From assembly GCA_045616625.1 (NCBI GenBank), contig JAZLHA010000013.1:4201-68200 (forward strand): DNA of 64,000 bases, read 5' to 3'. This document shows, piece by piece, positions 1-64,000 of this stretch (the first letter of the stretch is position 1; the number at the start of each line of letters is the position of its first letter). Below the pieces are notes generated by a model. The model made no database searches. It was not told the origin of the DNA and worked only from the letters and a program-made list of their open reading frames with translations. The translations under genes were made by a program, and so were the position numbers. This stretch comes from Candidatus Enterousia sp. GTDB lineage: Bacteria; Pseudomonadota; Alphaproteobacteria; Rs-D84.

Positions 1-270
1 AAATGAACCTCTGTCATATTCTATTTTTACATCGTTTAATTTCAGTTGATTTACATTTGTTTGCGGTGTGATAAACGCAGGTACTACTGTTATCGTATGT
101 GTTTCTAATGTATTACTTTGTGAGCTGCTAGGTGTTGATAAATCATAACTTGTTGTTGCTAAAAGCGATAATTTCTGGTCTATAGTTAAATTTTTTGCTT
201 GCGTAAATACAGGATGAAACACAATCATCAATATTGGTATCAGTAAAAATGTATGTTTTCTGTGTGTCAT
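1..270 (-). CDS. Partial CDS (first 90 codons, continues past the window start): hypothetical secreted or membrane protein
   Basis: My translation of the reverse strand from the ATG at 270-268 gives MTHRKHTFLLIPILMIVFHPVFTQA..., open with no stop to position 1. The N-terminus looks like a signal peptide. It is co-directional with the 291..1697 gene and lies 20 nt downstream of it. It is absent from the ORF track because there is no in-window stop. Confidence 0.5.
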   Translation of the reverse strand, partial: MTHRKHTFLLIPILMIVFHPVFTQAKNLTIDQKLSLLATTSYDLSTPSSSQSNTLETHTITVVPAFITPQTNVNQLKLNDVKIEYDRGSF

Positions 271-290
271 CTTGTTATTTAGTTTCTTCT

Positions 291-1697
291 TTATCTTATG
301 TAACTCTCTAGTATGCTTGATGCTTGAGCGTGAGCATCAGATAGACCATCATTCTGTGCCCCCCCCCCACTCGACTCGGAATTATTAGATGTTTCAGCGT
401 TGTTGCCGTTTCCATCAGTTTGAGAGGGTGTTTCAGCGTTGTTGCCGTTTCCATCAGTTTGTTCTTCTCCGGGATTAGCTTCACCTGCTGCCTTTTGTGC
501 TTTCTTTAAATCTTTTTCAGCCTTGGTACGATCAATTGAGCGCTTCATTGCACCGGATGTTATCGCACCAACCGCCGTTCCAACCCCAGCACCCAACATC
601 GCAGATGATGCCGCCGTTTGTGAACGGGTTAAACGATATGCATTTTCTTTGAATGTTGTAATATCTATGCCAAAATAGTCAGGATTACAATCGAATGTTG
701 AGCCGGCATACGCCTTTTTGGATGCGTATGGGGTTTCTGAATTGTTCGCAAAGAAGTCAATTGAATAAACACAATCCAGACTACGATCGTCAAACATTGC
801 GCCAATCAAACTGCACTGTGTGCGCATCTTGTCACGTAATTCGTACAGACGTTCTTCGTCCTTTTTTACCTGAATTTCACTGTTTTCACGCAGGGTGGCA
901 AATACCGCCGATGAACGTGCCGCCAATCCTGAATCTTGTTCAATACATTTTTTCGCAATTTTGCTACATTCGGCAATTGCGGCGTCCCCGTATTTCTTGC
1001 CAATGCATTTCATAAATGTTGGACCGCACTGTTTTACAATACAACTGTTGTAATCGTTACCACAATTTATAATCGATTCGTATCCGGATACCTTTTGTGC
1101 CATATCGCGATCGGCCTTGATTTCCACAGCGAATAGGGTGAATTCATGTGCACTACATTCAACCTTTGACCGGCATGATTCAATTTTGTTGCTCCATGCA
1201 GTATCGGTGTCGCCGGCACAATTTACAAAGTCGTTACCGCATTTATCGGTCATACAGTTACGTAAATCTGTATCACATTTATTTCTTGAATTGCCAGATA
1301 TAGATGCTTTTATCGTAGTGGCATTTATTTCGTTTGCAACCGCAGCGTCCGCCGCTGCACGTTGTGCGCGAATTTTGTCCGATAATTCCGAATCATTGTC
1401 CGATTCGTTTGTGAAACTGGATGTTGTTGAAAATTGCGATGATTTGTCTTGAATTACAAATTCTGGTTCCGATTTAATTGTGTTTTCTGGTTCAGGTTCG
1501 GATTCGGACACTGGTTCAACCGCTTTTGTTGCAACCTTTGGGTGCGCCGCAGGTGTCGCCACAGTGGTGCGTTTTATAGTCGTGCGTTGTGCAACCGCAG
1601 CATCAGCAAGCCCAATATGCGCACACATAATAATTGGTGCTAACAATAATTGACTATAAAAAATCAAACTTTTTTGTTTCATTTTATTGTCCTGCAT
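291..1697 (-). CDS. Secreted cysteine-rich paralog family protein (P1) with a glycine-zipper segment and a C-terminal 13-aa tandem repeat
   Basis: 468-aa ORF with a signal-like N-terminus (LLLAPIIMCAHIGLADA). The module CDTDLRNCMTDKCGNDFVNCAGDTD is shared with the ORFs at 1679, 48303, 51059 and 53192. It has a Gly-zipper (GAGVGTAVGAITSGA). An alternative start (M6, 1682) would abut the upstream stop codon. Confidence 0.75.
   Translation of the reverse strand: MQDNKMKQKSLIFYSQLLLAPIIMCAHIGLADAAVAQRTTIKRTTVATPAAHPKVATKAVEPVSESEPEPENTIKSEPEFVIQDKSSQFSTTSSFTNESDNDSELSDKIRAQRAAADAAVANEINATTIKASISGNSRNKCDTDLRNCMTDKCGNDFVNCAGDTDTAWSNKIESCRSKVECSAHEFTLFAVEIKADRDMAQKVSGYESIINCGNDYNSCIVKQCGPTFMKCIGKKYGDAAIAECSKIAKKCIEQDSGLAARSSAVFATLRENSEIQVKKDEERLYELRDKMRTQCSLIGAMFDDRSLDCVYSIDFFANNSETPYASKKAYAGSTFDCNPDYFGIDITTFKENAYRLTRSQTAASSAMLGAGVGTAVGAITSGAMKRSIDRTKAEKDLKKAQKAAGEANPGEEQTDGNGNNAETPSQTDGNGNNAETSNNSESSGGGAQNDGLSDAHAQASSILESYIR
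359..368. repeat. C10 homopolymer (G10 on the coding strand) inside the 3' end of the P1 gene
   Basis: Read directly as tgtgcc+cccccccc+ac. It encodes the GGG in ...SESSGGGAQ... . It is a conspicuous G/C tract in otherwise AT-rich DNA. Confidence 0.9.
391..461. repeat. Tandem direct repeat: an identical 32-nt core repeated with a 39-nt period inside P1
   Basis: gtttcagcgttgttgccgtttccatcagtttg occurs at 391-422 and again at 430-461. It encodes QTDGNGNNAETPS / QTDGNGNNAETSN. Confidence 0.95.
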
Positions 1698-2566
1698 GCC
1701 GTTTCGTAAAAACTACACAGGCTGATTGCCATTGGTTTTTCCTTGAATTTATCGCTCTTTTCAATATCTTTTTGACATTTGTCGCGCATATTGTTCGCAC
1801 ATACTGTTGCAACACATCTGTCGCGGGCGGTATTGTCGGTGCAACCAGAACGGATTTCAGTCAGTTTCGATTCGCGTGCCTGTTTGTATGATGCAATAAT
1901 TCTATCTATTAAATCATCCTTGGCTTCAAAAAGATTTGCACGAACTGTTTTTAATTTGGTTTTGATAGATGCTGTATGCTCGGCACAATTAGATGCTTCA
2001 ATTGCACATTCTGCAAAAACACGATCAAAATCCGAATCGGTTTTACAGTTTGAATAGTCAATGCCGCATTTTTTGTCACGTGTTATACATTCCGATATGT
2101 CTGTTTCGCATTCAGGCATTTTCTTTGCCACTGCTTTCTTTGCTTTGGCGGCAATATTCGACATTTCCTGGCTTATGCCGGCGGCAGTACACGATTGTTC
2201 AATCAAAATATCGTACACCTCAGATACATCATCAGGGGTACAATCTGGTAATTTTTTAAGGCATTGTTCGGTCCCCCAAATATAACGTTGACCAGGATCG
2301 TCGTTTGGTGCAGATTTTAAGTCCTTGTCAGAAATAGTGTATTTTGTTGAACCTGTGGATACGGAACGCATACCGGTTGCCTTGGGTGCGCCAGCAGTTG
2401 CTGTGCCACAATATTGGCAACGTGCCGCCGGATTAGAAGATAAGTTTATTGCACATACAGAATCCAAACAACGCGTTAAATTTGCATGCGAACAAGACGC
2501 CGCCCATCCAGAAAATGGAATGGTCGCCAAACACGAAGCAATACAAATAAATTTTAGTGCTTTCAT
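1679..2566 (-). CDS. Secreted cysteine-rich paralog family protein (P2)
   Basis: The ORF 1679..2611 was trimmed to M16 (MKALKFICIASCLATIPFSGWAASC, a signal peptide), which is preceded by AAGAGAG. The module CETDISECITRDKKCGIDYSNCKTDSD matches the family. The gene overlaps or abuts P1, so it is probably in the same operon. Confidence 0.7.
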   Translation of the reverse strand: MKALKFICIASCLATIPFSGWAASCSHANLTRCLDSVCAINLSSNPAARCQYCGTATAGAPKATGMRSVSTGSTKYTISDKDLKSAPNDDPGQRYIWGTEQCLKKLPDCTPDDVSEVYDILIEQSCTAAGISQEMSNIAAKAKKAVAKKMPECETDISECITRDKKCGIDYSNCKTDSDFDRVFAECAIEASNCAEHTASIKTKLKTVRANLFEAKDDLIDRIIASYKQARESKLTEIRSGCTDNTARDRCVATVCANNMRDKCQKDIEKSDKFKEKPMAISLCSFYETACRTIK

Positions 2567-2707
2567 TTCTCTCTTGTACTTAACTATATCAGAAAATAAA
2601 ATGTATCGCAAAGGGAAAAAAAATAAAAAATAATTTAATACTTGACAAAATGTAAATTTAGGCTATGTTTGTTTGTGTAAATCTAAAAAACAAAAAAGGG
2701 TTTAGAG

Positions 2708-3220
2708 ATGAATAAACAAAATGTAAAAACAAAAATTAATGATGTTATTGGTTCGCCAAAGTTTGTTGCTGCAACAAATTTATTGATTATGGTGGGACTT
2801 GTTTTACTTCTGTGTAAAAGTTGTGGTGTTGAAAAAAACAACAAAAATAATGCAGAAGAAATTGCTGGATTAAAGAAAGAAATTGCAAATTTGAAAAATG
2901 GTAGTGTTGATTTAGGTTCTAAGTTCGATAATCTTGATGATAAAATAGTTAATCTTGATGATAAAATTATTGGTTTGAGTGAAATTGTTGATAGTTGTTG
3001 CTGTGATTGTAACAAAAAAACTGTTGTAAAACCAGTAGCAAAACCAAAGCCTGTTGTAAAAAAGAACCCTGTGCCAGTCGTTATTCATGATACTGTTGTC
3101 AAGGTTGTTCGTGATACTGTTATTAAAGAACCAGAGCCGGTTGTTCAAAACAATAGTGCAGATGCCTCTACAGGAAGTGTTCACTATACTTTGTATGTAA
3201 TGAAATCTAAACGTCGTTAA
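2708..3220 (+). CDS. Hypothetical membrane-anchored protein (N-terminal TM, NLDDKI repeat, CCCDC cluster, Lys/Pro/Val-rich tail)
   Basis: 170-aa ORF with a purine-rich stretch before the ATG and a TM segment (FVAATNLLIMVGLVLLLC). A terminator-like hairpin lies downstream. The overlapping minus-strand ORFs look like shadow ORFs. Confidence 0.55.
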   Translation: MNKQNVKTKINDVIGSPKFVAATNLLIMVGLVLLLCKSCGVEKNNKNNAEEIAGLKKEIANLKNGSVDLGSKFDNLDDKIVNLDDKIIGLSEIVDSCCCDCNKKTVVKPVAKPKPVVKKNPVPVVIHDTVVKVVRDTVIKEPEPVVQNNSADASTGSVHYTLYVMKSKRR

Positions 3221-3358
3221 TGACGAATTTAGATAAAAAAATAAAAATCCGTATGCGTTTCGTTCGCTGCGGATTTTTTTATGCCAAAATTTACTGGACA
3301 CATATTGGCATAATATGATAAAATTTTTATCATTAAAAATGATGTGTAGAGGGAAAAT

Positions 3359-6300
3359 ATGAAATCAGGACGTTTGTATCTGGCTATTTCGACGATTTTG
3401 CCATGTGTTTGTTATGCGGCAAATAATCCTGAATTTGCAGCGGCGACAAAGTTGCTTACAGCGGCGAAAAATGCCGATATTCAACAGGTGCAAAGTTTAA
3501 TTAACGGTGGCGCTGATGTAAATTATGTTGATTCAACCGGGTTGTCTTTGGTTTGTACTGCAATAATGAATAATGATACGCGCGCGGTGCAAATTCTCCA
3601 AATGTATGGTGCGGATGCGTCCCAGTGTGATAGGCAGATTAAAAAATATAGAAATTTAAATAATCCTAAATCAAGTTCAGGGGTGTTTAGTGGTTTATCA
3701 TCAACCCAAGGATTGGTTTTATCGGCGGGCGCAGGTGCGGCTGTTGTCGGTGGGGTGTTGTTATTAACTGACGTTTTTGATCCATCAAATGGTAATGGTG
3801 GTTCTGGATCTGGTGGTCATGGTGGTGATGATGATGATCCTGTCAAACCAGACCCAGAATTTACATTGCCATATGGACCATTGTCACAAGATGTGGATGT
3901 TTTTTCATCTGGTGTTTATAAAGCTGATTTTGATTATTTTAGACCTGGTCAAAAAGGTGTTGAAACTAATACTTATCTGACGGATGGTGTTACACCGTTA
4001 CAAAATTATTTGTTAATGATGCATGGTTATCATCCTTTTTCTCGTGGATATATGGGACAGACAACATTTCGTGATAGAAATAACGCGCCAGTAAAAATAT
4101 TAAACGGCACTGGTGGTGGCATCCCAATGATTGTTTCGGCGATAACTAATAATGGTTTGAATTTAGCCGGGTCTTTGGGGCGTGCTAGTGGTATAGCGTA
4201 TGCAGATAGCGCGGCAGTAGATGTAAATACATATACTGTTGATAAATATTTAAATTTTGAGAATCCTATTAAGGAAGAGGAAGAAAATATTTTATCATCT
4301 CTGGGTGAGGAAAAGGGTGGATACGATTTATCTGGATCTGGAACTGTGTTTAATCCGTGGGCAACACCTGATGATTCTGCACTGGGTAAAATTATCGCAG
4401 GATGGGAAGCAGGTGAACGTAGTGTTGCGGATTTATACGGTTTTATACCTAATGGTCGTTTGGCTGTGTATCGTACTGGTGGTGGAAAATCTTGGGCAAA
4501 TGTTGCCGGTGATGTTGTTGCAACTTTGATAAAAGATAACGATAATACCGAAACATTTGTTCAGGTCGGTGATACAATAAAAATTGGTGAAACAATTTAT
4601 ACTATTGAAAAGGCAGTTGCTAGTTCTTCTATAAATAATCCAACCATTACTATTTCAGGGACAACATATAAGGTTGCAGATGATAGTGAAATGTTGGTTG
4701 CAAAGGTTGGTGGTGATGTTAAATTTGCACTTTATCGTGGTACGGACGATTTTTATTATATAAATGATAATGGTGGCAATACTGCCAATAAAGTGTTTTA
4801 TCTAGACCCAAATAAAGACGTAGAGGCAAATGCATATAATTTCTATACGGGTAAAACACTTGAAACTGTGGCGTTTGATACATTTAAGGCAATGTATGCG
4901 GCACGATCTGATGGGGCTGCAGTGATTGCAAATTTGACCATTAATCCTAAAGCAAGAAAATCAAGTTATTTGAATATTAGTGGTGTTGAGAATTATTTTG
5001 CTACTGAAATAGCAAAAGGGAAGGAGAAAACAGATATTGGTATGTTTAAACGTACTATAAGCGAATATTATGATGCTTCATATAATCCTAGTAGTACTGC
5101 GAACAATTATCCTGGTGATTATGCAGATGCTTTGTTTAGCGTTCCGCCATCCTCAATTATTATTATGCCAGCTGGTGAATTTGCGTATGGTTTGGGAACA
5201 GATAAATCAACATCTATATTGGACGCCACATTTGAAAATTATGCACCGGCATTGTATAGCAATTTAGAGCATAGATTTATGACGGTTGTTGCCGTACAAC
5301 ATGCAACAAATGATATTGCTAATCAATCAACTATATCTGGGTATGGTGACGGCGTAAGTTCAGGTGTTTTATATTTGGCTACGCATAAGGAAGGGGACGA
5401 TTTAAATATATCACGTAAATGTGGTGTTGCTGGTTCCGGGGTTGGTTCTGTTGATCCGTGGTGCTTTGCGGCGGCGGGTCCAACAACGGAAATGGCAACG
5501 GCATCGGCTGCTGGTGCGGTGGCTGCTGTACAAGGGGCGTTTAGCACATTTCTCTCAAATGATCAGGTGTTCACTTTGTTAGCGTTGACGGCAGATGGCG
5601 CATATCTAGCTTATGACGATAATGGAAATAAATATACCGAAGATACTTTGAAAAAATATTTGCAATCTATGTATTCTTTACCACAAGATTATCATATTAG
5701 TGAAAATACAAAGGCAAGTGAATATTTAAATGCGTTTAAAGATGTTTATGGCTATGGGCTTATAAATCTGGAAAGAGCGACAAAACCAGGAAAGTCTGTG
5801 TATTACTATGATGGTAGTAAAATAGTTTCAACAAAAGGTAATGCTTATTGGCGTGCCGCTATGAATACAAATGTTAATTTGACGGGGGCTTTTGGCGGAC
5901 GCAGTGCGACAATATCTGCACCATTCTATGATGTTTTAACCAGTGTTGATGGTCAAATGTCTATGCCGCGTATTTGGGAAAATGAATTTACACTCGGGGT
6001 CGATTCAAAACGTGGTTTATATATGGGCGATGTATTGGGTGATTTTAAGGTTCGCAAAGATGATGCCCAGAAAATGCAATTTGGTAATATGGCGTTTTCT
6101 ATGGCGGTGTCGCAACGGCCGTATGTTGATAACTTAAACGGTTTGGATAATTTAAGTTTAAGTTATGATAATGATAAGTTTGGTTTAAATGCTGGGTTCC
6201 AACGTTATTTTACTGATGGTCAATCGCGGTTTAATGGTTTGTCAAATCCAGTATTGGGCTTGGCAACGAATGCAATTGTGACCGGTGGTGAATATAAATA

Positions 6301-7021
6301 TGGTAATTGGTCATTTGGCGCGCGTGCATTTTCAGGAAGTATCACTGATGAAAGTTTCTTGCAAAACGATCCAACAGTGTCCGCACAATATGAACCGCTA
6401 CGTTTAGGTTTGGCCCAGGGTGGACAATCAAACATCGGTTGGGATAATGATAAGTTTTCTGTGGCGGCTAGTTTTGGTGTTATGCACGAAACAGATACAG
6501 TATTGGGTGCCCAGACCACAGGTTTGTTGAATATAGGTAACGGTGACACAACGTATGTTGATGTTGTTTCAACTTATAAACCAATAGAAAATGTTAGTTT
6601 GACATTACGTTCAACGTTTGCGCGGACGCATGCGGATGCAACAGGTGGCTTGATTATGGGATTGTCTGAATTAAACTCTAATGCGTTTGCGTTTGGTGCA
6701 GATGTCGGTAATTTTAGTTTCAGTATATCACGTCCATTGGCGATAACTGATGGAAATTTGCAGTATGCTTATGCGAAATATGATATTGCTGAAATTAGTT
6801 CTGGAAAATATGATTTAGTAATCGCTGATGCTGGGGCGCGCAATTTGAATTTAAGTCCGTCTGTTCGTGAAACGCGTTTGATGGGTGCGTATCGCCATAA
6901 CTTTGGTGAATTTACAGATGGTGCACTTGGGTTTATATATCGCATCAATCCAAACAATACAAACGTGTTTGGTAATGAATCCATATTTATGCTGAAACTA
7001 ACACACAGATTGGGAATTTAA
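3359..7021 (+). CDS. Large surface protein: signal peptide, ankyrin repeats, subtilase (S8)-like passenger with a non-canonical Ser motif, and an autotransporter-like C-terminal beta domain
   Basis: 1220 aa with the RBS GAGGGAAAAT before the ATG. It has an ANK-like stretch (NADIQQVQSLINGGADVNYVDSTGLSLVCTAIMNNDTRAVQILQMYGADAS). PTTEMATASAAGAVAAV aligns to the S8 motif GTSMAAPHVSGAAALV, with Glu at the Ser position. GYGLINLERATKPG resembles the post-S8 motif of protease autotransporters. The last ~300 aa show an alternating beta-strand pattern. Confidence 0.5.
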   Translation: MKSGRLYLAISTILPCVCYAANNPEFAAATKLLTAAKNADIQQVQSLINGGADVNYVDSTGLSLVCTAIMNNDTRAVQILQMYGADASQCDRQIKKYRNLNNPKSSSGVFSGLSSTQGLVLSAGAGAAVVGGVLLLTDVFDPSNGNGGSGSGGHGGDDDDPVKPDPEFTLPYGPLSQDVDVFSSGVYKADFDYFRPGQKGVETNTYLTDGVTPLQNYLLMMHGYHPFSRGYMGQTTFRDRNNAPVKILNGTGGGIPMIVSAITNNGLNLAGSLGRASGIAYADSAAVDVNTYTVDKYLNFENPIKEEEENILSSLGEEKGGYDLSGSGTVFNPWATPDDSALGKIIAGWEAGERSVADLYGFIPNGRLAVYRTGGGKSWANVAGDVVATLIKDNDNTETFVQVGDTIKIGETIYTIEKAVASSSINNPTITISGTTYKVADDSEMLVAKVGGDVKFALYRGTDDFYYINDNGGNTANKVFYLDPNKDVEANAYNFYTGKTLETVAFDTFKAMYAARSDGAAVIANLTINPKARKSSYLNISGVENYFATEIAKGKEKTDIGMFKRTISEYYDASYNPSSTANNYPGDYADALFSVPPSSIIIMPAGEFAYGLGTDKSTSILDATFENYAPALYSNLEHRFMTVVAVQHATNDIANQSTISGYGDGVSSGVLYLATHKEGDDLNISRKCGVAGSGVGSVDPWCFAAAGPTTEMATASAAGAVAAVQGAFSTFLSNDQVFTLLALTADGAYLAYDDNGNKYTEDTLKKYLQSMYSLPQDYHISENTKASEYLNAFKDVYGYGLINLERATKPGKSVYYYDGSKIVSTKGNAYWRAAMNTNVNLTGAFGGRSATISAPFYDVLTSVDGQMSMPRIWENEFTLGVDSKRGLYMGDVLGDFKVRKDDAQKMQFGNMAFSMAVSQRPYVDNLNGLDNLSLSYDNDKFGLNAGFQRYFTDGQSRFNGLSNPVLGLATNAIVTGGEYKYGNWSFGARAFSGSITDESFLQNDPTVSAQYEPLRLGLAQGGQSNIGWDNDKFSVAASFGVMHETDTVLGAQTTGLLNIGNGDTTYVDVVSTYKPIENVSLTLRSTFARTHADATGGLIMGLSELNSNAFAFGADVGNFSFSISRPLAITDGNLQYAYAKYDIAEISSGKYDLVIADAGARNLNLSPSVRETRLMGAYRHNFGEFTDGALGFIYRINPNNTNVFGNESIFMLKLTHRLGI

Positions 7022-7034
7022 GATAAAATAAAAT

Positions 7035-7060
7035 ACCCATCATACGATGGGTTTTTATTT
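7035..7060 (+). terminator. Rho-independent terminator
   Basis: The stem acccatc/gatgggt (7035-7041 / 7046-7052) has a 4-nt loop and is followed by a T-run. Confidence 0.7.
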
Positions 7061-7061
7061 C

Positions 7062-7146
7062 TGGTGGCCCTGATCGGACTCGAACCGATACTCCTTGCAG
7101 ACCTTGATTTTGAGTCAAGCGCGTCTACCAATTCCGCCACAGGGCC
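7062..7146 (-). tRNA. tRNA-Leu (anticodon CAA)
   Basis: The reverse complement folds as a cloverleaf: acceptor GGCCCUG/CAGGGCC, anticodon stem cttga/tcaag with loop ctCAAaa, a long variable arm, T-arm atcgg-ttcgagt-ccgat, and an encoded CCA. Confidence 0.9.
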
Positions 7147-7162
7147 ATTGAATAAAGACTAC

Positions 7163-7537
7163 TTATTTTGCAGCAGCCTTTTTCGCTTCAACTTTTTTTA
7201 CCAAACGGGCACTGCGGTTAGCCTTGTGAACAGGTTTTTTCGCAGGTTTTTCAGCCTTGCCGTTTTTCTTTTCAATGGCTTTTTTAATTGCGGCCATCTC
7301 CGGTGTTAAACGTGATACAGGTTTCGCCATAACATAGGCATCCAAACCACCGTGTTTGGTCAATGTACGCAAACCAGCAGTTGAAATACGCAATGCGAAA
7401 TCGCGATTCAAAATATCACTATGAAAACTTAATTTTTGCAAATTTGGCAAGAATGTGCGTTTTGTATGACGCATAGAGTGGGAAACATTCATCCCAACCA
7501 TTGTTTTCTTACCTGTAACATTACATGTACGTGGCAT
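7163..7537 (-). CDS. rpmB: 50S ribosomal protein L28 with a Lys-rich C-terminal extension
   Basis: The N-terminus MPRTCNVTGKKTMVGMNVSHSMRHTKRTFLPNLQ is a typical L28 signature. Confidence 0.9.
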   Translation of the reverse strand: MPRTCNVTGKKTMVGMNVSHSMRHTKRTFLPNLQKLSFHSDILNRDFALRISTAGLRTLTKHGGLDAYVMAKPVSRLTPEMAAIKKAIEKKNGKAEKPAKKPVHKANRSARLVKKVEAKKAAAK

Positions 7538-7637
7538 AATTTTAATCCTTTGATAATCGGGCTTATAATTTAATAGATATTTACCTAAAAGTCAAGCGTT
7601 TTATATCAAGTTTACCTATGTGGTTATTGTCCTATGT

Positions 7638-7668
7638 CTTGAAAGGTCTTTTTTTGGCACTATATATA
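7638..7668 (+). promoter_or_regulatory. Candidate sigma-32-type heat-shock promoter upstream of clpB
   Basis: CTTGAAA at 7638-7644 is followed about 16-17 nt later by cactatatat, which resembles the CTTG-N17-18-CYTATNT pattern described for alphaproteobacterial RpoH promoters. Confidence 0.35.
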
Positions 7669-7694
7669 CCACATAAAAATTAAGGAGCATGTAA

Positions 7695-9752
7695 ATGAAT
7701 CCAGAAGAAGTTCAAGAAACACCAGAACAGGCAATTGCTAAATATACTACCGATTTTACTAAATTGGCGGCGGACGGAAAACTTGATCCTGTTATTGGTC
7801 GTGATGAAGAAATTCGCCGGACCATTCAGGTTTTATCCCGCAGAACAAAAAATAACCCAGTATTAATTGGTAATCCGGGGGTTGGTAAAACCGCGATAGT
7901 AGAAGGTTTAGCCGAGCGTATAATTTCGCGTGATATTCCAGAAAACCTGCAAAATAAAAAATTGCTGTCGTTGGATATGGGTGCTTTGATGGCCGGTGCT
8001 ATGTTTCGTGGGCAATTTGAGGGCCGCTTAAAGGCGATATTAAAAGCAGTCAAAGATTCAGACGGTCAAATTATTTTGTTTATTGATGAATTACACACAA
8101 TGGTTGGTGCCGGCAAAGGTGAGGGGTCAATGGATGCGGGTAATTTATTAAAGCCTATGTTGGCGCGTGGCGAATTGCATTGTTTGGGCGCAACTACATT
8201 GGATGAATATCGTCAATATATTGAAAAAGATCCTGCGTTGGCGCGTCGTTTTCAACCTGTTTATATTGACGAACCAACTGTTGCAGATACGATTTCTATA
8301 TTGCGCGGATTAAAAGAAAAATATGAGGGTCATCATGGGGTTCGTATTTCTGATTCTGCGCTGGTTGATGCGGTTAAACTTTCTAATCGTTATATCACAG
8401 ATAGATTTTTACCAGATAAAGCGATTGACTTAATTGATGAAGCGGCTGCACGTGTTCGTATTGAATTGGCGTCTAAACCAGAGGCTTTGGATGAAGTTGA
8501 TAGACATTTGATGCAATTAAAAATAGAACAACAAGCATTGAAAAAAGAAAAGGATGCAGATTCTAAAAAACGTTTGGCTGATTTGGAAACTTTGATTGCG
8601 AAGACCGAAGAAGAATCAAAAAAAATGACGGCTGTATGGCGCGATGAGCAACAAAAAATGCGTGGACTGTCGGATGCTATGGCGGCGTTAGATTCAGCAA
8701 AGGCTGAGGTTGCAACAGCACTGCGTAATGGCGATTATGAAAAAGCATCTGCATTACAATATGGCAAGATTCCAGAACTCGAAGAAAATATTAAAAAGAT
8801 GAATTCGGAATCAAAAGAATATAAAACTGTTTTGCCAGAACATATCGCGGCGGTCGTTAGTAAATGGACTGGGGTGCCGGCTGATAAATTGAGTGTCGAA
8901 GAACAGTCAAAACTTTTGAATATCGAAGATGAATTGCGCAAACGTGTTGTCGGTCAAGATAATGCATTGTCTGTTGTTGCGCGTGCAATTCGCCGTTCGC
9001 GTGCGGGACTTTCTGACCCACACAGACCCGCAGGTAGTTTTATGTTCCTTGGGCCAACCGGTGTTGGTAAGACCGAGGTTGCCAAGGCATTAGCGGAATA
9101 TCTGTTTAATGATGATACGGCCATGACCAGAATAGATATGAGTGAATATATGGAACCACATTCTGTGTCGCGTTTAATTGGCAGCCCCCCCGGATATGTC
9201 GGTTATGAACAGGGTGGGGTGCTGACCGAAAGTGTTCGTCGTCGTCCGTATCAGGTTTTGTTGTTTGATGAAATAGAAAAAGCAAATCCTGATGTGTTTA
9301 ATGTATTTTTGCAAATACTTGATGATGGTCGTTTGACTGATGGCCAGGGTCATGTTGTTAACTTTACAAACACAATTATAATCATGACCAGCAATTTGCC
9401 AGATATGGATGCAGTGCGTAAAAATTTCCGTCCTGAATTCATAAACAGAATTGATGAAATTGTTTTCTTTAATTCGCTGGGCAAAGATGTTATGGCGGGC
9501 ATTGTTAAAATCCAGTTGGCTAATTTGGAAAAACGTATGTCAGAACGCAATATCGGACTGGATGTATCTGACAAGGCGATTAAATGGTTGGCGGAACATG
9601 GATATGATGCAGTGTTTGGTGCACGACCACTTAAACGTTTAATAACATCAAGTGTCGAAGATAAAATCGCAGATTTGATTTTGTCCGGCAAAGTAGGCGA
9701 GGGTTCAACAGTTCATGTTGATGTCGCCGGCAAAGATTTAATTGTAAAATAA
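7695..9752 (+). CDS. clpB: ClpB disaggregase, naturally N-domain-less form
   Basis: 685 aa with the RBS AAGGAG. It starts about 14 residues before the conserved [38 protein letters not shown]. Both AAA+ modules and the middle coiled coil are present. There is no coding capacity for an N-domain in the upstream intergenic region 7538-7694. Confidence 0.9.
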
Positions 9753-9779
9753 AAACGGGGTTTTAAACCCCGTTTTTTA
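9753..9779 (+). terminator. Rho-independent terminator after clpB
   Basis: A hairpin (cggggtt ... aaccccg) is followed by tttttt. Confidence 0.75.
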
Positions 9780-9935
9780 TCTTTGATGATTATTAATAAA
9801 CATATCCCTTTTTATGGAATTTATTTCATATAAATAAGATTTATCTGCTTTTATATATATTGGTCTGTGTTTTATTTGTTTGTTAGATTGTTGTTTAACA
9901 AATTTGTGTGTTTTGCTCATAATGTTTCCTTATGT

Positions 9936-10829
9936 TTAACGTTGTTTTTGTGGTGTATAGGATTTTTTTGTTTTTTGTATTTCTTTTTTTAGAACAAAAA
10001 AACGTACGCTTCTGACAATGTCTTCAATTGTTACAAATCCGTCAATATAGTTTTGAGGTAGGTATATACCAAACTCTTTATCTATATCCATTGCTAGTTG
10101 CATAATATCTGTTTTATCTAATTTTAAAGGTTTCTTTTCTAGTTTTGTTTCAAGTGTGATAGTTTTTTTTATTTGGTGGCTACGTTTGTCATCCGGATTA
10201 TTTTCACAATAGTTTTTGATTAATATACATAGCTTTTGTAATATAACTGTATTATCAACATTGTTTATAGTTTGTAACACAGAGTGTTGTTTTGTTTTTT
10301 GTTCAATTATTAAATAAATTTTATCGAATAGTTGTTGAACAGTCTCTATATTCTCGGTTGAAAATTCAATAGTGATTTTGTAGAGGTGTTCCATAGCAAC
10401 ACACACATCAACAATATCTAAACTTGTTAAATCTAAATCATATTTTAGATTGGTAGTTGGTGCGATTTGTTTGTTGTTACGAATAACACATTCAGAACGA
10501 ATAAATTTTATTAATTGTTCGTACACAGATTGTTTTGTTATGTTTTGTTTCTGTGTTTTTAATTCCGTGGTTTGTTTTTTTTGTGTCTTTGATTCTATCA
10601 AAAGACATAAATCAGAAACTTTGTTTAATTTTTGTATTTCAGCATCAGTGATTTTTATGTTAAAGACAGTTTCTATATGAATAACTAATTCTGCTAAATC
10701 CAAATCATCAAAATCTAAATCTTCAAAAAAATTAGAATTTTGCGTGACGTCTGCTGTAAAACCCATTGCTATAATTTTCTGATCAATTTTTCCAAATATA
10801 GCTTGTTTATCAATATGATTTTTTTGCAT
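9936..10829 (-). CDS. Protein with three tandem acyl-carrier-protein-like (PP-binding-like) domains
   Basis: Three ACP helix-II-like motifs are present: EDLDFDDLDLAELVIHIETVF (Asp at the Ser position), YDLDLTSLDIVDVCVAMEHLY (Ser retained) and LKLDKTDIMQLAMDIDKEFG (Thr at the Ser position). It is the last gene of the operon that contains the zeta-like kinase. Confidence 0.55.
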   Translation of the reverse strand: MQKNHIDKQAIFGKIDQKIIAMGFTADVTQNSNFFEDLDFDDLDLAELVIHIETVFNIKITDAEIQKLNKVSDLCLLIESKTQKKQTTELKTQKQNITKQSVYEQLIKFIRSECVIRNNKQIAPTTNLKYDLDLTSLDIVDVCVAMEHLYKITIEFSTENIETVQQLFDKIYLIIEQKTKQHSVLQTINNVDNTVILQKLCILIKNYCENNPDDKRSHQIKKTITLETKLEKKPLKLDKTDIMQLAMDIDKEFGIYLPQNYIDGFVTIEDIVRSVRFFVLKKEIQKTKKSYTPQKQR

Positions 10830-10841
10830 ATGTAATCCTTT

Positions 10842-11618
10842 TTATAAACGTATGGCGCCCAAAGCATTTTGTATAATTAATTTTTGTTTTTCTGGTGTCA
10901 TATTTCGAAATTGAGCGTCAGTAATTACCACAGGTTTATTATTATCCAATTCATCTTGAGTAAAGTCGTTTAAAGATTGCATGTATTGCGGAAATTTTCC
11001 AAAAACTCTGGTTTTGTCGTCTGTTTTTAAAAACATCACTTTAAATGGTATGTTGCCAGAATTATCAAGGACCAAGCATGTATCGCTTTGTGCTAAAAGA
11101 TTTGGGAATTTATCAATAATAATTTGGTATCTACGCATAATGTCTTCTTTTGGAACATCGTGTCCACCATTAGCCACTCTTTGTTGAACACGTGCAAAAC
11201 TTAAATTCTTACTGGATAATCCTATGAATATAGATGCTACTCTAAATCCTTCTTTTTTTGCTTGTTCCATGATTTTAAGATGTGTGTTAGATGCAGAAAC
11301 GGTTTCATAAATAAAACTTTGTTTATTTTGTATATGGTGTGATATTTTGTTGAGAATTTCTTTTCCAGCTTTTAACATACAACGATGTTTTATTGTTTCA
11401 GTTTGGGAAGAGTCTGATGTATGTAAAACCAATTGTTTTGCTGTTTCTGGATCTGATAGAAGTTTTTTATTTTCTTCATCCCAATTAATAAAGTCAATAT
11501 TTGCAAAAAAAGGATTGTCTTTAATTTGTGTTCTATAAAAAGTGGATTTGCCTGCACCATTTGGTCCAGCAAGTAATAAAAACAATGGTGCCTCTGATTC
11601 TATGTTTTCTATTGTCAT
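10842..11618 (-). CDS. Zeta-toxin-like / COG4185-type P-loop kinase
   Basis: It has a Walker A motif (LLAGPNGAGKSTF) and GGHDVPKEDIMRRYQ, which is typical of the zeta toxin / predicted ABC-type ATPase family. Confidence 0.7.
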   Translation of the reverse strand: MTIENIESEAPLFLLLAGPNGAGKSTFYRTQIKDNPFFANIDFINWDEENKKLLSDPETAKQLVLHTSDSSQTETIKHRCMLKAGKEILNKISHHIQNKQSFIYETVSASNTHLKIMEQAKKEGFRVASIFIGLSSKNLSFARVQQRVANGGHDVPKEDIMRRYQIIIDKFPNLLAQSDTCLVLDNSGNIPFKVMFLKTDDKTRVFGKFPQYMQSLNDFTQDELDNNKPVVITDAQFRNMTPEKQKLIIQNALGAIRL

Positions 11619-11797
11619 TATAAATCCTCTAGAATTATTTCTTTGCCGTTATCATCAAATTTTACTATATGCTTAGAACCGTTTTGGTTTTCTTTAATAA
11701 GTTTTCCGTCTTTTTCATAGTATTTTGGAAAAGATATTTCCAATTTAATTGGTTTTGTAGCAATTTTTATAATTTCTGTTTCTTTCTTTGTTAACAT
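11618..11797 (-). CDS. Small protein upstream of the zeta-like kinase (candidate antitoxin)
   Basis: The ORF was trimmed to MLTKKETEII... (59 aa). Its stop overlaps the kinase start in an ATGA-type overlap at 11618. Function is inferred from position only. Confidence 0.4.
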   Translation of the reverse strand: MLTKKETEIIKIATKPIKLEISFPKYYEKDGKLIKENQNGSKHIVKFDDNGKEIILEDL

Positions 11798-11930
11798 AGG
11801 AACTCTTTTTTTTATACTATATAATATAATACAAAATATATAAATTGTCAAGTGTATTAATAAAAGGGTGTTTTTTATTTGACAATGTCAAAAGAAATGT
11901 ATAAAATATGTCCGCTTGATTGAGAGTTTT

Positions 11931-12006
11931 GGGGTTGTAGCTCAGTTGGTAGAGCATCTGCTTTGCAAGCAGAGGGTCGTCAGTTCGAGTCTGATCAGCT
12001 CCACCA
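11931..12006 (+). tRNA. tRNA-Ala (anticodon UGC)
   Basis: The 5' end is ggggttgtagctcagttggtagagc. A G3:U70 pair is present. The anticodon stem is tctgc/gcaga with loop ttTGCaa. CCA is encoded. Confidence 0.92.
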
Positions 12007-12046
12007 GAATTCTTTAATGTTCGCCGAAAAGGGGGTGAATTATATA

Positions 12047-12253
12047 ATGGTAAAAGTTTTAGTACGTGATAATAACGTTGAACAGGCTTTGCGCGTTGCA
12101 AAACGTAAATCTCAGAAAGAAGGTCTGTATCGTGAAATGAAAGAACGTCAACGTTACGAAAAACCAACAACAAAACGTAAACGCTTAAAAGAAGAAGCGG
12201 TACGTAATGAAAAAAGACGTCAGTCTAAACAACGTATGGTTTTCGGTTTCTAA
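12047..12253 (+). CDS. rpsU: 30S ribosomal protein S21
   Basis: [40 protein letters not shown], with the RBS AAAAGGGGGTG 9 nt upstream. The ORF-track start at 11963 lies inside tRNA-Ala and was rejected. Confidence 0.9.
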
Positions 12254-12257
12254 GTTT

Positions 12258-12327
12258 AAAAAAGCCCACAAAATTTTGTGGGCTTTTTTGTTAATAAAAA
12301 TACCCCGATTTCGGGGTATTGTTTTTT
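12258..12327. terminator. Two hairpin terminators between convergent rpsU and the DUF1015 gene
   Basis: The hairpins are aaaagcccacaaaattttgtgggctttttt and aaataccccgatttcggggtatt. Both are flanked by A/T runs, so they could work in both directions. Confidence 0.7.
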
Positions 12328-13564
12328 ATGATAATTTGTGAATTACCAAACCACTGCGCAACTTTGGTTCAAACCATGTTGTCTTGGGTGGCATAATGTT
12401 TCCTGTATCTGCGATATTTATAATTTGGCGCATTGTGACAGGAAATAGGGCAAATGCCACAACCATTTCACCAGAATCAACGCGTTTCTGTAATTCGCCC
12501 AAACCACGAATTCCGCCAACAAAATCTATGCGGTCGCTGGTTCGCAAATCACCCAGATTTAGTATTTTATCAAATACCAGATTTGATAAAATAGTTACAT
12601 CCAAAACGCCAATTGGGTCATTGTCATTATATGTACCAGCCTTGGCGGTCAAAGAATACCAATCGCCGTCCAGATACATACCGAAATTGTGTAAAGCGTT
12701 TGGTTTATAAATGTCACTGCCGATTTTAGCAATATCAAAAGATTCTGATAATTTTGCTAAAAATTCGTCTTTACTTAAGCCATTCAAATCACGAACCACG
12801 CGGTTATAGTCAATAACATGCAGTTGAGATTCTGGGAATATTACCGCCAAGAAATAATTGTATTCTTCGTTGCCGGTATGGTTTGGATTGTGTTCGCGTT
12901 TTTCAGCCCCTACACGTGCGGCAGCAGCGGTTCTGTGATGACCATCCGCAACATACATTGCAGGAATAGTTTTAAATATTTCTGTAATGCGTGCATTTGT
13001 TTTATCATCGTCGATAACCCAGAATTTATGTCCAAAACCATCAGGTGCAACAAAATCATACTCTGGGGCGTTGTTTTTGACAATAGTTTCAACAATTTCG
13101 TTCATTTCAGCAACATCAGGATATGCAAAGAATACAGGTTCCAAATTTGCATCTTGAATACGAACATGAACCATACGATCGTCTTCTTTTTCTTTGCGTG
13201 TTAATTCATGTTTTTTGATTTTGCCGGTCATATAGTCATCAACATTTGCGGCAGCAACCAAACCATATTGAGTACGCCCATCCATAGTTTGTGCATAAAT
13301 GTAATACATTTCTTTGGCATCTTGTTTTAGCCAGCCACGTGATTGCCATAACTTAAAGTTTTCAACGGCTTTATCATAAGTCCGTTGTTCATGTTCGCCG
13401 GCAATGGGGTCAAAATCAATTTCTGGTTTAATGATATGTAGCAATGATTTTTCGCCAGCCTCTAATTTGGCCTCATTAGAATTAAGCACATCGTATGGAC
13501 GTGAAGCAACCTGTTCAACAAATTTTTGTGGTGGACGAACACCTGCAAAAGGTTTAATTTTCAT
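12326..13564 (-). CDS. DUF1015 family protein
   Basis: 412 aa. The N-terminus MKIKPFAGVRPPQKFVEQVASRPYDVLNSNEA and the overall length match my recollection of DUF1015. RBS AAGGAG. Confidence 0.7.
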   Translation of the reverse strand: MKIKPFAGVRPPQKFVEQVASRPYDVLNSNEAKLEAGEKSLLHIIKPEIDFDPIAGEHEQRTYDKAVENFKLWQSRGWLKQDAKEMYYIYAQTMDGRTQYGLVAAANVDDYMTGKIKKHELTRKEKEDDRMVHVRIQDANLEPVFFAYPDVAEMNEIVETIVKNNAPEYDFVAPDGFGHKFWVIDDDKTNARITEIFKTIPAMYVADGHHRTAAAARVGAEKREHNPNHTGNEEYNYFLAVIFPESQLHVIDYNRVVRDLNGLSKDEFLAKLSESFDIAKIGSDIYKPNALHNFGMYLDGDWYSLTAKAGTYNDNDPIGVLDVTILSNLVFDKILNLGDLRTSDRIDFVGGIRGLGELQKRVDSGEMVVAFALFPVTMRQIINIADTGNIMPPKTTWFEPKLRSGLVIHKLS

Positions 13565-13641
13565 AATAACTTCTCCTTTGGTATTTAAACGCAGTGGTAA
13601 AGATACAGGAAAAACAAAAAAAATCTAGGGAAATTTTTTAT

Positions 13642-13670
13642 TTGCAAATGAAATATATGCACTGTATAAT
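13642..13670 (+). promoter_or_regulatory. Sigma-70-like promoter for tRNA-Gln
   Basis: TTGCAA (13642-13647), a 17-nt spacer, then TATAAT (13665-13670). The tRNA starts 12 nt later. Confidence 0.6.
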
Positions 13671-13681
13671 GTGCGACGCAT

Positions 13682-13755
13682 TGGGGCATAGTTTAATGGT
13701 AGAACATCGGACTCTGACTCCGCTAGTGTTGGTTCGAATCCAGCTGCCCCAACCA
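13682..13755 (+). tRNA. tRNA-Gln (anticodon CUG)
   Basis: Acceptor tggggca/tgcccca, anticodon loop ctCTGac, T-arm gttgg-ttcgaat-ccagc, discriminator A plus CCA. Confidence 0.85.
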
Positions 13756-13802
13756 AAAATTCAAGATGCTCAAATGGGCGTTTTTTAAGTAAAATTATAA
13801 AG

Positions 13803-14204
13803 TTATCGTTGTATTGTTTTAATTTTATTCAATAAAAGTTGTCTTTTTGAATGTGTTTTTTTCTCAAACAAAGCGATAGATTGATTATGTATTCTTGACA
13901 TGTTTGTGTATAGATTATGGTTGTTGATACAGTTTTCATAATTTATACGTAAAACATTTCTACCTTCATAATCAATTATGTGGGAAAAATGCACTTCCAT
14001 GTTTATACCATTCTTATTAAAGATATCTTTAGCTATATCTAGATAAGATTCTGATTGTGGAACATAGTAAAAATATTTAGTTTGTAAAAATATTTTTCTA
14101 AAAGTTATAATGCTACACTTATTACACATCAATGCTAATAAAGCGATATCTTCATCAGGAATGAGCTGTATGTCAGATAAAATAGTTTTTTTTAATAATT
14201 TCAT
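13803..14204 (-). CDS. Hypothetical protein
   Basis: 133-aa ORF with no recognisable motifs and a weak RBS. Confidence 0.4.
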   Translation of the reverse strand: MKLLKKTILSDIQLIPDEDIALLALMCNKCSIITFRKIFLQTKYFYYVPQSESYLDIAKDIFNKNGINMEVHFSHIIDYEGRNVLRINYENCINNHNLYTNMSRIHNQSIALFEKKTHSKRQLLLNKIKTIQR

Positions 14205-14311
14205 ATATTAACTCTTAAATTTTTAGTTTGGGAAAATATTGTTGGACAACAATATAAAAATGTCAAGTTTTTTTACAAAAAATATGATAATTGTTTTTTT
14301 GTATTGGTCAT

Positions 14312-14399
14312 GCGCTTCGCTCTGACCCATCCCGGTTCAAATCCGGGGGTTGATACAAAAATAAAAAACACCTAAACAGGTGTTTTCAATTTTTGGCAG
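14312..14399 (+). repeat. Repeat R1, copy A: tRNA-T-arm-like fragment + hairpin + ttggcag
   Basis: It shares these strings in the same order with 16661-16770: cggttcAaatccg, aaaaaacacc ... ggtg hairpin, and ttggcag. It is not foldable as a tRNA. Confidence 0.6.
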
Positions 14400-14406
14400 G
14401 ACATAC

Positions 14407-14474
14407 TGTGCAATTCACGAGCTAATGAGATGCGTGATTTGTTGTCGTTCGGGAAAGATGTTAAGGTGTTTTTG
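14407..14474 (+). repeat. Repeat R2, copy A (68 nt)
   Basis: A gapless hand alignment with 15674-15741 gives 54/68 identical positions. It starts tgtgcaattcacgag and ends aaagatgttaa..tgtttttg. Confidence 0.8.
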
Positions 14475-14483
14475 AATACTTAT

Positions 14484-14996
14484 TTACAATAAATACCTGA
14501 CATCACAAATTGGTCTATGTTCTTTATATGATACGGATTCCATTTTATTATCTTTGATTTCAAATTTTTCAATTTTTGCTTTTGTAGGTTCTGCATAATC
14601 AGCGCCGATATTTCTTGATGCACTTGTTATCAAAAACGGTTGCATTTGGAATTTATAAGCACGCAAAACACAATCTGCGCCCTCCAAAGTTGTTAATCGT
14701 TCAAGTTTTTTGCCGTTATCAAGGTATATGTCGTAAAAAGTATAAGAATGTGCCGTTCCTGTCACAAAACGCCCACGTTTAATTGTATCTTTCGTACCGT
14801 TATTATTAACATCAACATAAAAGGTATCTATTTGTTTGGTTCCGTATTCATCTGGCAAATCGAAAGTTTCTGTTTTATCTGGTTCTGGCAGACCGTCAGA
14901 AAAAATACCAGCATATTCAACTTGTTTTGAACAAGCCGCACAAAATAATAAAACAAGAAAACTAGTCAACACTTTCTGCATGGCATCTGCACCCAT
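14484..14996 (-). CDS. Putative lipoprotein / secreted protein
   Basis: The ORF was trimmed to M10 (GGGGAAG SD-like element upstream). The signal ends in a lipobox-like LLFCAAC|S. The start is uncertain (14996 or 14981). Confidence 0.55.
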   Translation of the reverse strand: MGADAMQKVLTSFLVLLFCAACSKQVEYAGIFSDGLPEPDKTETFDLPDEYGTKQIDTFYVDVNNNGTKDTIKRGRFVTGTAHSYTFYDIYLDNGKKLERLTTLEGADCVLRAYKFQMQPFLITSASRNIGADYAEPTKAKIEKFEIKDNKMESVSYKEHRPICDVRYLL

Positions 14997-15567
14997 ATTC
15001 TTCCCCAGGATGTGGTGTATCATACCATGTTCTTATCTCTCCGTCCAGTACTTCGTGTTCTGGTCGAACTTTATCATCGCCAACCGTCACCCAAACATAC
15101 TTTTCATCTTTAGGAACCAGGCGTTTTTTACCCGACATATTCCCTTCGTGTTTCTTCATTGCTTTTGCCAATTGTAACAGATTATCTTTAGAAAGATTAT
15201 TCATTGGTGTTGAACGCGGAAAACCTGTCTGTCTTTCTACGGATTTCAAATAATCTTCAACATTGTTTTCATTTGGTGGTGCATATCTATTTATAGCACC
15301 TTCAATTGTTAGATTTTGATAAGCACTTGTTGATAATAAATTTGCCATAGCGTTAAAACCTGTCGCGGAATCTGGAAATATCGCAAATCTGCCGTCCGTT
15401 CCAATTGCTCCGTTGTCACGTGCAAATTTTCCATCTTCCAAATTGCCGGGGTTATTATTACGCCACGCTCTGCTTCCTCCACTTGCTTCATAGATATTTC
15501 CGTCATTCCCGACATACATTCTGGTTGTGCTGATTCCTGGAAATGCAGATATATAGGTAGGTTCCAT
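14962..15567 (-). CDS. Phage-derived protein with an NNPGN-motif N-domain and a Mu gpF / SPP1 gp7-like C-terminal motif
   Basis: 201 aa, RBS AAAGGAG. The C-terminus VGDDKVRPEHEVLDGEI...PGEEYGCRCHA resembles the D-x-VR-x-x-H...G...CRC motif of the Phage_Mu_F family. The N-terminus has AWRNNNPGNL...GRFAIFPD. Confidence 0.55.
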   Translation of the reverse strand: MEPTYISAFPGISTTRMYVGNDGNIYEASGGSRAWRNNNPGNLEDGKFARDNGAIGTDGRFAIFPDSATGFNAMANLLSTSAYQNLTIEGAINRYAPPNENNVEDYLKSVERQTGFPRSTPMNNLSKDNLLQLAKAMKKHEGNMSGKKRLVPKDEKYVWVTVGDDKVRPEHEVLDGEIRTWYDTPHPGEEYGCRCHAESVD

Positions 15568-15591
15568 TTATAACTCCTTTTGATTTTGATA

Positions 15592-15618
15592 TAAAAAAAG
15601 ACGGCAAAATGCCGTCTG
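15592..15618 (-). terminator. Intrinsic-terminator-like hairpin inside the leader of the 14962..15567 gene
   Basis: On the minus strand, agacggc-attTT-gccgtct (7 bp) is followed by a T6-7 run. It lies between a TTGATT-N17-TGaTATAAT promoter (15632-15660) and the RBS. Confidence 0.55.
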
Positions 15619-15673
15619 TTAAATTGTCCACATTATATCACAAATCGCATAAAAAATCAATGCTAAAACACCT

Positions 15674-15741
15674 TGTGCAATTCACGAGTTGATTTTATTC
15701 ATGAATTGTTGCGGTTTGGAAAAGATGTTAAAATGTTTTTG
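15674..15741 (+). repeat. Repeat R2, copy B (68 nt)
   Basis: See copy A. Its 3' end overlaps the -35 of the promoter of the 15775 gene. Confidence 0.8.
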
Positions 15742-15767
15742 CAAAAAAGTTAGTTTTATAGTATAAT
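15739..15767 (+). promoter_or_regulatory. Sigma-70-like promoter placed for a leaderless transcript of the 15775 gene
   Basis: TTGCAA (15739-15744), a 17-nt spacer, then TATAAT (15762-15767). The ATG at 15775 is 8 nt past the -10 and has no SD. Confidence 0.5.
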
Positions 15768-15774
15768 TTCAATT

Positions 15775-16428
15775 ATGATAAATATAGATAAAGATATTAT
15801 TGAAAAAGTAAATATCGTATTAGAAAAAATTGATAAATTTTTTCATGATATAGAACCATCTTTGAAAAATGCTATATCTCGTGATAAGTATTTTGAACAA
15901 CACCCAGAAATAACAGACCATGTAAATTATAACTTTTCTTTATCTGGCGATGATATTATCAACAAAAAAATTCCTTATAATGTCGCTGGTTGTACTGGAC
16001 GCGCTAAATTATTTTCTAAGTACGCGCAAGAAATCGGATTACAAGAATTCAATATTGTTGTCACTGCAAAAAAAGACGATATTAAAAATAAAAATTCTGG
16101 CAAAATGATAGATGGTCATCAACTTGTTGCAATAAAACTATCGGACGGTCTGCATATGATTGACCCAGGTACCGGAAAAACATATGAAAAAGCAAAAATA
16201 GATGGTGTATGCAAAGTCAGCGAAAATATAGATGCTGTTGGAAGCCATCAAAAAGATCATGTGATAAGCGCTATTTTGGAACCAGATAAATATGATAATA
16301 TAAAAACATACGAACAAATGAAAAGATTGTATATAGGTGGTGCTTTTAAAGCGGGTAAAAATAACATCGAAAACAGAATTGCTAATACACAAATTTTGCA
16401 AAAATTGTTTCAATCTGAAAATGAATAA
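15775..16428 (+). CDS. Transglutaminase-like (papain-fold Cys-His-Asp) protein
   Basis: The order and spacing of AGCTGRAKLFSKYAQEIGL (Cys), DGHQLVAI (His) and HMIDPGTG (Asp) follow the transglutaminase-core pattern G-x-C-x2-F/A ... H-x-W/L ... D-P. Confidence 0.5.
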   Translation: MINIDKDIIEKVNIVLEKIDKFFHDIEPSLKNAISRDKYFEQHPEITDHVNYNFSLSGDDIINKKIPYNVAGCTGRAKLFSKYAQEIGLQEFNIVVTAKKDDIKNKNSGKMIDGHQLVAIKLSDGLHMIDPGTGKTYEKAKIDGVCKVSENIDAVGSHQKDHVISAILEPDKYDNIKTYEQMKRLYIGGAFKAGKNNIENRIANTQILQKLFQSENE

Positions 16429-16456
16429 AAACACCCACAATAAATACGAACTAATG

Positions 16457-16487
16457 GAAAGGTTAGATTTCTAACCTTTTCTTTTTT
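16457..16487 (+). terminator. Rho-independent terminator
   Basis: gaaaggttag-attt-ctaacctttt is followed by cttttttt. Confidence 0.7.
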
Positions 16488-16660
16488 AAAGTTCGTAAAT
16501 GTGTAAAACGGTGGTGTTTTTTAATACCCAACTTTCGAACTCACACCAATAACGAAAATCAAAAAAATCTACGTTTGTCGATTTTTTAAGATTTTCTTAA
16601 TTGTCCTACTCGGATTTCCCTCGGCTTGCGCCTGCGAGGCATTCGTTTGCGCTCAAACTT

Positions 16661-16770
16661 CGCTTCGTTCGTTTTCGCTTACTCATAGTGAACCGAACGG
16701 TTCCAATCCGACGGGATACCAAAAGAATCAAAAAACACCACACAAGGTGGTGTTTTTTGATTCTTGGCAG
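16661..16770 (+). repeat. Repeat R1, copy B; it ends in the last 6-7 nt of tRNA-Glu (opposite strand)
   Basis: cggttcCaatccg ... aaaaaacaccacacaaggtggtgtttttt ... ttggcag. See copy A. Confidence 0.6.
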
Positions 16771-16839
16771 CCCCACTCGGATTTGAACCGGGATTCTCGC
16801 CTTGAAAGGGCGGTGTCCTAACCATTAGACGATGGGGCC
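16765..16839 (-). tRNA. tRNA-Glu (anticodon UUC)
   Basis: The reverse complement reads ggccccatcgtctaatggttaggacaccgccctTTCaaggcgag...ggttcaaatcc...ggggctgcca. It has a cloverleaf with an encoded CCA. Confidence 0.9.
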
Positions 16840-16926
16840 AAAACTTTTATGCCCGCAAATTTTATAAGATAGTTTAGCGGTTGTCAAGAAAATAAAGGCA
16901 CGTTATTTAATCGCGCCTTTATTTTT

Positions 16927-18291
16927 TTATAACCCATTTACGATTTGTAGAACGCGATTTGGAACATCTTCAACCTTGATACGTTCCTGGACCATTGTAT
17001 CGCGGTGACGTAATGTTAGTGTGCCATCTTCGAGTGTTTGATGGTCCACAGTAATACAAACCGGTGTTCCGATTTCATCGTGACGACGGTAATTTTTACC
17101 AATATTACCAGAATTTTCCAATTCTATACGACCAATAGACAATTTGCGTAATGCGTTTTCAATTCCTTGGGCGGTTTCTAATAATTCAGGAACATTGCGC
17201 GCCAATGGAATAACAGCCGCCTTGACCGGTGCCAACCATGGTTTTAGTTTTAGCACAGTGCGTGTTTTGCCATCGCCCAAATCTTCGACCGTATATGCGT
17301 TATGCATAACCGCCAACATAGCACGATTTACACCCATTGCTGTTTCAATTACAAATGGAATAAAACTTTCGCCGGATTGTGGGTCAGAATACGCCAATTT
17401 GGTTGTAGAATCCTTGTTTTCCATAACGTTTGCGTTAAGTTTAAATTCTTTCTGGTCCTTGGTATGTGAGCCTAAGTCAAAGTCTTGACGGTTATGGACG
17501 CCTTCAACCTCATCAAAACCATCAGGGAATAGGTATTCGATATCAACTGCGGCCTTGGCATAATGTGCTAATTTTACATGTGGTAAAAAGCGTAATTTTT
17601 CAGCAGGAATACCCAATACATTTATCCACCAATCAAGACGCGTTTTTTTCCAGTATTCAAAATATTTTTCATCATCGGCCGGGTTTACAAAGTATTGCAT
17701 TTCAGCCTGTTCAAATTCACGCATACGGAAAACAAAACCACGTGGGGAAATTTCGTTACGGAAAGCCTTACCAATCTGGGCAATACCAAATGGCAATTTA
17801 TGTGATTTTGCATCCAAAACATTTTTGAAATTGACATAAGTAGTAGTTGCAGTTTCAGGACGCAGATAAGCATTTATTGCGCCGTCCGCAGTTGCACCAA
17901 TAGAAAGCCCCATCATCAATTGATATGCGCGTGGTTCTGTAATTTCAGTACTACCACAATTATCGCATTTTGTTGGGTCTTTCATTTTATCCTGGCGCAT
18001 GCGGGCACCACATTTTTTACATTCAACCAGTGGGTCAGAAAAACTGCCCTCGTGTCCGGAATATTTCCATAACAGGCGATTGCTGATAAGTGCGGCATCT
18101 AATCCCTCAATATCATCGCGGGAATAAATCATAGCATTCCACCATGCGTTGCGAATATTTTTCATCAGTTCAACACCGTATGGACCGTAATCATATGCAC
18201 CACCTAGGCCACCATAGATTTCTGAACCTGTGAAAATAAAACCGCGTCTTTTACATAACGCAACAATATCATTGATACTTACATCAGACAT
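16927..18291 (-). CDS. glyQS: Glycine--tRNA ligase, single-chain (alpha2, GlyQS) type
   Basis: 454 aa. The N-terminus MSDVSINDIVALCKRRGFIFTGSEIYGGLGGAYDYGPYGVELMKNIRNAWW is the hallmark of dimeric class II GlyRS. Confidence 0.9.
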   Translation of the reverse strand: MSDVSINDIVALCKRRGFIFTGSEIYGGLGGAYDYGPYGVELMKNIRNAWWNAMIYSRDDIEGLDAALISNRLLWKYSGHEGSFSDPLVECKKCGARMRQDKMKDPTKCDNCGSTEITEPRAYQLMMGLSIGATADGAINAYLRPETATTTYVNFKNVLDAKSHKLPFGIAQIGKAFRNEISPRGFVFRMREFEQAEMQYFVNPADDEKYFEYWKKTRLDWWINVLGIPAEKLRFLPHVKLAHYAKAAVDIEYLFPDGFDEVEGVHNRQDFDLGSHTKDQKEFKLNANVMENKDSTTKLAYSDPQSGESFIPFVIETAMGVNRAMLAVMHNAYTVEDLGDGKTRTVLKLKPWLAPVKAAVIPLARNVPELLETAQGIENALRKLSIGRIELENSGNIGKNYRRHDEIGTPVCITVDHQTLEDGTLTLRHRDTMVQERIKVEDVPNRVLQIVNGL

Positions 18292-18311
18292 TTTTTTGTT
18301 TCCTATTTGTT

Positions 18312-18494
18312 TTATTTAGCTTCTGGCATAATTGCACCAACTGGGCATAGTGCGGCACATGTACCGCAAGACATACATTTGTTTGGGTCAATTACACATT
18401 TGCCATCAACACCATTTGCAATTGCCATCGCAGGGCATACCGCCATACAAGAATGACAACCAATACATTTAGAAGAATCTATTTGATAAGCCAT
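18312..18494 (-). CDS. 2x[4Fe-4S] ferredoxin
   Basis: 60 aa with two CxxCxxCxxxCP motifs (CIGCHSCMAVCP and CMSCGTCAALCP). Confidence 0.85.
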   Translation of the reverse strand: MAYQIDSSKCIGCHSCMAVCPAMAIANGVDGKCVIDPNKCMSCGTCAALCPVGAIMPEAK

Positions 18495-18510
18495 TTTTAT
18501 TTTCCTTTTT

Positions 18511-19239
18511 TTAATTTCTGCTGTTTAAAAAACTTAGTATATATTCAAACAACGCAACGAATGATATATACAGGTGTAATGCACCCAATACCGCTAACTG
18601 ATTTCTTTGCGTTTCATTACCTATAACTGCATACGCTTTTTTTAGGGTCTGCATATCATATGCGGTAAATAGTGAAAATACCAGTACACCAACCAAACTA
18701 ACCGCGGTTGAAAATCCAGCACTTAGTGGTACAAATATAGAAATAATACCAACCAAGATTAAACCAATCATACCAATAGTTAGAAAAATTCCAAGGAAAG
18801 ATAGGTCTTTGATAGTTTTATATCCAAATAACGCCATACAGCCAAACATTGCGGCTGCCAACAAAAATGCCCAAATTACAGTAATTGGATGAACTGCTAA
18901 ACTAACATAAACAAGTGGTGTTATAGCAATTCCCATCAAAACAGAATAAATGGCGAGCATCCATGCCCCCGTTGATGGTTTCATACTAAATGCGCGCAAC
19001 TGTGCCCATATGGAAAATCCCAAACCACCAAAGGTGATAATGTAATATATCCCAGAAAGCCCGAGAATATGACCGTCAGGCGACATACGAAATAAATACT
19101 GGGCAAAAAACATCATAACAAAAGCAGAAATCGCGGTTAGGGAGATTGCGCCCGTCATCAATCCGAAAATTCGTTTAAAATATAGTTCTATTCCGCCTGT
19201 TTTTTTCTCGTTTTTTGCGATAACCTTTGTTTTGACCAT
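18511..19239 (-). CDS. Bax inhibitor-1 / YccA family membrane protein
   Basis: A multi-TM protein with the family-typical C-terminus (NQLAVLGALHLYISFVALFEYILSFL). The start was moved to M14 because AGGGGA lies 5 nt upstream. Confidence 0.75.
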   Translation of the reverse strand: MVKTKVIAKNEKKTGGIELYFKRIFGLMTGAISLTAISAFVMMFFAQYLFRMSPDGHILGLSGIYYIITFGGLGFSIWAQLRAFSMKPSTGAWMLAIYSVLMGIAITPLVYVSLAVHPITVIWAFLLAAAMFGCMALFGYKTIKDLSFLGIFLTIGMIGLILVGIISIFVPLSAGFSTAVSLVGVLVFSLFTAYDMQTLKKAYAVIGNETQRNQLAVLGALHLYISFVALFEYILSFLNSRN

Positions 19240-19373
19240 AACAATCCCCTTTTTTGTATCATAGACATAATACACCATTGGTAAAACAATTCAAGATTAA
19301 ATAATATTTAATGCTTGACAAATAGTGTTTTGTCAATATATAATATGTGTTATAAAAAACAAAGGAGTTAAAA

Positions 19374-19637
19374 ATGTCGTCATTATTATTGGAGTCGAAA
19401 GCACAAGATATTGGTCCAATTGGTGTTTCCATAACCAATAAACAAAATTTTATAACAAAGAACATTGAAATTCTTGAAAAAAGAAAAAAGGAGCTTTTGG
19501 AACTGCAAAAAAATAAAAATCCAGATGAGAAAATAGCAAAACGTATGAAACGTTTAGAACAACTTATAATAGACTCGCAAGATTGCATAAAAAGAACAAA
19601 AGCTGCAATGTGTTTGGGCAGACCTTATGGAATGTAA
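19374..19637 (+). CDS. Small hypothetical protein (coiled-coil-like)
   Basis: 87 aa with a strong RBS (AAAGGAG). Confidence 0.5.
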   Translation: MSSLLLESKAQDIGPIGVSITNKQNFITKNIEILEKRKKELLELQKNKNPDEKIAKRMKRLEQLIIDSQDCIKRTKAAMCLGRPYGM

Positions 19638-19653
19638 AGTATAGGAGATTAAA

Positions 19654-19911
19654 ATGAAACATGCATATGATGGTGTTTATAGTGTTATAACTGAAAAACT
19701 TGCTACCAAAGAAGATATAACTATATTAGATGGTAATTATGCGGCTAAACAGGCTCGCGTCGGTATGGCTGATAAATATCTACAAGTTAAAGCTGACAAA
19801 GAGAAAGAAGAACGAAGCAAATATCCTAATAAAGAATATATTGCTAGATGTAAAAAAATAATGGATAATTTATTACCTAGTTATCAACAAGTATATGGAA
19901 ATCAGAAATAA
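19654..19911 (+). CDS. Small hypothetical protein
   Basis: 85 aa, RBS TAGGAG. A hairpin terminator follows (gccgcttttcaaaagcggc). Confidence 0.5.
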   Translation: MKHAYDGVYSVITEKLATKEDITILDGNYAAKQARVGMADKYLQVKADKEKEERSKYPNKEYIARCKKIMDNLLPSYQQVYGNQK

Positions 19912-20001
19912 TTGATAATGCCGCTTTCAAAAGCGGCTTTTAATTTTTTGTTGAAAAATTTTTTTCTTTAATAATACAATAGGCAAAAATAAAGGAAAGT
20001 T

Positions 20002-20796
20002 ATGTCTATTGTTATAAATCCGATTTCTTCTGTAGCATTTTCTGTGTTTGGTTTAGATGTGCGCTGGTATGCATTGGCATATGTTGCCGCTTTTATTATA
20101 GGTTTTTGGTTGTTTGGTAAATTAATGCATAATTATGCACCTGTTGTGTTTTCTAAAAAACAGACTGACGATTTTATTACTGCAATTATTTTGGGTGTGA
20201 TTTTAGGTGGGCGATTAGGTTATGTTTTGTTTTATAATCTGCCATTTTTTATGGCAAACCCAATGGAAATTTTTGCAGTCTGGCATGGGGGAATGAGTTT
20301 TCATGGTGGATTGCTGGGTGTTGTTTGCGCAACTTGGTTATATTGCCATAAGAATAAAATAAACACATTTGCGATACTTGATTTATTGGCGACGGTTGCA
20401 CCAATTGGACTGTTCTTTGGCCGTATAGCAAATTTTGTTAATATGGAGGTTATGGGTCGTCCAACAAGTCTGCCATGGGGTGTTGTGTTTAATGGCCAAA
20501 CAGAAATCGCCCGCCATCCAAGTCCGCTTTACGAGGCTGCCACTGAAGGTGTTCTATTGTTTATAATAATGTTTTGTTTGTATAAATATACCAAGTTACG
20601 TGAACGCACGGGTGCTTTGGCGGGAATAATGGGAATGTTATATGCAACTTTTCGCAGTGTTTGCGAATTATTTCGCGCGCCAGATGTACAAATAGGTTTC
20701 TTAACGTCGTGGGGGCTAACAATGGGACAATTATTGTCCGGTGCAATGTTTATTGCAGGTGCGATAATTTTTGCATTTGCGTTTAGAAAAAAATGA
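20002..20796 (+). CDS. lgt: Prolipoprotein diacylglyceryl transferase
   Basis: 264 aa, multi-TM, with the conserved WHGGMSFHGGLLG and GRIANFVN motifs. Confidence 0.9.
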   Translation: MSIVINPISSVAFSVFGLDVRWYALAYVAAFIIGFWLFGKLMHNYAPVVFSKKQTDDFITAIILGVILGGRLGYVLFYNLPFFMANPMEIFAVWHGGMSFHGGLLGVVCATWLYCHKNKINTFAILDLLATVAPIGLFFGRIANFVNMEVMGRPTSLPWGVVFNGQTEIARHPSPLYEAATEGVLLFIIMFCLYKYTKLRERTGALAGIMGMLYATFRSVCELFRAPDVQIGFLTSWGLTMGQLLSGAMFIAGAIIFAFAFRKK

Positions 20797-20866
20797 TATA
20801 TAATACGCAACGCACAACCACAAAACCGCAGGTTTGAAAAGACCGGCGGAAATGAAAAAAAGTTTA

Positions 20867-20956
20867 GGATGGGTGGCAGAGCGGTCGAATGCGACGGTCT
20901 TGAAAACCGCTGAGGTGGCAACGCCTCCGGGGGTTCGAATCCCTCCCCATCCGCCA
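20867..20956 (+). tRNA. tRNA-Ser (anticodon UGA)
   Basis: Acceptor ggatggg/cccatcc, anticodon loop ctTGAaa, long variable arm, T-arm with ggttcgaatcc, encoded CCA. Confidence 0.9.
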
Positions 20957-20967
20957 GAAATATTGAG

Positions 20968-21000
20968 CATCCCGTGGAATTACCACGGGATGTTCTTTTT
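20968..21000 (+). terminator. Rho-independent terminator after tRNA-Ser
   Basis: catcccgtgg-aatta-ccacgggatg is followed by ttcttttt. Confidence 0.75.
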
Positions 21001-21173
21001 CGCCCCGTTTCTGGGGCTTTTTATCTGTGAGATTACCAGTGTATATCGTTAATTTTATCAAACCAACCTAAATGGTATGCATTGATATACTTTGGCTATT
21101 TTTACTGAGGCAATATGTTGATTTTTAATAAAAAAAAGTATAAATATTAGTCAATAAAATAAAAGGAAATAAG

Positions 21174-22001
21174 ATGTCGTTGGATTTAACAATGGATGTG
21201 CCAATTACAGATATAGCACTATTAATAGATTTATTACGACCAAGTCAGTGGGAAACTATACTTGCAGCAACAATCCCCGCATATTTTTCTATGTTCGGCA
21301 CCTTTTATTTATATCGTCGAGAAAGGAAAGATAAACTTAAAGATGCCAAACAAACAAAAGATGATGAACAAATACAAGATTTAAATATATTATTAGCAAA
21401 TTTGTTTCAATGTATAGAAAATCAAAAAGATAATCTCAATGAAATTATTGAATATAAAAAGGAAACGGAACAAACATTTAAAGAAAGACAGATTTTTGCT
21501 TTTAAAGATGATGTCAATATTGAAGATGTATTAAGAATTGCTAATAAAATAATTGTTGATCTGCCTGAAGTGAGTTATGATTTAAATAGATTAAAAAATG
21601 ATTTATATTGGGCAAAAAGATACAGGGATTCAAGAGATGAATATTCACATAAATACGGCTATGATTTTTTTAAGGAACGATTAGATAGAGAAGAAGAACA
21701 AGAAATTATGATTATAAAGCGACTTATAGCAATATGCTTGGTATTGTATGACTATGCAACATCGTTATACCCCAAAAAACGAATATTAAAGATCACAGCT
21801 AAAGCCCATGTATCAACTATTTGGAAGTATTTAATCATTGATAAAACCTTTAATGAGACAGTGGTTTTTTCTAGATTACAATACGAATTTAAGAATCCAG
21901 CTATAAAAGATTGGTTTTTTATCAGGTTAAAAAATCAATATATAATGGATACAAAAGATAAGGAACATATTGAGGAAATAAAACAAACTTTGAAGAATTA
22001 A
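21174..22001 (+). CDS. Hypothetical protein with an N-terminal TM segment
   Basis: 275 aa, RBS AAAAGGAAA, no recognisable motif. Confidence 0.5.
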   Translation: MSLDLTMDVPITDIALLIDLLRPSQWETILAATIPAYFSMFGTFYLYRRERKDKLKDAKQTKDDEQIQDLNILLANLFQCIENQKDNLNEIIEYKKETEQTFKERQIFAFKDDVNIEDVLRIANKIIVDLPEVSYDLNRLKNDLYWAKRYRDSRDEYSHKYGYDFFKERLDREEEQEIMIIKRLIAICLVLYDYATSLYPKKRILKITAKAHVSTIWKYLIIDKTFNETVVFSRLQYEFKNPAIKDWFFIRLKNQYIMDTKDKEHIEEIKQTLKN

Positions 22002-23620
22002 GCATTTTCAAAAAACTGTTTTTGCTTTTCCAAATATCCTGTCTTTGATGCTTTGTCTAAGATATCTCTAACAGCCATATTGGCTTTGCCACTTAGTAAT
22101 CGGTTTATAATTTTCGGACTAAGATAGGCTAATGCCAAATATTTATAGAACAATCGTGGTGATGTGTGTAACTTTGCTATGATTTCATCAACGCTACCAT
22201 CCTGTTCGTATAACTCTCTGTATTTCCAAGCGGTGGCAAATGCTTTGACTATTAAGTGGTTATTGTCGGTAATGCTTAGTACACCATTTTTGCCGTGGTC
22301 ATATACTGTATTAACATATTTACGCAGGAATACTTTTTCTGTAATCGTTATACTGTTGGTGCCTATGATATATTCCATTTGTTTGGCATTTTGATTCACA
22401 TAGTTTGTTGATACAAAGGATTGTAGTTTTTGTGCATCTGTGGTAATCGTGTAAATTAATTGTTCTTGCGAATATACAACCTTTTCAATCAAAGATTGAA
22501 TAAAACTTCGCTTTTGTGCGTATGACATGTGTTCTATATCAATGCGTTTTAATGTTGTGGCAATATCAACTGGCAGGGCAGACATATCGCTATCCAGAAA
22601 ATCTGTTATGGTTTTGACCACAATTTCATCCACGCGTGCAGCAGTCAGATAAAATCCTTTGGTTGCATAATAATGAATTTTCTTTTTACCTTTACCACTG
22701 GTCATTTGGTTTATGAATTTAGTGCCATTATGATTAAACAATTTTCCCGTCAGTATATTCGGCGCACGTGTACTTGGTGATTTATTATTCGCATTATTAG
22801 CCAACGCAACTTGTACGCGATTAAATAACTCTTCGGGGACAATTGGTTCATGTTCCCCTTTAGCAAATGTGCCTTCTGTTTTGTTTTCTATCATGCCGAT
22901 ATATATTTTATCACGCAGAATCCTGTGCATGCTCATTTTGGCTATTGGACGTCCACCCATGATGTTGCCTTTGGCGGTTGTCCACTTTTTAGCGTTTATA
23001 CCATTTTGATTTGCGTATTCTGTTAAATCGTTCACAGATTGTAATTCCAAATACTTTTCAAACAGATGGCGAACTTGTTCCGCTTCGGTTGAATTTACTA
23101 CTAATTTCTTATTTATAACATCATAACCCAATCGTGGGGTTCCACCGACCCACAACCCTTTGGCTTTTGATGCACGGATTTTATCACGCACACGTTCACT
23201 TGATACTTCGCGTTCAAACTGTGCAAACGACAACAGCATATTCAATGTTAATTTACCCATGGATGTACTGGTATCAAACGATTGGGTAATTGATACAAAA
23301 TTAGCACCATATTTTTCAAAGTATTTCATCATGTTATGAAAGTCTAAGATTGAACGGGATAATCGATCAACCTTATACACCACGACGGTATTAACCAGTC
23401 CATGTGCCATGTCGTCTAGCATTTGCTTTAATGCAGGTCGTTCCATGGTTCCACCAGATATCGCCACATCACTGTATGTTTTATAATATTGCCATCCGTT
23501 GAACGATTGTGATGCAATATATGCTTTGCAGGACTCTTCCTGATTTTGCAGGGAATTAAATTCTTGGTCCAGTCCGTGTTCGGTTGACTTACGGGTATAA
23601 ATAGCGCATTTAATTGTCAT
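21998..23620 (-). CDS. Large serine recombinase (resolvase/invertase N-domain plus recombinase and zinc-ribbon-like C-region)
   Basis: 540 aa. It has AIYTRKSTEHGLDQEFNSLQNQ (catalytic Ser region), YSDVAISGGTMERPALKQML and VVVYKVDRLSRS. Confidence 0.85.
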   Translation of the reverse strand: MTIKCAIYTRKSTEHGLDQEFNSLQNQEESCKAYIASQSFNGWQYYKTYSDVAISGGTMERPALKQMLDDMAHGLVNTVVVYKVDRLSRSILDFHNMMKYFEKYGANFVSITQSFDTSTSMGKLTLNMLLSFAQFEREVSSERVRDKIRASKAKGLWVGGTPRLGYDVINKKLVVNSTEAEQVRHLFEKYLELQSVNDLTEYANQNGINAKKWTTAKGNIMGGRPIAKMSMHRILRDKIYIGMIENKTEGTFAKGEHEPIVPEELFNRVQVALANNANNKSPSTRAPNILTGKLFNHNGTKFINQMTSGKGKKKIHYYATKGFYLTAARVDEIVVKTITDFLDSDMSALPVDIATTLKRIDIEHMSYAQKRSFIQSLIEKVVYSQEQLIYTITTDAQKLQSFVSTNYVNQNAKQMEYIIGTNSITITEKVFLRKYVNTVYDHGKNGVLSITDNNHLIVKAFATAWKYRELYEQDGSVDEIIAKLHTSPRLFYKYLALAYLSPKIINRLLSGKANMAVRDILDKASKTGYLEKQKQFFENA

Positions 23621-24050
23621 GTTTGATTCCTTTGTCTAAGCCAAAGAACTTTGGACCAGAAACCTTCATGCCTGCTATCTGATGGGCAACCGCCGATAAT
23701 GTGGGGTATGTCTGACCATTGTAATAAAATGTTCCGTTATCATTGACCATAATTCGGTGTTCGATCCCCCGAAATGTTCTGGTTATAACGGTGCCAGGTG
23801 AAATACAGTATTTACGCTGATAAACACGAGTGTCGCATTCTGATGGATTGTCTTTGTATTTCTTAATTTTTGCCAGATATTTATGCTCTATGCGCAGATT
23901 TAGACGGTCACATTGCACATAGTACCACAATGACCGCATTTGGCGTTTAAATGGGTGTGGCGAGTATTTTGCCCACAATCGCGCCCGTTCATCGAAAGAC
24001 AGTGTCTGTAGTTCTTTCAACGTCTTTGGCAGTTTATCTTTGTACGACAT
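23610..24050 (-). CDS. DUF2924-like protein (typical partner of large serine recombinases)
   Basis: PGTVITRTFRGIEHRIMVNDNGTFYYNGQTYPTLSAVAHQIAGMKVSGPKFFGL matches the DUF2924 C-terminal pattern as I recall it. The start was moved to M9, which is preceded by AAGGAG. The gene overlaps the recombinase start. Confidence 0.65.
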   Translation of the reverse strand: MSYKDKLPKTLKELQTLSFDERARLWAKYSPHPFKRQMRSLWYYVQCDRLNLRIEHKYLAKIKKYKDNPSECDTRVYQRKYCISPGTVITRTFRGIEHRIMVNDNGTFYYNGQTYPTLSAVAHQIAGMKVSGPKFFGLDKGIKHDN

Positions 24051-24171
24051 ATCAACTCCTTTAATGTCGTCCAATTACCGCTCTAAAACCACCAGAAGTC
24101 AAGTTAAAATAAGTTGATAATTTGATTTTTATTTGGTATATATATACCCAGGTAAATAAAGGATATTCATT

Positions 24172-25134
24172 ATGATTTTCAACAAAAAAATAGTAAATAT
24201 ACGTGTAATTGCTCCTGCGGCAAGTTTGGCCAATTTGGCCCCGGCTAATAAAGAATTGGCCGAAGAAAGATTGAAATCTCTGGGCTTTAACGTATCTTTT
24301 GGCGAACACGCTTTTGAACGAGATATGTTCGGTTCATCGAGTATACAAAGTAGAGTATCCGATTTACATGAGGCTTTTCAAAATCCTGATGTTGATCTCG
24401 TTATGGCGGCATTTGGTGGTACAAATTCTAACGAGTTATTACCTTATATTGATTATGAATTGATACGAAATAATCAGAAAATCTTTTGTGGTTTTTCCGA
24501 TATAACAGCACTGCAAGATGCTTTGTTAAAAAAATCTAATCTAATAAACTTATATGGTCCTTGTTTTAGCCATTTTGCTATGAAACAAGGCTTTGATTAC
24601 ATAGAAAAAGCATTTATGGATATCATAAAAGGTAAGCAACGGCAGTTTAATGTTATAGATTCTGAAGAATGGAGTGATGATAAATGGCATAAAAATCAAG
24701 ACGATAGACATTTTATGAAAAATCCTGGACGTGAAATCCTGCAGTCTGGACAATCAGAAGGTATTATTGTCGGTGGTAACATCGGAACATTGCCTTTATT
24801 ATTTGGAACACAGTACATGCCTGATTTAACAGATAAGATATTATTTCTAGAAGATGATGGTATGAGTATCGATTTATTTAAACGAAATTTTGTTTCATTG
24901 TCGCAACAACCGAACTTTGATAAGATTAAAGGCATTGTTATAGGCAGATTTAGAAACAATTCTGATTTTTCTGTTGATGGATTGCGTGAATTTTTCAACA
25001 ACCATGTTAAGTTAGGACAAATACCGGTTATAACAGGATTGGACTTTGGACATACTATGCCGTATTTTGTGTTTCCTATTGGTGGCAAAGCACGTATAAA
25101 TACAGATGAAAATGTAATAAATATATCCTTATAA
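24172..25134 (+). CDS. S66 family LD-carboxypeptidase / MccF-like serine peptidase
   Basis: 320 aa. Motifs: IRVIAPAAS, GGTNSNELLPYIDY, the nucleophile motif CGFSDITAL, FLEDDGMS (Glu) and LDFGHTMPYFVFPIGG (His). Confidence 0.8.
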   Translation: MIFNKKIVNIRVIAPAASLANLAPANKELAEERLKSLGFNVSFGEHAFERDMFGSSSIQSRVSDLHEAFQNPDVDLVMAAFGGTNSNELLPYIDYELIRNNQKIFCGFSDITALQDALLKKSNLINLYGPCFSHFAMKQGFDYIEKAFMDIIKGKQRQFNVIDSEEWSDDKWHKNQDDRHFMKNPGREILQSGQSEGIIVGGNIGTLPLLFGTQYMPDLTDKILFLEDDGMSIDLFKRNFVSLSQQPNFDKIKGIVIGRFRNNSDFSVDGLREFFNNHVKLGQIPVITGLDFGHTMPYFVFPIGGKARINTDENVINISL

Positions 25135-25659
25135 ACTTTTGTTCATAATTATTGTGTTTTTATAGGGAACAAATATATTTGTTATACGATGGGAAGAATT
25201 AAAATCTTCCCTTATATCGTTCCCTATCAAATACGCAGACTTGTAATTATATTTATCTAATAACCGATTTATGTAATCGGGATCGCTTTTGTTACCATTT
25301 TCTTTAGATAATATTTCCAGTATATTCAAATCTAAATTTGATTTTACAAAATCTATGTCCCTGAGCAAACGTTCCCTGCTAGAATTTGAAACTATTATTA
25401 TTCCTGCGTTATTACTTAATAATTTAACAAGATTCACTATTTCATAACGAACTTCTAGAAAATATGTGTATTGATTTTTTATTTCTTCATAATCTATACC
25501 GTACCTATGACATATTATTTTTCGATTCACTTTGTGATATACGTCTGTAATTACCTGATTCATATCAGGAATACTATAAGTTTCAAAAGCCTTGATCCAT
25601 GCTTTGTTAGCATCTACCAAGGTGCCATGAAAATCACAAAGAACGCCCATTTCTTGCAT
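25129..25659 (-). CDS. HAD-superfamily hydrolase-like protein with an atypical motif I (D-F-H-G-T)
   Basis: The N-terminus MGVLCDFHGTLVD corresponds to HAD motif I DxDGT with His at the second Asp position. It overlaps the upstream gene. The start may be M4 (25650). Confidence 0.6.
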   Translation of the reverse strand: MQEMGVLCDFHGTLVDANKAWIKAFETYSIPDMNQVITDVYHKVNRKIICHRYGIDYEEIKNQYTYFLEVRYEIVNLVKLLSNNAGIIIVSNSSRERLLRDIDFVKSNLDLNILEILSKENGNKSDPDYINRLLDKYNYKSAYLIGNDIREDFNSSHRITNIFVPYKNTIIMNKSL

Positions 25660-26719
25660 TGAAAATACCTTCAGTATAAGATTTTAATGTTTCAGGAACT
25701 ATAATTCTTAATTTTATTGTTTGAGTAAGAAATGCTTTTAATTCTTGGGAAATTGGTTTATTTATGTATAAAGCACCATCTGTAAAATTCGCGCAATCCA
25801 ATAAATCGAACTTTTTTAATATTTCACGTTCTTTGTATGTATATTGCGGTTGATACGATTTGCATGTTGGCCCATTTGGACATTGGACAGAACAAGAATA
25901 ATTTCTTTTTACAAAATTTAAATTCGCATCAAAATTATGCAACAAATGACTTATAGAACAACTTGTCTTTGTAAACAACTTATACTCAGGACATAATTTG
26001 TTCCGTGATTGTATAATTTGACTATAAATATCTTCAGGTAAAAATTTATGATTAATATCACCATTCCAATCATAAAAATCTGCCCCCCGACTTTCTAGAT
26101 GTTGTTTTATAACAGGTGTTAAACGTATGCCAGATATAACAGAGCAATCAAATACACCGTTTACATTTTCTAATATGTTATTAATAGTGTCAGAACTGCT
26201 ATTTATATTTCTAACAATAGGACGCCAATAATGTACATGTCTGGCATCAGAACACTGTCTTAATATTTTGATATTGTTTATAATATTAGATAAGTTTGTT
26301 GGGGTTGATGTTGGTTCTATAGAAGATGGCATGCCAGAATACGTTGTAAACACAAAAACATTATTATCAGTCAAAGATTCTGTATATCTTAGGGGTATCG
26401 GAAGTTTTGTTATCAATACTTTTGGATTTTTTATTCCATAATTCTTAAGTTTATCCAAAATATCAAAAGTGTATTTTTCAACCTTTGGTTGAAAACCTTC
26501 TGTTTTATTGTTCACCATCAAAATAACATCGTCATTAAAAAATTCATGTTTCATTAAGTTATTTATCAAGGTGTCAGTATCTATGAGTTGTTGGGTTTTG
26601 GCCATATCATCATAAAAACCAGTAACAACACAATAAGAACACTTTATTGGACAGCCAATATGAGTCTGCAACGATAAGCCTGTTTTTAAAAATTCTATCG
26701 TTTTGATTTCATCGTTCAT
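25634..26719 (-). CDS. Radical SAM enzyme with an extra C-terminal Cys cluster
   Basis: It has the CxxxCxxC motif in HIGCPIKCSYCVV, and a second cluster, CSVQCPNGPTC, near the C-terminus. It is translationally coupled on both sides. Confidence 0.7.
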   Translation of the reverse strand: MNDEIKTIEFLKTGLSLQTHIGCPIKCSYCVVTGFYDDMAKTQQLIDTDTLINNLMKHEFFNDDVILMVNNKTEGFQPKVEKYTFDILDKLKNYGIKNPKVLITKLPIPLRYTESLTDNNVFVFTTYSGMPSSIEPTSTPTNLSNIINNIKILRQCSDARHVHYWRPIVRNINSSSDTINNILENVNGVFDCSVISGIRLTPVIKQHLESRGADFYDWNGDINHKFLPEDIYSQIIQSRNKLCPEYKLFTKTSCSISHLLHNFDANLNFVKRNYSCSVQCPNGPTCKSYQPQYTYKEREILKKFDLLDCANFTDGALYINKPISQELKAFLTQTIKLRIIVPETLKSYTEGIFNARNGRSL

Positions 26720-27779
26720 TTGATAATTTTCCCCTCATGACTAAATCATTGACGGTAACCCCGAATAATCCAGCTATGGTTCTGTCCAATCCTATTGCAA
26801 CACCGACAGTTGAAGGAATGCCAGCTTTAGCTTTTAATAAAAAGTCTTTATCCCATCTTTGTTGGGTTTTATCTTGGTTTCTGAAAATTTTCACCAGTTT
26901 ATCATAATTATTTTCACAAACATATATATGAGCTATTCCTTTACCATTATATACTACCTCTGCATCAAGTCCTAAGTTAGTTTCTGGGTCTATTTTAGCC
27001 AATGGACTTGCAATAGCTGGTTGGTAAACAGAAACAAAGGTTCCTGATGGCTTGATTTTATCTTTATAGAAACCAACTTGTTCTGAATCAGACATACTAG
27101 TAAGATCTTTACCAAATTCAGAAAAAGATTGCTGTAATGTCTTAACGGGCAGATTATCAAAATCATTTTTTCCAATTGAATGTGCAAAATCTTGCAAAAT
27201 TGTTTGCGCAAAATGTATACCATATTGTAAATCTTGACATGGTATATGAGATTCTAACATCGTATATTCTGTAGCATATTTATAAGAAATCCCCATATTT
27301 CTGAAAACATTTCCTATCTCATAAACAGGTACCATCAAATCGGCCAATACGGAACGCAGCAATAAATCGTGCGTAAATTTTAAATATAATGTTTTGCCTT
27401 TTTTATTCTGTGTTTCATAAGGATCTATATTTGAAGTGCCTTTATATCTTCCCAGTGTAGGGGTACGAACTTTTACTGCGCCTATTTTAGAGAAATGTTC
27501 ATCTGCAATTTGTTCAAATTTACTTTTATATAATGATATTTGTATCATATCTGGGTTAACAGCTTCGGGCGCATTGCATCTTTCTAACACATCCATGTTT
27601 ACAAAATGTGGCAATATTTCATTTGGATCATTTTCTATATCAAATTTAACAATATCACTGGTATGGGGTCTTGGTTCTAAACTTTTATCTATTTGACCAC
27701 ACACAACCTCATTGGCATTGCCAACTTTGATAAAAATAAATGTTTTCATTTTTTTTGTTTCTAAAACACGGCCAATCAT
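26709..27779 (-). CDS. Class II (LysRS/EpmA-like) aminoacyl-tRNA synthetase paralog
   Basis: Motif 1 is VKVRTPTL. Motif 2 is VYEIGNVFRNMGISYKYATEYTMLESH (compare FRNEG..HNPEFTMLE). Motif 3 is GVAIGLDRTIAGLFG. At 356 aa, with only a short OB-like N-terminus, it is too short for a canonical LysRS. Confidence 0.7.
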   Translation of the reverse strand: MIGRVLETKKMKTFIFIKVGNANEVVCGQIDKSLEPRPHTSDIVKFDIENDPNEILPHFVNMDVLERCNAPEAVNPDMIQISLYKSKFEQIADEHFSKIGAVKVRTPTLGRYKGTSNIDPYETQNKKGKTLYLKFTHDLLLRSVLADLMVPVYEIGNVFRNMGISYKYATEYTMLESHIPCQDLQYGIHFAQTILQDFAHSIGKNDFDNLPVKTLQQSFSEFGKDLTSMSDSEQVGFYKDKIKPSGTFVSVYQPAIASPLAKIDPETNLGLDAEVVYNGKGIAHIYVCENNYDKLVKIFRNQDKTQQRWDKDFLLKAKAGIPSTVGVAIGLDRTIAGLFGVTVNDLVMRGKLSNER

Positions 27780-27780
27780 T

Positions 27781-28986
27781 TTATTTGCTCCTTGTATACC
27801 TGGTATCTTTCAATAATACTTTCAAATAGTCTTCTTTGGACATGTTTGCCACTGGGTGGAAAAAGAAAGAATCTTTTTCAAACGGTTTAAGTTGCGCAAT
27901 ATCATTAAACGTTTTTACGTTATGAAGAGGCAAGTATTCTTTCCAACGACACGGGATATTATTGTTTTTTATGAAAGACAAACAGTAATCAACATCTTCT
28001 TTTGTTTGACCAGGCAGACCCAAAATAAAGAAACCGCGAGGTTGAATATTATTGCGTTTCAACATATCAAACACTTGAATAATCTTTTGTTCTTGGATGA
28101 CTTTGTGAACATTTTTTTGAACATTTGGTGATAACGATTCTATGCCAAGACCAATTTGGTAACAACCTGCCGAAGACATAGCCACACACAATTCTTCATC
28201 TAAACAGTCTACACGAGTAACAGTACGCCACTTGGGTATATTGGGTACATTTGCTGTCCTGATAGCATCGCATAAATTTAACACCCATTTTTTATCTATA
28301 GTAAAAGTGGTAGCATCTAAAAAATACCTATCATAAATATTTGTTTCAAAAAACTTAACAATCTCTGGTATTGGACGATACTCTACAAAACTTGCCGGAT
28401 GAAATATTTTTTCCATGCAAAAGGCACAGTTCGCTTTGCATCCCATTTGTACACTCAATTCCACTTCATTGTTTGAAATCTTTAAATATTCTTGTACAGG
28501 CATTTGATTTAATGGTGCAATACCCCATTCGATATTAGATGGTTTTTGCTTTGTTTTTATGATGTTGCCATCAATTGAAAAATCCGAAAAATCGCCCTGT
28601 AATATAGCTTTTATTGCGTTTCCCCTAAAACCAGATGCAACAACATAATCAAAATAATTGGTAAATAATCCAGGATTTAAAGCGCAAGCCGTACTATACC
28701 CAATAATCTTTGCTTTTGTTTGATTCCTTACGTATTCTACCAAATTTACAATTGACCTAGCAGTGTATACTTCAACCGGTATAAACACAAAATCTCTATC
28801 TGATAACCTGGATACGAATTCTTGCCTGGATATATTCTGCAAGCTTAGGTCTATAATATCAACATCAGAGTATTTTTTGGCGACCCCAGCCATCTCACCC
28901 AAGTATACATAGTGCTTAAATAAACTTGGTGGCGCGAACATTTCTCTGGGCCACAAAAAAAGACTTTTAGGTTTAGTTTCTTTCAT
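27781..28986 (-). CDS. Radical SAM enzyme with an N-terminal B12-binding-like domain (class B type)
   Basis: 401 aa with the CxxxCxxC motif in MGCKANCAFCMEK at about residue 190. The N-terminal ~150-aa Rossmann-like region follows the layout of B12-binding rSAM enzymes. Confidence 0.65.
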   Translation of the reverse strand: MKETKPKSLFLWPREMFAPPSLFKHYVYLGEMAGVAKKYSDVDIIDLSLQNISRQEFVSRLSDRDFVFIPVEVYTARSIVNLVEYVRNQTKAKIIGYSTACALNPGLFTNYFDYVVASGFRGNAIKAILQGDFSDFSIDGNIIKTKQKPSNIEWGIAPLNQMPVQEYLKISNNEVELSVQMGCKANCAFCMEKIFHPASFVEYRPIPEIVKFFETNIYDRYFLDATTFTIDKKWVLNLCDAIRTANVPNIPKWRTVTRVDCLDEELCVAMSSAGCYQIGLGIESLSPNVQKNVHKVIQEQKIIQVFDMLKRNNIQPRGFFILGLPGQTKEDVDYCLSFIKNNNIPCRWKEYLPLHNVKTFNDIAQLKPFEKDSFFFHPVANMSKEDYLKVLLKDTRYTRSK

Positions 28987-29009
28987 TATAATCCTAATTT
29001 AACAATTGT

Positions 29010-29038
29010 ATATTAGACAAAAACATTATATTTGTCAA
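29010..29038 (-). promoter_or_regulatory. Sigma-70-like promoter of the rSAM/aaRS-paralog operon
   Basis: On the minus strand: TTGACA (29038-29033), a 17-nt spacer, then TAATAT (29015-29010). The ATG at 28986 is preceded by AGGA. Confidence 0.55.
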
Positions 29039-29148
29039 ATATTTTTAACAATAATTATTAATCACCAAGATTTGCTTAAAAAACAAATAAAATGACTGGA
29101 CTTTTAGTTGAAAGTAATGACAAATGCGACAACATAAAAGGAGTTGTC

Positions 29149-29370
29149 ATGAAATATAAACACTATCGAGAAATCGAGCCCAGTAACAAAACCGACTTTA
29201 TTATGCTCTACTTCGCCACTTGCCGATCATTACGAGAATTAGAATCAAATGTAAGATATAAGCAAAATGGAAAACTAACATGCAAGCAAGCGTGGTTATT
29301 TCACCGATTGTACCGCAAACTATTCCAAATAGCAGCATTGTGGAAAAACGCACCACGTAAAATGTTATAA
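29149..29370 (+). CDS. Small hypothetical protein
   Basis: The ORF was trimmed to MKYKHYREI..., preceded by AAAGGAG. It is divergent from the rSAM operon and upstream of the R-M genes. Confidence 0.4.
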   Translation: MKYKHYREIEPSNKTDFIMLYFATCRSLRELESNVRYKQNGKLTCKQAWLFHRLYRKLFQIAALWKNAPRKML

Positions 29371-29428
29371 AACACCTTGATTTTATCTGCTATTTTCTTC
29401 TAATATAGCAACAAGGAAAGGATGAGTT

Positions 29429-30361
29429 TTGATAGCAATACCTGCAAGATTGCCAGATTATACAGAATGCCACCCTGTGTTGAAATGGGCCGGTGGCAAA
29501 GGGCAATTACTGAGCCAAATTGAGCAAAAATTACCCCTAAAATTAAAAATGGGCGGTATCAAGCGTTATATTGAACCTTTTGTTGGTGGTGGGGCAGTGT
29601 TTTTCGATATTTACAATAAATATGTTATTCATGAAGCCTTCTTGTTTGATATTAACCCTGAACTAGTAATTTTGTACAATGTTATCAAACATGATGTAGA
29701 AGATTTGATCGTTGAGCTGACTAAAATTCAAACAGAATATAAACATACAGATGATACCAAAGCGTATTATTACGCTAGACGTGACGAATATAATAGCTTT
29801 GATAAAAATATAGATGCTAATGTTTATAGTCATAGTTTCGTCCGTCGTGCTGCTTTAACTGTATTCCTAAACAGAACATGTTTTAATGGTTTGTTCCGTG
29901 TAAATAGCAAAAATGAATTCAATGTCCCAATGGGCAAATATACGAATCCGCGTATATTGGATGAAGAAAACTTGCGTAACGTATCCGAAGCATTACAGAT
30001 TACGACAATTATACAAGCTGATTTTGGTGCCACACCAGATTATGTAAAAGCGGATACTTTTATTTACTATGACCCACCATATCGTCCAATTCGCGAAACC
30101 TCTTCATTTAATTCGTACGCTGTTGGTGATTTTGATGACGATGAACAAGAACGGATAAAAGCTGTTTTTGATAAGTGTCATCAGATGGGTGCATTGCAAA
30201 TGTTGAGCAATTCAGATCCGACCAATTATATTGATGATCCTTTCTTTGACGATTTATATAAAGATTATAAAATTAACCGTATTTTGGCTAAACGTCTTAT
30301 AAATTCCAAGGCTGATGGTCGTGATGCAATTCGTGAATTATTGATTACAAATTATGACTAA
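29429..30361 (+). CDS. Dam-family (D12 class, alpha-group) N6-adenine DNA methyltransferase
   Basis: Motifs: LKWAGGKGQLL, EPFVGGGAVFF, YYDPPY. It has a TTG start with AAGGAAAGGA upstream. Confidence 0.8.
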   Translation: MIAIPARLPDYTECHPVLKWAGGKGQLLSQIEQKLPLKLKMGGIKRYIEPFVGGGAVFFDIYNKYVIHEAFLFDINPELVILYNVIKHDVEDLIVELTKIQTEYKHTDDTKAYYYARRDEYNSFDKNIDANVYSHSFVRRAALTVFLNRTCFNGLFRVNSKNEFNVPMGKYTNPRILDEENLRNVSEALQITTIIQADFGATPDYVKADTFIYYDPPYRPIRETSSFNSYAVGDFDDDEQERIKAVFDKCHQMGALQMLSNSDPTNYIDDPFFDDLYKDYKINRILAKRLINSKADGRDAIRELLITNYD

Positions 30362-31139
30362 AAAACAGTATCGTCTTTATTGTGCAGATTGTCTTGAAAA
30401 ACTAGCCGAGATTCCTGAGAATACTTTTGATATGATTTTTGCTGACCCGCCATATATGCTTTCTAATGGTGGTATCACATGCCAAAATGGTTGCGTTGTA
30501 TCTGTGAACAAAGGCGATTGGGATAAATCACATGGACTTAGTGATGATTTTGAATTTCATAAAAAATGGCTCTGTGCATGCCATCGTGTTTTGAAACCGA
30601 ACGGAACACTCTGGGTCAGTGGAACTTATCACAGTATTTATTCGTGTGGTTTTGCTATGCAGTTATTGGGTTTTCATATATTAAACGACATAACATGGTT
30701 TAAACCTAATGCCAGTCCAAATATGTCTTGCCGATACTTTACCGCAAGCCACGAGACACTGATATGGGCACGCAAAAACAAAAAGGCAAAACATACATTT
30801 AATTACGAAGCCATGAAAAATGGTGATTTCCCAAAAGATTTTATTAAGAAAGCCGGATGCCAGATGCGTAGTGTTTGGGCTATTGGCACACCAACAAAAT
30901 CAGAAAAGAAGTTTGGAAAACACCCAACACAAAAACCAGTAGAGTTGTTGGAACGTATAATTCTGGCATCAACGAATCCAGGCGATTTGATTTTGGACCC
31001 ATTTATGGGCAGTGGCACGACAGGTGTCGCCGCATTAAAGCATGGTCGTCTATTTGTGGGTATAGACCAAGAGCCACAATTTGTTGACCTGGCGGAAAAA
31101 AGACTCTATGATGTATCTGAGAAAAAGGACAAAAAATGA
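30354..31139 (+). CDS. Second DNA methyltransferase (beta-group N6A/N4C, DpnA-like position)
   Basis: Motifs: FADPPY, then HPTQKPVELLERII and LDPFMGSGTTGVAA. It overlaps the upstream gene. Confidence 0.8.
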   Translation: MTKKQYRLYCADCLEKLAEIPENTFDMIFADPPYMLSNGGITCQNGCVVSVNKGDWDKSHGLSDDFEFHKKWLCACHRVLKPNGTLWVSGTYHSIYSCGFAMQLLGFHILNDITWFKPNASPNMSCRYFTASHETLIWARKNKKAKHTFNYEAMKNGDFPKDFIKKAGCQMRSVWAIGTPTKSEKKFGKHPTQKPVELLERIILASTNPGDLILDPFMGSGTTGVAALKHGRLFVGIDQEPQFVDLAEKRLYDVSEKKDKK

Positions 31140-31678
31140 AAGCGAACGGAATTGGCGGAGCAAATACCAAAACAGGTTTGGTTTTTGAAGGAAAAACAGA
31201 TTTACGAACATTTTTATGTTCACAAACAGGGTATGATTGCGTGGACGATAAACGTGGCTGGGTTTCTGTTTTGTACAAAGGCGAAGAAGTAGCATCTATC
31301 TTTAAGAAAACTGCATTATATAAATTCTTGGAATATCGTGGCATTGACTGGAAATCTATATTATCTAAAAAACTGTTGCCAGATGATTCTATCTATGTTG
31401 TTATAAACAATACGTTTTTTGTTATTGAATGTAAGTTTCAACGTGTTGCGGGTTCTGTAGACGAAAAATTACAAACATGCGATTTTAAGAAAAAGCAATA
31501 TAAAAAATTGTTGGCACAACTGAACATGGAAGTCGAATATATCTACCTGTTAAGTGATTGGTTCAAACAGCCATGCTATCAAGATGTATTAGATTACATC
31601 GTATCTGTCGGTTGTTCGTATTATTTTGAATATATTCCTTTACAAAAATTTGGGTTACCGGTTCCAACTGATAAATAA
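31136..31678 (+). CDS. Putative type II restriction endonuclease (PD-(D/E)xK-like)
   Basis: 180 aa, start overlapping the methylase stop (ATGA). A candidate D...E-x-K core lies in PDDSIYVVINNTFFVIECKF. Its position mirrors the M-M-R order of DpnII/MboI-type systems. Confidence 0.5.
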   Translation: MKANGIGGANTKTGLVFEGKTDLRTFLCSQTGYDCVDDKRGWVSVLYKGEEVASIFKKTALYKFLEYRGIDWKSILSKKLLPDDSIYVVINNTFFVIECKFQRVAGSVDEKLQTCDFKKKQYKKLLAQLNMEVEYIYLLSDWFKQPCYQDVLDYIVSVGCSYYFEYIPLQKFGLPVPTDK

Positions 31679-31689
31679 TTATTAAAAAT

Positions 31690-33132
31690 ATGGCGACTTT
31701 GGATTTAGATCATCATAAAAATTATGAATGGGTAGGCACTTTTTGGATGCCAAATAAACCAGGTAAGGAATTTTCTGGAAAATTGAGTTATTCTCCAGAA
31801 ACAGGGATTCAAATCTCGGTGTTTAATACAGATGTAAAACCACTTGTTAATAAATCTTTACGTATAATACATGGTATAATTCGTCATGGAGAAGAAACCA
31901 TACCGATTACATTATTTGAAGTGTTTTTACAACGTTCTGGAATGAGTATACATCTCGTCTTGTCAGAATTTGTTACAGGATCTGCTAGAGTAATTGTTTT
32001 TGGTGATTTACTAAAAAATTTTATAATAAGTGGCTTATATATAGACTATGATGACAATTTCTATCAATTTTTGTCCACAAATAAAAACATTAGTTCTATG
32101 GTGACATTTACACAAATACCAGTTGTAATAGGTAAAACACAAATTTCGCTTGAAATAGTGAATGCAACAGCTCACACCATTTATTCCGCTGATGATTTTG
32201 ATGATATCATTTGTTCTTTTTCTGCAGAATCTAATAATATTATGAATTCATTTAAAAAGCATATACAACCATTCTTAGATGAAAACAAATATAATTTATT
32301 AAAACGTCTCCACACGAATATCGCTATTCATATAAAGTCAGGTTATAACAAATTCTCTATTTATAGAATGCTTGAACATAAGTTGCGGTTGTTTTTAGAA
32401 TTTTTAGTGGATTGTAAGATAGGTATAAATTTTAGCTGGATTGATGTTGTGAAACACGACAGGAATGACAAAATATATCACAAAGCATATCCCATGCTTT
32501 GCAAGGATTTTGCTTATTCTTCTGTGCATAATCATAAAAAATTATCACATGTTTTTATGCCAATAACCATAAGGGATTTTGTAATAAATAAAGATAATAA
32601 TTTGTTAAATGCATCACTCAACAGATGGTTAAGTGTCTATGACGAACCAGGTTGGCATAATTTGATTACAGGAATTGAAGATATCTTGAACGAACATCGG
32701 TCGGTAATTAGTCAAAAAGATTATGTAATGTTGATTTCTTACATAGAAACTTTACAAAACTTACGAGGAAAACCTAAAAACAATGACATAGATGGTTTTG
32801 TTTCAGAAAATTTATCAACATCATGGAAAACAAAAATAAAACGCATATTAAAATATTCCCAAAAACAAGATAAAAATCTGGGCAACGCTTTGTGCGAAAT
32901 ACGCAACGTAATAGTTCACCCAAAATCGCATAAGAAAAATAACGGTAAATATTATGCAATCGCAAATAATGAATTAGCATTGCAAAATGTTTATGGTATA
33001 TTAGCCGGTGCATTTATAAATGGTTTAATGAATGACATATATTCTATACCTAAGGAAATAATTACTAAACATATCAATATGTTTATTCAAACACATTCTT
33101 CTTATAAATATATAAGATATAAAAAAGCTTAG
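31690..33132 (+). CDS. ApeA-like HEPN-domain protein (candidate abortive-infection effector)
   Basis: 480 aa. The N-terminus WVGTFWMPNKPGKEFSGKLSYSPETGIQISVF resembles the ApeA N-terminal domain. An Rx4H HEPN motif is present in LCEIRNVIVHPKS. It lies 11 nt after the REase gene. Confidence 0.5.
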   Translation: MATLDLDHHKNYEWVGTFWMPNKPGKEFSGKLSYSPETGIQISVFNTDVKPLVNKSLRIIHGIIRHGEETIPITLFEVFLQRSGMSIHLVLSEFVTGSARVIVFGDLLKNFIISGLYIDYDDNFYQFLSTNKNISSMVTFTQIPVVIGKTQISLEIVNATAHTIYSADDFDDIICSFSAESNNIMNSFKKHIQPFLDENKYNLLKRLHTNIAIHIKSGYNKFSIYRMLEHKLRLFLEFLVDCKIGINFSWIDVVKHDRNDKIYHKAYPMLCKDFAYSSVHNHKKLSHVFMPITIRDFVINKDNNLLNASLNRWLSVYDEPGWHNLITGIEDILNEHRSVISQKDYVMLISYIETLQNLRGKPKNNDIDGFVSENLSTSWKTKIKRILKYSQKQDKNLGNALCEIRNVIVHPKSHKKNNGKYYAIANNELALQNVYGILAGAFINGLMNDIYSIPKEIITKHINMFIQTHSSYKYIRYKKA

Positions 33133-33224
33133 ATGTATATTATATTTTATTCTTTTATTGATTTATTTTAACATTTTAGATAGGAGTCGAACTAAAATCC
33201 TATTATCGTCAATGTCATGAAAAA

Positions 33225-33791
33225 TTATTTATCCGCTTGTTTCGCTCTTTTAATATTGTTATATGCTTGATAAACCCTAGCGATTCTATAAATATTTATG
33301 ATAGTAGCCAAACATAAAAGTAAAGCATACGCAAAAATTAATGTTGATATACCAGAAAATATCATTATCCCATATGTGGGCATTATGTTTATCACAGTTT
33401 TTCCTATAAGAGCCAAAAACAAAGACAGTAATTGTATTATTATAAAGTGTACAAAAGCTGCATTTGCTTGCATATACAATGTTTCTGTTGTCTGGTTTTT
33501 CCTTCTTTGTGAAATTAATCTTCTGAAATCGTCTTCTCCAAAAGTTGATAGCAATGTATAGGCGGCCAAAGAAAAACCCAATAACGCAGGAATAATCGTT
33601 TTAACATTATCGATCCAGGAACAATTATTTATCCATTCACCACACATAAAAATGGTCAAAAAAATAGAAAAAATAAAATAAAAAGAAGAAAATATCTTAG
33701 AAAATCCACCATATCCATCAGTATAAATATCTTTTAAAATATCAAAAATATTTTCTGTATTTTTTTTATGTATAGATAAAAATTTTTTCAT
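33225..33791 (-). CDS. Four-TM membrane protein
   Basis: 188 aa with four hydrophobic segments. Its start overlaps the stop of the upstream 289-aa gene. Confidence 0.6.
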   Translation of the reverse strand: MKKFLSIHKKNTENIFDILKDIYTDGYGGFSKIFSSFYFIFSIFLTIFMCGEWINNCSWIDNVKTIIPALLGFSLAAYTLLSTFGEDDFRRLISQRRKNQTTETLYMQANAAFVHFIIIQLLSLFLALIGKTVINIMPTYGIMIFSGISTLIFAYALLLCLATIINIYRIARVYQAYNNIKRAKQADK

Positions 33792-34660
33792 CAGTTTGCT
33801 CTAATTTTTCTTAAAAATTCTTTAAGAACATTATCAATGCCCGATTCTGGATCAGAATCAAAAAACTCCATGCAAGGATGTTCTCTTGTGGAATCCGTCA
33901 TTGTTTGACCATTTTTGTTTATTGCCCTAACAGAAACTAAGCCATTTGTACTTGCTATCCGTGCAATAATTTTCGTATCTGCACTTATGGTTAAACCGTT
34001 TTCATTCGCGGCTGTATAGTTAATTTCTTCTGCTTTTGCATTCATATTGTTAAGTCTGTCCATTATCTCTCTTTCTGAATCTGCCAGGTCATCTGGATTT
34101 GGAGGTGTTATTTTTATTTCCAATTTTTTTATAATTGGATTGGCTAATAATACATCTAGTACGTTAGATTCTGGAACCAAAGTCACATCCACTTGGCCAT
34201 AATTTTGGAACAGCACATCATTATTAAGGATGTTACTAAATAAATTTTTTATATTTTTAGGCCCAAAACTTTCTTGTTTTTTATTTTTCATTTCAAAGTA
34301 CAGTTTATGGCTGGCAGTGTCAAATATAAAGTGGCATGTAGTCAAGTTAGGGCGTAAACACTCTGGTATTTTAATTTCGTTTTTTTCATAGCCCTCGGCT
34401 TCATCAAGTTTCTCAAGATTAAGCCAAGGTTTATCTTTGTCTATTGTTGAGAAAATATACAACGCGCCTATTAAAGCATTTTGTATATCGTCTAATGGGA
34501 GCAGCTTGCCGATAATACCGCGTTTTTCTCCATAATATTTTGAATCTAGTCCTCTTTTTCCATTCTGAAAAGCCGCGTTAAATAGATCGCAATACATTTG
34601 TGGCGAATGTGGTTGTGTGGTGATGTTTAAAATCCCAAATATATTTTTTCGTAATTTCAC
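33791..34660 (-). CDS. Hypothetical soluble protein (possibly DUF4747-like), partner of the 4-TM protein
   Basis: 289 aa. The N-terminus FGILNITTQPHSPQMYCDLFNAAF is reminiscent of DUF4747, from memory only. Confidence 0.5.
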   Translation of the reverse strand: MKLRKNIFGILNITTQPHSPQMYCDLFNAAFQNGKRGLDSKYYGEKRGIIGKLLPLDDIQNALIGALYIFSTIDKDKPWLNLEKLDEAEGYEKNEIKIPECLRPNLTTCHFIFDTASHKLYFEMKNKKQESFGPKNIKNLFSNILNNDVLFQNYGQVDVTLVPESNVLDVLLANPIIKKLEIKITPPNPDDLADSEREIMDRLNNMNAKAEEINYTAANENGLTISADTKIIARIASTNGLVSVRAINKNGQTMTDSTREHPCMEFFDSDPESGIDNVLKEFLRKIRAN

Positions 34661-34842
34661 AGTAAGTACCTTTATGAATTTTTCAACTATATGACTTAAA
34701 CTTGCCCATAATATACCACTTTAGCATTATTTTCATATAAGTCAATTTATCTGTAAATATATTTATATTATTAGATATGCTTTCGTTCGTAACAAAATTG
34801 AAATGCGTATTTTGACTTATTAAAAAAGTTACTTATTTGATT

Positions 34843-36015
34843 TTAAAACTTATTCTTAAATGATTCTAATGCATTTAAGAATGCTTCGCGTTTTGATGTG
34901 ATAATATTTTCATCCAAGAAATAAAACACATCCAGTTTGTCATATGGTTTTGATTTAGAACGTGGAGTATGTTTGATGAATGGTTTTAAGTCAGCGAATA
35001 GCGAATTTGCCATTAATTCGGAATATCCGCGTCGCTTTAATGCGTTCATAATTTTGATTGGTACAAACCAATTATCTTTAAAACTGATGTTTATTAATGG
35101 TGCTATGTTAGGCAAATGGATAATTATACTTTTTTCACCATAATTGATATAAAAACCTAAATTTCTTATAGCATCCATAAAGTTGCTGATTTGTTCTGCG
35201 TCAGTGTTAGGATGTGATTTAATGTAGTTTTTAATAAATTCTTCGTCTGTCTGCAATTTTTTGTTATGTGTATTTACAGGGTTTGACAGTTCTTCTTCTG
35301 TGTTTTCTACTTTGATAGATCCATCTTCAATACTGATAACACCACGTGTAACAACTTTGGTGTGTGCAGTTAAATGCGGAATAACAATTTTTGATGTTCC
35401 AAGTTTATATATTTCTAATTCGCAGAGGGCTATATTGTGGTGCATATCAATCATATTACTGGTGCTTTCTAGTAATTCTTCGACATTTTCACGAATTCCA
35501 TCACCAACAATCATTAATAAAAAGCGAGATTTATGAATGTTCTTTGTTAGGGTATCCACAAATTCTATTTCGTCGGTATTATCTTTGTGACCTGCAGCAA
35601 CAAGTGCATCAAATAAATTAGTTTTTGTTTTGTGATATTCTTTATATGCACGATTTACGTTTTCATAATCCCATGTTTTGATAGCCTTAGCATATTCAAT
35701 GATTTGTCCGACAACTGCACGTCTGGCTTCTGGGTTAGACCAAAGTTTTGTTTCAACTATGACTAAATGTCCATTTGGGGTCACATATAGATTATCAATC
35801 CTGCCGTTTGGTGTCATGATTTCACGACCGATTAAAAACAATGGGGAATAAGTGGGGTCAACATCACCAGTGGGTAAAATTGATGGGTTTTTTGCTAATA
35901 AATCTTGCAGCCATTTTTCTTTTATTGTTTCAGATGATAGTAATACTCGATTTAATTTTTCATATTTGTTGGATTTATCAATTAATACTGGCGTTTTAGC
36001 TGCACGGTTTGACAT
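34843..36015 (-). CDS. PD-(D/E)xK (NucS/DUF91-like) nuclease-family protein
   Basis: The ORF was trimmed to MSNRAAK..., preceded by AAGGGGG. The motif KWLQDLLAKNPSILP...GRIDNLYVTPNGHLVIVETKLW...GQIIEYAKAI is a D...E-x-K nuclease core with the usual flanking pattern. Confidence 0.6.
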   Translation of the reverse strand: MSNRAAKTPVLIDKSNKYEKLNRVLLSSETIKEKWLQDLLAKNPSILPTGDVDPTYSPLFLIGREIMTPNGRIDNLYVTPNGHLVIVETKLWSNPEARRAVVGQIIEYAKAIKTWDYENVNRAYKEYHKTKTNLFDALVAAGHKDNTDEIEFVDTLTKNIHKSRFLLMIVGDGIRENVEELLESTSNMIDMHHNIALCELEIYKLGTSKIVIPHLTAHTKVVTRGVISIEDGSIKVENTEEELSNPVNTHNKKLQTDEEFIKNYIKSHPNTDAEQISNFMDAIRNLGFYINYGEKSIIIHLPNIAPLINISFKDNWFVPIKIMNALKRRGYSELMANSLFADLKPFIKHTPRSKSKPYDKLDVFYFLDENIITSKREAFLNALESFKNKF

Positions 36016-36040
36016 GTTTACCCCCTTGTTGTTGTTAGTC

Positions 36041-36065
36041 AAAAACCACCAAGATAAATTGGTGG
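36041..36065 (-). terminator. Intrinsic-terminator-like hairpin between the structured leader and the RBS of the nuclease gene
   Basis: The minus strand reads CCACC-AAUUUAUCUU-GGUGG followed by UUUUU. The RBS AAGGGGG and the ATG follow within about 25 nt. Confidence 0.55.
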
Positions 36066-36220
36066 CTGGAGGTTAGTTACTATACGAAGAATAGTGTGGC
36101 TTATTTAGCAAATGCCTTATTCACCGACCCTCCAACCATAAGGCTGCAGGGCTATTAACGTCAGCGCTGACGCTTCGTAAGAGGTAACTACACCTCAATA
36201 TCGGAATTCCCGATATCAGT
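36066..36220 (-). ncRNA. Candidate structured RNA / riboswitch-like 5' leader (unclassified)
   Basis: Nested helices were read by eye: 36069-36080/36184-36196 (12 bp, 1 bulge), 36083-36089/36173-36179, 36090-36094/36152-36156, hairpin 36114-36120/36138-36144 (17-nt loop), hairpin 36159-36172 and hairpin 36198-36216. A hand count gives about 74 G+C in 160 nt, in an AT-rich context. Confidence 0.5.
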
Positions 36221-36224
36221 GATT

Positions 36225-36253
36225 ATTTTACAATAAAATGGGTATTTTTTCAA
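36225..36253 (-). promoter_or_regulatory. Sigma-70-like promoter reading into the structured leader
   Basis: On the minus strand: TTGAAA (36253-36248), a 17-nt spacer, then TAAAAT (36230-36225). Confidence 0.5.
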
Positions 36254-36518
36254 GTTTATAAAACAGCGATAAACACAAGTGGAACAATCCCCCATGCTGC
36301 CCTATATTTTATAGTTTTCATAACCAAAAATCAAACATTTATACATAAAAAAGTATGCATATTTAGTTTGTTTTATGGCATATTAATAATTGGAATTAGG
36401 GGGATTTTTATAACAGGTGCGGTATCCCCCATCTATATTATAAAATTCCAACCAAATCCAAATTTTAAATAACGTCCGTAGTGTTGAATAACTTAGTAAA
36501 AAGCTGAAGGAGTAAAAA

Positions 36519-37814
36519 ATGGACATTGAAAACATAAACCCAAAATATATTAAACCGTATGCAAAAAATACCCGCATACATAAAGATAAACACATACAAC
36601 AGATAATAAATTCTATACGTGAATTTAGTTTTACCAATCCGTTGTTGATTGATGAAAATAATATTTTGTTGGCTGGTCATGGGCGACTGCTGGCGGCCAA
36701 TAAATTAGGTATGGAAAGTGTGCCTTGTGTTCGTATAACGCATTTAACTGATGCACAAAAACGGGCATACCGTATTGCAGATAATAAATTGACGATAAAT
36801 GGTGATTGGGATCAAGATTTACTTAGTTTAGAATTTAAAGATTTAGCAGAATTGGGTGTAGATTTTGATTTAGATGTTACAGGATTTGACTTGGCAGATA
36901 TAGATGTGTTGATTCAATCACAGAATGACGAATTATTAGAACATGATAGCGCCGATGATATGCCAGACATCCCTGAGGGTAAAATAGTATCCCGTGATGG
37001 CGACTTGTGGCAGTTAGGGGATCATATTATATTATGTGGTAATGCACTGATAGAAGACAATTTTAAGAAACTTATGGCAGAAAATCGAGCAAGGATGGTT
37101 TTTACTGATCCACCATATAATGTACATATTGATGGACATGTTTGTGGCAGTGGGAATATTCACCATGATGAATTTGCAATGGCATCTGGTGAAATGACCA
37201 GACAAGAGTTCAAAGATTTTTTACGGACTGCATTTACCTTGTTGCGTAATTATTCTGTCGAAGGTTCTTTGCATTATTTATGTATGGATTGGCGACATAT
37301 AATAGAAATTACCACTGCTTGTGACGAAACCTATACAGAGATGAAAAATTTGTGCGTTTGGAATAAGTCATCTGGTGGTATGGGGTCGCTATACCGGTCA
37401 AAGCATGAACTGATATTTATATATAAACATGGCACTGCGCCGCACATTAATAATATTGAATTAGGGGTACATGGACGTAATCGAACAAATGTTTGGGATT
37501 ACCCTGGTGTAAACACTGGTAATCGCGAAGAATTGCTTTTACATCCGACCGTAAAAAACGTTCAAATGGTTGCTGATGCAATAATGGATGTGACTAATCG
37601 TGGTGACATTGTTTTAGATTCATTTTTAGGATCTGGAACAACTTTATTGGCATGTGAAAGGACTGGACGCATATGTCGAGGAATTGAGATTGAACCCAAG
37701 TATATAAACACAACAATTCGCCGTTGGCAAAAAGTCACTGGCAAGGATGCAGTACTTGTGCAATCTGGTAAAACTTTTAATGAAATATACAAATTAAATC
37801 AAGAGGTGGCGTAA
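36519..37814 (+). CDS. ParB-like nuclease domain fused to a DNA methyltransferase (phage/plasmid type)
   Basis: The N-terminus has IKPYAKNTRIHKDKHIQQIINSIREFSFTNPLLID...LAGHGRLLAA (ParB/Srx fold). The MTase motifs are FTDPPYN and HPTVKNVQMVADAI...LDSFLGSGTT. Confidence 0.8.
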   Translation: MDIENINPKYIKPYAKNTRIHKDKHIQQIINSIREFSFTNPLLIDENNILLAGHGRLLAANKLGMESVPCVRITHLTDAQKRAYRIADNKLTINGDWDQDLLSLEFKDLAELGVDFDLDVTGFDLADIDVLIQSQNDELLEHDSADDMPDIPEGKIVSRDGDLWQLGDHIILCGNALIEDNFKKLMAENRARMVFTDPPYNVHIDGHVCGSGNIHHDEFAMASGEMTRQEFKDFLRTAFTLLRNYSVEGSLHYLCMDWRHIIEITTACDETYTEMKNLCVWNKSSGGMGSLYRSKHELIFIYKHGTAPHINNIELGVHGRNRTNVWDYPGVNTGNREELLLHPTVKNVQMVADAIMDVTNRGDIVLDSFLGSGTTLLACERTGRICRGIEIEPKYINTTIRRWQKVTGKDAVLVQSGKTFNEIYKLNQEVA

Positions 37815-38800
37815 TGAATGTGGCAGAGGTTAAAGAATATAAAGTTGGTAAGGGCAATCCCCCAAAAGAATACCAATTTAAACCTGGGCAATCTGGTAAT
37901 CCTGGTGGTAAGCGAAGGAAACCCAAACAACAATCAACATTTATTGATGATTTTATTAAAGAATTAAATACGATAATTGTGACCAAAGATGGTAAAAGAA
38001 TGACCAAGAGTCAGGCTATGGCAAAATCTATGATACATGATGGTATAGGTAAAAACGCTAGTGCACGTAGGGATGTGATAAAAATAGTAACATATAATAA
38101 CGCCCGGAATGCTAATTCCACAAAATTATGGGATCGTTTGCTGGACTCGGGGATTCTTACCGAGGAAAAAGCCATCGAATTTGCTAACCATCGTGGAAAG
38201 TTTCAGCCAAATATGCACATTCTGTCTATTCAGCAGATAGACCGTGTAAGAACACTTGAAGCGATGGATATGTTGGATAACATTGCACACATTTATTCAC
38301 TAGTTGATATACATGAAATGGCTAAAAATATTTTACAGACAGTAATTTGTGAAAAATCTTTTTGGGATTCTATTGAAGAGGTGTGGCAAGTTCGTAATAT
38401 CGGTGCCGATGAAACAGAAGTCGAACGTTCACTGTTCCAAGCAACCCGTGTATATCCATGCCCTACAGAATTGATATGCAATACTGCATTTGAACTTTGT
38501 GCATGGGCTAAATACGAACTGGTTGAATGGTTTATAGAATTAAGGGATTATTGCAGTAGTTTACCAGATTTTAGATATTTAGGCGCAGATAGGGCGAAAT
38601 GGGTTAAGCAGTTGCTTGTGGAAGCCAAATGGGATTCACATGTTAATGAAAAAGCATTATCTGGGTTCCTGGATATGCTACACAAAGATAGTAATGATTT
38701 TAAAAAGGTTACTGCCCCAGAAAAGATTCAAACCCCGCACCTAACCAGATGCAATGTTAATGCGTTGTTTGATTGGTATAAAATTCCAGATACACATTAA
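37814..38800 (+). CDS. Phage-associated hypothetical protein (DUF5681-like N-terminus)
   Basis: GKGNPPKEYQFKPGQSGNPGGKRRKPK is the motif I associate with DUF5681. The start overlaps the methylase stop. Confidence 0.5.
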   Translation: MNVAEVKEYKVGKGNPPKEYQFKPGQSGNPGGKRRKPKQQSTFIDDFIKELNTIIVTKDGKRMTKSQAMAKSMIHDGIGKNASARRDVIKIVTYNNARNANSTKLWDRLLDSGILTEEKAIEFANHRGKFQPNMHILSIQQIDRVRTLEAMDMLDNIAHIYSLVDIHEMAKNILQTVICEKSFWDSIEEVWQVRNIGADETEVERSLFQATRVYPCPTELICNTAFELCAWAKYELVEWFIELRDYCSSLPDFRYLGADRAKWVKQLLVEAKWDSHVNEKALSGFLDMLHKDSNDFKKVTAPEKIQTPHLTRCNVNALFDWYKIPDTH

Positions 38801-38850
38801 GACGCCATGTGTTATATAACAGAAATGGGCGGTAAGCCCATTTTTATATT

Positions 38851-38992
38851 AAATACCCTGAAAGTATAACGTTTTTCCCTGAAAGTTTCCCTGAAGATAT
38901 TTTTAGAAAATGGCTGTAAGGTTTATAAATCTGGCACTTTTCCCAATTATAATGATGAAAATCATGCGATTTTCCCTGAAACTGAGGGAAAA
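38851..38992 (+). repeat. Cluster of four direct (T)TTCCCTGAA(A/G) repeats (iteron/operator-like)
   Basis: ccctgaa(a/g) occurs at 38856, 38877, 38889 and 38974. The last copy is part of the inverted repeat ttttccct-gaaactg-agggaaaa. Confidence 0.7.
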
Positions 38993-39052
38993 ACAATGTA
39001 GTTTACTGTATGCGGAACACCGTCATTTGGTTAAACTCCGCCACAAAAATCA

Positions 39053-39078
39053 AACCGACAGATGTCGGTTTTATTTTT
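39053..39078 (+). terminator. Orphan rho-independent terminator in the 38.8-39.2 kb non-coding stretch
   Basis: aaccgac-agat-gtcggtt is followed by ttatttttg. No convincing CDS lies upstream of it. Confidence 0.55.
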
Positions 39079-39230
39079 GTTGTGTATACCATCCAGATTC
39101 GGCTGTACAACGAAAGTTGCCCAGGTTCGACAATACGTAGATTTTGCGAATATAATGTAGCATATTTCTAAAATAAATAACTAGACCAATAATTGAATAT
39201 GTAGTATACTTTACAGGTAAAGGAGCGATT

Positions 39231-39830
39231 ATGTTAAAAGCAGAATTTGAAAAAAGACATGGAAAGGTGTTTTCTAATAAAGCGGCAATAGGTGTTAGAA
39301 ATCTCGAGATTGAAGAAAAGTATAATTTATATAACGATGACCAACCTGCACCAATTTGGTATATTGTTCAAGCCATGCCAGATGAACATTTTAAAATAAT
39401 TGATTTATCAAAAATCAAAACAATTTTTGAATATGTTGGGCAAATAAAACACAAAGATTTACGTAATTATTATTTAGCCGTTTTAGAAGATAGGTTCTTT
39501 TCTAATGGTTGGGGATGGTTCTCACGTCTTGGGGAAAGTTTGGCGAGTCGTCCCCGTTGGAATTCTGTTTATGAGATGCCCGAGGCAACAAGGTTACAGG
39601 CACTAAAAGCTTTGCGTTGTTTAAAACGTGGGTTTATGAAACATCATTATGATGGAACATATGTAGATATATATCATATTAATCATTTGATACAAGAATA
39701 TGGCGGTAAAAAAGTAGATAAAAAGCAAACTGTGCAAAAGGCGACAGAAAAATTAAATGGAAAACTGACACGTAAACAAAAGAAAAAAGTGCAAGGATTC
39801 GTGAAAACAATTTTTTCTAAGAACAGATAA
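39231..39830 (+). CDS. Hypothetical protein
   Basis: 199 aa with a strong RBS (AAAGGAG) and no recognisable motif. Confidence 0.5.
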   Translation: MLKAEFEKRHGKVFSNKAAIGVRNLEIEEKYNLYNDDQPAPIWYIVQAMPDEHFKIIDLSKIKTIFEYVGQIKHKDLRNYYLAVLEDRFFSNGWGWFSRLGESLASRPRWNSVYEMPEATRLQALKALRCLKRGFMKHHYDGTYVDIYHINHLIQEYGGKKVDKKQTVQKATEKLNGKLTRKQKKKVQGFVKTIFSKNR

Positions 39831-39863
39831 TAAAAAAACGTCTGTACGATGTTTTTTATTTAT

Positions 39864-40952
39864 TTAAATCGTGTCAGATGTTGTAATTTCTACATCGGTT
39901 ATTGGTTGGGTTTTATTTTCGTCCAGGCTGTGATATTGGTATGGAATTGTTTTAAAATCAATCGCACGCATATCTATATGTCGTATATTTCTGTTATACA
40001 TTGTATGATAATATATTTGCATATTTGTTAAATCTGTTGCGATTGTCCATTGAGTCGCTGATGGCATATTGTTTGGTGCCTTGTCCACATTAAATTGAAC
40101 ACCCAATGGAACATCAAAATTATTTAAAATATGAAATGCCTGGCGAATTGATTCAGATGCTGAAGCTTGTTGTAATGAATATGTTTCAAAAAATGCGGCA
40201 CGAACAAAACGCGATGGTGGGGTAAAGTCCCCAGGCAGGCCTAAAAATCCACTGCCGGCACCAGTTGGGCGTAATTCAACATCGTGCATTGTTTTGGGGG
40301 CAACTGCCCCAGGATGTAAATTGATATAATTATTAAGGTTTGTTAAATGCCATTCGTATCCTGGTGCATTTGTTAAAACCCCCAATTTGCTTTCGTAAAA
40401 TTGTGGAATACCGTTGATAATTTCTAAAATAATTTGATTGCCGGCTCTGTCAGTAATGCGCCAATGAACGGTTTCCGCACGCGGGTCAAAATTTATTACG
40501 CGTATGTTATTTACTGCCGTCTTTACATCGTCTAAGTTATCAAATTGCGATAATAACCATGGAACCAGTTGAAAGTCTGCGATTGTGTTTTCTGTATATT
40601 CAGGGTTATAGTTTTGATATTTCCCATATTTCGGAAAATAGAATAGGGCTGCGGACAGACCTGCTTCATTTGTGCCGTCAATTATATATTCGGGTGCTAG
40701 TACTGCTAAACCAACATATCCATATTTTGCGGTGAATAACATTCCGCCATCAGCGTTGTTCGGCAATGATGAACGACTCGTATGACCACGCGGAACAACA
40801 ACATACATGTTGTCCATTTCTTCGCCAGACCAATCCATTGTGCGTGCAACAATAATTGATTTATCTTTGGATTTTAATGTTATGCCTGTACAGGCATTTG
40901 TAATGTTTGGTAATAATAAAATAGTGCTTAATAAAATATATTGTAATTTCAT
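39864..40952 (-). CDS. Choloylglycine hydrolase / penicillin V acylase family (Ntn hydrolase), secreted
   Basis: The signal peptide ends ...PNITNA|CTGITLKSKD, which exposes the nucleophile Cys as in this family. The length (362 aa) fits. Confidence 0.7.
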   Translation of the reverse strand: MKLQYILLSTILLLPNITNACTGITLKSKDKSIIVARTMDWSGEEMDNMYVVVPRGHTSRSSLPNNADGGMLFTAKYGYVGLAVLAPEYIIDGTNEAGLSAALFYFPKYGKYQNYNPEYTENTIADFQLVPWLLSQFDNLDDVKTAVNNIRVINFDPRAETVHWRITDRAGNQIILEIINGIPQFYESKLGVLTNAPGYEWHLTNLNNYINLHPGAVAPKTMHDVELRPTGAGSGFLGLPGDFTPPSRFVRAAFFETYSLQQASASESIRQAFHILNNFDVPLGVQFNVDKAPNNMPSATQWTIATDLTNMQIYYHTMYNRNIRHIDMRAIDFKTIPYQYHSLDENKTQPITDVEITTSDTI

Positions 40953-41028
40953 TTTGTTGTCCCTTTGTCGTCACCATTATTTCATACAGAAACGGTGTCG
41001 CCAATAGGAAGCATTTCAATAATATAGA

Positions 41029-42144
41029 TTATGCGACTTTGCGTAGACCTGATTTAATTTCGCGGATATATTTACGTAGATCGTCTATCGCAACTAATGA
41101 ACCATTACGTTTTTGTGCAGACCAATAATCCCAGCCATTAAAACTAACGCTGTGTTGAATACGCGCCGCCATGATATGAATAGACGCCTTGCCATATAAT
41201 GGGTGTGCCAATTGTCCATCAGATGTAATAATTGCACGTTCACCGTTTGGTGCAACCAATGTCTGACCAACATATAATAATCCAGCATCAATCAATTCAC
41301 GAAATGCGATGCGAATTTCATCACGTTTGGGTGCGGTTACTTCTATATCTGATAAATCAATAGGTTTAATGTTTTTAATACGTTTTAGTGCTGCATCAAC
41401 ATAAGATTGTTCACGTTCAAAACCGATAAATTGACGTCCTAATTCCTTGGCTGCCGCCGCTGTTGTTCCAGAACCCATAAATGGATCTAAAATAATTTCC
41501 CCGGGTTTGGTTGACGATAAAATTACACGACGTAATAAATCAAGTGGCTTTTGCGTATTATGCAGACTTTTGCCTGTTTCATCCTTGATTCTTTCGTGAC
41601 CCAAACAAATATCGATATTCCAATCAGAACGCATTTGTTTACCGCTGTTTAGTTTCTTCATCGTTTCGTAATTAAATGTGTATTTGCCAGTCTTGCGCGG
41701 GGTTGCCCATATAAGTGTTTCGTGGGCGTTTGTAAAACGTGTTCCGCGGAAATTCGGCATAGGATTTGTTTTGACCCAAACAATGTCGTTCAAAATCCAA
41801 AAACCTAAATCTTGGAGAATTGCACCAACGCGGAAAATATTATGATAAGAACCAATTACCCACAACGCACCATCTGGTTTTAAAACGCGTTTACATTCTG
41901 ATAACCATGCACGTGTAAATTCGTCATATTGTTGTGGTGATTCAAATGCATCCCATGAATCACGAACAGCACGCGCAGCGGTTTGATCCTCTGGTCTATA
42001 TAGAGTTTTTTCACCCAGTTGTAAATTGTATGGCGAATCGGCAAATACTGCATCCACAGACGCATCAGGAATACTGTGCATCAGTTCGACACAATCACCA
42101 GTTAAAATCTGATTTAAGTATTTGTCCATCTCTCTCTTGGTCAC
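41029..42144 (-). CDS. ccrM: CcrM-like beta-class N6-adenine DNA methyltransferase with a C-terminal extension
   Basis: 371 aa. Motifs: ILTGDCVELMHSIPDASVDAVFADSPYNL, HNTQKPLDLLRRVILSSTKPGEIILDPFMGSGTTAAAA. It has a ~90-aa C-terminal domain as in CcrM/M.HinfI-type enzymes. Confidence 0.75.
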   Translation of the reverse strand: MTKREMDKYLNQILTGDCVELMHSIPDASVDAVFADSPYNLQLGEKTLYRPEDQTAARAVRDSWDAFESPQQYDEFTRAWLSECKRVLKPDGALWVIGSYHNIFRVGAILQDLGFWILNDIVWVKTNPMPNFRGTRFTNAHETLIWATPRKTGKYTFNYETMKKLNSGKQMRSDWNIDICLGHERIKDETGKSLHNTQKPLDLLRRVILSSTKPGEIILDPFMGSGTTAAAAKELGRQFIGFEREQSYVDAALKRIKNIKPIDLSDIEVTAPKRDEIRIAFRELIDAGLLYVGQTLVAPNGERAIITSDGQLAHPLYGKASIHIMAARIQHSVSFNGWDYWSAQKRNGSLVAIDDLRKYIREIKSGLRKVA

Positions 42145-42296
42145 TCGCTTAAGGGTATTTTACCATATTTTGACCCTAAAAAATTTGCATTAAGGCACGA
42201 ATTTGAAAAAAAATGTCTTGATTTTTATAAAAAAACAATTTTTTTGAATATAAATTATACTTGCACGATAGGAATTTCGTTGCTACCGTTATAGGT

Positions 42297-42797
42297 ATGA
42301 GATGTCCATATTGTAATTCGTCAGATAGCAGAGTGGCAGATTCCCGCCCGGATACCGAAGATTCGGTTATCCGTCGTCGTCGCGTGTGCAATCAATGCGG
42401 TGCTAAATTTACAACTGTTGAACGCGTTCAGATGCGTGACTTGGTTGTTCATAAAAATAATGGAAAACTTGAACCGTTTGATCGTGAAAAATTGCGTCGC
42501 AGTATAAAACTCGCTTGTCGTAATCGTGATGTTGGTGATGAACAGATAGAGCGTCTGGTTGCTTCTATTCAGCGCAGATTAGAAACCGAAAGTTTGGACG
42601 ATACGGTGACGAGTGCGACTGTGGGTCAAATGGTATCTGATTCTTTGTTAAATTTGGACCCGATCGCGTTTGTTCGTTTTGTTTCTGTGTACCGTAAGTT
42701 TTCAAAAATTTCTGATTTCAAAAAAATAATAGACCAAATACCAGAGGCTGCAGATGATGCAATCGTTTGCAAATTGCCAAAGACATCGTTGTTCTGA
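42297..42797 (+). CDS. nrdR: Transcriptional repressor NrdR
   Basis: It has the MRCPYCNSSDSRVADSRP...RRRRVCNQCGAKFTTVE zinc ribbon plus an ATP-cone. The ORF-track start at 42261 (TTG) was replaced by the ATG at 42297. Confidence 0.9.
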   Translation: MRCPYCNSSDSRVADSRPDTEDSVIRRRRVCNQCGAKFTTVERVQMRDLVVHKNNGKLEPFDREKLRRSIKLACRNRDVGDEQIERLVASIQRRLETESLDDTVTSATVGQMVSDSLLNLDPIAFVRFVSVYRKFSKISDFKKIIDQIPEAADDAIVCKLPKTSLF

Positions 42798-42803
42798 TAA
42801 AAT

Positions 42804-44528
42804 ATGAAAAAGATTGTTTATATCTTTATTGCGGCTATGTTCCCTTTGGTGTCTTTTGCCAAAGTTGATATTGAAGTATTATCTGATTCTGACGCGGCTA
42901 TTTATCAACAGATATTTTTATTGCAATCCAAAGAGAAAATAGATGCTGCACAAAAATTAGAGCCACAAATTTCGGACAATATATTAAAAAATGAAATTTT
43001 ATATCAACGTTATATTTCTAAGAGTTATCATACGCGTGGCGCTGAATTAAATGCCTGGATGCAAAAGTATTATGATATGCCTGGGGCGGTGCGTATGGCA
43101 AAATTGGCGACAATAAAACAAGCCCAGGTACGCAATGCGGTTGTCCCTGCAATATTGACAGGTGGCGCATCTATTGAAACGGCACAATCCGAGACATGGA
43201 CTGAAAAGCAATATACTGGTCAGGTAAATAAAAATATTACTGCATTTAAAAAAGCGATTCGTTCAGGTAGTAGTAAAACCGCACGTTTAATTTTAGAAAA
43301 TAAAATTTTTAAAAACAGATTGTCTGAATCTGATTATGGACGTTTATCGGGGCGTTTGGCGTATTTGTATTATACAAATGGCGAATTTGAATTGGCAAAA
43401 AAATGGGGGTTTGTTTCGTCTGATGCCAAAAGTGAATATGGTTTGTGGACGATGGGTTTATTGTATTACAAAGAAGCAAAATATAAAGAAAGTGAAAAAT
43501 ATTTTAGTCAGATTTTAGATTTGAAACAGATTAATAATGCCCGTAAAACAGAGGCGGCTTTTTGGGCGGGACGTGCTGCTGATGCTAATGAAGATTCGTC
43601 TAATGCTAAAAAGTATTGGGAAATTGGGGCGAATCATCCAATGGCTTTTTATGGTGCGTTGTCAGCCACTATGTTAGGGCGAACCCCAGAATACGAATTC
43701 TTTGATCAGGAAGTGACCGAAGAAGACATTGAAGAATTAAGTAATTTAAGGTTTGGGCGAATAGCATTGGCATTATTACAGGTTGGTCAATCACAACGCG
43801 CCGAAGAATATTTTAAGTATATGATTACTTCCAAAGCGTCTGATAGAACTTTGCATGCGATAAATTCTGTATCTACGGAATATGGTTTACCACGTGTTGC
43901 TATTCAGGTTTCTGGTGTTGTAAAGGACAGGGGGATTTTGGAAATTGATGATGATATTATTTATTCTGCGCAATATCCTTTGCCTGATTGGGAACCAATG
44001 GGTGGCTGGTCTATTGATAGGGCATTGTTATTGGCAATTACAAAACAAGAAAGTGGATTTAAACCAAATGCAAAATCAAATGTTGGTGCAAACGGTTTGA
44101 TGCAGATAATGCCCAGCACCGCAAAAAAAGTTGCGCGTAAAAACAAGGTTGATTTGTCCAAGATGGATATGTCAAAACCAGAACATAATATGTTCCTGGG
44201 ACAGCAATATATTGTTGAATTGCTTGCACATCCGGATATTAACAACAATATTGTAAAAATGCTTGTGGCGTATAATTCTGGAATGGGAAATTTAGTCAAA
44301 TTTGAAAAATCATTCAATACTTATGACCCGTTGTTATATATAGAAAGTTTTCCAGCGTATGAGACAAGAAATTATATAAAACGTGTTATATCTAATTTGT
44401 GGTTGTATCGTGCGCGTATGAATCAACCGTTGACCTCTATGCAGGAATTGGCAAACGGTCAATGGCCGTTGTATAACAGCGAAGATGCCTATGTACAACA
44501 ACAGATATTAGATAGAATGTCCGTATAA
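42804..44528 (+). CDS. slt: Soluble lytic murein transglycosylase (Slt70-like)
   Basis: It has a signal peptide, a superhelical N-region and the SLT catalytic motif AITKQESGFKPNAKSNVGANGLMQIMPSTA. Confidence 0.8.
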   Translation: MKKIVYIFIAAMFPLVSFAKVDIEVLSDSDAAIYQQIFLLQSKEKIDAAQKLEPQISDNILKNEILYQRYISKSYHTRGAELNAWMQKYYDMPGAVRMAKLATIKQAQVRNAVVPAILTGGASIETAQSETWTEKQYTGQVNKNITAFKKAIRSGSSKTARLILENKIFKNRLSESDYGRLSGRLAYLYYTNGEFELAKKWGFVSSDAKSEYGLWTMGLLYYKEAKYKESEKYFSQILDLKQINNARKTEAAFWAGRAADANEDSSNAKKYWEIGANHPMAFYGALSATMLGRTPEYEFFDQEVTEEDIEELSNLRFGRIALALLQVGQSQRAEEYFKYMITSKASDRTLHAINSVSTEYGLPRVAIQVSGVVKDRGILEIDDDIIYSAQYPLPDWEPMGGWSIDRALLLAITKQESGFKPNAKSNVGANGLMQIMPSTAKKVARKNKVDLSKMDMSKPEHNMFLGQQYIVELLAHPDINNNIVKMLVAYNSGMGNLVKFEKSFNTYDPLLYIESFPAYETRNYIKRVISNLWLYRARMNQPLTSMQELANGQWPLYNSEDAYVQQQILDRMSV

Positions 44529-45151
44529 TGCGTGAAAACCCAGATTTTTCTTTTGAATTGAATTGTGGCGCAAAGTTGGTTGCTGGTTGTGATGAGGCCG
44601 GACGTGGGCCATTGTGCGGACCAGTTGTTGCCGCTGCTGTTATATTTCCATCGTTTGATATTGATATACCGGTTGTAATTCGTGATTCAAAACAAATGAG
44701 TCAAAAGACTAGGGGTGAATCTTTGCGCTGGATACAGAAAAATACAATTTGGGCGGTCGGTATGTGCAGTCCCGCAGAGATAGATGAATTAAATATACTG
44801 TATGCATCTATGTTGGCGATGAAACGTGCAGTGTCAGAATTAAAATTACAACCTGAATTTTGTTTAATAGATGGCAATCGTATGCCAAATGGATTGATTG
44901 GTATGTCAATAGTAAAAGGTGATGCAAAATCTATTTCTATTGCGGCGGCATCCATTATTGCCAAGGAAACACGTGATAAAATTATGCAAGATTTGGCATC
45001 ACAATATCCGCAATATGGGTGGGATAAAAATACTGGTTATCCAACATCGGAACATTTGCATGCTATTGATAAATATGGTATAAATGAGCATTACAGAAAG
45101 ACTTATAAGCCTGTAAAAGAAAGGATACAAAATGGAATTGCACACAATTGA
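44528..45151 (+). CDS. rnhB: Ribonuclease HII
   Basis: Motifs VAGCDEAGRGPLCGPVVAAAV and SIAAASIIAK. Confidence 0.9.
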   Translation: MRENPDFSFELNCGAKLVAGCDEAGRGPLCGPVVAAAVIFPSFDIDIPVVIRDSKQMSQKTRGESLRWIQKNTIWAVGMCSPAEIDELNILYASMLAMKRAVSELKLQPEFCLIDGNRMPNGLIGMSIVKGDAKSISIAAASIIAKETRDKIMQDLASQYPQYGWDKNTGYPTSEHLHAIDKYGINEHYRKTYKPVKERIQNGIAHN

Positions 45152-46301
45152 CGAAATAAAAGATTTGCGTGGTAAATATGTTTTACTGCGTGACGATTTT
45201 AATATCAATATTATTGATAATAAAATTACTGATACCTTTCGTATTGAACAGAGTATGGCAACAATAAATATATTGCGTAATGCCGGCGCGCGTATTGCTA
45301 TTTGTGCGCACATGGGGCGACCAAAGGGAATTATCAATCTTGAATTATCTTTACGTCCTGTCGCAGAATATATGAAAATTCCATTTATAGATGATTGTTT
45401 AAATCGTGATTTTATGCAAAATATGCAAGATGGTGATGTTGTCTTGATGGAAAATGTTCGTTTTTATCCTGGTGAAGATGCTAATGATAATGATTTTGCA
45501 AAAAAATTGGCATCAGGTTTTGACTTGTTTGTAAATGATGCCTTTGCGGTATCACATAGGGTGGCGGCAAGTACTGTTGGTGTGACTAAAATATTACCAT
45601 CATATGCTGGTGAATTACTTACAAACGAGGTTAAGAATCTATCATCTGTTATGGAAAAACCAAAACGTCCGGTTCTGGCAATTGTTGGGGGTAATAAAGT
45701 TTCTACAAAAATAGGTGTATTCAAATCTTTATGTAAATTAGCAGATAGTATAATTGTTGGTGGTGCTTTGGGCACAACTTTTGCATATGCTATGGGAAAT
45801 AATGTTGGTAATTCTTTGTTTGAACCGGATCAGAAAAATACGGTGTTAGATATTATGAAATATGCACATGAAAATAATTGTGAAATATTATTGCCGTTAG
45901 ATAAAGGTGTTGCCGATAAGTTTGCACCAGATGCCCAAAGGGAAAATCGCAATATAAAAGAAATCAAAGATACAGATGTGATTATTGATGATGGTATTGA
46001 AACGATTGCGCGTAATATTGATAAAATAAAATCTGCATCCACAGTTATATGGAACGGAATATTGGGAATGGCAGAATGGGGAGATGTTTGGGGATGTGCT
46101 ACATTTAGTATGGTGCGCGAAATCGCAGAACGAACCCAAAACGATGGATTGATTAGTATTGTTGGTGGCGGTTCAACGGTTGCGGCACTGGATGCAATCG
46201 ATATTAGGGATAAAATGACATATGTTTCAACTGGCGGTGGTGCTTTCCTTGAATTTATAGAAGGTCTTAAGTTGCCAGGAATAGTCGCATTAGAAAAATA
46301 A
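45132..46301 (+). CDS. pgk: Phosphoglycerate kinase
   Basis: Motifs RDDFN, AHMGRPKG, VNDAFAVSHR and STGGGAFLEF. 389 aa. Confidence 0.9.
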   Translation: MELHTIDEIKDLRGKYVLLRDDFNINIIDNKITDTFRIEQSMATINILRNAGARIAICAHMGRPKGIINLELSLRPVAEYMKIPFIDDCLNRDFMQNMQDGDVVLMENVRFYPGEDANDNDFAKKLASGFDLFVNDAFAVSHRVAASTVGVTKILPSYAGELLTNEVKNLSSVMEKPKRPVLAIVGGNKVSTKIGVFKSLCKLADSIIVGGALGTTFAYAMGNNVGNSLFEPDQKNTVLDIMKYAHENNCEILLPLDKGVADKFAPDAQRENRNIKEIKDTDVIIDDGIETIARNIDKIKSASTVIWNGILGMAEWGDVWGCATFSMVREIAERTQNDGLISIVGGGSTVAALDAIDIRDKMTYVSTGGGAFLEFIEGLKLPGIVALEK

Positions 46302-46420
46302 AATCGCTTTTTTTAGGTCTTAGTACTTGTAAATACTAAAAATATCTTTATTTTTATGTTAAATTCGCGAATCGGATTTTTGTATGATATAATAACCCTG
46401 TTAAACATAAGGATTGTGTA

Positions 46421-47002
46421 ATGTCTTTGATACCTATGGTTATAGAGGAATCGCCACGTGGGGAACGTTCTTTTGATATTTATTCCCGTCTGTTGCGTGA
46501 TAGAATTGTTATGGTGACTGGACAGATTGAAACAAATATGGCAAATACCATTGTCGCCCAGTTATTGTTTTTAGAATCTGAAAACCCAAATGCCGATATA
46601 TCTTTGTATATAAATTCGCCTGGGGGTGATGTGTCTGCGGGTTGGGCCATAATGGATACGATGCAGTATATTAAATCGCCTGTATCAACGATTGGTATGG
46701 GGTTGGTTGCTTCTATGGGATCTGTATTGTTGGCGGCGGGTGAACCTGGTAAAAGATTCGCTTTGCCAAATACTAGGATTATGATTCACCAACCGTTGTC
46801 CGGGGTCCAGGGACAAGTCACAGATATGGAAATAGAATTACAGGAAGCAATGCTTGTTAAACAAACACTTATAAAGCAGATGGCTAAATACACCGGACGT
46901 AAAGAAAAAGAATTGTTTGATGCGATGGAAAGAAATAACTGGATGGGACCAGAAGAAGCTAAAGATTTCGGTTTAATAGATACTGTATTAAAACATAAAT
47001 AA
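46421..47002 (+). CDS. clpP: ATP-dependent Clp protease proteolytic subunit
   Basis: Motifs [32 protein letters not shown] and MIHQP. Confidence 0.92.
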
Positions 47003-47015
47003 TTAGGACGGTAAA

Positions 47016-48278
47016 ATGACTGAAAACAAAACACCAACATCCTCAGACAATAAAAATCAGTTTTGCAGTTTTTGTGGCAAGGCTGTGTACGAAGTGAAAA
47101 AGTTGGTTAGTGGTCGCAATGTTTGTATTTGCGATGAATGTATTAGTTTGTGTAATGATATTATGGCTGATGACTTAAAGGGTGATATTAATCATGATGC
47201 AACAAAGTTGCCAACCCCACACAAAATTTATGATTTTTTGAATGAATATATCATTGGCCAGGATGAAGCAAAACGCACTTTGGCGGTTGCGGTGTATAAT
47301 CATTATAAACGTCATTCGGTTGCCACAAATTCAAATGTTGAAATACAAAAATCTAATGTTTTATTAATTGGTTCAACAGGAACTGGTAAGACACTATTCG
47401 CGCAAACATTGGCACGTATTTTGGATGTTCCTTTTGCGATTGCTGATGCGACAACATTGACTGAGGCGGGTTATGTTGGTGACGATGTTGAAAGTGTTTT
47501 AACGCGTCTATTACAAAACGCTAATTTTGATGTAGATAGGGCAAGTCGTGGTATAATTTACATTGATGAAATAGATAAGATTTCGCGTAAATCTGAAAAT
47601 CCATCTTTGACACGTGATGTTTCTGGCGAAGGCGTTCAACAAGCATTATTAAAGTTAATAGAAGGAACTGTTGCAAATGTTCCAGCAAGTGGTGCCGGTC
47701 GTAAGCATCCGGGCGAGGCTACAGTTCAACTTGATACCAGTAAAATTTTATTTATTTGTGGTGGGGCATTTGATGGATTAAATAAAATTATTACTAACCG
47801 CAGTTCTGAACGTGTTGGAATTGGTTTTGGCGCAACAATTGAATCACGTCAAGAACGCGAGTCTAAAAATTATTTGGCTGATGTACAACCGTCTGATTTA
47901 GTAAAATTTGGAATTATCCCCGAATTAATTGGGCGTTTGCCAATAATTACAACTTTGCAGAATTTGGACGAAGAAGCGTTGGTGAAAATTTTAACTGAAC
48001 CAAAAAATGCTATAGTGAAACAGTTTACTGCTATGCTGGATTTAGATGGTGTGAAATTAACGATTACACCTGACGGATTAAAAGAAATCGCGAGTGTTGC
48101 AGTTATACGTAAAACAGGTGCTCGTGGTTTGCGTAGTATTTTGGAAAAATTATTATTACAATCAATGTTTGATGCACCAGAAAAAACAGATTTGAAAGAA
48201 ATCGTAATAGATAAAGATGTTGTTTCTGGTAAAAAAGCACCAGTTGAAATTTTTGCAGAATCTAAAAAAGTTGCTTAA
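47016..48278 (+). CDS. clpX: ATP-dependent Clp protease ATP-binding subunit ClpX
   Basis: It has a zinc-binding N-terminus (CSFCGK...CICDECI), a Walker A motif (GSTGTGKT), IIYIDEIDK and GARGLRSI. Confidence 0.92.
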
Positions 48279-48302
48279 AAAAACACCTTTTTAAGTGTTT
48301 TT

Positions 48303-50588
48303 TTATTTTGTCAAAGGTATACAATACCCCCATTGAGTGTTAGCACTGGTTTCTGAATAAAATCTTTCCAGTGTTTTTTCTGTGGAATCTTTTTTTAGTG
48401 GGGTTGATACCCATTGACCACCTTGACGTTCGCATTCATTTGCAAGTTCTTTACTCATATCTATCTTAATAGCAGATATTACTGTGACAATATCTTCCAT
48501 AACGGTACTTGGAACGGTATATGTTTGTCCTGACGTTGAAGACCGAATACATACTTGTGATGCATAGCGGATCAGTTTTTGATATAAACTGTCAGAATAA
48601 TCAGGATCACAACCTGCTGTTGCTTCAGATTCGGTATTCCATATACACTGATTGGTTACATCCATCCCAGTTTCGTTGCACTCGCTACATTCAAATTTAC
48701 CTGTCATCGTATTATACCCCGAACACTTTCTACAATTGGTAGGACATTTATAACAATAGTTATTGGTCTTATAATATCCATCGTTACAATTGGTGTATAT
48801 TTTTGTACAAGAACCTAATTTGTTGAGTTGCGTCTCATCAGGTGTTTCACCGCCAATCGCTTCAGTGGATATAGAGGATGCATATTTATTACAGCCTTCA
48901 TTAATTGCATCTTTATATGCGCCAGGTGCATAAGTACGACAACTGTACGGATATTGATGTATGGTATCTGTGGCTGAAACGGTGCACATGTTTTTAACAT
49001 AATTTTGTAAATTTGTTAGGCATGCCGATTCAATCTTTGTATCAGTGATTTGTTGCATCGCAGAAATTAATGCGGTTTGTCCCTCTGTTCCACCGCCATA
49101 TAAGTTGCTACATGCGGTTAATTTTTCCCGGCACATTTCTTCTGACACTTCAAGACGGGATCCGATTAATAAGTTTTCATCGATATTACTAAAATCTTTT
49201 AATTGTGCGTTTTGTTCGTCATAACATTGGTTTACAACATTTAAACATTCTTCTTTGACCTGGCGAATTTTATCTTGTTGTGCCTGATATATTTCTGTAA
49301 TAGCCTGAATTAAAAACTCGTTCCAAACCTCTGATGATACATCTCTACATTTATCCAGAGTGTTTTTGGCAAAAGTTTTTTTGTTATTTAATTCTGAAAC
49401 AATTAAACGATTTTGTTGATTTGTTAATATATCACCAGATAAAGATATTTGTGTTTCTAGTTGATAAAACTTTGATGTATAAATAGGTTCACCGGTAATG
49501 CTGTTTAAATACAATCCTGTGATGTCCATACAGTGAACATAATCGGTACCACATGCAGAATCCTGGGTCAGATCAGAACGAACCTGGGAGATACAATCGT
49601 TTATAGGTGTTGAATTGTGGGCGTTATAACTTTCAAGACGTGCATAATTCATTTCGCGTTCTGTTTCGCGTATGGCACTATTGGCAGAGTTTTTATTTTT
49701 ATCTAGTTTTCTAAGTATTAATGCACAATCGTTTTCAATATACATTCCATATGCAGATACAACCATATTCAATATAGATTGTGATGGACACTGAGTTGTA
49801 ACAAAATCAACACATTGACTATGTACTGCGTTATAGAGTTTTTCGCCTGTTAAATTTGCTAAATTCGCACCAGATGTTAATTCTGTTGTTGACCATATTT
49901 CGTTTATATCGCCACCAATATCCAATGCCCCAGATGTAGATAAAGATTTGCTTTTTGTTTTTGATAAGATGGAACTGATACCAGCGAGTGTATTAGCAGC
50001 ATTCGATGTATCTTTTGCATTCGTTGCGGCTGTTTCACCATTGGTTTCGGTTATCATTGCCTTTACTTCATCACTTGATTTGTTAATTGCATCAATGTTG
50101 AGATTTTTAAATGTTTGTAAAGAATTATTGGTGTCATCCAACGCACGTTTGCGAGATTGTATTTCGGAAAGCCTTGAAGAACAAACGCAGCGACGATATT
50201 CATCATTTTGGTTTGCACAAAATTGATCCATGCATGTAAAATACGCATCATGGCATGTGTTATACCCAGAATCAAATGTTTTGGTTGATATTGTGGTTGC
50301 AGCGCGTGAAGTAAGCGCAGAATTACGAGCGCTAATATTTGTAGCTGCGGTTCTTGCAATTCGTGAGGTAATACTGCTTTTTGCTGTACGTACAGTTTTG
50401 GTGGATGCGGTACGTGCTGTCGTTCTGGTACTGGTTGCGGTTCGTGTAACGTTTGTTTTTCCTATTGTTCCCGAACGTGAAGATGTTTGGATGCTTCGTT
50501 GATTGTTTGGTGCAGTACGAACAGCAGCATCAGTATTGCTGATGCTAATAAAACACAGAGCCAAGATAAAGCACAATCCCCTTTTCAT
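48303..50588 (-). CDS. Secreted cysteine-rich paralog family protein (P3)
   Basis: The ORF was trimmed to MKRGLCFILALCFISISNTDA (signal peptide). The motif CHDAYFTCMDQFCANQNDEYRRCVCS is shared with P4 and P5. A Thr/Ser/Arg-rich low-complexity N-region is present. An EGF/furin-like block (CYKCPTNCRKCSG...CSEC) lies near the C-terminus. Confidence 0.75.
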   Translation of the reverse strand: MKRGLCFILALCFISISNTDAAVRTAPNNQRSIQTSSRSGTIGKTNVTRTATSTRTTARTASTKTVRTAKSSITSRIARTAATNISARNSALTSRAATTISTKTFDSGYNTCHDAYFTCMDQFCANQNDEYRRCVCSSRLSEIQSRKRALDDTNNSLQTFKNLNIDAINKSSDEVKAMITETNGETAATNAKDTSNAANTLAGISSILSKTKSKSLSTSGALDIGGDINEIWSTTELTSGANLANLTGEKLYNAVHSQCVDFVTTQCPSQSILNMVVSAYGMYIENDCALILRKLDKNKNSANSAIRETEREMNYARLESYNAHNSTPINDCISQVRSDLTQDSACGTDYVHCMDITGLYLNSITGEPIYTSKFYQLETQISLSGDILTNQQNRLIVSELNNKKTFAKNTLDKCRDVSSEVWNEFLIQAITEIYQAQQDKIRQVKEECLNVVNQCYDEQNAQLKDFSNIDENLLIGSRLEVSEEMCREKLTACSNLYGGGTEGQTALISAMQQITDTKIESACLTNLQNYVKNMCTVSATDTIHQYPYSCRTYAPGAYKDAINEGCNKYASSISTEAIGGETPDETQLNKLGSCTKIYTNCNDGYYKTNNYCYKCPTNCRKCSGYNTMTGKFECSECNETGMDVTNQCIWNTESEATAGCDPDYSDSLYQKLIRYASQVCIRSSTSGQTYTVPSTVMEDIVTVISAIKIDMSKELANECERQGGQWVSTPLKKDSTEKTLERFYSETSANTQWGYCIPLTK

Positions 50589-50683
50589 CCTATGTTTGTA
50601 ATCGTAGCAAAAAAAATTGTTATAAGGCAAGTGCTATTTAATGGTTTTGTTTATACAAAAAAACCTATCTTGCGACAGGTTTT

Positions 50684-50929
50684 TTAATTTGCATTTTCTT
50701 GACTTTGGCGACTGTGTTCAACAAAGGTTATTCGCCCCTTATCTAAATCATAAGGTGTCATTTCAACGTGAACTTTTTCGCCGACATTTACCCATATACG
50801 TGCTTTGCGCATTTTACCGCAAACTGTTGCCAAAATTTCGTGACCATTTTCAAGTTTAACACGAAACATAGTATTTGGTAATTTATCTTCTACTACGCCT
50901 GAGAATAAAATAACATCATCTTTTGCCAT
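50684..50929 (-). CDS. infA: Translation initiation factor IF-1
   Basis: [69 protein letters not shown]. Confidence 0.92.
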
Positions 50930-51058
50930 ACCTGCAATACCTCTTTACGTTAATGATAGAATTTGAGCAAAAAAAAGCAAGAATATTTTTTTATCTGCTT
51001 GCGATAAAATATATTTTTTGATAAAATACAACATAAGAATGTAAATATGGTGGGATTC

Positions 51059-53167
51059 ATGAAACTAAGAAACATTGCTATATTATTATGTATATTGCCT
51101 GGTGTGGCTTTTGCTGCGGCACGTTCGGGGTCTGCACGTGTTGGTGTTGGACGGACAAATGTACCTGTGCGTGCATCGGGTGCTGCTGTGCAACCGTCTA
51201 TATCAGAATCTTCAGAATCTAATGCTATTGAATCAATAAAAAGTGATGTAGTGGCGGCTGCTCCAGCAAAAGCGCCTGAGGCAAAACCAAAAGATTGCCG
51301 TACAGCGTATCGTGCCTGTATGGATGAGTTTTGTTTACTAGGGGAATCAGAGGGGTATCGTTGCGCATGTAGTGATAGTATAAATAAATCTAAATCGCTA
51401 ATAAAAGAAATTCAAGATATTCAGAAAGAAGCAGATAAGTTGTTTACTGAGGGTGTGGCGCGTGAGGAATTAGGTGCCAAGGCTGCGCTTGTTTTTGGCG
51501 AAAGCGATTCGGCTAAAAAGAGTTCGCGTTTGTCTGGAATTAATTTTTCGGATTGGTTGAATTCTGGTGATGATGAGACTGCGTTAGATTCTGATGAAGA
51601 AATTGGTGATACTTTATATTCCATTGCGTCTGATTATTGTGCGTCTGAATTAGAGGCTTGTGGTTCCAAGGCTGAAATGGAAGAAATGCTTTATTCTCGT
51701 CAAGTTGTTGCAGATTGTAAAGAATTTAGTTCTTATTTGGCCGATCAAAAATCAAATGCAGAGGCAAATAAAAGAACTGCAGAGTCTGCGGTTCGTAAAG
51801 CGCGTGCAGCTATGTTGGATACAACAAATAAATATAATCGTGGTGAATGTTTGTTGGCGTACAAAGCGTGTATTGCTGATAAAGGTGGCTGTGGTGTGAA
51901 TTTTGAAAATTGTTTGGATGAAGATTTATTGCAACGTCGTGCTTATTCTTGTAATGATGTGTTAAATCAATGTATGGCGGATAGAGAATATGTTTTACAA
52001 GACTGGCAGGCAGAAAAGAAAACAATACTGGCAGATGCGGCAGAGTATGCTGATAAAAATCGTCGTGGAACGTGTTTGGCAAAAATACAAAATTGTTTGG
52101 AAGAAGACTGTGCAACATCAACTGATTCAATGTGTTTAAATGATGTGAATGTTGCAGCAGGCGTTTGTCCTATTATTACAGAATGTGAAGAATTGATTCC
52201 AGGAATACGTTCTGTTATAAACGATAAATTGGTGTATTTAAGAACGAGTTTTTGTCAAAATGATATAGATGCCTGTTTGCGTGATAAATGTGGTCAAGAT
52301 TTTACCGCACCTGAATGTCTTGGTAAAAAGGCATCGCAAATTGCGGCATTGTGTCCACAATCTATGTATCCTTCGTGCAAGAATGAAAAACAATTTGATA
52401 TTATTGTTAGTTCTATTCTGCTTGAAATGGATTATAAGATGCTGGATAGTTGTATCAATCATTTTGCTGATAAATTAAGTGCAGTGTGTGGAACAGATAT
52501 GGCTTGTTTACCAGAAGATACTACAATATTAGCATTACAAAAATATCCAAATGATGCAAGAATTGATGAATTACAGGAGCAAGTTCTTGTAAATGCAGAT
52601 GCTGCAGTGGACGAATTCTTTAAACAGTTTGAAAATGATATAACGGTTTCTGCATGTTTAAGTAGTCAACAGCCAAAAGGTAGTAGCAAGAAATCTTTGG
52701 GTGATAGTATATTTAATTCTGCAAAAATGATTGCAAAAATAAGCGCTGAAAATCGTTCACAACGTTTGTTGGATACAAAACTTGCAGAATTGTCACGGCA
52801 AGAAGACTTGGCAAAAGCGGAAAAGAATTGTAATACATTATATAAACCAGGAAAACCAAAGAAAGATGAAAAGAATTATACTTATATTAAAAGTGTAAGT
52901 TTCGAACCGTCTTTGCGTAATTGCCATGTTTGTCGTGTGCAACAGGTATGCGAGGTTGGTGGTGAATCCAAAGCGACATCTGCATTAAAGGCAGCGGCTG
53001 GTGGTTTGTCCGCGGGTGCTGCGGCTGGAACAATGATTAATGCTGGTTGGGGAACCGCAATTGGTGGTGTTGTTGGTGCTGTTGGTGCCGGATTGGTTGG
53101 TATGGCATCTGGTGGTGAAAAAGAATTCTGTCAAGAAATAGAATCTTGTGAAGATGTAAATATGTAA
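51059..53167 (+). CDS. Secreted cysteine-rich paralog family protein (P4) with a C-terminal glycine-zipper segment
   Basis: The start was moved to MKLRNIAILLCILPGVAFA, preceded by GGTGGGA. Motifs: CRTAYRACMDEFCLLGESEGYRCACS and CQNDIDACLRDKCGQDFTAPEC. A Gly-zipper (GGLSAGAAAGTMINAGWGTAIGGVVGAVGAGLVGMASGG) is present. The protein ends CEDVNM. Confidence 0.75.
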   Translation: MKLRNIAILLCILPGVAFAAARSGSARVGVGRTNVPVRASGAAVQPSISESSESNAIESIKSDVVAAAPAKAPEAKPKDCRTAYRACMDEFCLLGESEGYRCACSDSINKSKSLIKEIQDIQKEADKLFTEGVAREELGAKAALVFGESDSAKKSSRLSGINFSDWLNSGDDETALDSDEEIGDTLYSIASDYCASELEACGSKAEMEEMLYSRQVVADCKEFSSYLADQKSNAEANKRTAESAVRKARAAMLDTTNKYNRGECLLAYKACIADKGGCGVNFENCLDEDLLQRRAYSCNDVLNQCMADREYVLQDWQAEKKTILADAAEYADKNRRGTCLAKIQNCLEEDCATSTDSMCLNDVNVAAGVCPIITECEELIPGIRSVINDKLVYLRTSFCQNDIDACLRDKCGQDFTAPECLGKKASQIAALCPQSMYPSCKNEKQFDIIVSSILLEMDYKMLDSCINHFADKLSAVCGTDMACLPEDTTILALQKYPNDARIDELQEQVLVNADAAVDEFFKQFENDITVSACLSSQQPKGSSKKSLGDSIFNSAKMIAKISAENRSQRLLDTKLAELSRQEDLAKAEKNCNTLYKPGKPKKDEKNYTYIKSVSFEPSLRNCHVCRVQQVCEVGGESKATSALKAAAGGLSAGAAAGTMINAGWGTAIGGVVGAVGAGLVGMASGGEKEFCQEIESCEDVNM

Positions 53168-53191
53168 TAGGTCCAGAGGGAGAGAGAAACA

Positions 53192-55660
53192 ATGGCAACA
53201 AAAAAAATATTTTGTTCTATTACTGCGTTATTGATGTGTTGTGTTGTATATGATGCTTTTGCTGCAACAAAAACAACAAAACAATCTGCGATACAGTCCG
53301 GAACAACTGTTCGTGCCAAGGTTGCTGCAACCGGTATTTATGACCAAGAATGTTATGATATGTATTATGGTTGTATGGATCAGTTTTGTATTACCGAAAA
53401 TACAGATGGTGGTAGTTGCGCTTGCAGTAATGATTTTACAAAATATGAAAAAAAATTGGTTGGTATCAAAGATACACTGGAACGGGCAGAAAAAATTTCA
53501 ACCGAGGAAGTAGAGCGTATAGAAGCTGGTGCAAATGCTGATATTATATTTAATGGTGTAAGAACATATGATGAAACAGGAAATATTGGCGAATCAGAGG
53601 CTGATAAAAAAACAAAGAAACGTGAATCTTTATTAGCAATGTTTAATACACCTGTGGAAGATGAAGATGTGTTTGATAGCGGTTATGAAGATTTGTCTTC
53701 CAAGGTTGGTGCTGATTTGTTTAATGGTGCACATAGTTTGTGTGTTGACCAAATGGATGATTCTTGCGAGAAAGATATTCCATTTTTGAAACAAATTTAT
53801 TCACGTCAAATTGTTGCAGATTGTAAGGCTTTATCTAATAGTGTTTCCAAGAAAGAATCAGAAGCAAAACAAACTTTATTGGCGGCGGAATCAGCTGTGC
53901 GTTCTGCATTAAAAGATAGTTTAAAGTCTGCAAATAAATATGACCGTGGCGAATGTATGGTTGAATATAAAAAATGTATGCAAAAAGAAGAAGCTTGCGG
54001 TAAAAACTGGGAATATTGTGTGTCTGATGTCGCATTTGAAAATATGCAAAATGATACGGCGGTATCAACAGCCAAGAAAAAATTTGTTAGTGTAGATACT
54101 TATAATATTACACAATCAACGATGGAGATATTAGATTCGAAACGTTATATTTGCGAAAGAGTGTTAGATTCTTGTGTCGCTGTGCGTGATATGGTTTGGA
54201 ATGATTTCTTGCGTGAAGCGGCACCAACAATTCGTTTGGCTGAAACTCAGGCTGAATCAAAAAAACGTCAATCTTGCTTATCTAGTATTTCAAATTGTAT
54301 TCAATCAGCGTGTAAGGACAAGATAAATAAAGGTGTAGAATCAATGGACGCATGTTTGGCGTATCCAGAGATAGTGCGTAGTTCTTGTAAGATGGAAATT
54401 GACCCATGTGAACGTATGGAACCTAAAATTTGGTTCTATGTTAAAGATAAATTGGCGGCAATGCGTGTTGATGCCTGTACCACAGAAGTTAAAGATTGTT
54501 TTACTGATGATACGCGTTGCGGTAAGGACTTTTCAAAATGTATAGGTATGGATTTTGATTATATACATAATATTTGCCCGATTGATAAATTGGTTGTATG
54601 TAAACAGGGCAATCCAAAGTTTTCTATGGAAGATTTAGATAATATGCTAATGGGCTTGTATTTGAATATTGATAATTCTATGTTGGATAATTGTCAAAAT
54701 CTGATTGACCAAAAAATGACAGAAGTTTGTGGTAGTACAACCGATTGTAATCGTTTCGCCGCGGATGAAGTTTTAGGAAGCAGTTCACTGCGTTCGCAGA
54801 AAAATAAAGATGTTTATCGTGTGACAGGTATGATTTCATTCGGCAGTATAAAAGTTGGTGATGTATCGGGTAAAACAAAAGATGGTAACGGTAAGTTAGA
54901 GCCTGGACAAATTGGTGTAGCTGATTATATTGAAAATGTTCGCGAGAAAAATACAAAGTCTGGCGATGAAGACATTATAGTTACCATAGAAGAAGAATTG
55001 AATAATATAGCGGGCACTATTAATCGAACAATAGAGATGATAGAAAATGATCCACAGATTCAATTTTGTGTGTCTGGTCGTGATTTAGGTCAGATTACTG
55101 GTAAGAGTGACGAAAAGACAGAGGCACGATTCCCGAATTTGTTGAATTCTGTAAAAATGCAAATAGCAGTTTCTGCTTTACGTAAAGCTCAAGACAATTA
55201 CAATGCAAAACTTACTAAAGAAATAGCTGAAGCTACCAAGAATACCTCTGCTGATATAGCACAGTATATGTGTCAAAAAATTGCAGAAAGTGGAAATATT
55301 AAAAGTTTTGCAAGCATTGCACCTTCGACACCATTAACACCTCCATACGCAATTAGTTATGATGTTGCAAGTGGTTTAAATGACGTAGATTTGACTACTG
55401 GTGGTGCAGGAATGTCGCAGTTGGCAAATTCAGAGTATAATAATTCTGGTTATTTGGGTGGCAACAGTGGAACTTTGGGAGGTGTTACAAAAGAAGTTAC
55501 ATCGGTATTTAATCGTGAAACTAGAATCTGTCATGTTTGCACAACAACGGCAACACAATCTTGCCATACGAGCGGTAGTGAATCATGGTTTCATAATAGC
55601 CGTAACACAGAATGTGAAACAACGTCTGATGGACCGAATTGTGAAGATATCGAAATGTAA
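53192..55660 (+). CDS. Secreted cysteine-rich paralog family protein (P5)
   Basis: 822 aa with a signal peptide (ITALLMCCVVYDAFA). Motifs: CYDMYYGCMDQFCITENTDGGSCACS and CTTEVKDCFTDDTRCGKDFSKC. The protein ends CEDIEM, like P4. Confidence 0.75.
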   Translation: MATKKIFCSITALLMCCVVYDAFAATKTTKQSAIQSGTTVRAKVAATGIYDQECYDMYYGCMDQFCITENTDGGSCACSNDFTKYEKKLVGIKDTLERAEKISTEEVERIEAGANADIIFNGVRTYDETGNIGESEADKKTKKRESLLAMFNTPVEDEDVFDSGYEDLSSKVGADLFNGAHSLCVDQMDDSCEKDIPFLKQIYSRQIVADCKALSNSVSKKESEAKQTLLAAESAVRSALKDSLKSANKYDRGECMVEYKKCMQKEEACGKNWEYCVSDVAFENMQNDTAVSTAKKKFVSVDTYNITQSTMEILDSKRYICERVLDSCVAVRDMVWNDFLREAAPTIRLAETQAESKKRQSCLSSISNCIQSACKDKINKGVESMDACLAYPEIVRSSCKMEIDPCERMEPKIWFYVKDKLAAMRVDACTTEVKDCFTDDTRCGKDFSKCIGMDFDYIHNICPIDKLVVCKQGNPKFSMEDLDNMLMGLYLNIDNSMLDNCQNLIDQKMTEVCGSTTDCNRFAADEVLGSSSLRSQKNKDVYRVTGMISFGSIKVGDVSGKTKDGNGKLEPGQIGVADYIENVREKNTKSGDEDIIVTIEEELNNIAGTINRTIEMIENDPQIQFCVSGRDLGQITGKSDEKTEARFPNLLNSVKMQIAVSALRKAQDNYNAKLTKEIAEATKNTSADIAQYMCQKIAESGNIKSFASIAPSTPLTPPYAISYDVASGLNDVDLTTGGAGMSQLANSEYNNSGYLGGNSGTLGGVTKEVTSVFNRETRICHVCTTTATQSCHTSGSESWFHNSRNTECETTSDGPNCEDIEM

Positions 55661-55760
55661 CAAGGGTGCCCCGTGAAAGCGGGGCGTTTTCATTCCTATG
55701 GTTTTTTTACTTGCCGTATATAAAATTATTCATGTGTAAAATATAAAAAGGAGTCTGCAC

Positions 55761-56117
55761 ATGAAAAAAATATCAATAGTTACTTTGGCAATGGGTTTAA
55801 CATTTGGTTCTGCATTTGCCGGTCAAATGGGGCATAATAATAAAATGCATGCTGCGCCGTCGGTTATGATGGTCCAAGATATAACAATGTTGAATGATGA
55901 TTCACGTGTTGTTGTCCAGGGATACTTGGTTCAAAATATGGGAAATGATATTTATGTGTTCCAGGATGCAATGGGTGATAAAATAATGATTGATGTTGAT
56001 GATGATGCGTGGGGTGAAATAATGGTTGGTCCAAACGATATGATAACAATTATGGGCGAAGTAGATAAAAATGGCGATACCGTTATGATAGATGTTGATA
56101 GAATTAAAAAGATGTAA
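55761..56117 (+). CDS. YgiW/YdeI (bacterial OB-fold, BOF) family periplasmic protein
   Basis: It has a signal peptide plus VVVQGYLVQNMGNDIYVFQDAMGDKIMIDVDDDAW, which is typical of this family. Confidence 0.65.
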   Translation: MKKISIVTLAMGLTFGSAFAGQMGHNNKMHAAPSVMMVQDITMLNDDSRVVVQGYLVQNMGNDIYVFQDAMGDKIMIDVDDDAWGEIMVGPNDMITIMGEVDKNGDTVMIDVDRIKKM

Positions 56118-56132
56118 ATTTGTATATCAAAT

Positions 56133-56156
56133 AAAAACGCCCGATTGGGCGTTTTT
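56133..56156. terminator. Bidirectional hairpin terminator
   Basis: aaaaacgccc-gatt-gggcgttttt lies between convergent genes. Confidence 0.7.
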
Positions 56157-57237
56157 ATTTGTTTGTTAGTTTTAATTCTATACGTCTGTTTTGTTGTAAA
56201 TCATCAGGTGTATTACCCAACGCAAACGGATGTGTATCACCAAAACCTGATGGTAGTAAACGACGACGTGATACACCGTTTGTCGCCAATTCATTTACAA
56301 CGGCTGTTGCGCGTAATAATGATAATTCTGTGTTATCTTTATATGCTGCGGTTCCGGCAATTACAGATTTTTTATCGGTATGTCCATCAACACGAATCAA
56401 CCAATCAATATCAGATGGAATTTTGTTTTCAAAATCTTTGATAACATTTGCAAGTATGCGCAGTTGGTTTTTCCCAGATTCTGATAATGTGTATGAGCCT
56501 GATTTGAATAATATGTCGCTGGAAACGATAAATCTATCGCCATCGGCACGTAGTGTTGTCCTATCGCCCAATGCTTTTTTAACTTGTCTGTAAAAATCAG
56601 ATTGATATTGTGACATTTCGTTTAATTCTGCAACCTTGTCCGCCAGAGCGCGATTTAATCTGTTTGACATTTCGGCATATTCTACTTCTTGGGTGGCTGA
56701 CTTTTCTTCGGCTGCATCCAGGGCTGCTTGTAATCTTGCAATCTCGGCATGTAATTCGTCAGCCTGTTCTGCACTTAATGTTTCAGAATTTGATTGTTCC
56801 GCAACAAGTGCATTTAATTCGGTGGCAAGTTCGTTTAATTCCGCTTGTGCTGAATCGGTTTGTGATTGTAGTTCTTTTATCTTGGCTTCGTACGCACCGA
56901 CTAAATCATTAATACTAAGGTTAATGTCAGATATTTCAGCATTTAATTTATCGTTGTTCGTTGCCAAGTTTTCCAATTCATCGCGTGCAATAACAAGTAA
57001 TGAATTAGCCTCTGCGGTGTCTGCAGACATTTGTTGAATAGATGCCGCCTGTTCAGCGTTTATTTGACGTAAGTCAGCCATTTCCTTGGCAGTATTAGAT
57101 TTGTTGAAAACATTTGTGGTTGTCCATAAAAATACAAATACAATCAACAAAAATATCAAAATAATTACAAGATTGGAAAACAGGTCAACGAATCCTGGCC
57201 ATGCACTTGTCTGATTTCTAAAACGTATGTTTAACAT
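56155..57237 (-). CDS. MotB/OmpA-like peptidoglycan-binding protein with N-terminal TM and a long coiled coil
   Basis: It has a TM segment (LVIILIFLLIVFVFLW), about 170 aa of heptad-like Ala/Glu/Leu/Gln sequence, and an OmpA-like C-terminus (TELSLLRATAVVNELATNGVSRRRLLPSGFGDTHP...NRRIELKL). Confidence 0.7.
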   Translation of the reverse strand: MLNIRFRNQTSAWPGFVDLFSNLVIILIFLLIVFVFLWTTTNVFNKSNTAKEMADLRQINAEQAASIQQMSADTAEANSLLVIARDELENLATNNDKLNAEISDINLSINDLVGAYEAKIKELQSQTDSAQAELNELATELNALVAEQSNSETLSAEQADELHAEIARLQAALDAAEEKSATQEVEYAEMSNRLNRALADKVAELNEMSQYQSDFYRQVKKALGDRTTLRADGDRFIVSSDILFKSGSYTLSESGKNQLRILANVIKDFENKIPSDIDWLIRVDGHTDKKSVIAGTAAYKDNTELSLLRATAVVNELATNGVSRRRLLPSGFGDTHPFALGNTPDDLQQNRRIELKLTNK

Positions 57238-57274
57238 TTTCTTCTCTCTCTTGGTTTGCTGTTTTTATCAGCGG

Positions 57275-58006
57275 TTAATTGTTGTTTCGTCGTGTTATTT
57301 CGCGTGTTGATAAATTTATTTGCGGTATCGAATCGGATAATTCAGTGTGCGCCGATAAATAATCTTCAAGTTCACGAAAGATTCCATTCTGTGCCAGTTG
57401 AACATGTAATCCCAAAAATCCAACAGATAAACTAAATGCCAAACCAAGCAGCGAACTTGTAAAAGCGGTTGCCATACCTGATAAGGGTTGACTTAATCCC
57501 GCCTGCATAGTATTTAAAACCGATTCACTTGAAAAATCCAATGCCGCAATCAAATTTGAAAAACCGCCAACCGTCACAATCAATCCCCAAAACGTTCCAA
57601 GCAATCCTAAAAATATAAGTGTGTTTGTTATGTAACGCACAGATTCACGCGAATCTTCGAATCGGACCATTATCATATCCATGCACCCCTGGAGTGTGTT
57701 TGTTGTAATTTTTGATGGGTTTGTTCGCAATAGCATTGCAACCGGTTTAAGCAGAATAGGTGGTGTTGGTGCATTTTTATTTCCACGTAAAAATGCCGAC
57801 AACCAACGATATTCAGGTAATAATTTGAACATTTCGGTAAAGCATAGCCCGATTCCAAAAATTCCGGTGCCAATAATTATTCCATTTAATATGACATTTG
57901 AAATCGCAATAGAAATAAATTGATTCCAAAACAAAATCACCCCGGCAACCAATAAAGCCGTGAAAAACGCCATTCTATTAAGGGTTCTATGAAAATGATT
58001 TGTCAT
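57275..58006 (-). CDS. MotA/TolQ/ExbB proton-channel family protein
   Basis: The start was moved to MTNHFHRTL. It has 3-4 TM segments and the family motif IFLGLLGTFWGLIVTVGG. Confidence 0.7.
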   Translation of the reverse strand: MTNHFHRTLNRMAFFTALLVAGVILFWNQFISIAISNVILNGIIIGTGIFGIGLCFTEMFKLLPEYRWLSAFLRGNKNAPTPPILLKPVAMLLRTNPSKITTNTLQGCMDMIMVRFEDSRESVRYITNTLIFLGLLGTFWGLIVTVGGFSNLIAALDFSSESVLNTMQAGLSQPLSGMATAFTSSLLGLAFSLSVGFLGLHVQLAQNGIFRELEDYLSAHTELSDSIPQINLSTREITRRNNN

Positions 58007-58138
58007 AAAATCTCTCTTTATTACTAAATGATAGTAAATAACAGGATTTAATGTCAATAAAGAATTGAAAGAAAACACTTGTTTAGATTCCTGAAAAAAT
58101 GTAAAATATATTCAGTACAAAAAAGAGGAGATGTAATA

Positions 58139-58768
58139 ATGCCAGCAAAAAAAACTAAAAAAACAGCAACTGTGAAGAAAGCACCTGCAAAAAAAGTAGC
58201 AGTTAAAAAACCTGTGGTAAAGAAAGCAACAGTAAAGAAACTTGTGGCAAAAAAAGCAGTGGTAAAGAAAAATGTCAAAAAAGTAGCGCATGTAGTTGCA
58301 ACACCTAAACAACAACAAATGGTTTCTTTTGGTGATGCCGTTGCAAATTTCTTTCATAAATATTTCGTTTTTTCTGGAACTGCACAACGTAGTGAATATT
58401 GGTGGGTTGTGTTGTTTAATGTAATGGTTTATGCAGTTTTGAGTGGAATTGCTGTTTCACTTGAATTTTTGGTGATTAGCCCAGTTTGGTCTTGGCTTAT
58501 TGATGTTTGGAACCTGTTTATATTTATACCAACGATTGCGTTGGTTTGCCGTCGCTTCCATGATATCGGTCATAGTGGTAAATGGCAGTGGTTCAATTTG
58601 GTATGGTTGGTTGCGTTTATATTATCAAGTGTTGGTCTTATGAGAAATGACTTGCCAATGATGACAACAGCGACTACATTTGCTTTTGTTGGACTTATCT
58701 GGTCGGTGGTAGCACTGGTTTGGAAATTGTTGCCGTCAAAGTTTGAAAATAACAAATATCGCAAATAA
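58139..58768 (+). CDS. DUF805 (YhaH-like) membrane protein with a histone-H1-like Lys/Ala/Val-rich N-terminal tail
   Basis: The start at MPAKKTKK is preceded by AGAGGAG. It has KK(A/P)x(V/A)KK repeats for about 60 aa, then GTAQRSEYWWVVLF...CRRFHDIGHSGKW, which is typical of DUF805. Confidence 0.65.
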   Translation: MPAKKTKKTATVKKAPAKKVAVKKPVVKKATVKKLVAKKAVVKKNVKKVAHVVATPKQQQMVSFGDAVANFFHKYFVFSGTAQRSEYWWVVLFNVMVYAVLSGIAVSLEFLVISPVWSWLIDVWNLFIFIPTIALVCRRFHDIGHSGKWQWFNLVWLVAFILSSVGLMRNDLPMMTTATTFAFVGLIWSVVALVWKLLPSKFENNKYRK

Positions 58769-58887
58769 TAAAGCGCACCGCTTGGTGCGTTTTTTTCTTG
58801 CATTTTATAAAGGAAATGCCATAATTATGCCGTTCCTGCTGATGACATGGGGTCGTCGGCCGAATAAAATAGACCAAAGGAAATAAA

Positions 58888-59235
58888 ATGGCTTACTATG
58901 AAAGTGTCTTGGTTTTTCGCCAGGACTTGACCGAAACGCAGGTTAAAGAAAAAGCGTCTAAATTCACTGAAATTATCAAGGAATTGGGTGGAAATGTTAA
59001 ATCTACTGAATTCTGGGGATTGAAAAATTTGGCTTATGTAATTCGCAAGAATCACAAGGCACACTATGTTATGTTGAATATTGAATTGTCTGGTTCACAA
59101 ATCACAGAATTGGAACGTCGCAGCCGTATTGACGAAGACGTTATTCGTTTCTTGAATGTTCGTGTTGATGAATTATCTACAACACCATCTATTATGATGA
59201 AAAAGAATCCTGACACAGAAGAAGAGGTGGCATAA
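58888..59235 (+). CDS. rpsF: 30S ribosomal protein S6
   Basis: [21 protein letters not shown]...[24 protein letters not shown]. Confidence 0.92.
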
Positions 59236-59462
59236 TGGCAGTTCGTGCAGCAATTTATCGTAAAAAATCTAACCCCTTAAAGGGCAAGGTTATTGATTAC
59301 AAAGATATCAAATCTTTGTCACACTATATCACAGAACGTGGTAAAATTGTTCCATCACGTATTAGTGGTGTTTCTCAGAAAGATCAACGTGCTTTGGCGA
59401 CCGCTATTAAACGCGCACGTCATTTGGGCTTGTTGCCTTTCGTTAGAAATAATTTGGGCTAA
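59235..59462 (+). CDS. rpsR: 30S ribosomal protein S18
   Basis: [50 protein letters not shown]. Confidence 0.92.
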
Positions 59463-59499
59463 AAAACGCTCTAACTTTGATAAATAAAGGACAGATAAA

Positions 59500-60069
59500 A
59501 TGAAAGTTATATTGACAGAAAAAATTGCAAAATTAGGCAACATTGGCGACACTGTTGAAGTTAAAACAGGTTTCGCACGCAACTATTTGTTGCCAAACAA
59601 CAAAGCAATGCGTTTCACAAAAGAAAATGTTGCATTGTTTGAATCTAAAAAGGCTGAATTACAGGCTCGTCAAGATGCAGCACGCAAAACGGCTGAATCT
59701 TTGGTTGATGCGGTTAAAGGTGCAAAATTGCATATGATTCGCCAGGCTGGTGATACCGGTCAATTGTATGGTTCTGTATCAACACGTGATATTGCACGTA
59801 TGTTGAAAGAAGTTGCAAATGTTTCTGTGGAATCTGCCCAGGTTATGTTGGGTGCTCCAATTAAAACTATTGGTGCATTTGATACTCAGATTGCTTTGCA
59901 TCCAGATGTTATCGTTCCTGTAAAGATTTATGTCGCACAAACTCAGGACGAAATTGATGCATTGGTTGCAGGCAAGGTTTTGACTTTCGGAATTAAACAG
60001 GTTGAAGAAGAAGCGGCCGCCGAAGAAAAAACTGAGGTTGTAGAAGAAAAACCAGCAGATGCAGAATAA
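59500..60069 (+). CDS. rplI: 50S ribosomal protein L9 with an acidic C-terminal tail
   Basis: MKVILTEKIAKLGNIGDTVEVKTGFARNYLLPNNKA. Confidence 0.92.
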   Translation: MKVILTEKIAKLGNIGDTVEVKTGFARNYLLPNNKAMRFTKENVALFESKKAELQARQDAARKTAESLVDAVKGAKLHMIRQAGDTGQLYGSVSTRDIARMLKEVANVSVESAQVMLGAPIKTIGAFDTQIALHPDVIVPVKIYVAQTQDEIDALVAGKVLTFGIKQVEEEAAAEEKTEVVEEKPADAE

Positions 60070-60087
60070 TATATTTTGTATAAAAAT

Positions 60088-60116
60088 AAAAAGGGTGCAG
60101 ATTTGCACCTTTTTTA
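60088..60116 (+). terminator. Rho-independent terminator after rplI
   Basis: ggtgca-gatt-tgcacc is flanked by an A-run and a T-run. Confidence 0.75.
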
Positions 60117-60151
60117 TTTATCTTTTGTTATGATTGTTTATAATAACTATT

Positions 60152-60801
60152 ATGAAATTTGAATCCGATGGTATTTTAATTGGTGTTAAACCGTTTGGCG
60201 AACGCGATATTATTGCAAAGTTTTTTTCGCGTGATTGTGGTATGTGCTCTGCGGAATGATAAAGGGTGGGACAAAAAACAAAAAAAATCCGCCGTTGGTT
60301 GGGTGTATAGGTCATGCGATTTGGACTGCGCGTCTTGATTCTCAGTTGGGCGCACTGCATTGGGAAATAGGTAAAAATTTGACTATAAAATTTTTGAGTA
60401 ATCCAGAATCTTTATCTTTTATGAATTCTGCGTTTGCTTTGTTAGATGTTTTAATTCCAGAAAGGGAAATATATACACAATTGTATGATGATACATTTCA
60501 TTTATTATGCAAACTTGGTGAAAATAGCGATAGTGATGAATATCTAAGATGGGAAATAAATTTGTTGGCGCATTTGGGTTATGCTGTTGATTTATCGCAT
60601 TGTTCGGGTTGTGGTGGAATAACTAATCTGAATTTTTTATCACCCAGGACTGCGCGTGCGGTATGTGATAAATGCGCACAACCTTATTTGAATAAATTAT
60701 ATCGTTTACCGATGAACCTAAATACAACGATGTGTTTTCTGGAAAATATATGTGCGCAACAGGGAACTGAATTGCCGTATTTTCGCAAAATTATAAAATG
60801 A
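60152..60801 (+). pseudogene. recO: recO interrupted by a frameshift (pseudogene, sequencing error, or recoding)
   Basis: The frame from the ATG at 60152 gives MKFESDGILIGVKPFGERDIIAKFFSRDCGMCSAE and stops at 60257-60259. The rest of RecO (..GMIKGGTKNKKNPPL...CSGCG...) continues in another frame in ORF 60235..60801. The shift must lie between 60235 and 60257. Confidence 0.7.
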
Positions 60802-60881
60802 TATTTTTTCACATTTAGTGCTTGCGCTTTTAAATAAATTTGTCTATTGTTATATCGTTCAAACAAACAAAGGAGAAAACT

Positions 60882-61703
60882 ATGACTTGGACAATACTAG
60901 TATTGTTGATTGCTATAGCTCTGTACTTGTTTGGCGGTATGCTAATCAAGGACGGCGGTAAAAAAGCATCAGCTAATTCAATCTGGATGAAAAAGGTTAT
61001 CAAACTGCTTTCCATTCTGTTGATTGCAGGATGTGTTTGCCGTTTATATACACCAATTTATCTAGTTCACACTAACCCGATGATTTTGCAAGAAGTCGTC
61101 ACCAGTATGCAAGAAAAACAGAGTGCTGTGAAAAACAAAATGATTCGTAAATACGTTCGTTCTCATGGTGCAGAAATGGTTGAAAACGCACCTGTATTAG
61201 GTAACGTTGATGCAGAAAAGACGATTTATATCTGGACAGATTTCTCTTGCCCATATTGCCGTCGTGTTCATGGCGAATTAGAACGTGTATTGGCTGATCG
61301 TAGCGACGTTCGCGTTGTTATCAAAAACTTCTCTATCCATGGTGCTTTGTCTGATGCTCCTGCACGTGCAGTTATTGCTGCAAAAATGCAAAGCAATGAA
61401 ATGGCTGCTAAATTGGCAAGTGCTTTGATGACAAAAGAATACTTCTCGCCTGCTGATATGAAAGATCAGGCTAAATTGGGTGACAAAGTCAAAGCAAACG
61501 TCATGAAGTTTGCAAAAGAAGTTGGCTTGGATACCAAGAAATTAGCAGAAGATATGGATAGCGCAATTGTTAGCAAAGAATTGTTGAATGTTCGTCAATT
61601 GGCTCAACAATTTGAAATCAGCGGAACACCATTCTTGATTGTTCAAGAACAGGCTTTCCCTGGTGCAGTTCCATACGAACAGATTATTGATGCGTTGAAT
61701 TAA
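60882..61703 (+). CDS. DsbA-family thiol:disulfide oxidoreductase, membrane-anchored
   Basis: The start at MTWTILVLLIAIALYLF is preceded by AAAGGAG. It has the CxxC active site in WTDFSCPYCRRVH and GTPFLIV near the C-terminus. Confidence 0.75.
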   Translation: MTWTILVLLIAIALYLFGGMLIKDGGKKASANSIWMKKVIKLLSILLIAGCVCRLYTPIYLVHTNPMILQEVVTSMQEKQSAVKNKMIRKYVRSHGAEMVENAPVLGNVDAEKTIYIWTDFSCPYCRRVHGELERVLADRSDVRVVIKNFSIHGALSDAPARAVIAAKMQSNEMAAKLASALMTKEYFSPADMKDQAKLGDKVKANVMKFAKEVGLDTKKLAEDMDSAIVSKELLNVRQLAQQFEISGTPFLIVQEQAFPGAVPYEQIIDALN

Positions 61704-61766
61704 TGTGTTTAATAATTGAAATAAAAAATGCGCTTGTAAAAGCGCGTTTTTTATTGTTTATAATTT

Positions 61767-64000
61767 TTATTTACCCCATTCAGTTCCGATTGTGTATTCT
61801 GCAACCAATGGCACAGATAATTTAGTTATGTGTTCCATTTTGTCTTTGATTAAATTTGCAAAATGTTGTGCGACCAATTCTTCACATTCAAATACTATTT
61901 CGTCGTGAACTTGCATAATCATACGAATTTTATCAGCATTCGGTTTGATTATATCTTTATCAATTTCAACCAGTGCATATCGCATTAAATCAGCCTCGAA
62001 CCCCTGAATTGGTGCGTTTATTGCGGCACGCAGTGCGTATGCTCGCATACGTTGATTGTTTGTTTCTGGTAATTCAATACGGCGTCCCCACGGTGTATAA
62101 ACATACGCGTTTTCAGAAGCGAATTTCTTTATGTTGTCGATATATGTTTTAACTTCTGGCAAACCGTTCATATATGAATCTATTATTCTGTGAGCATCCG
62201 CACGTGAAATCCCGAGTTGGGATGACAACCCAAAAGATGATACGCCATAGATAATTGAAAAGTTCACTGTTTTTGCAGCACGCCGTAGTTCGCGTGGCAC
62301 AGGTTGGTCGTTTGCTATATTGAATATTTTGTGTGCTGTTTGTTCGTGAATATCGGTGCCATTCTGGAAAGTTTCCTTGAATGTTTTAACATCTGCGACA
62401 TCTGCGAGCAACCTTAACTGTATTTGCGAATAATCCACAGATATTAGGACGCGTCCCTGTGGCGCAACAAAGCATTTACGAATTTCTTCGCCGAGTTCCG
62501 TTTTAATCGGAATGTTTTGTAAATTCGGATCGCGCGAAGACAGGCGACCTGTATTCGTACTCGTTTGCATATATGTTGTATGAATACGACCGTCACCGGC
62601 GATTTGCTTCGGCAGCGAATCAGTATAAGTCCCAGCGAGTTTTGCAACAGAACGCCAATTCAAAATCTTTTCAATTATTGGATGCGAATCGGATAAGTCG
62701 TTAAGTGTATCTGCATCGGTTGAACGTTTTTTATTCGCTGGCAATTTTAATTCATCAAACAATACAGATGCGAGTTGTTTAGGACTCGCAATATTGAATT
62801 CGTGTCCAACAAGTTCAAATACTTCTTTTTGTAATTTATCAAGTTGATTATGAAACACGTTGGACAAATCGCCCAGGCGTGATTGGTTTATCAAAACACC
62901 GTTGCGTTCAAGCTTGGTTAGAACCGGCAACAACGGCAAATCGCATATTTCATATAAATGCTTTAACTTTTCGTTGTTGTCCAATTGTGGGCGCATTAAA
63001 TTATAAAGTGCGAAACAAATACACGCATCTTCGGCGGCGTATGGGGTCGCAGTTTCAATATCAAGTGTGTTAAAACATCTGTCGCTATCGCGAACGTCTG
63101 GCTTAAACAAAGATGCAAATGAAATATTATTGTGATTAAGATATTTCAGCGCGATTTCATCCAATCCATGCCCATGAAGCGTTCCGTGCAAAATATAAGA
63201 CAACAACATTGTGTCATCAATGTTTGTGATTTGTTCTATGTCCCAACCCTCGTTCGCCAAAATATGTAAATCGTATTTTAGGTTATGACCAACCTTTATA
63301 ATATTTTTATCAGTAAGTATCGGCCACAATTTTTTATACACAGTTTGCAAATCAATTTGATTTGGGCTGGATATTGTTTCGCCGAATAAATCAGACTTTG
63401 TCCCAATGTGTCGTAATGGAATATAAGCGCCATGATTTTCGTCGTACGCGATTGACATACCAACCATTTTAGCACTCATTTGATTTAATCCGGTTGTTTC
63501 GGTATCTATGGCGACAACATTTTTTATTTTTGATAAAAATTTATCAAATCCAGATTCGGTTGTTATTGTTTCAAATTCCATTTCTATGTTTTTAGATTCT
63601 GGGGTTGCCGCAACAACAAAGTCGGTTGGACATTGGGATCCCGGATAAGAAAATGGTGCGCTGGGCGCGGAATCTGTATTTGGAAATAGTTTTAGAATTT
63701 TGTCGGATAACGATTTACTTTCAACCTGCACACGCATAAATTCCAGCGCAGATTTAGTATCAAAAACAAAAGGCGTTATATTTAATCCGTCCAGATTTAC
63801 ATCTGTTTTTAGTGTGACGAGTTTGCGCGAAACATACGCCATATCTTTGCTGGCAGTCAGCATATTGCGAATGCGTTCGTTTTTTACATCGTCAATGTGT
63901 GCATACAGGTTGTCTAAATCGCCAAATTCAGAAATTAGTTCAGTTGCTTTTTTCGGGCCAATACCGGCAACACCCGGAACGTTATCAGACGAATCGCCCA
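61767..64000 (-). CDS. polA: DNA polymerase I (N-terminal part of the 5' nuclease domain lies beyond the window end)
   Basis: The 3'-5' exonuclease-like and polymerase domains are present (RRAAKTVNFSIIYG, QVHDEIVFE). The reading frame stays open upstream of the first Met to position 64000 (GDSSDNVPGVAGIGPKKA, the H3TH motif of the 5' nuclease). Confidence 0.9.
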   Translation of the reverse strand, partial: GDSSDNVPGVAGIGPKKATELISEFGDLDNLYAHIDDVKNERIRNMLTASKDMAYVSRKLVTLKTDVNLDGLNITPFVFDTKSALEFMRVQVESKSLSDKILKLFPNTDSAPSAPFSYPGSQCPTDFVVAATPESKNIEMEFETITTESGFDKFLSKIKNVVAIDTETTGLNQMSAKMVGMSIAYDENHGAYIPLRHIGTKSDLFGETISSPNQIDLQTVYKKLWPILTDKNIIKVGHNLKYDLHILANEGWDIEQITNIDDTMLLSYILHGTLHGHGLDEIALKYLNHNNISFASLFKPDVRDSDRCFNTLDIETATPYAAEDACICFALYNLMRPQLDNNEKLKHLYEICDLPLLPVLTKLERNGVLINQSRLGDLSNVFHNQLDKLQKEVFELVGHEFNIASPKQLASVLFDELKLPANKKRSTDADTLNDLSDSHPIIEKILNWRSVAKLAGTYTDSLPKQIAGDGRIHTTYMQTSTNTGRLSSRDPNLQNIPIKTELGEEIRKCFVAPQGRVLISVDYSQIQLRLLADVADVKTFKETFQNGTDIHEQTAHKIFNIANDQPVPRELRRAAKTVNFSIIYGVSSFGLSSQLGISRADAHRIIDSYMNGLPEVKTYIDNIKKFASENAYVYTPWGRRIELPETNNQRMRAYALRAAINAPIQGFEADLMRYALVEIDKDIIKPNADKIRMIMQVHDEIVFECEELVAQHFANLIKDKMEHITKLSVPLVAEYTIGTEWGK

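Follow-up and report, generated by a model that had tools for sequence, protein, structure and literature searches.

sRNA-Xcc1 (RF02221) has been listed in Rfam for more than 10 years as a 'trans-acting sRNA' of mobile elements without a mechanism. Northern blot and RACE experiments in Xanthomonas campestris 8004 showed that it accumulates as a discrete RNA of 88 nt (PMC2996969), and its carriers include integron cassettes, transposons, plasmids and prophages. Canonical copies are located upstream of symE, a toxin gene (bioRxiv 10.1101/2025.06.18.660453), and upstream of a gene coding for an ORF6N protein (bioRxiv 10.1101/2020.03.17.996009). Two further RNAs, which are encoded in front of the genes they act on, are relevant for the locus described here. 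The first one is the c4 RNA (RF01695; immI of phages P1 and P7), and C4 controls the antirepressor Ant (PMC8201110). The second one is RCd22/abiF (RF03085) of a Clostridioides difficile prophage, for which a short form dominates and the authors refer to riboswitch-like premature termination; furthermore, RCd22 neutralises AbiF by direct binding (bioRxiv 10.1101/2025.04.15.648962).

In the window, the 64,000-nucleotide stretch of DNA from Candidatus Enterousia sp. that was analysed here, a G+C-rich leader RNA of ~177 nt (36217-36041, minus strand) is located upstream of a nuclease gene (34843-36015) in a defence island. The initial annotation of this DNA had described a multi-helix leader with promoter, terminator and Shine-Dalgarno (SD) sequence; the description and the strand assignment hold, and the leader is conserved and covaries among 11 leaders. 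Sequence comparison confirms that the leader is real and that it can be folded into two mutually exclusive predicted structures, one of which forms and the other of which destroys a terminator. We propose, with a probability of roughly 0.6, that the leader acts as a promoter-proximal, cis-acting two-state terminator/antiterminator switch, which is OFF by default and sets the level of transcription into the nuclease gene. Across 36000-36200, the G+C content is 0.42-0.47 compared to 0.21-0.34 in the flanks, as expected from the contrast to the AT-rich surroundings noted earlier, and the RNA 36225-36016 has a calculated fold energy of -72.8 kcal/mol, while shuffled sequences average -49.7 kcal/mol (z = -5.2; none of 200 shuffles equal).

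The proposed sigma-70-type promoter, TTGAAA (36253-36248) and TAAAAT (36230-36225) separated by 17 nt on the minus strand, matches the consensus at 10 of 12 positions and is indeed the top-scoring promoter-like site between 34700 and 36600. Its -10 element is separated by 7 nt from the leader's first hairpin, P0, and equivalent promoters with a spacer of 17-18 nt are found 6-8 nt before P0 in 11/11 homologous leaders. The similarity between homologous loci ends just upstream of the promoter, suggesting that the gene moves together with its promoter and the leader RNA. At the opposite end, the terminator stops 25 nt before the SD/ATG region; the SD sequence AAGGGGG (36027-36021) lies 5 nt before the ATG at 36015, and strong SD sequences are present at the same place in all homologs. 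The start of transcription, the termination point and the read-through of the leader are predicted from the sequence.

The downstream gene codes for a 390-aa NucS-like PD-(D/E)xK protein, which consists of an N-terminal nuclease domain and a C-terminal domain without assigned function. All 35 homologs compared have retained the residues D74, E88 and K90 of the D...E-x-K motif. The best PDB matches obtained with Foldseek for the AlphaFold model (pLDDT 79.6) are NucS (2vld) and EndoMS (5gke), with probabilities of 0.99-1.0 but E-values of only 3e-3 to 1e-2. One homolog is named DUF91 domain-containing protein in UniRef; a Pfam search with the nuclease gave no match, and nothing was found in a PDB sequence search with the profile of the nuclease family. 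Sequence similarity points to a relationship with PDC-S11, a candidate defence gene in PADLOC: residues 26-138 match model positions 18-119 of 358 (E = 1.6e-13), and a full-length match was not obtained, the C-terminal two thirds of the nuclease being unmatched. Neighbouring genes in the island code for a ParB-methylase and DUF5681 proteins. Motif, structural matches and defence neighbours all agree with the earlier assignment of the gene as a PD-(D/E)xK nuclease of a defence island.

Eleven distinct homologous leaders were collected, which are located upstream of four clades of the nuclease family and of one unrelated 171-aa phage gene. In all 11 extended leaders and in five of five canonical sRNA-Xcc1 loci, the RNA is encoded on the same strand directly upstream of the gene, with no promoter in between. 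The core of the leader is almost invariant between the window and the homologous loci L001-L003, whose proteins share 81-83% amino acid identity. The initial annotation had asked whether the leader always precedes homologs of the nuclease, which is not the case: it is deleted upstream of a motif-intact nuclease gene with 96% identity (L097) and absent upstream of a 73%-identical gene located inside an operon (L008). The 171-aa gene, which was found on a phage contig, has the leader, and so does its 82%-identical homolog; searches for homologs of this gene gave two proteins only. The presence of the same RNA before an unrelated gene and its absence before a near-identical nuclease support the view that the leader is modular and cis-regulatory rather than protein-specific. 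When 95 nuclease loci were searched with a covariance model built from types A/A' (R1), no other types than these two were recovered; types B and C were outside the narrow range of the model and were spotted by eye. Blastn searches of phage and plasmid collections with the leader gave no match, and pattern scans of viral contigs yielded one true match out of 47 for type A and chance matches only for type B. A search for a second copy or a trans partner of the leader within the window returned matches at chance level and no candidate partner RNA. Terminators located close upstream of two distant nuclease homologs (L043 and L062) do not belong to this leader RNA.

In the terminator-forming structure, referred to as fold T, a 5' arm consisting of X, P1a, P2a and P4a would pair with the 3' half of the leader (X'', P1b, P2b and P4b), thereby forming a four-way junction with the hairpins P3, P4 and P5. 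The 5' end of the RNA is formed by P0 (36217-36197), a 9-bp hairpin with a triloop, which had previously been listed with 7 bp. P0 is part of both folds, seven of its nine pairs show compensatory changes among the 11 leaders, and it is probably an RNA element and not a DNA palindrome, since it contains G-U pairs; such pairs occur throughout the leader alignment, which supports an RNA and its strand. P0 is followed by X (GAGG, 36196-36193), which can pair either with X' (CCUC, 36184-36181) in a local hairpin or with X'' (36072-36069). X:X'' is found in the MFE structure of every leader and constitutes, together with P1 (P1a, UAGUUAC, 36190-36184; P1b, GUAACUA, 36080-36074), the 12-bp closing helix (36196-36184 with 36080-36069). 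P2 is a 7-bp helix between P2a (UACGAAG, 36179-36173) and P2b (CUUCGUA, 36089-36083), and seven of the eight P2 pairs are compensatory. Both P1 and P2 are hypervariable, with 58% identity among close relatives compared to 84-93% for most other parts and 67% for the terminator stem. According to the leader alignment, the enclosed hairpins include P3 (CGUCAG-cg-CUGACG, 36172-36159), which is followed by a U/A-rich tract, and P4, in which P4a (CCCUGCAGCC, 36151-36142) and P4b (GGUUGGAGGG, 36137-36128) flank the loop UUAU. In the phage antirepressor leaders inspected (L226-L229), the P3 position is occupied by a terminator-like hairpin with a U run. P5 (36125-36098) contains the A-rich internal loops GAAUAA/AAAUAA. 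Every helix named in the initial annotation exists; P3 and P4 correspond to its two enclosed hairpins, and P5 is a third one that it had not listed.

The intrinsic terminator consists of AGCCACC (36067-36061), a 10-nt loop, GGUGGUU (36050-36044) and UUU (36043-36041). The terminator recognised earlier is therefore present, at 36067-36041. It is present in 10 of 11 leaders, with a stem that is 100% paired and shows compensatory changes, and it was missed by a simple terminator scanner in the window leader, since its loop comprises 10 nt. In the type C clade, the terminator is replaced by an SD-sequestering hairpin, in line with the expression-platform-like behaviour that had been suspected.

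Fold T is supported by a hand alignment of the 11 leaders, in which 99.5% of 579 cells are paired and compensatory changes affect 41 of 67 pairs; the hand-built alignments (A9, in which the long P3 loop of type B was masked, and A11) were fitted to the structures, which inflates the percentage of paired cells and affects the compensatory counts and the slid-register controls to a lesser extent. The covariation expected if the helices are functional is thus seen among related leaders, within a sample of 11 distinct, phylogenetically clustered leaders of four types. The covariation score is 0.57 compared to 0.18 for shuffles (none of 500 reach 0.57) and at most 0.09 for slid registers. In an independent, model-based alignment of six sequences, 90% of the cells are paired and 17 of 48 pairs are compensatory, and fold T was reproduced by MFE in all 10 leaders folded.

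The strand contested between the two folds is P4b, whose alternative partner D (CCUCCAGCC, 36072-36064) overlaps the intrinsic terminator. P4b:D comprises 9 bp, formed by GGUUGGAGG (36137-36129) and CCUCCAGCC (36072-36064); the competing GGAGGG/CCUCC pairing proposed in the initial annotation is thus real, longer than stated and a covarying putative antiterminator. In this alternative structure, fold A, X would pair with X', which leaves P1a in the loop of the local hairpin, and X:X' covaries across types (GAGG/CCUC, GGGA/UCCC, GGGC/GCCC, GGGU/ACCU and CGAGG/CCUCG). A second hairpin, PA2, is formed by ACUAU (36095-36091) and AUAGU (36083-36079), so that P2b and P1b (36089-36074) overlap with the PA2 loop, the PA2 3' strand and the junction. 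In X:X' and P4b:D, 93.6% of the cells are paired and seven of 14 pairs are compensatory, and for the whole 3' structure including PA2, the values are 100% of 257 cells and 17 of 27 pairs in a hand alignment of the 11 leaders with the canonical L226; in both cases, none of 500 shuffles match. Comparative analysis hence shows two mutually exclusive predicted folds, each of which has been kept by compensatory evolution.

The part of the leader that forms the 3' structure of fold A (36137-36064; closing helix, P5, PA2 and a 6-nt junction) resembles sRNA-Xcc1. By sequence and predicted structure, the leader is a distant, extended relative of this orphan mobile-element RNA, a kinship for which the evidence is the shared architecture together with relatives whose scores stay below gathering. 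RF02221 was not matched by the window at the gathering threshold or by 35900-36520 at E <= 10, both of which gave tRNAs and chance matches only; the sister leaders L098 and L106, however, match RF02221 with 37.7 and 36.5 bits (gathering threshold, 53 bits), and a canonical plasmid copy of sRNA-Xcc1 scores 72.6 bits. P4b:D corresponds to the closing helix of the RF02221 consensus structure in Rfam, and the closing-side junctions of 3 and 6 nt are the same as in the RF02221 model. The RNA, which the initial annotation could not assign to a riboswitch or ncRNA class, does belong, distantly, to a known one, the 3' half in its alternative fold being the sRNA-Xcc1 structure. Canonical copies were found on the same strand upstream of genes for phage antirepressors (Ant), BRO and KilA-N proteins, and these loci contain covarying upstream complements of the sRNA-Xcc1 junction and the PA2 loop. 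In four of five canonical loci (L226, L227, L229 and L230), the complements recur at the ribosome-binding site (RBS), between the sRNA-Xcc1 domain and the start codon, while in the fifth (L228) the gene starts too far downstream to judge the RBS copies. In contrast, copies of P1a or P2a of at least 6 nt between D and the start codon were found in none of the 11 leaders of nuclease or 171-aa genes, which instead have a terminator or, in one clade, the SD-sequestering hairpin.

The two folds compete for AGCC (36067-36064), which is part of the antiterminator in one and of the terminator in the other. In 10/10 terminator-bearing leaders, D extends over the initial 4 nt of the terminator stem, and the base with which this overlap begins changes in concert with each of its two partners, giving A-U in types A/A' and G-C in type B. 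In fold T, AGCC would be left free, the terminator would be completed and transcription would stop at about 36041, thereby keeping the gene OFF. In fold A, the 3' half would close on itself to form the sRNA-Xcc1 three-way junction, whose closing helix GGUUGGAGG:CCUCCAGCC would engage the 5' strand of the terminator stem; meanwhile, only the local X:X' hairpin would form in the collapsed 5' arm, and RNA polymerase would read through and turn the gene ON. The default state is probably OFF, since fold T is thermodynamically favoured, with a stability advantage of 8-18 kcal/mol in nested-structure calculations. Calculations of this kind also gave an energetic cost of 5-23 kcal/mol for adopting fold A in place of fold T, and switching would therefore need an additional factor. 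To turn the gene ON, the 5' arm would have to be held off the sRNA-Xcc1 domain, or this domain would have to be stabilised. It could also be that P4b:D is an evolutionary remnant of the sRNA-Xcc1 ancestor and not a working state.

We infer that the proposed switch is most likely triggered by contact of the leader with another RNA or with a protein, similar to phage antisense immunity systems, and not by a metabolite. P1 and P2 seem to behave as hypervariable address sequences, and their hypervariability fits RNA-RNA specificity better than a ligand pocket. In a more specific version, which we consider speculative and rather unlikely, the P1a/P2a address would be titrated by an sRNA-Xcc1- or c4-type immunity RNA or by another transcript of an incoming or induced phage. 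Titration of the 5' arm would free the 3' half, which would adopt the sRNA-Xcc1 fold, whereby the terminator would be lost and the nuclease turned ON. If this is true, sRNA-Xcc1-type elements would be a widespread, programmable RNA-RNA switch, which temperate phages use for antirepressors and which hosts or prophages have co-opted for toxic effectors.

It is unlikely that the leader is a small-molecule riboswitch, in which recognition of a metabolite or a nucleotide signal by the four-way junction or the sRNA-Xcc1 domain would decide between terminator and antiterminator. Its multi-helix junction is complex and its internal loops are A-rich, terminator (or the type C SD sequestor) and antiterminator are mutually exclusive as in an expression platform, and one sensor is combined with two kinds of platform. 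The RNA is used in a modular way upstream of unrelated genes, and no known riboswitch was matched, so that the ligand class could be new. However, hardly any unpaired positions other than a few A residues are the same in all four types, as judged from a small sample with an uncertain loop alignment, and the junction-closing helices P1 and P2 are hypervariable between near-identical RNAs, which is unusual for an aptamer. Moreover, the downstream genes have no metabolic function in common from which a ligand could be derived, and in the canonical relatives both sites pair with sequences over the RBS, which is antisense logic. The idea of a nuclease gated by a small-molecule ligand, which the initial annotation had put forward, is thus not supported.

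The strong thermodynamic preference for fold T would also be compatible with a constitutive attenuator, which combines stabilisation of the 5' end with a leaky terminator and holds a toxic gene at a low, fixed level without sensing, and the search for a trigger identified none. A leaky terminator, however, could do without a four-way junction and without a further fold that covaries, and X', PA2 and P4b:D have no role in fold T and yet show compensatory changes across types, which renders this explanation distinctly improbable. Similarly, the order promoter, RNA, terminator and toxic gene, known from ToxIN and RCd22-abiF, would suit an abundant terminated RNA that binds and neutralises the nuclease as in type III toxin-antitoxin systems; between the window and L001-L003, conservation is higher for the RNA core than for the protein, and a toxin gene, symE, is preceded by canonical sRNA-Xcc1. 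An RNA partner of this kind is very improbable all the same: the leader is cleanly missing from the 96%- and 73%-identical nuclease genes, the unrelated 171-aa gene has the same RNA upstream, and its relatives precede Ant, BRO, KilA-N and SymE proteins, which have no common fold. In addition, Tandem Repeats Finder detected no tandem repeats in 35950-36520, and the nuclease is NucS-like with a DNA-nuclease fold and not a known endoribonuclease. The suggestion that the RNA is a component that works together with the nuclease is therefore disfavoured. Finally, an independent gene for a trans-acting sRNA that regulates distant mRNAs, located before the nuclease by accident, is equally doubtful: sRNA-Xcc1 does accumulate as a discrete RNA in Xanthomonas and the leader has its own promoter and terminator, but the RNA keeps its strand and position upstream of a gene at every extended and canonical locus, the alternative pairing extends into its terminator, the SD is sequestered by a hairpin in one clade, and promoter, RNA and gene move as one unit.

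The proposed switch shares individual features with several known systems. Like the leader, type III toxin-antitoxin systems (ToxIN, CptIN and TenpIN) are found in mobile or defence loci with the order promoter, RNA, terminator and toxic gene; the locus described here, however, has neither tandem repeat units (35950-36520) nor an endoribonuclease toxin, and the co-occurrence of RNA and gene is not obligatory. The logic of the competing helices is that of trp-leader-type attenuators, in which P4a:P4b corresponds to 1:2, P4b:D to 2:3 (antiterminator) and the end of D with the 3' half of the terminator to 3:4 (terminator), including a covarying base common to both partners. Unlike these attenuators, the leader has no conserved leader peptide; the short ORFs that follow an SD-like GGAGG are not conserved but vary in frame and length between close relatives, and leader-peptide attenuation was rejected. 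A further difference to attenuators and riboswitch platforms is that no ligand, tRNA or protein effector has been identified here, and that parts of the sensor lie on either side of the contested strand.

RCd22/abiF likewise combines a SigA-type promoter, a structured leader of about 100-130 nt and a Rho-independent terminator with a toxic defence gene in a single transcript. Its fold, however, is unrelated, and RF03085 has no match in the window; AbiF is HEPN/Abi_2-like, whereas the window protein is NucS-like, and here a 96%-identical gene does without the leader, which is common to unrelated genes. The c4 RNA resembles the leader in its layout, as it is a small structured RNA in the leader of the operon it controls, with two short recognition sites complementary to sequences up- and downstream. 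Citron and Schuster reportedly described this in 1990 as the arrangement a1/b1 - a'/b' - a2/b2. Canonical sRNA-Xcc1-ant leaders show the c4 arrangement in four of five loci examined, and the RF01695 covariance model found no match in the window and eight related loci. In contrast to c4, the window leader has no downstream a2/b2-like copies, and its predicted output is an intrinsic terminator and not occlusion of the RBS.

The structurally related system is sRNA-Xcc1. In sRNA-Xcc1 and in the 3' half of the leader (36137-36064), a three-way junction is closed by a G-rich/C-rich helix of 8-9 bp and carries two hairpins, one of which has A-rich internal loops, with 6 junction nucleotides before the 3' strand. 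Both occur on mobile elements and immediately precede, in the same orientation, a gene that is harmful or under tight control, and canonical loci also have upstream complements equivalent to P1a and P2a. On the other hand, the P5 internal loops of the window comprise 6/6 nt as opposed to about 8/3, a second P1a/P2a copy over the RBS is missing, and the downstream gene codes for a NucS-like nuclease and not for SymE, Ant, BRO or KilA-N. The unit described in Rfam and the literature is a domain of 87-88 nt, viewed as a trans-acting sRNA without assigned function, whereas here the unit is ~177 nt long and includes a 5' arm and a terminator overlapping the closing helix. If the switch responds to RNA or protein derived from a phage, it would be a new way to silence a toxic defence effector until infection and a compact, re-addressable RNA switch for engineering. 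Taken together, the comparison shows that a larger leader of about 180-250 nt has two alternative folds; in one, the sRNA-Xcc1 domain of Rfam is formed, and in the other, this domain pairs with a 5' arm. The two short hypervariable helices P1 and P2 are the likely specificity determinants. The comparison thereby offers a concrete candidate mechanism for a family that is found upstream of antirepressors, SymE toxins and, in the window, a NucS-like nuclease of a defence island.

The ~177-nt leader RNA (36217-36041, minus strand), which precedes the gene of a NucS-like PD-(D/E)xK nuclease (34843-36015, minus strand), would best be explained as a cis-acting, default-OFF switch, which alternates between a terminator and an antiterminator state (folds T and A) on a domain of the sRNA-Xcc1 type. 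This reading draws on the sequences of 11 leaders and five canonical sRNA-Xcc1 loci. The promoter TTGAAA-N17-TAAAAT (36253-36225, minus strand) claimed in the initial annotation is the top promoter-like site of the region and matches 10 of 12 consensus positions, and the stretch following it is indeed G+C-rich (0.42-0.47 versus 0.21-0.34 in the flanks). The RNA 36225-36016 has a folding energy of -72.8 kcal/mol, while dinucleotide shuffles reach a mean of -49.7 (z = -5.2; 0/200 fold as well). All helices listed in the initial annotation are present in the predicted fold on the minus strand: the hairpin P0 (36217-36197), the 12-bp closing helix, which consists of X:X'' and P1, the helix P2, and the hairpins P3 (36172-36159) and P4 (36151-36128); the hairpin P5 (36125-36098) can be added. 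The terminator AGCCACC/GGUGGUU with its U run (36067-36041) and the Shine-Dalgarno (SD) sequence AAGGGGG (36027-36021), followed by the ATG at 36015, were likewise found on this strand as described.

The 390-aa product of the nuclease gene has no Pfam match. Similarity to the PADLOC candidate PDC-S11 covers the 110 N-terminal residues, D74, E88 and K90 are invariant among 35 homologs, and the best PDB matches of its AlphaFold model (pLDDT 79.6) are NucS and EndoMS. The neighbours in the window fit a defence island beside prophage-type genes. On the plus strand, these are a restriction-modification cluster of two methylases and a PD-(D/E)xK protein (29429-31678), whose overlapping reading frames encode a D12-class Dam-like methylase, an N6_N4 methylase and a small PD-(D/E)XK_11 protein, an ApeA-like protein (ApeA_NTD1/PDC-S58-like; 31690-33132), and a ParB-N/N6_N4 methylase (36519-38800), which a DUF5681 gene follows. 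Directly downstream of the nuclease gene lies a two-gene module encoding DUF4747 (phrog_10040) and a 188-aa protein (phrog_20580; 33225-34660, minus strand), which appears to have its own promoter. Five tRNA genes (7065-20953) and a large serine recombinase (21998-23620) upstream of the island are consistent with an integrated element. The region 25634-28986 encodes one class II aaRS-like and one radical SAM protein and looks like EF-P modification genes (EpmA/EpmB-like). The ParB-N/N6_N4 methylase is found within a few kb of leader modules, adjacent and divergent in the window and downstream in the related loci L098, L099, L106 and L134, and the nuclease often has a DUF2779 (Cas4-like) gene beside it (L008, L098, L106), its place being taken by an unannotated ~489-aa gene in L108. 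These neighbours may recur because the site is a prophage hot spot that collects accessory genes, or because the genes are functional partners. In the unrelated genome of L096, the leader-nuclease module is located between Hachiman (HamA and a DEAD helicase; 1-2159) and a GmrSD gene (3902-5980), which confirms the defence-island context. In L103 (2552-4660), the nuclease homolog P0040, for which no leader was detected, is followed by RVT_1 (reverse transcriptase) and SLATT_5 genes, and the arrangement resembles a retron- or DRT-like defence system.

Homologous leaders were found upstream of four clades of the nuclease family with 41-100% identity to the window protein, for which the contigs of more distant proteins were fetched. 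They share one architecture and fall into four sequence types: A (window, L001-3, L005), A' (L009, L100), B (L011, L096, L106) and C (L098). Every leader has a sigma-70-type promoter with a 17-18-nt spacer, which ends 6-8 nt before P0. Close homologs in Candidatus Enterousia and other alphaproteobacterial MAGs share promoter, RNA and terminator, and sequence similarity among their loci ends just upstream of the promoter; thus, promoter, RNA and gene travel as a single unit. Among these relatives, the RNA core is near-invariant, whereas the proteins are 81-83% identical, and P2 is wholly exchanged (UACGAAG/CUUCGUA to CCAAAUG/CAUUUGG). P1 and P2 of the five type A RNAs are 58% identical, compared with 84-93% for P0, P3, P4/D, P5 and the junctions, and this hypervariability suggests that they act as specificity determinants rather than being structural helices subject to neutral drift.

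The leader does not precede all nuclease homologs. It is absent before P0019 (96% identical to P0018, motif intact), where the SD follows the promoter directly, before P0009 (73% identical; gene within an operon) and before P0032, and was not detected before homologs of 30-40% identity. Two distant homologs (38-40% identity) have, instead of the leader, three ~28-nt tandem direct repeats in front of them (GTGGTCGATTTAGATAACA...; GTACAGAGCAGATTAGATGTCAGAGGGTTG...; L018 ~2330-2420 and L022 ~190-290), which might serve as operators or form a repeat-type RNA. Nor is the leader nuclease-specific: when viral contigs were scanned for the pattern without bias, the single true match was a type A leader in L134 (139 bits with model R1), which heads an unrelated operon for a 171-aa protein, a 143-aa protein and an ADP-ribosylglycohydrolase, adjoining a ParB-methylase and terminase. 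The sole other homolog of the 171-aa protein (L225, 82% identical) also has the leader, with new compensatory P1 and P2 helices. An ADP-ribosylglycohydrolase gene is thus found in the leader-controlled operon of the phage contig (L134:7735-9505, minus strand) and also directly before a leaderless nuclease homolog (L108:1052-3217), which hints at a functional link with the nuclease. The idea that the RNA works together with the nuclease, as partner of the protein or as its antitoxin, is disfavoured by both aspects of this modular distribution, as P0019, P0009 and P0032 dispense with the leader and the unrelated 171-aa gene carries it.

Both folds are supported by covariation. The nested architecture of fold T is the minimum-free-energy structure in each of 10 leaders. 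In a model-based alignment of six type A/A' RNAs, 90% of the cells are paired in fold T and 17 of 48 pairs are compensatory, which was reached by 0/500 shuffles; slid-register controls were low. A hand-curated structural alignment of all 11 distinct RNAs, whose rows were checked against the genomic sequence and which MAFFT left intact, has 99.5% of 579 cells paired, a percentage inflated by fitting the alignment to the structure. Compensatory changes occur in 41 of its 67 pairs, and the covariation score is 0.57, compared with 0.18 for shuffles (0/500) and at most 0.09 for slid registers. In fold A, the 3' strand of P4, P4b (GGUUGGAGG), is complementary to the strand D (CCUCCAGCC), which directly follows P1b and includes the four bases that open the terminator stem. 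The competing pairing suspected near the terminator is real, and it is kept even though its sequence changes between types: GGUUGGAG with CUCCAACC in types A and A', GGUCGGGG with CCCCGRCC in type B and GCGGGG with CCCCGC in type C. The first base of the stretch shared by D and the terminator covaries with both alternative partners, and strand X has a second, local partner, X', which covaries with it. The hairpin PA2, whose strands are the P5-P2b junction and a segment from the end of P2b into the start of P1b, exists in fold A only (ACUAU/AUAGU in the window, GCAAUU/RAUUGU in type A', ARUCA/UGAUU in type B and GGUCAU/GUGAUU in type C). Nested-structure calculations make fold A 5-23 kcal/mol costlier than fold T, so that termination would be the default.

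sRNA-Xcc1 is an 88-nt RNA in Xanthomonas (PMC2996969). In the integron cassette most widespread in this genus, it precedes the toxin gene symE (bioRxiv 10.1101/2025.06.18.660453), and in APSE phages it precedes an ORF6N protein (bioRxiv 10.1101/2020.03.17.996009). The Rfam search of the window gave no match for the leader, in line with the initial annotation, which could not assign it to a class; however, the 3' domains of the sister leaders L098 and L106 distantly match sRNA-Xcc1 (RF02221) with 37.7 and 36.5 bits (local E 2e-5 and 6e-5), below the gathering threshold of 53 bits. P4b:D is precisely the helix that closes the RF02221 model, and P5 and PA2 are the two hairpins inside it. When the 11 leaders are aligned with a bona fide Xcc1 reference (72.6 bits), which precedes a BRO gene of a Pseudomonas plasmid, 100% of 257 cells are paired in the Xcc1 fold and 17 of 27 pairs are compensatory (0/500 shuffles). 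Given these matches and the shared fold, the window RNA is a distant, 5'-extended relative of sRNA-Xcc1 and, by Rfam's own threshold, not a member. While this RNA family was already known, though mechanistically orphan, a NucS-like, PDC-S11-related nuclease is new as its cargo.

The canonical element was found in phages (16 records) and in E. coli (25 genomes), and in the four phages examined an antirepressor or KilA-N gene follows it on the same strand at a distance of 40-270 nt. At all five canonical loci (L226:2390-2620; L227, L229 and L230 ~1670-1940; L228 ~1600-2160), the upstream 65-125 nt hold two complements, ordered as in the window. The first (5-6 nt) is complementary to the Xcc1 junction and corresponds to P1a, the 5' strand of P1, in the loop of an X:X'-like hairpin; the second (6-9 nt) is complementary to the PA2 loop and corresponds to P2a. 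Both covary between the loci. At 4/5 loci, both words are repeated downstream, the first within the loop of a post-domain hairpin and the second over the antirepressor gene's SD. In the nuclease and 171-aa leaders, neither word has a downstream copy, and the output would be the terminator.

That the leader is a purely trans-acting sRNA is disfavoured by its invariable same-strand position, the terminator overlap and the SD-sequestering platform in type C. The cis-acting switch retains the riboswitch-like control put forward initially, as far as the terminator/antiterminator leader is concerned, but a metabolite is less favoured as its trigger than an RNA or protein, given the layout of complements at the canonical loci and the hypervariable P1 and P2; no partner RNA was found within the window. 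We infer from these features in which direction the leader regulates, that it switches in vivo and what kind of trigger it has; they also suggest that the whole sRNA-Xcc1 family may be a two-state leader rather than a free-standing sRNA. We found no mention of a c4/immI-like layout in the accessible Xcc1 literature. The c4 antisense RNA of phage P1 immI, reportedly characterized by Citron & Schuster in 1990, is said to have the layout a1/b1 - a'/b' - a2/b2. The role of C4 and Ant has been described (PMC8201110). It is this a1/b1 - a'/b' - a2/b2 order of the c4 antisense RNA that the word layout of the canonical Xcc1 loci resembles.

Follow-up and report, generated by a model that had tools for sequence, protein, structure and literature searches.

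Large, cysteine-rich, predicted envelope proteins encoded around infA in Candidatus Enterousia

Why would a bacterium with a streamlined genome keep, on either side of the gene for translation initiation factor IF-1, three predicted exported proteins of 702 to 822 residues that are packed with cysteine? The organism belongs to the alphaproteobacterial order Rs-D84, whose members have genomes below 1 Mb, lack flagella and respiration, and are suspected of depending on partners (PMC12306168). Rs-D84 and Enterousia bacteria are widespread in the guts of ruminants, horses, chickens, humans and termites and have never been cultured, and about 1% of their coding capacity goes to three to five such large paralogs. 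A preliminary description of the window, the whole stretch of 64,000 nucleotides analysed here, grouped the three proteins (P3, P4 and P5) with two smaller ones (P1 and P2) as an undescribed surface family. Here we ask how far that family holds together, what kind of proteins these may be and what they might do.

The locus and its transcription units

The open reading frames of P3, P4 and P5 are present as first described, and the five genes together sum to 9159 nt, in agreement with the earlier estimate of about 9 kb of the window.

291..1697 (-), P1, 468 aa, Cys-rich and predicted to be secreted, containing the module twice and a glycine-zipper-like segment
1679..2566 (-), P2, 295 aa, Cys-rich and predicted to be secreted, with a module region
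48303..50588 (-), P3, 761 aa, an open reading frame with a signal peptide, 904 homologs and a family HMM match at E=1e-281; signal peptide, polycationic disordered tail, predicted helical Cys-stapled core, hypervariable Cys block, small alpha/beta C-terminal domain
50684..50929 (-), infA (IF-1), an open reading frame between P3 and P4; PF01176 in related loci
51059..53167 (+), P4, 702 aa, an open reading frame with a signal peptide and 991 homologs; signal peptide, short tail, predicted helical core with 36 invariant Cys, C-terminal beta-sheet clamping a glycine-zipper-like hydrophobic hairpin
53192..55660 (+), P5, 822 aa, 25 nt 3' of P4 and lacking a separate promoter; 36 invariant Cys in the mature protein, two modules, an extra region at residues 520-775, a CHVC...CEDIEM ending and no hydrophobic anchor
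55761..56117 (+), BOF/YgiW-type periplasmic OB-fold protein (PF04076, E=1e-20)

Approximately 72 of 80 species representatives keep the order P3-infA-P4-P5, with variable flanks on either side. The infA gene, with a mean identity of 87% across species, serves as a synteny anchor and is probably not a functional part of the system.

Three regulatory elements lie between the genes.

50601..50630 (-), P3 promoter, TTGCCT-N18-TACGAT with TG in the spacer (extended -10), 12 nt 5' of the ATG
50655..50681 (-), putative infA terminator, a hairpin and T-tract directly 3' of the infA stop codon
50999..51027 (+), P4-P5 promoter, TTGCGA-N17-TAAAAT with TG (extended -10)

We prefer the ATG at 50588 as the P3 start because the upstream TTG at 50630 coincides with the -35 element of this promoter. 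The core TGnTAnnnT recurs upstream of P3 in 76 of 78 species and the full element in 54, against 21 and 1.4 in shuffled sequences. The P4-P5 promoter is conserved in 79 of 80 species, 28-34 nt from the ATG (2.2 in shuffles), the gap between P4 and P5 has a median of 25 nt across species, and none of 62 loci carries a promoter within it. P3 thus appears to be transcribed separately and P4-P5 to form one operon, both from conserved extended -10 promoters. A tract of at least five T follows infA in 72 of 74 species, preceded by a GC-rich hairpin in the regions inspected, and is probably a terminator that separates infA from P3. A single infA-P3 operon, which would have implied expression at the level of IF-1, was rejected on account of this apparent terminator and the conserved promoter that P3 has of its own. 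The sole strong terminator of the region lies at 56128-56161. The BOF gene is next after P5 in 36 of 80 loci and is possibly co-transcribed with P4-P5. Promoter conservation in 76-80 of about 80 species is indirect support for the expression of all three proteins.

A paralogous family and its range

P3, P4 and P5 are detectably related by BLASTP (P4-P5, E=1.7e-57; P3-P5, E=4e-21; P3-P4, E=9e-8). The shared N-terminal motif reported earlier proved specific, CxxxYxxCMDxFC having exactly three matches in a six-frame scan of the window, one per protein, and the signature columns are invariant across 92-114 sequences. The repeated module was likewise recovered: Cx6Cx6CGxD[FY]xxC is found in P4, in P5 and P1 (twice each) and in P2. 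Within the family core the module has been duplicated (segment B against segment D of P4 in hhalign: probability 82%, E=1e-5). Comparison of five segments of the P4 core with one another gives this one duplicated module only. The CHVC motif and the CED(V/I)xM ending common to P4 and P5 were also confirmed in the sequence.

51296..51370 (+), family signature CxxxYxxCMDxFC...CxCS, P4 residues 80-104; the P5 equivalent starts at 53351 and that of P3 at 50255 (-)
51848..51913 (+), module 1, Cx6Cx6CGxNFxxC, P4 residues 264-285, in the region common to P1 and P2
52253..52318 (+), module 2, a degenerate duplicate, Cx6Cx4CGxDFx4C, P4 residues 399-420

The grouping of P1 and P2 with the larger proteins stands in part. 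The two are linked to the family through the module region (hhalign probability 30-36%; for P2, 36% over 78 columns), and an iterated search leads from P2 to P1, then to fourth paralogs and on to P5 orthologs, but they are only remote relatives, and neither matches the family HMM directly. The P1 gene runs 19 nt into the end of P2, across its stop codon, as in an operon, and in several species the pair is found 4-5 kb downstream of P5. A genome scan with the single P1 protein found two loci, a number that reflects a limit of that method; iterated HMM searches run locally told more.

The claim that the family is undescribed was upheld, nothing significant having been found in Pfam, NCBIfam, PHROGs, PADLOC, PDB by sequence, PDB by fold or BFVD. 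In particular, the profile searches, in which a characterised domain family was looked for, returned none: Pfam and NCBIfam hold no family for P3 or P5 at E<=1, scans of sub-regions at E<=10 likewise yielded no significant match, and PHROGs gave 0 matches. We regard as noise the weak P4 matches to LAMB4 (E=0.15, 12 bits, cut-off 27) and YiaD (E=0.13, 12 bits, cut-off 175), those to RE_SinI, DUF759 and others, the sole PADLOC match (LeoBC, 16 bits) and the weak T4SS Ank effector matches of a 1220-aa protein of the window. No plasmid record matches and no viral contig encodes a relative. An exact look-up of P4 itself gave no record. Every named homolog is annotated "hypothetical protein", and a published description of these proteins was not found in the literature searched.

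Among 1.84 billion representatives the family forms 989 clusters at 50% identity, and every named member comes from a metagenome-assembled genome of gut or termite Alphaproteobacteria. P3, P4 and P5 thus appear to be ancient paralogs within a superfamily confined to the Rs-D84 / Candidatus Enterousia lineage, to which P1 and P2 belong more remotely. The mean identity of P4 (63%) is similar to that of the DsbA-like protein (62%) and a MotA-like protein (65%), and we therefore take P4 to be under purifying selection. The three proteins are part of the core genome that this reduced-genome lineage conserves and are not a variable antigen family, a point that the preliminary description had missed. 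Frozen synteny, conserved strong promoters and the sets of 36 invariant cysteines each make it very likely that P3-P5 are central to envelope biology.

Export, cysteines and predicted structure

P3, P4 and P5 carry canonical Sec-type N-termini, as previously noted, with a K/R n-region, a hydrophobic core of 12-15 residues and an AxA-like site; by a simple heuristic these features recur in 119/120, 120/120 and 115/120 orthologs of the three proteins. The predicted signal-peptidase I sites lack a lipobox cysteine. Neither a lipobox nor a beta-barrel, autotransporter or known surface-export signal was found in any of the three, so that the default location is the periplasm. From the variability of the P3 insert, the one indication of exposure beyond the periplasm, we infer that a surface location may nonetheless apply; the lattice and adhesin roles first suggested are hypothetical.

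The mature proteins contain 33-36 cysteines each, a content of 4.6-5.2% against less than 2% for most open reading frames in the window. All 36 mature cysteines of P4 and of P5 are 100% conserved, compared with about 66% for other residues; the count of 36 is kept in 118 of 119 P4 orthologs and 93 of 120 P5 orthologs, and 22 cysteines are invariant across all three orthogroups. Of the cysteines specific to P4 and P5, which were examined for occurrence in pairs, seven lie in the core; the C-terminal alignment is unreliable. P3, P4 and P5 have 7, 8 and 10 instances of the spacing C-x6-C, where 1.4-1.9 would be expected (P<=2e-4), a 5-6-fold enrichment. Conserved cysteines are odd in number in P3 (94 of 115 orthologs), so a purely intramolecular disulfide scheme fits this protein poorly; P1 also has an odd number, 15.

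A candidate enzyme for forming the disulfides is encoded in the window.

60840..61703 (+), DsbA-like thiol:disulfide oxidoreductase, membrane-anchored, with a CPYC active site (PF01323, E=9e-20; 62% identity in relatives)

Together with the signal peptides and the even, invariant cysteine numbers, this gene gives good, though indirect, support to the earlier view that the proteins are extracytoplasmic and disulfide-rich, and its product is the likely catalyst of disulfide formation in them. The lack of respiratory chains reported for the lineage is a point against this scheme, such chains being what normally re-oxidises DsbA/DsbB.

AlphaFold models add a feature that had gone unremarked, namely that the proteins are predicted to be nearly all alpha-helical. 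The models are elongated, with approximately 55-60% helix, 4-5% strand and helices of up to 55 residues (P4, pLDDT 74.6 with a core near 90; P3, pLDDT 77.4 and pTM 0.54), and 21-27 of the 33-36 cysteines lie in or adjoin the predicted helices. A profile of 92 sequences has 0 matches in PDB at E<=1. Foldseek searches of PDB with the P4 and P3 models gave best E values of 2.2 and 0.68, respectively (TM<=0.14), and the best match in the BFVD viral fold library has E=0.066 and TM 0.12. We discounted the best-ranking structures (MscK, T7 ejectosome gp15/16, nuclear pore, colicin Ia, axonemal, tape-measure and internal virion proteins) as generic long-helix matches, since all the rows cited have E>=0.066, TM<=0.16 and rmsd of 16-60 Å. 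On the evidence of these models the proteins define a new fold class, in which helices bear heptad-spaced cysteines that probably serve as disulfide staples.

Three segments depart from the helical core.

50274..50525 (-), P3 tail, residues 22-105, disordered, T/A/S/R-rich, net charge +15, pI 12, pLDDT <50
48609..48893 (-), P3 hypervariable Cys block, residues 566-660, with 8, 10 or 12 Cys, CxxYTxCxxGYY...CxxCP and S/T/P/G/N-rich linkers
52961..53113 (+), P4 glycine-zipper-like hydrophobic hairpin, residues 635-685, Kyte-Doolittle >1.4, pLDDT <50

The net charge of the tail has a median of +14 across 115 P3 orthologs, and the +15 seen here stands against -19 to -25 for the cores. Identity in the Cys block is 10-40%, compared with about 70% in the core, and its cysteine count is variable, always even. 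Within species (90% clusters), polymorphism concentrates at two P3 sites, the tail and the Cys block, and the core is nearly invariant. Relaxed constraint on a loop is another possible source of the variability of the block. AlphaFold2 models the block as short beta-hairpins at moderate to low confidence. The Cys block first reported in P3 is real, but its furin/EGF-like label is unsupported: residues 585-665 match 0 Pfam families at E<=10, and furin-like, EGF, VSP and GCC2_GCC3 models give no match, the CxxC...GYY skeleton being merely reminiscent of them.

The glycine-rich hydrophobic segment near the P4 C-terminus was borne out. Conservation in P4 is highest over the last 100 residues, with 80-100% identity in the hairpin region. 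Against the glycine-zipper models compared (PF13441, PF13488, PF05433 and NF053611), all matches are sub-threshold (Gly-zipper_YMGG, E=0.077 for P4 and 0.021 for P1; YiaD, E=0.13 for P4). The hairpin is a putative membrane anchor or oligomerisation element.

Possible roles and comparison with known systems

We claim novelty at the level of the protein family and its fold; what we propose about the biological role is hypothesis. Our preferred reading, which we hold tentatively, is a lineage-specific envelope assembly of disulfide-stapled helical proteins with an exposed variable tip, having a structural, contact-mediating role in a partner-dependent gut bacterium. The proteins would be exported by Sec, after which the membrane-anchored CPYC DsbA-like enzyme would oxidise their cysteines into intramolecular staples. 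Pairs of cysteines one heptad apart on the same helix face would be cross-linked to neighbouring helices or loops, and the result would be helical rods resistant to proteases and stress. More speculatively, P3, P4 and P5 could join as one hetero-oligomeric envelope structure, and their co-conservation and adjacency suggest such a complex. P4 might be anchored in a membrane by its highly conserved glycine-zipper hairpin, clamped by a disulfide-bonded beta-sheet, with P5 as a soluble partner. The polycationic P3 tail might bind an anionic partner, either the acidic P4 and P5 cores or envelope polymers, and the hypervariable Cys-knot tip of P3 might face outside and meet some agent of diversifying selection, for instance a host or partner cell, an antibody or a phage. 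It is a bolder step, and an unlikely one, to see in P3-P5 (with P1 and P2) an unprecedented bacterial surface apparatus, a stalk fixed in a membrane, built of disulfide-stapled helical rods of a novel fold and ending in a hypervariable Cys-knot tip, through which ultra-small, partner-dependent Rs-D84 bacteria of the gut attach to, or exchange with, host or partner cells.

An alternative that we judge rather unlikely, yet take seriously, is a strictly periplasmic scaffold, in which disulfide-stapled rods act as spacers, tethers or stress buffers between inner and outer membranes, functionally like Lpp, OmpA and TolA-type connectors, with P4 anchored by its glycine zipper and nothing exposed at the surface. 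The Sec signal peptides unaccompanied by any surface-export signal fit this well, as does a conservation as high as that of housekeeping envelope parts. The predicted helices of 48-55 residues, at the usual helix rise, would measure approximately 7-8 nm, which is on the scale of periplasmic width. Frequent neighbours include the periplasmic BOF protein and an OmpA-domain / MotA-ExbB-like pair, but the linkage is inconsistent (BOF in 36, OmpA/MotA-like in 16-17 of 80 loci), and a hypervariable P3 Cys block that is polymorphic within species is hard to square with a shielded protein.

By analogy with Chlamydia, intermolecular disulfides might instead build a rigid outer shell that guards a transmissible, environmentally resistant cell form. 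Several very cysteine-rich envelope proteins are indeed co-encoded here, the bacterium lives in association with a host or partner and has a reduced genome, and the odd cysteine counts of P3 and P1 would leave a free thiol for intermolecular bonds. We nevertheless consider such a lattice improbable: P4 and P5 have exactly 36 invariant cysteines, heptad-spaced on the helices of a confident monomer model, a pattern that favours intramolecular staples; Pfam and NCBIfam show no homology to OmcA or OmcB; and the lineage retains peptidoglycan and rod-shape genes.

Large size, long helices and signal peptides would also suit effectors or toxins released against host or competitor cells, like colicins or large exotoxins; the window also encodes an ankyrin-repeat protein, a hint of interaction with eukaryotes, and colicin Ia and phage ejectosome proteins are among the top fold-search rows. 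Those matches are insignificant (E>=0.68, TM<=0.14), however, and the conserved block includes no immunity or secretion-system gene. Single-copy core-genome orthologs with 50-65% identity and fixed synteny, none of them on plasmids or viral contigs, are unlike toxin loci and make this reading very unlikely. That the cysteines are ligands for metals, Fe-S clusters or a redox buffer, as might be plausible in a strict anaerobe from an anaerobic habitat without the respiratory chains that normally re-oxidise DsbA/DsbB, we find barely credible, since the conserved core is free of CxxC/CxxCH-type cluster motifs, the cysteines are heptad-spaced on helix faces in even, invariant numbers, a CPYC DsbA-like gene is kept in a genome below 1 Mb and metalloprotein families are unmatched.

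Returning to the assembly of stapled rods, we see in the family a new target for structural biology and a specific marker for microbiome studies, and in the variable P3 tip a candidate contact or antigen molecule. Five known systems come closest to it. The chlamydial OmcB and OmcA are also co-encoded, signal-peptide-bearing, very cysteine-rich envelope proteins of a host-dependent bacterium with a small genome and periplasmic disulfide chemistry. OmcB is beta-rich, with DUF11-type repeats, and OmcA is a small lipoprotein with a lipobox, whereas the proteins described here show no sequence similarity to either in Pfam or NCBIfam, are modelled with 55-59% helix and 4-5% strand, lack a lipobox and have a cysteine pattern that suggests mainly intramolecular staples. 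In the twin-CX9C and CX3C (CHCH) proteins of the mitochondrial intermembrane space, pairs of cysteines hold antiparallel helices together once the protein has entered an oxidising compartment. There too cysteines lie whole helical turns apart on one face; here C-x6-C (two turns) comes in twin and quadruple sets. CHCH proteins are single hairpins of about 10 kDa with four cysteines, while ours have 74-88 kDa, 33-36 cysteines, another spacing, no homology and a putative disulfide connectivity.

Helicobacter, another gut-associated bacterium, has in its Hcp proteins a family of secreted paralogs that are likewise all-alpha and disulfide-bridged. They are built of 36-residue Sel1 repeats that Pfam detects, whereas our proteins have no Sel1/TPR match and no regular short repeat beyond one duplicated module. 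The hydrophobic, G/A-rich hairpin of P4 and P1, some 45 residues long, resembles the GxxxG-type glycine zippers of outer-membrane lipoproteins such as the Rickettsia 17-kDa antigen, SlyB and YiaD; the matches are sub-threshold (E=0.02-0.13), a lipobox is missing, and the P4 hairpin is predicted to be an insertion in the C-terminal beta-sheet of a 700-aa helical protein and not the core of a small lipoprotein. Finally, although the proteins have no fold similarity in PDB and are encoded by single-copy, conserved core genes of a bacterium and not by large switching gene families, P3 with its stalk and hypervariable tip is comparable in concept to the trypanosome VSG and Plasmodium DBL proteins, in which elongated helical scaffolds with conserved cysteines carry variable exposed regions.

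A lineage-restricted family of cysteine-rich proteins

The three large paralogs P3, P4 and P5 surround infA, while P1 and P2 are remote relatives at the other end of the window.

291-1697, minus strand: P1, cysteine-rich, signal peptide
1679-2566, minus strand: P2, cysteine-rich, signal peptide
48303-50588, minus strand: P3
50684-50929, minus strand: infA, between P3 and P4
51059-53167, plus strand: P4
53192-55660, plus strand: P5

The preliminary description placed the three ORFs correctly, and its estimate of about 9 kb for P1-P5 agrees with a sum of 9159 nt. A six-frame scan placed the N-terminal motif it gave them in common, CxxxYxxCMDxFC, at three sites only, one in each protein, and BLASTP confirms the proposed paralogy (P4-P5, E=1.7e-57, 29% identity over 490 aa; P3-P5, E=4e-21; P3-P4, E=9e-8). 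Also present, as it reported, are the CHVC motif and CED(V/I)xM ending of P4 and P5, and in P4 the hydrophobic segment rich in glycine. Cysteine content is 4.6-5.2% in P3, P4 and P5, far over most ORFs of the window, and C-x6-C spacing occurs 7, 8 and 10 times, respectively, against 1.4-1.9 by chance (P<=2e-4).

A module, Cx6Cx6CGxD[FY]xxC, is found in P4, P5, P1 and P2 and is duplicated inside the family core (hhalign probability 82%, E=1e-5). P1 and P2 do not match the family HMM, the profile of the P3/P4/P5 family, and are tied to it by the module alone (hhalign probability 30-36%) or transitively, as an iterated search from P2 led to P1, then to extra paralogs and on to P5 orthologs in >70 loci. 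In some species a fourth member, more divergent than the others, lies within a few kb of the triad (family HMM E=1e-27 to 1e-92; homologous loci L139, 3-1844; L152, 2-2800; L156, 3-2528; L157, 8690-11779). The predicted mature N-termini of P3 (22-26, AVRTA), P4 (20-24, AARSG) and P1 (34-38, AVAQR) are alike, being Ala-rich with Arg at position 3-5, and may constitute a sorting or processing signal.

Each protein has ~900-1350 homologs in a 5.8-billion-protein collection, carrying no Pfam domain except in one probable fusion artefact; those with a name are without exception annotated "hypothetical protein" and come from gut MAGs labeled "Alphaproteobacteria bacterium" or from Candidatus Enterousia. 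When 1.84 billion cluster representatives were searched exhaustively with a profile, 989 members reached E<=1e-3 and 544 reached E<=1e-30, the most divergent named members among the matches listed being from Alphaproteobacteria/Proteobacteria MAGs. With one genome scanned per species, at least 564 stretches encode family members, the best 80 of which all belong to Enterousia or Alphaproteobacteria MAGs from ruminant, horse, chicken, rabbit, human and termite guts. The family was not found in plasmid records or viral contigs. Enterousia, a member of GTDB order Rs-D84, has genomes mostly <1 Mb, lacks flagella, respiration and most biosynthesis, and is suspected of dependence on partner cells (PMC12306168).

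Conserved cysteines and predicted fold

Among non-redundant orthologs (<80% pairwise identity), 36/36 mature cysteines of P4 and 36/36 of P5 are 100% conserved, against an average of ~66% for other residues. Mature proteins have exactly 36 cysteines in 118/119 P4 and 93/120 P5 orthologs, and 22 cysteines are invariant in all three orthogroups. In P3 the conserved set comprises 22 core and 7 C-terminal cysteines, an odd total, plus a variable block. This block of 88-138 residues always has an even number of cysteines (8, 10 or 12), on a CxxYTxCxxGYY...CxxCP skeleton with S/T/P/G/N-rich linkers. It forms a hypervariable island (~566-660) of 10-40% identity, versus ~70% in the core. The cysteine block initially labeled "furin/EGF-like" is real, but no furin or EGF model matched it. 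Polymorphic columns within 90%-identity clusters of P3 gather in the N-terminal tail and variable insert (cluster 1: 19 in the tail and 19 in the insert versus 8 in 440 core residues), and no polymorphic cysteine was seen in such clusters of P3 or P4. This polymorphism, the single line of evidence on the point, suggests that part of the system may meet a diversifying selective agent.

AlphaFold2 models, built from alignments of 92 and 114 sequences, have mean pLDDT of 74.6 (P4) and 77.4 (P3), with cores of ~90, and pTM of 0.35 and 0.54. Mature P3 and P4 are modeled as 55-59% helix and 4-5% strand, with helices of up to 48-55 residues and cysteines in or <=2 residues from a helix (27/36 in P4, 21/33 in P3). 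Several C-x6-C pairs fall within one helix on the same face, two turns apart, so in these models they could not bond mutually and would have to reach neighboring elements. The C-terminal 100 residues of P4, its most conserved part (80-100% identity), include a three-stranded sheet (607-633, 689-701) split by a low-confidence glycine-rich hairpin (635-685). N-terminal tails are modeled as disordered, that of P3 being T/A/S/R-rich (net charge +15, pI 12); the helical cores are strongly acidic (-19 to -25).

Foldseek returned nothing significant against PDB (best E=2.2 for P4, 0.68 for P3) or BFVD (best E=0.066), with all TM-scores <=0.16, and the family profile matched no PDB sequence. Neither whole proteins nor sub-regions gave a significant match in Pfam, NCBIfam, PHROGs or PADLOC. 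These results support the preliminary reading of an undescribed family.

Gene order, transcription signals and neighboring genes

The order P3(-) infA(-) P4(+) P5(+) is retained in ~72/80 species representatives, the exceptions being mostly contigs that end early, while flanking genes vary among species. Mean identities to the window proteins are 63% for P4, 59% for P5 and 48% for P3, compared with 62% for DsbA, 65% for a MotA-like protein, 87% for infA and 82% for ClpX, and the three thus evolve like ordinary envelope housekeeping proteins, unlike hypervariable antigens.

In 72/74 species the infA stop is followed by a T5+ tract, preceded by a GC-rich hairpin in those infA-P3 intergenic regions inspected, which points to a separate terminator for infA. 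This tract and the conserved P3 promoter downstream of it argue against an infA-P3 operon, which was first suspected. An extended -10 (TGnTAnnnT) lies upstream of P3 in 76/78 species, and a full TTGnnn-N13-16-TGnTAnnnT upstream of P4 in 79/80, at a distance of 28-34 nt to the ATG; full elements numbered ~1-2 after shuffling. No promoter precedes P5 (0/62), and the median gap between P4 and P5 is 25 nt, so the two form an operon. In this region of the window the sole strong terminator (56128-56161) is 3' of the BOF gene, which encodes a periplasmic OB-fold protein. These signals are indirect evidence, suggesting that P3 and P4-P5 are expressed. The lineage promoter is very regular (TTGnnn, spacer, TGnTAnnAT; infA-P3 and infA-P4 intergenic regions of L084-L163), and with the infA T-tract and hairpin should be useful for annotating Rs-D84 MAGs.

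Other genes of the window are as follows.

2708-3220, plus strand: small membrane-anchored protein, coiled-coil-like region, CCCDC motif
3359-7021, plus strand: 1220-aa protein, N-terminal ankyrin repeats (sub-threshold Pfam matches)
7163-7537, minus strand: L28-like gene
7695-9752, plus strand: ClpB without N-terminal domain (matches model positions 149-852)
10842-11618: Zeta-toxin-like kinase
14962-15567: Mu F-like fragment
20867-20956: tRNA-Ser
21998-23620: serine recombinase; like DUF2924, it adjoins tRNA-Ser
29429-31139, 36519-37814, 41029-42144: four DNA methyltransferases
31690-33132: ApeA-NTD
33791-34660: DUF4747
39864-40952, minus strand: choloylglycine hydrolase family, bile-salt-hydrolase-like (PF02275, E=5e-68)
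56155-58078, minus strand: MotA/ExbB-like channel (267 aa) and OmpA-domain protein (360 aa)
60840-61703, plus strand: membrane-anchored DsbA-like protein, CPYC active site

A mobile/defence-type island spans 10842-42144, mainly 20867-24074 and 29429-38800; GC drops to 0.28-0.29 at 10-12 kb and 32-34 kb. The MotA-like/OmpA-domain pair, whose OmpA-domain partner has an N-terminal TM segment and long coiled coil, adjoins the P3-P5 block in 16-17/80 species and may be a Tol/Mot-like envelope energizer in a lineage reported to lack flagella. With the L28-like gene directly upstream, ClpB has neither room for nor remnant of an N-domain. The 1220-aa protein bears a faint likeness to Legionella Ank effectors, is otherwise without recognizable domains and could possibly interact with eukaryotes. 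The choloylglycine hydrolase family gene represents gut adaptation within a minimal genome. The CCCDC protein, which matched no family, is encoded next to P2 in divergent orientation. The DsbA-like gene is retained in a genome whose lineage reportedly has no respiratory chains; neither DsbB nor VKOR was seen in the 64-kb window.

A possible envelope structure

The features here are striking and the lineage is important yet uncultured, but MAGs commonly contain orphan families of secreted proteins. It is firmly established that these proteins form a superfamily restricted to one lineage and without known relatives, predicted to be exported, all-alpha and stapled by cysteines, and encoded by conserved, promoter-equipped core genes of a reduced genome. 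We propose a model where, as a reasonable inference, a DsbA-like enzyme would fold them oxidatively into intramolecularly stapled rods. More speculatively, P3, P4 and P5 would assemble as one envelope structure, given that they are adjacent, conserved together and divergently co-regulated and have features that complement one another (a putative anchor in P4, a cationic tail and variable tip in P3, and acidic cores). The main rival is a purely periplasmic scaffold, favored by the finding of no lipobox, beta-barrel or known export signal in P3, P4 or P5. A Chlamydia-like intermolecular lattice, released effectors or metal binding by the cysteines is less likely.

The biological function of such an envelope structure is hypothetical. 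No comparison placed the proteins in a known family or system; their likeness to chlamydial Omc proteins, CHCH twin-CXnC hairpins, Helicobacter Hcp proteins, glycine-zipper lipoproteins and parasite helical coats is confined to individual principles, and their novelty is one of protein family and fold.
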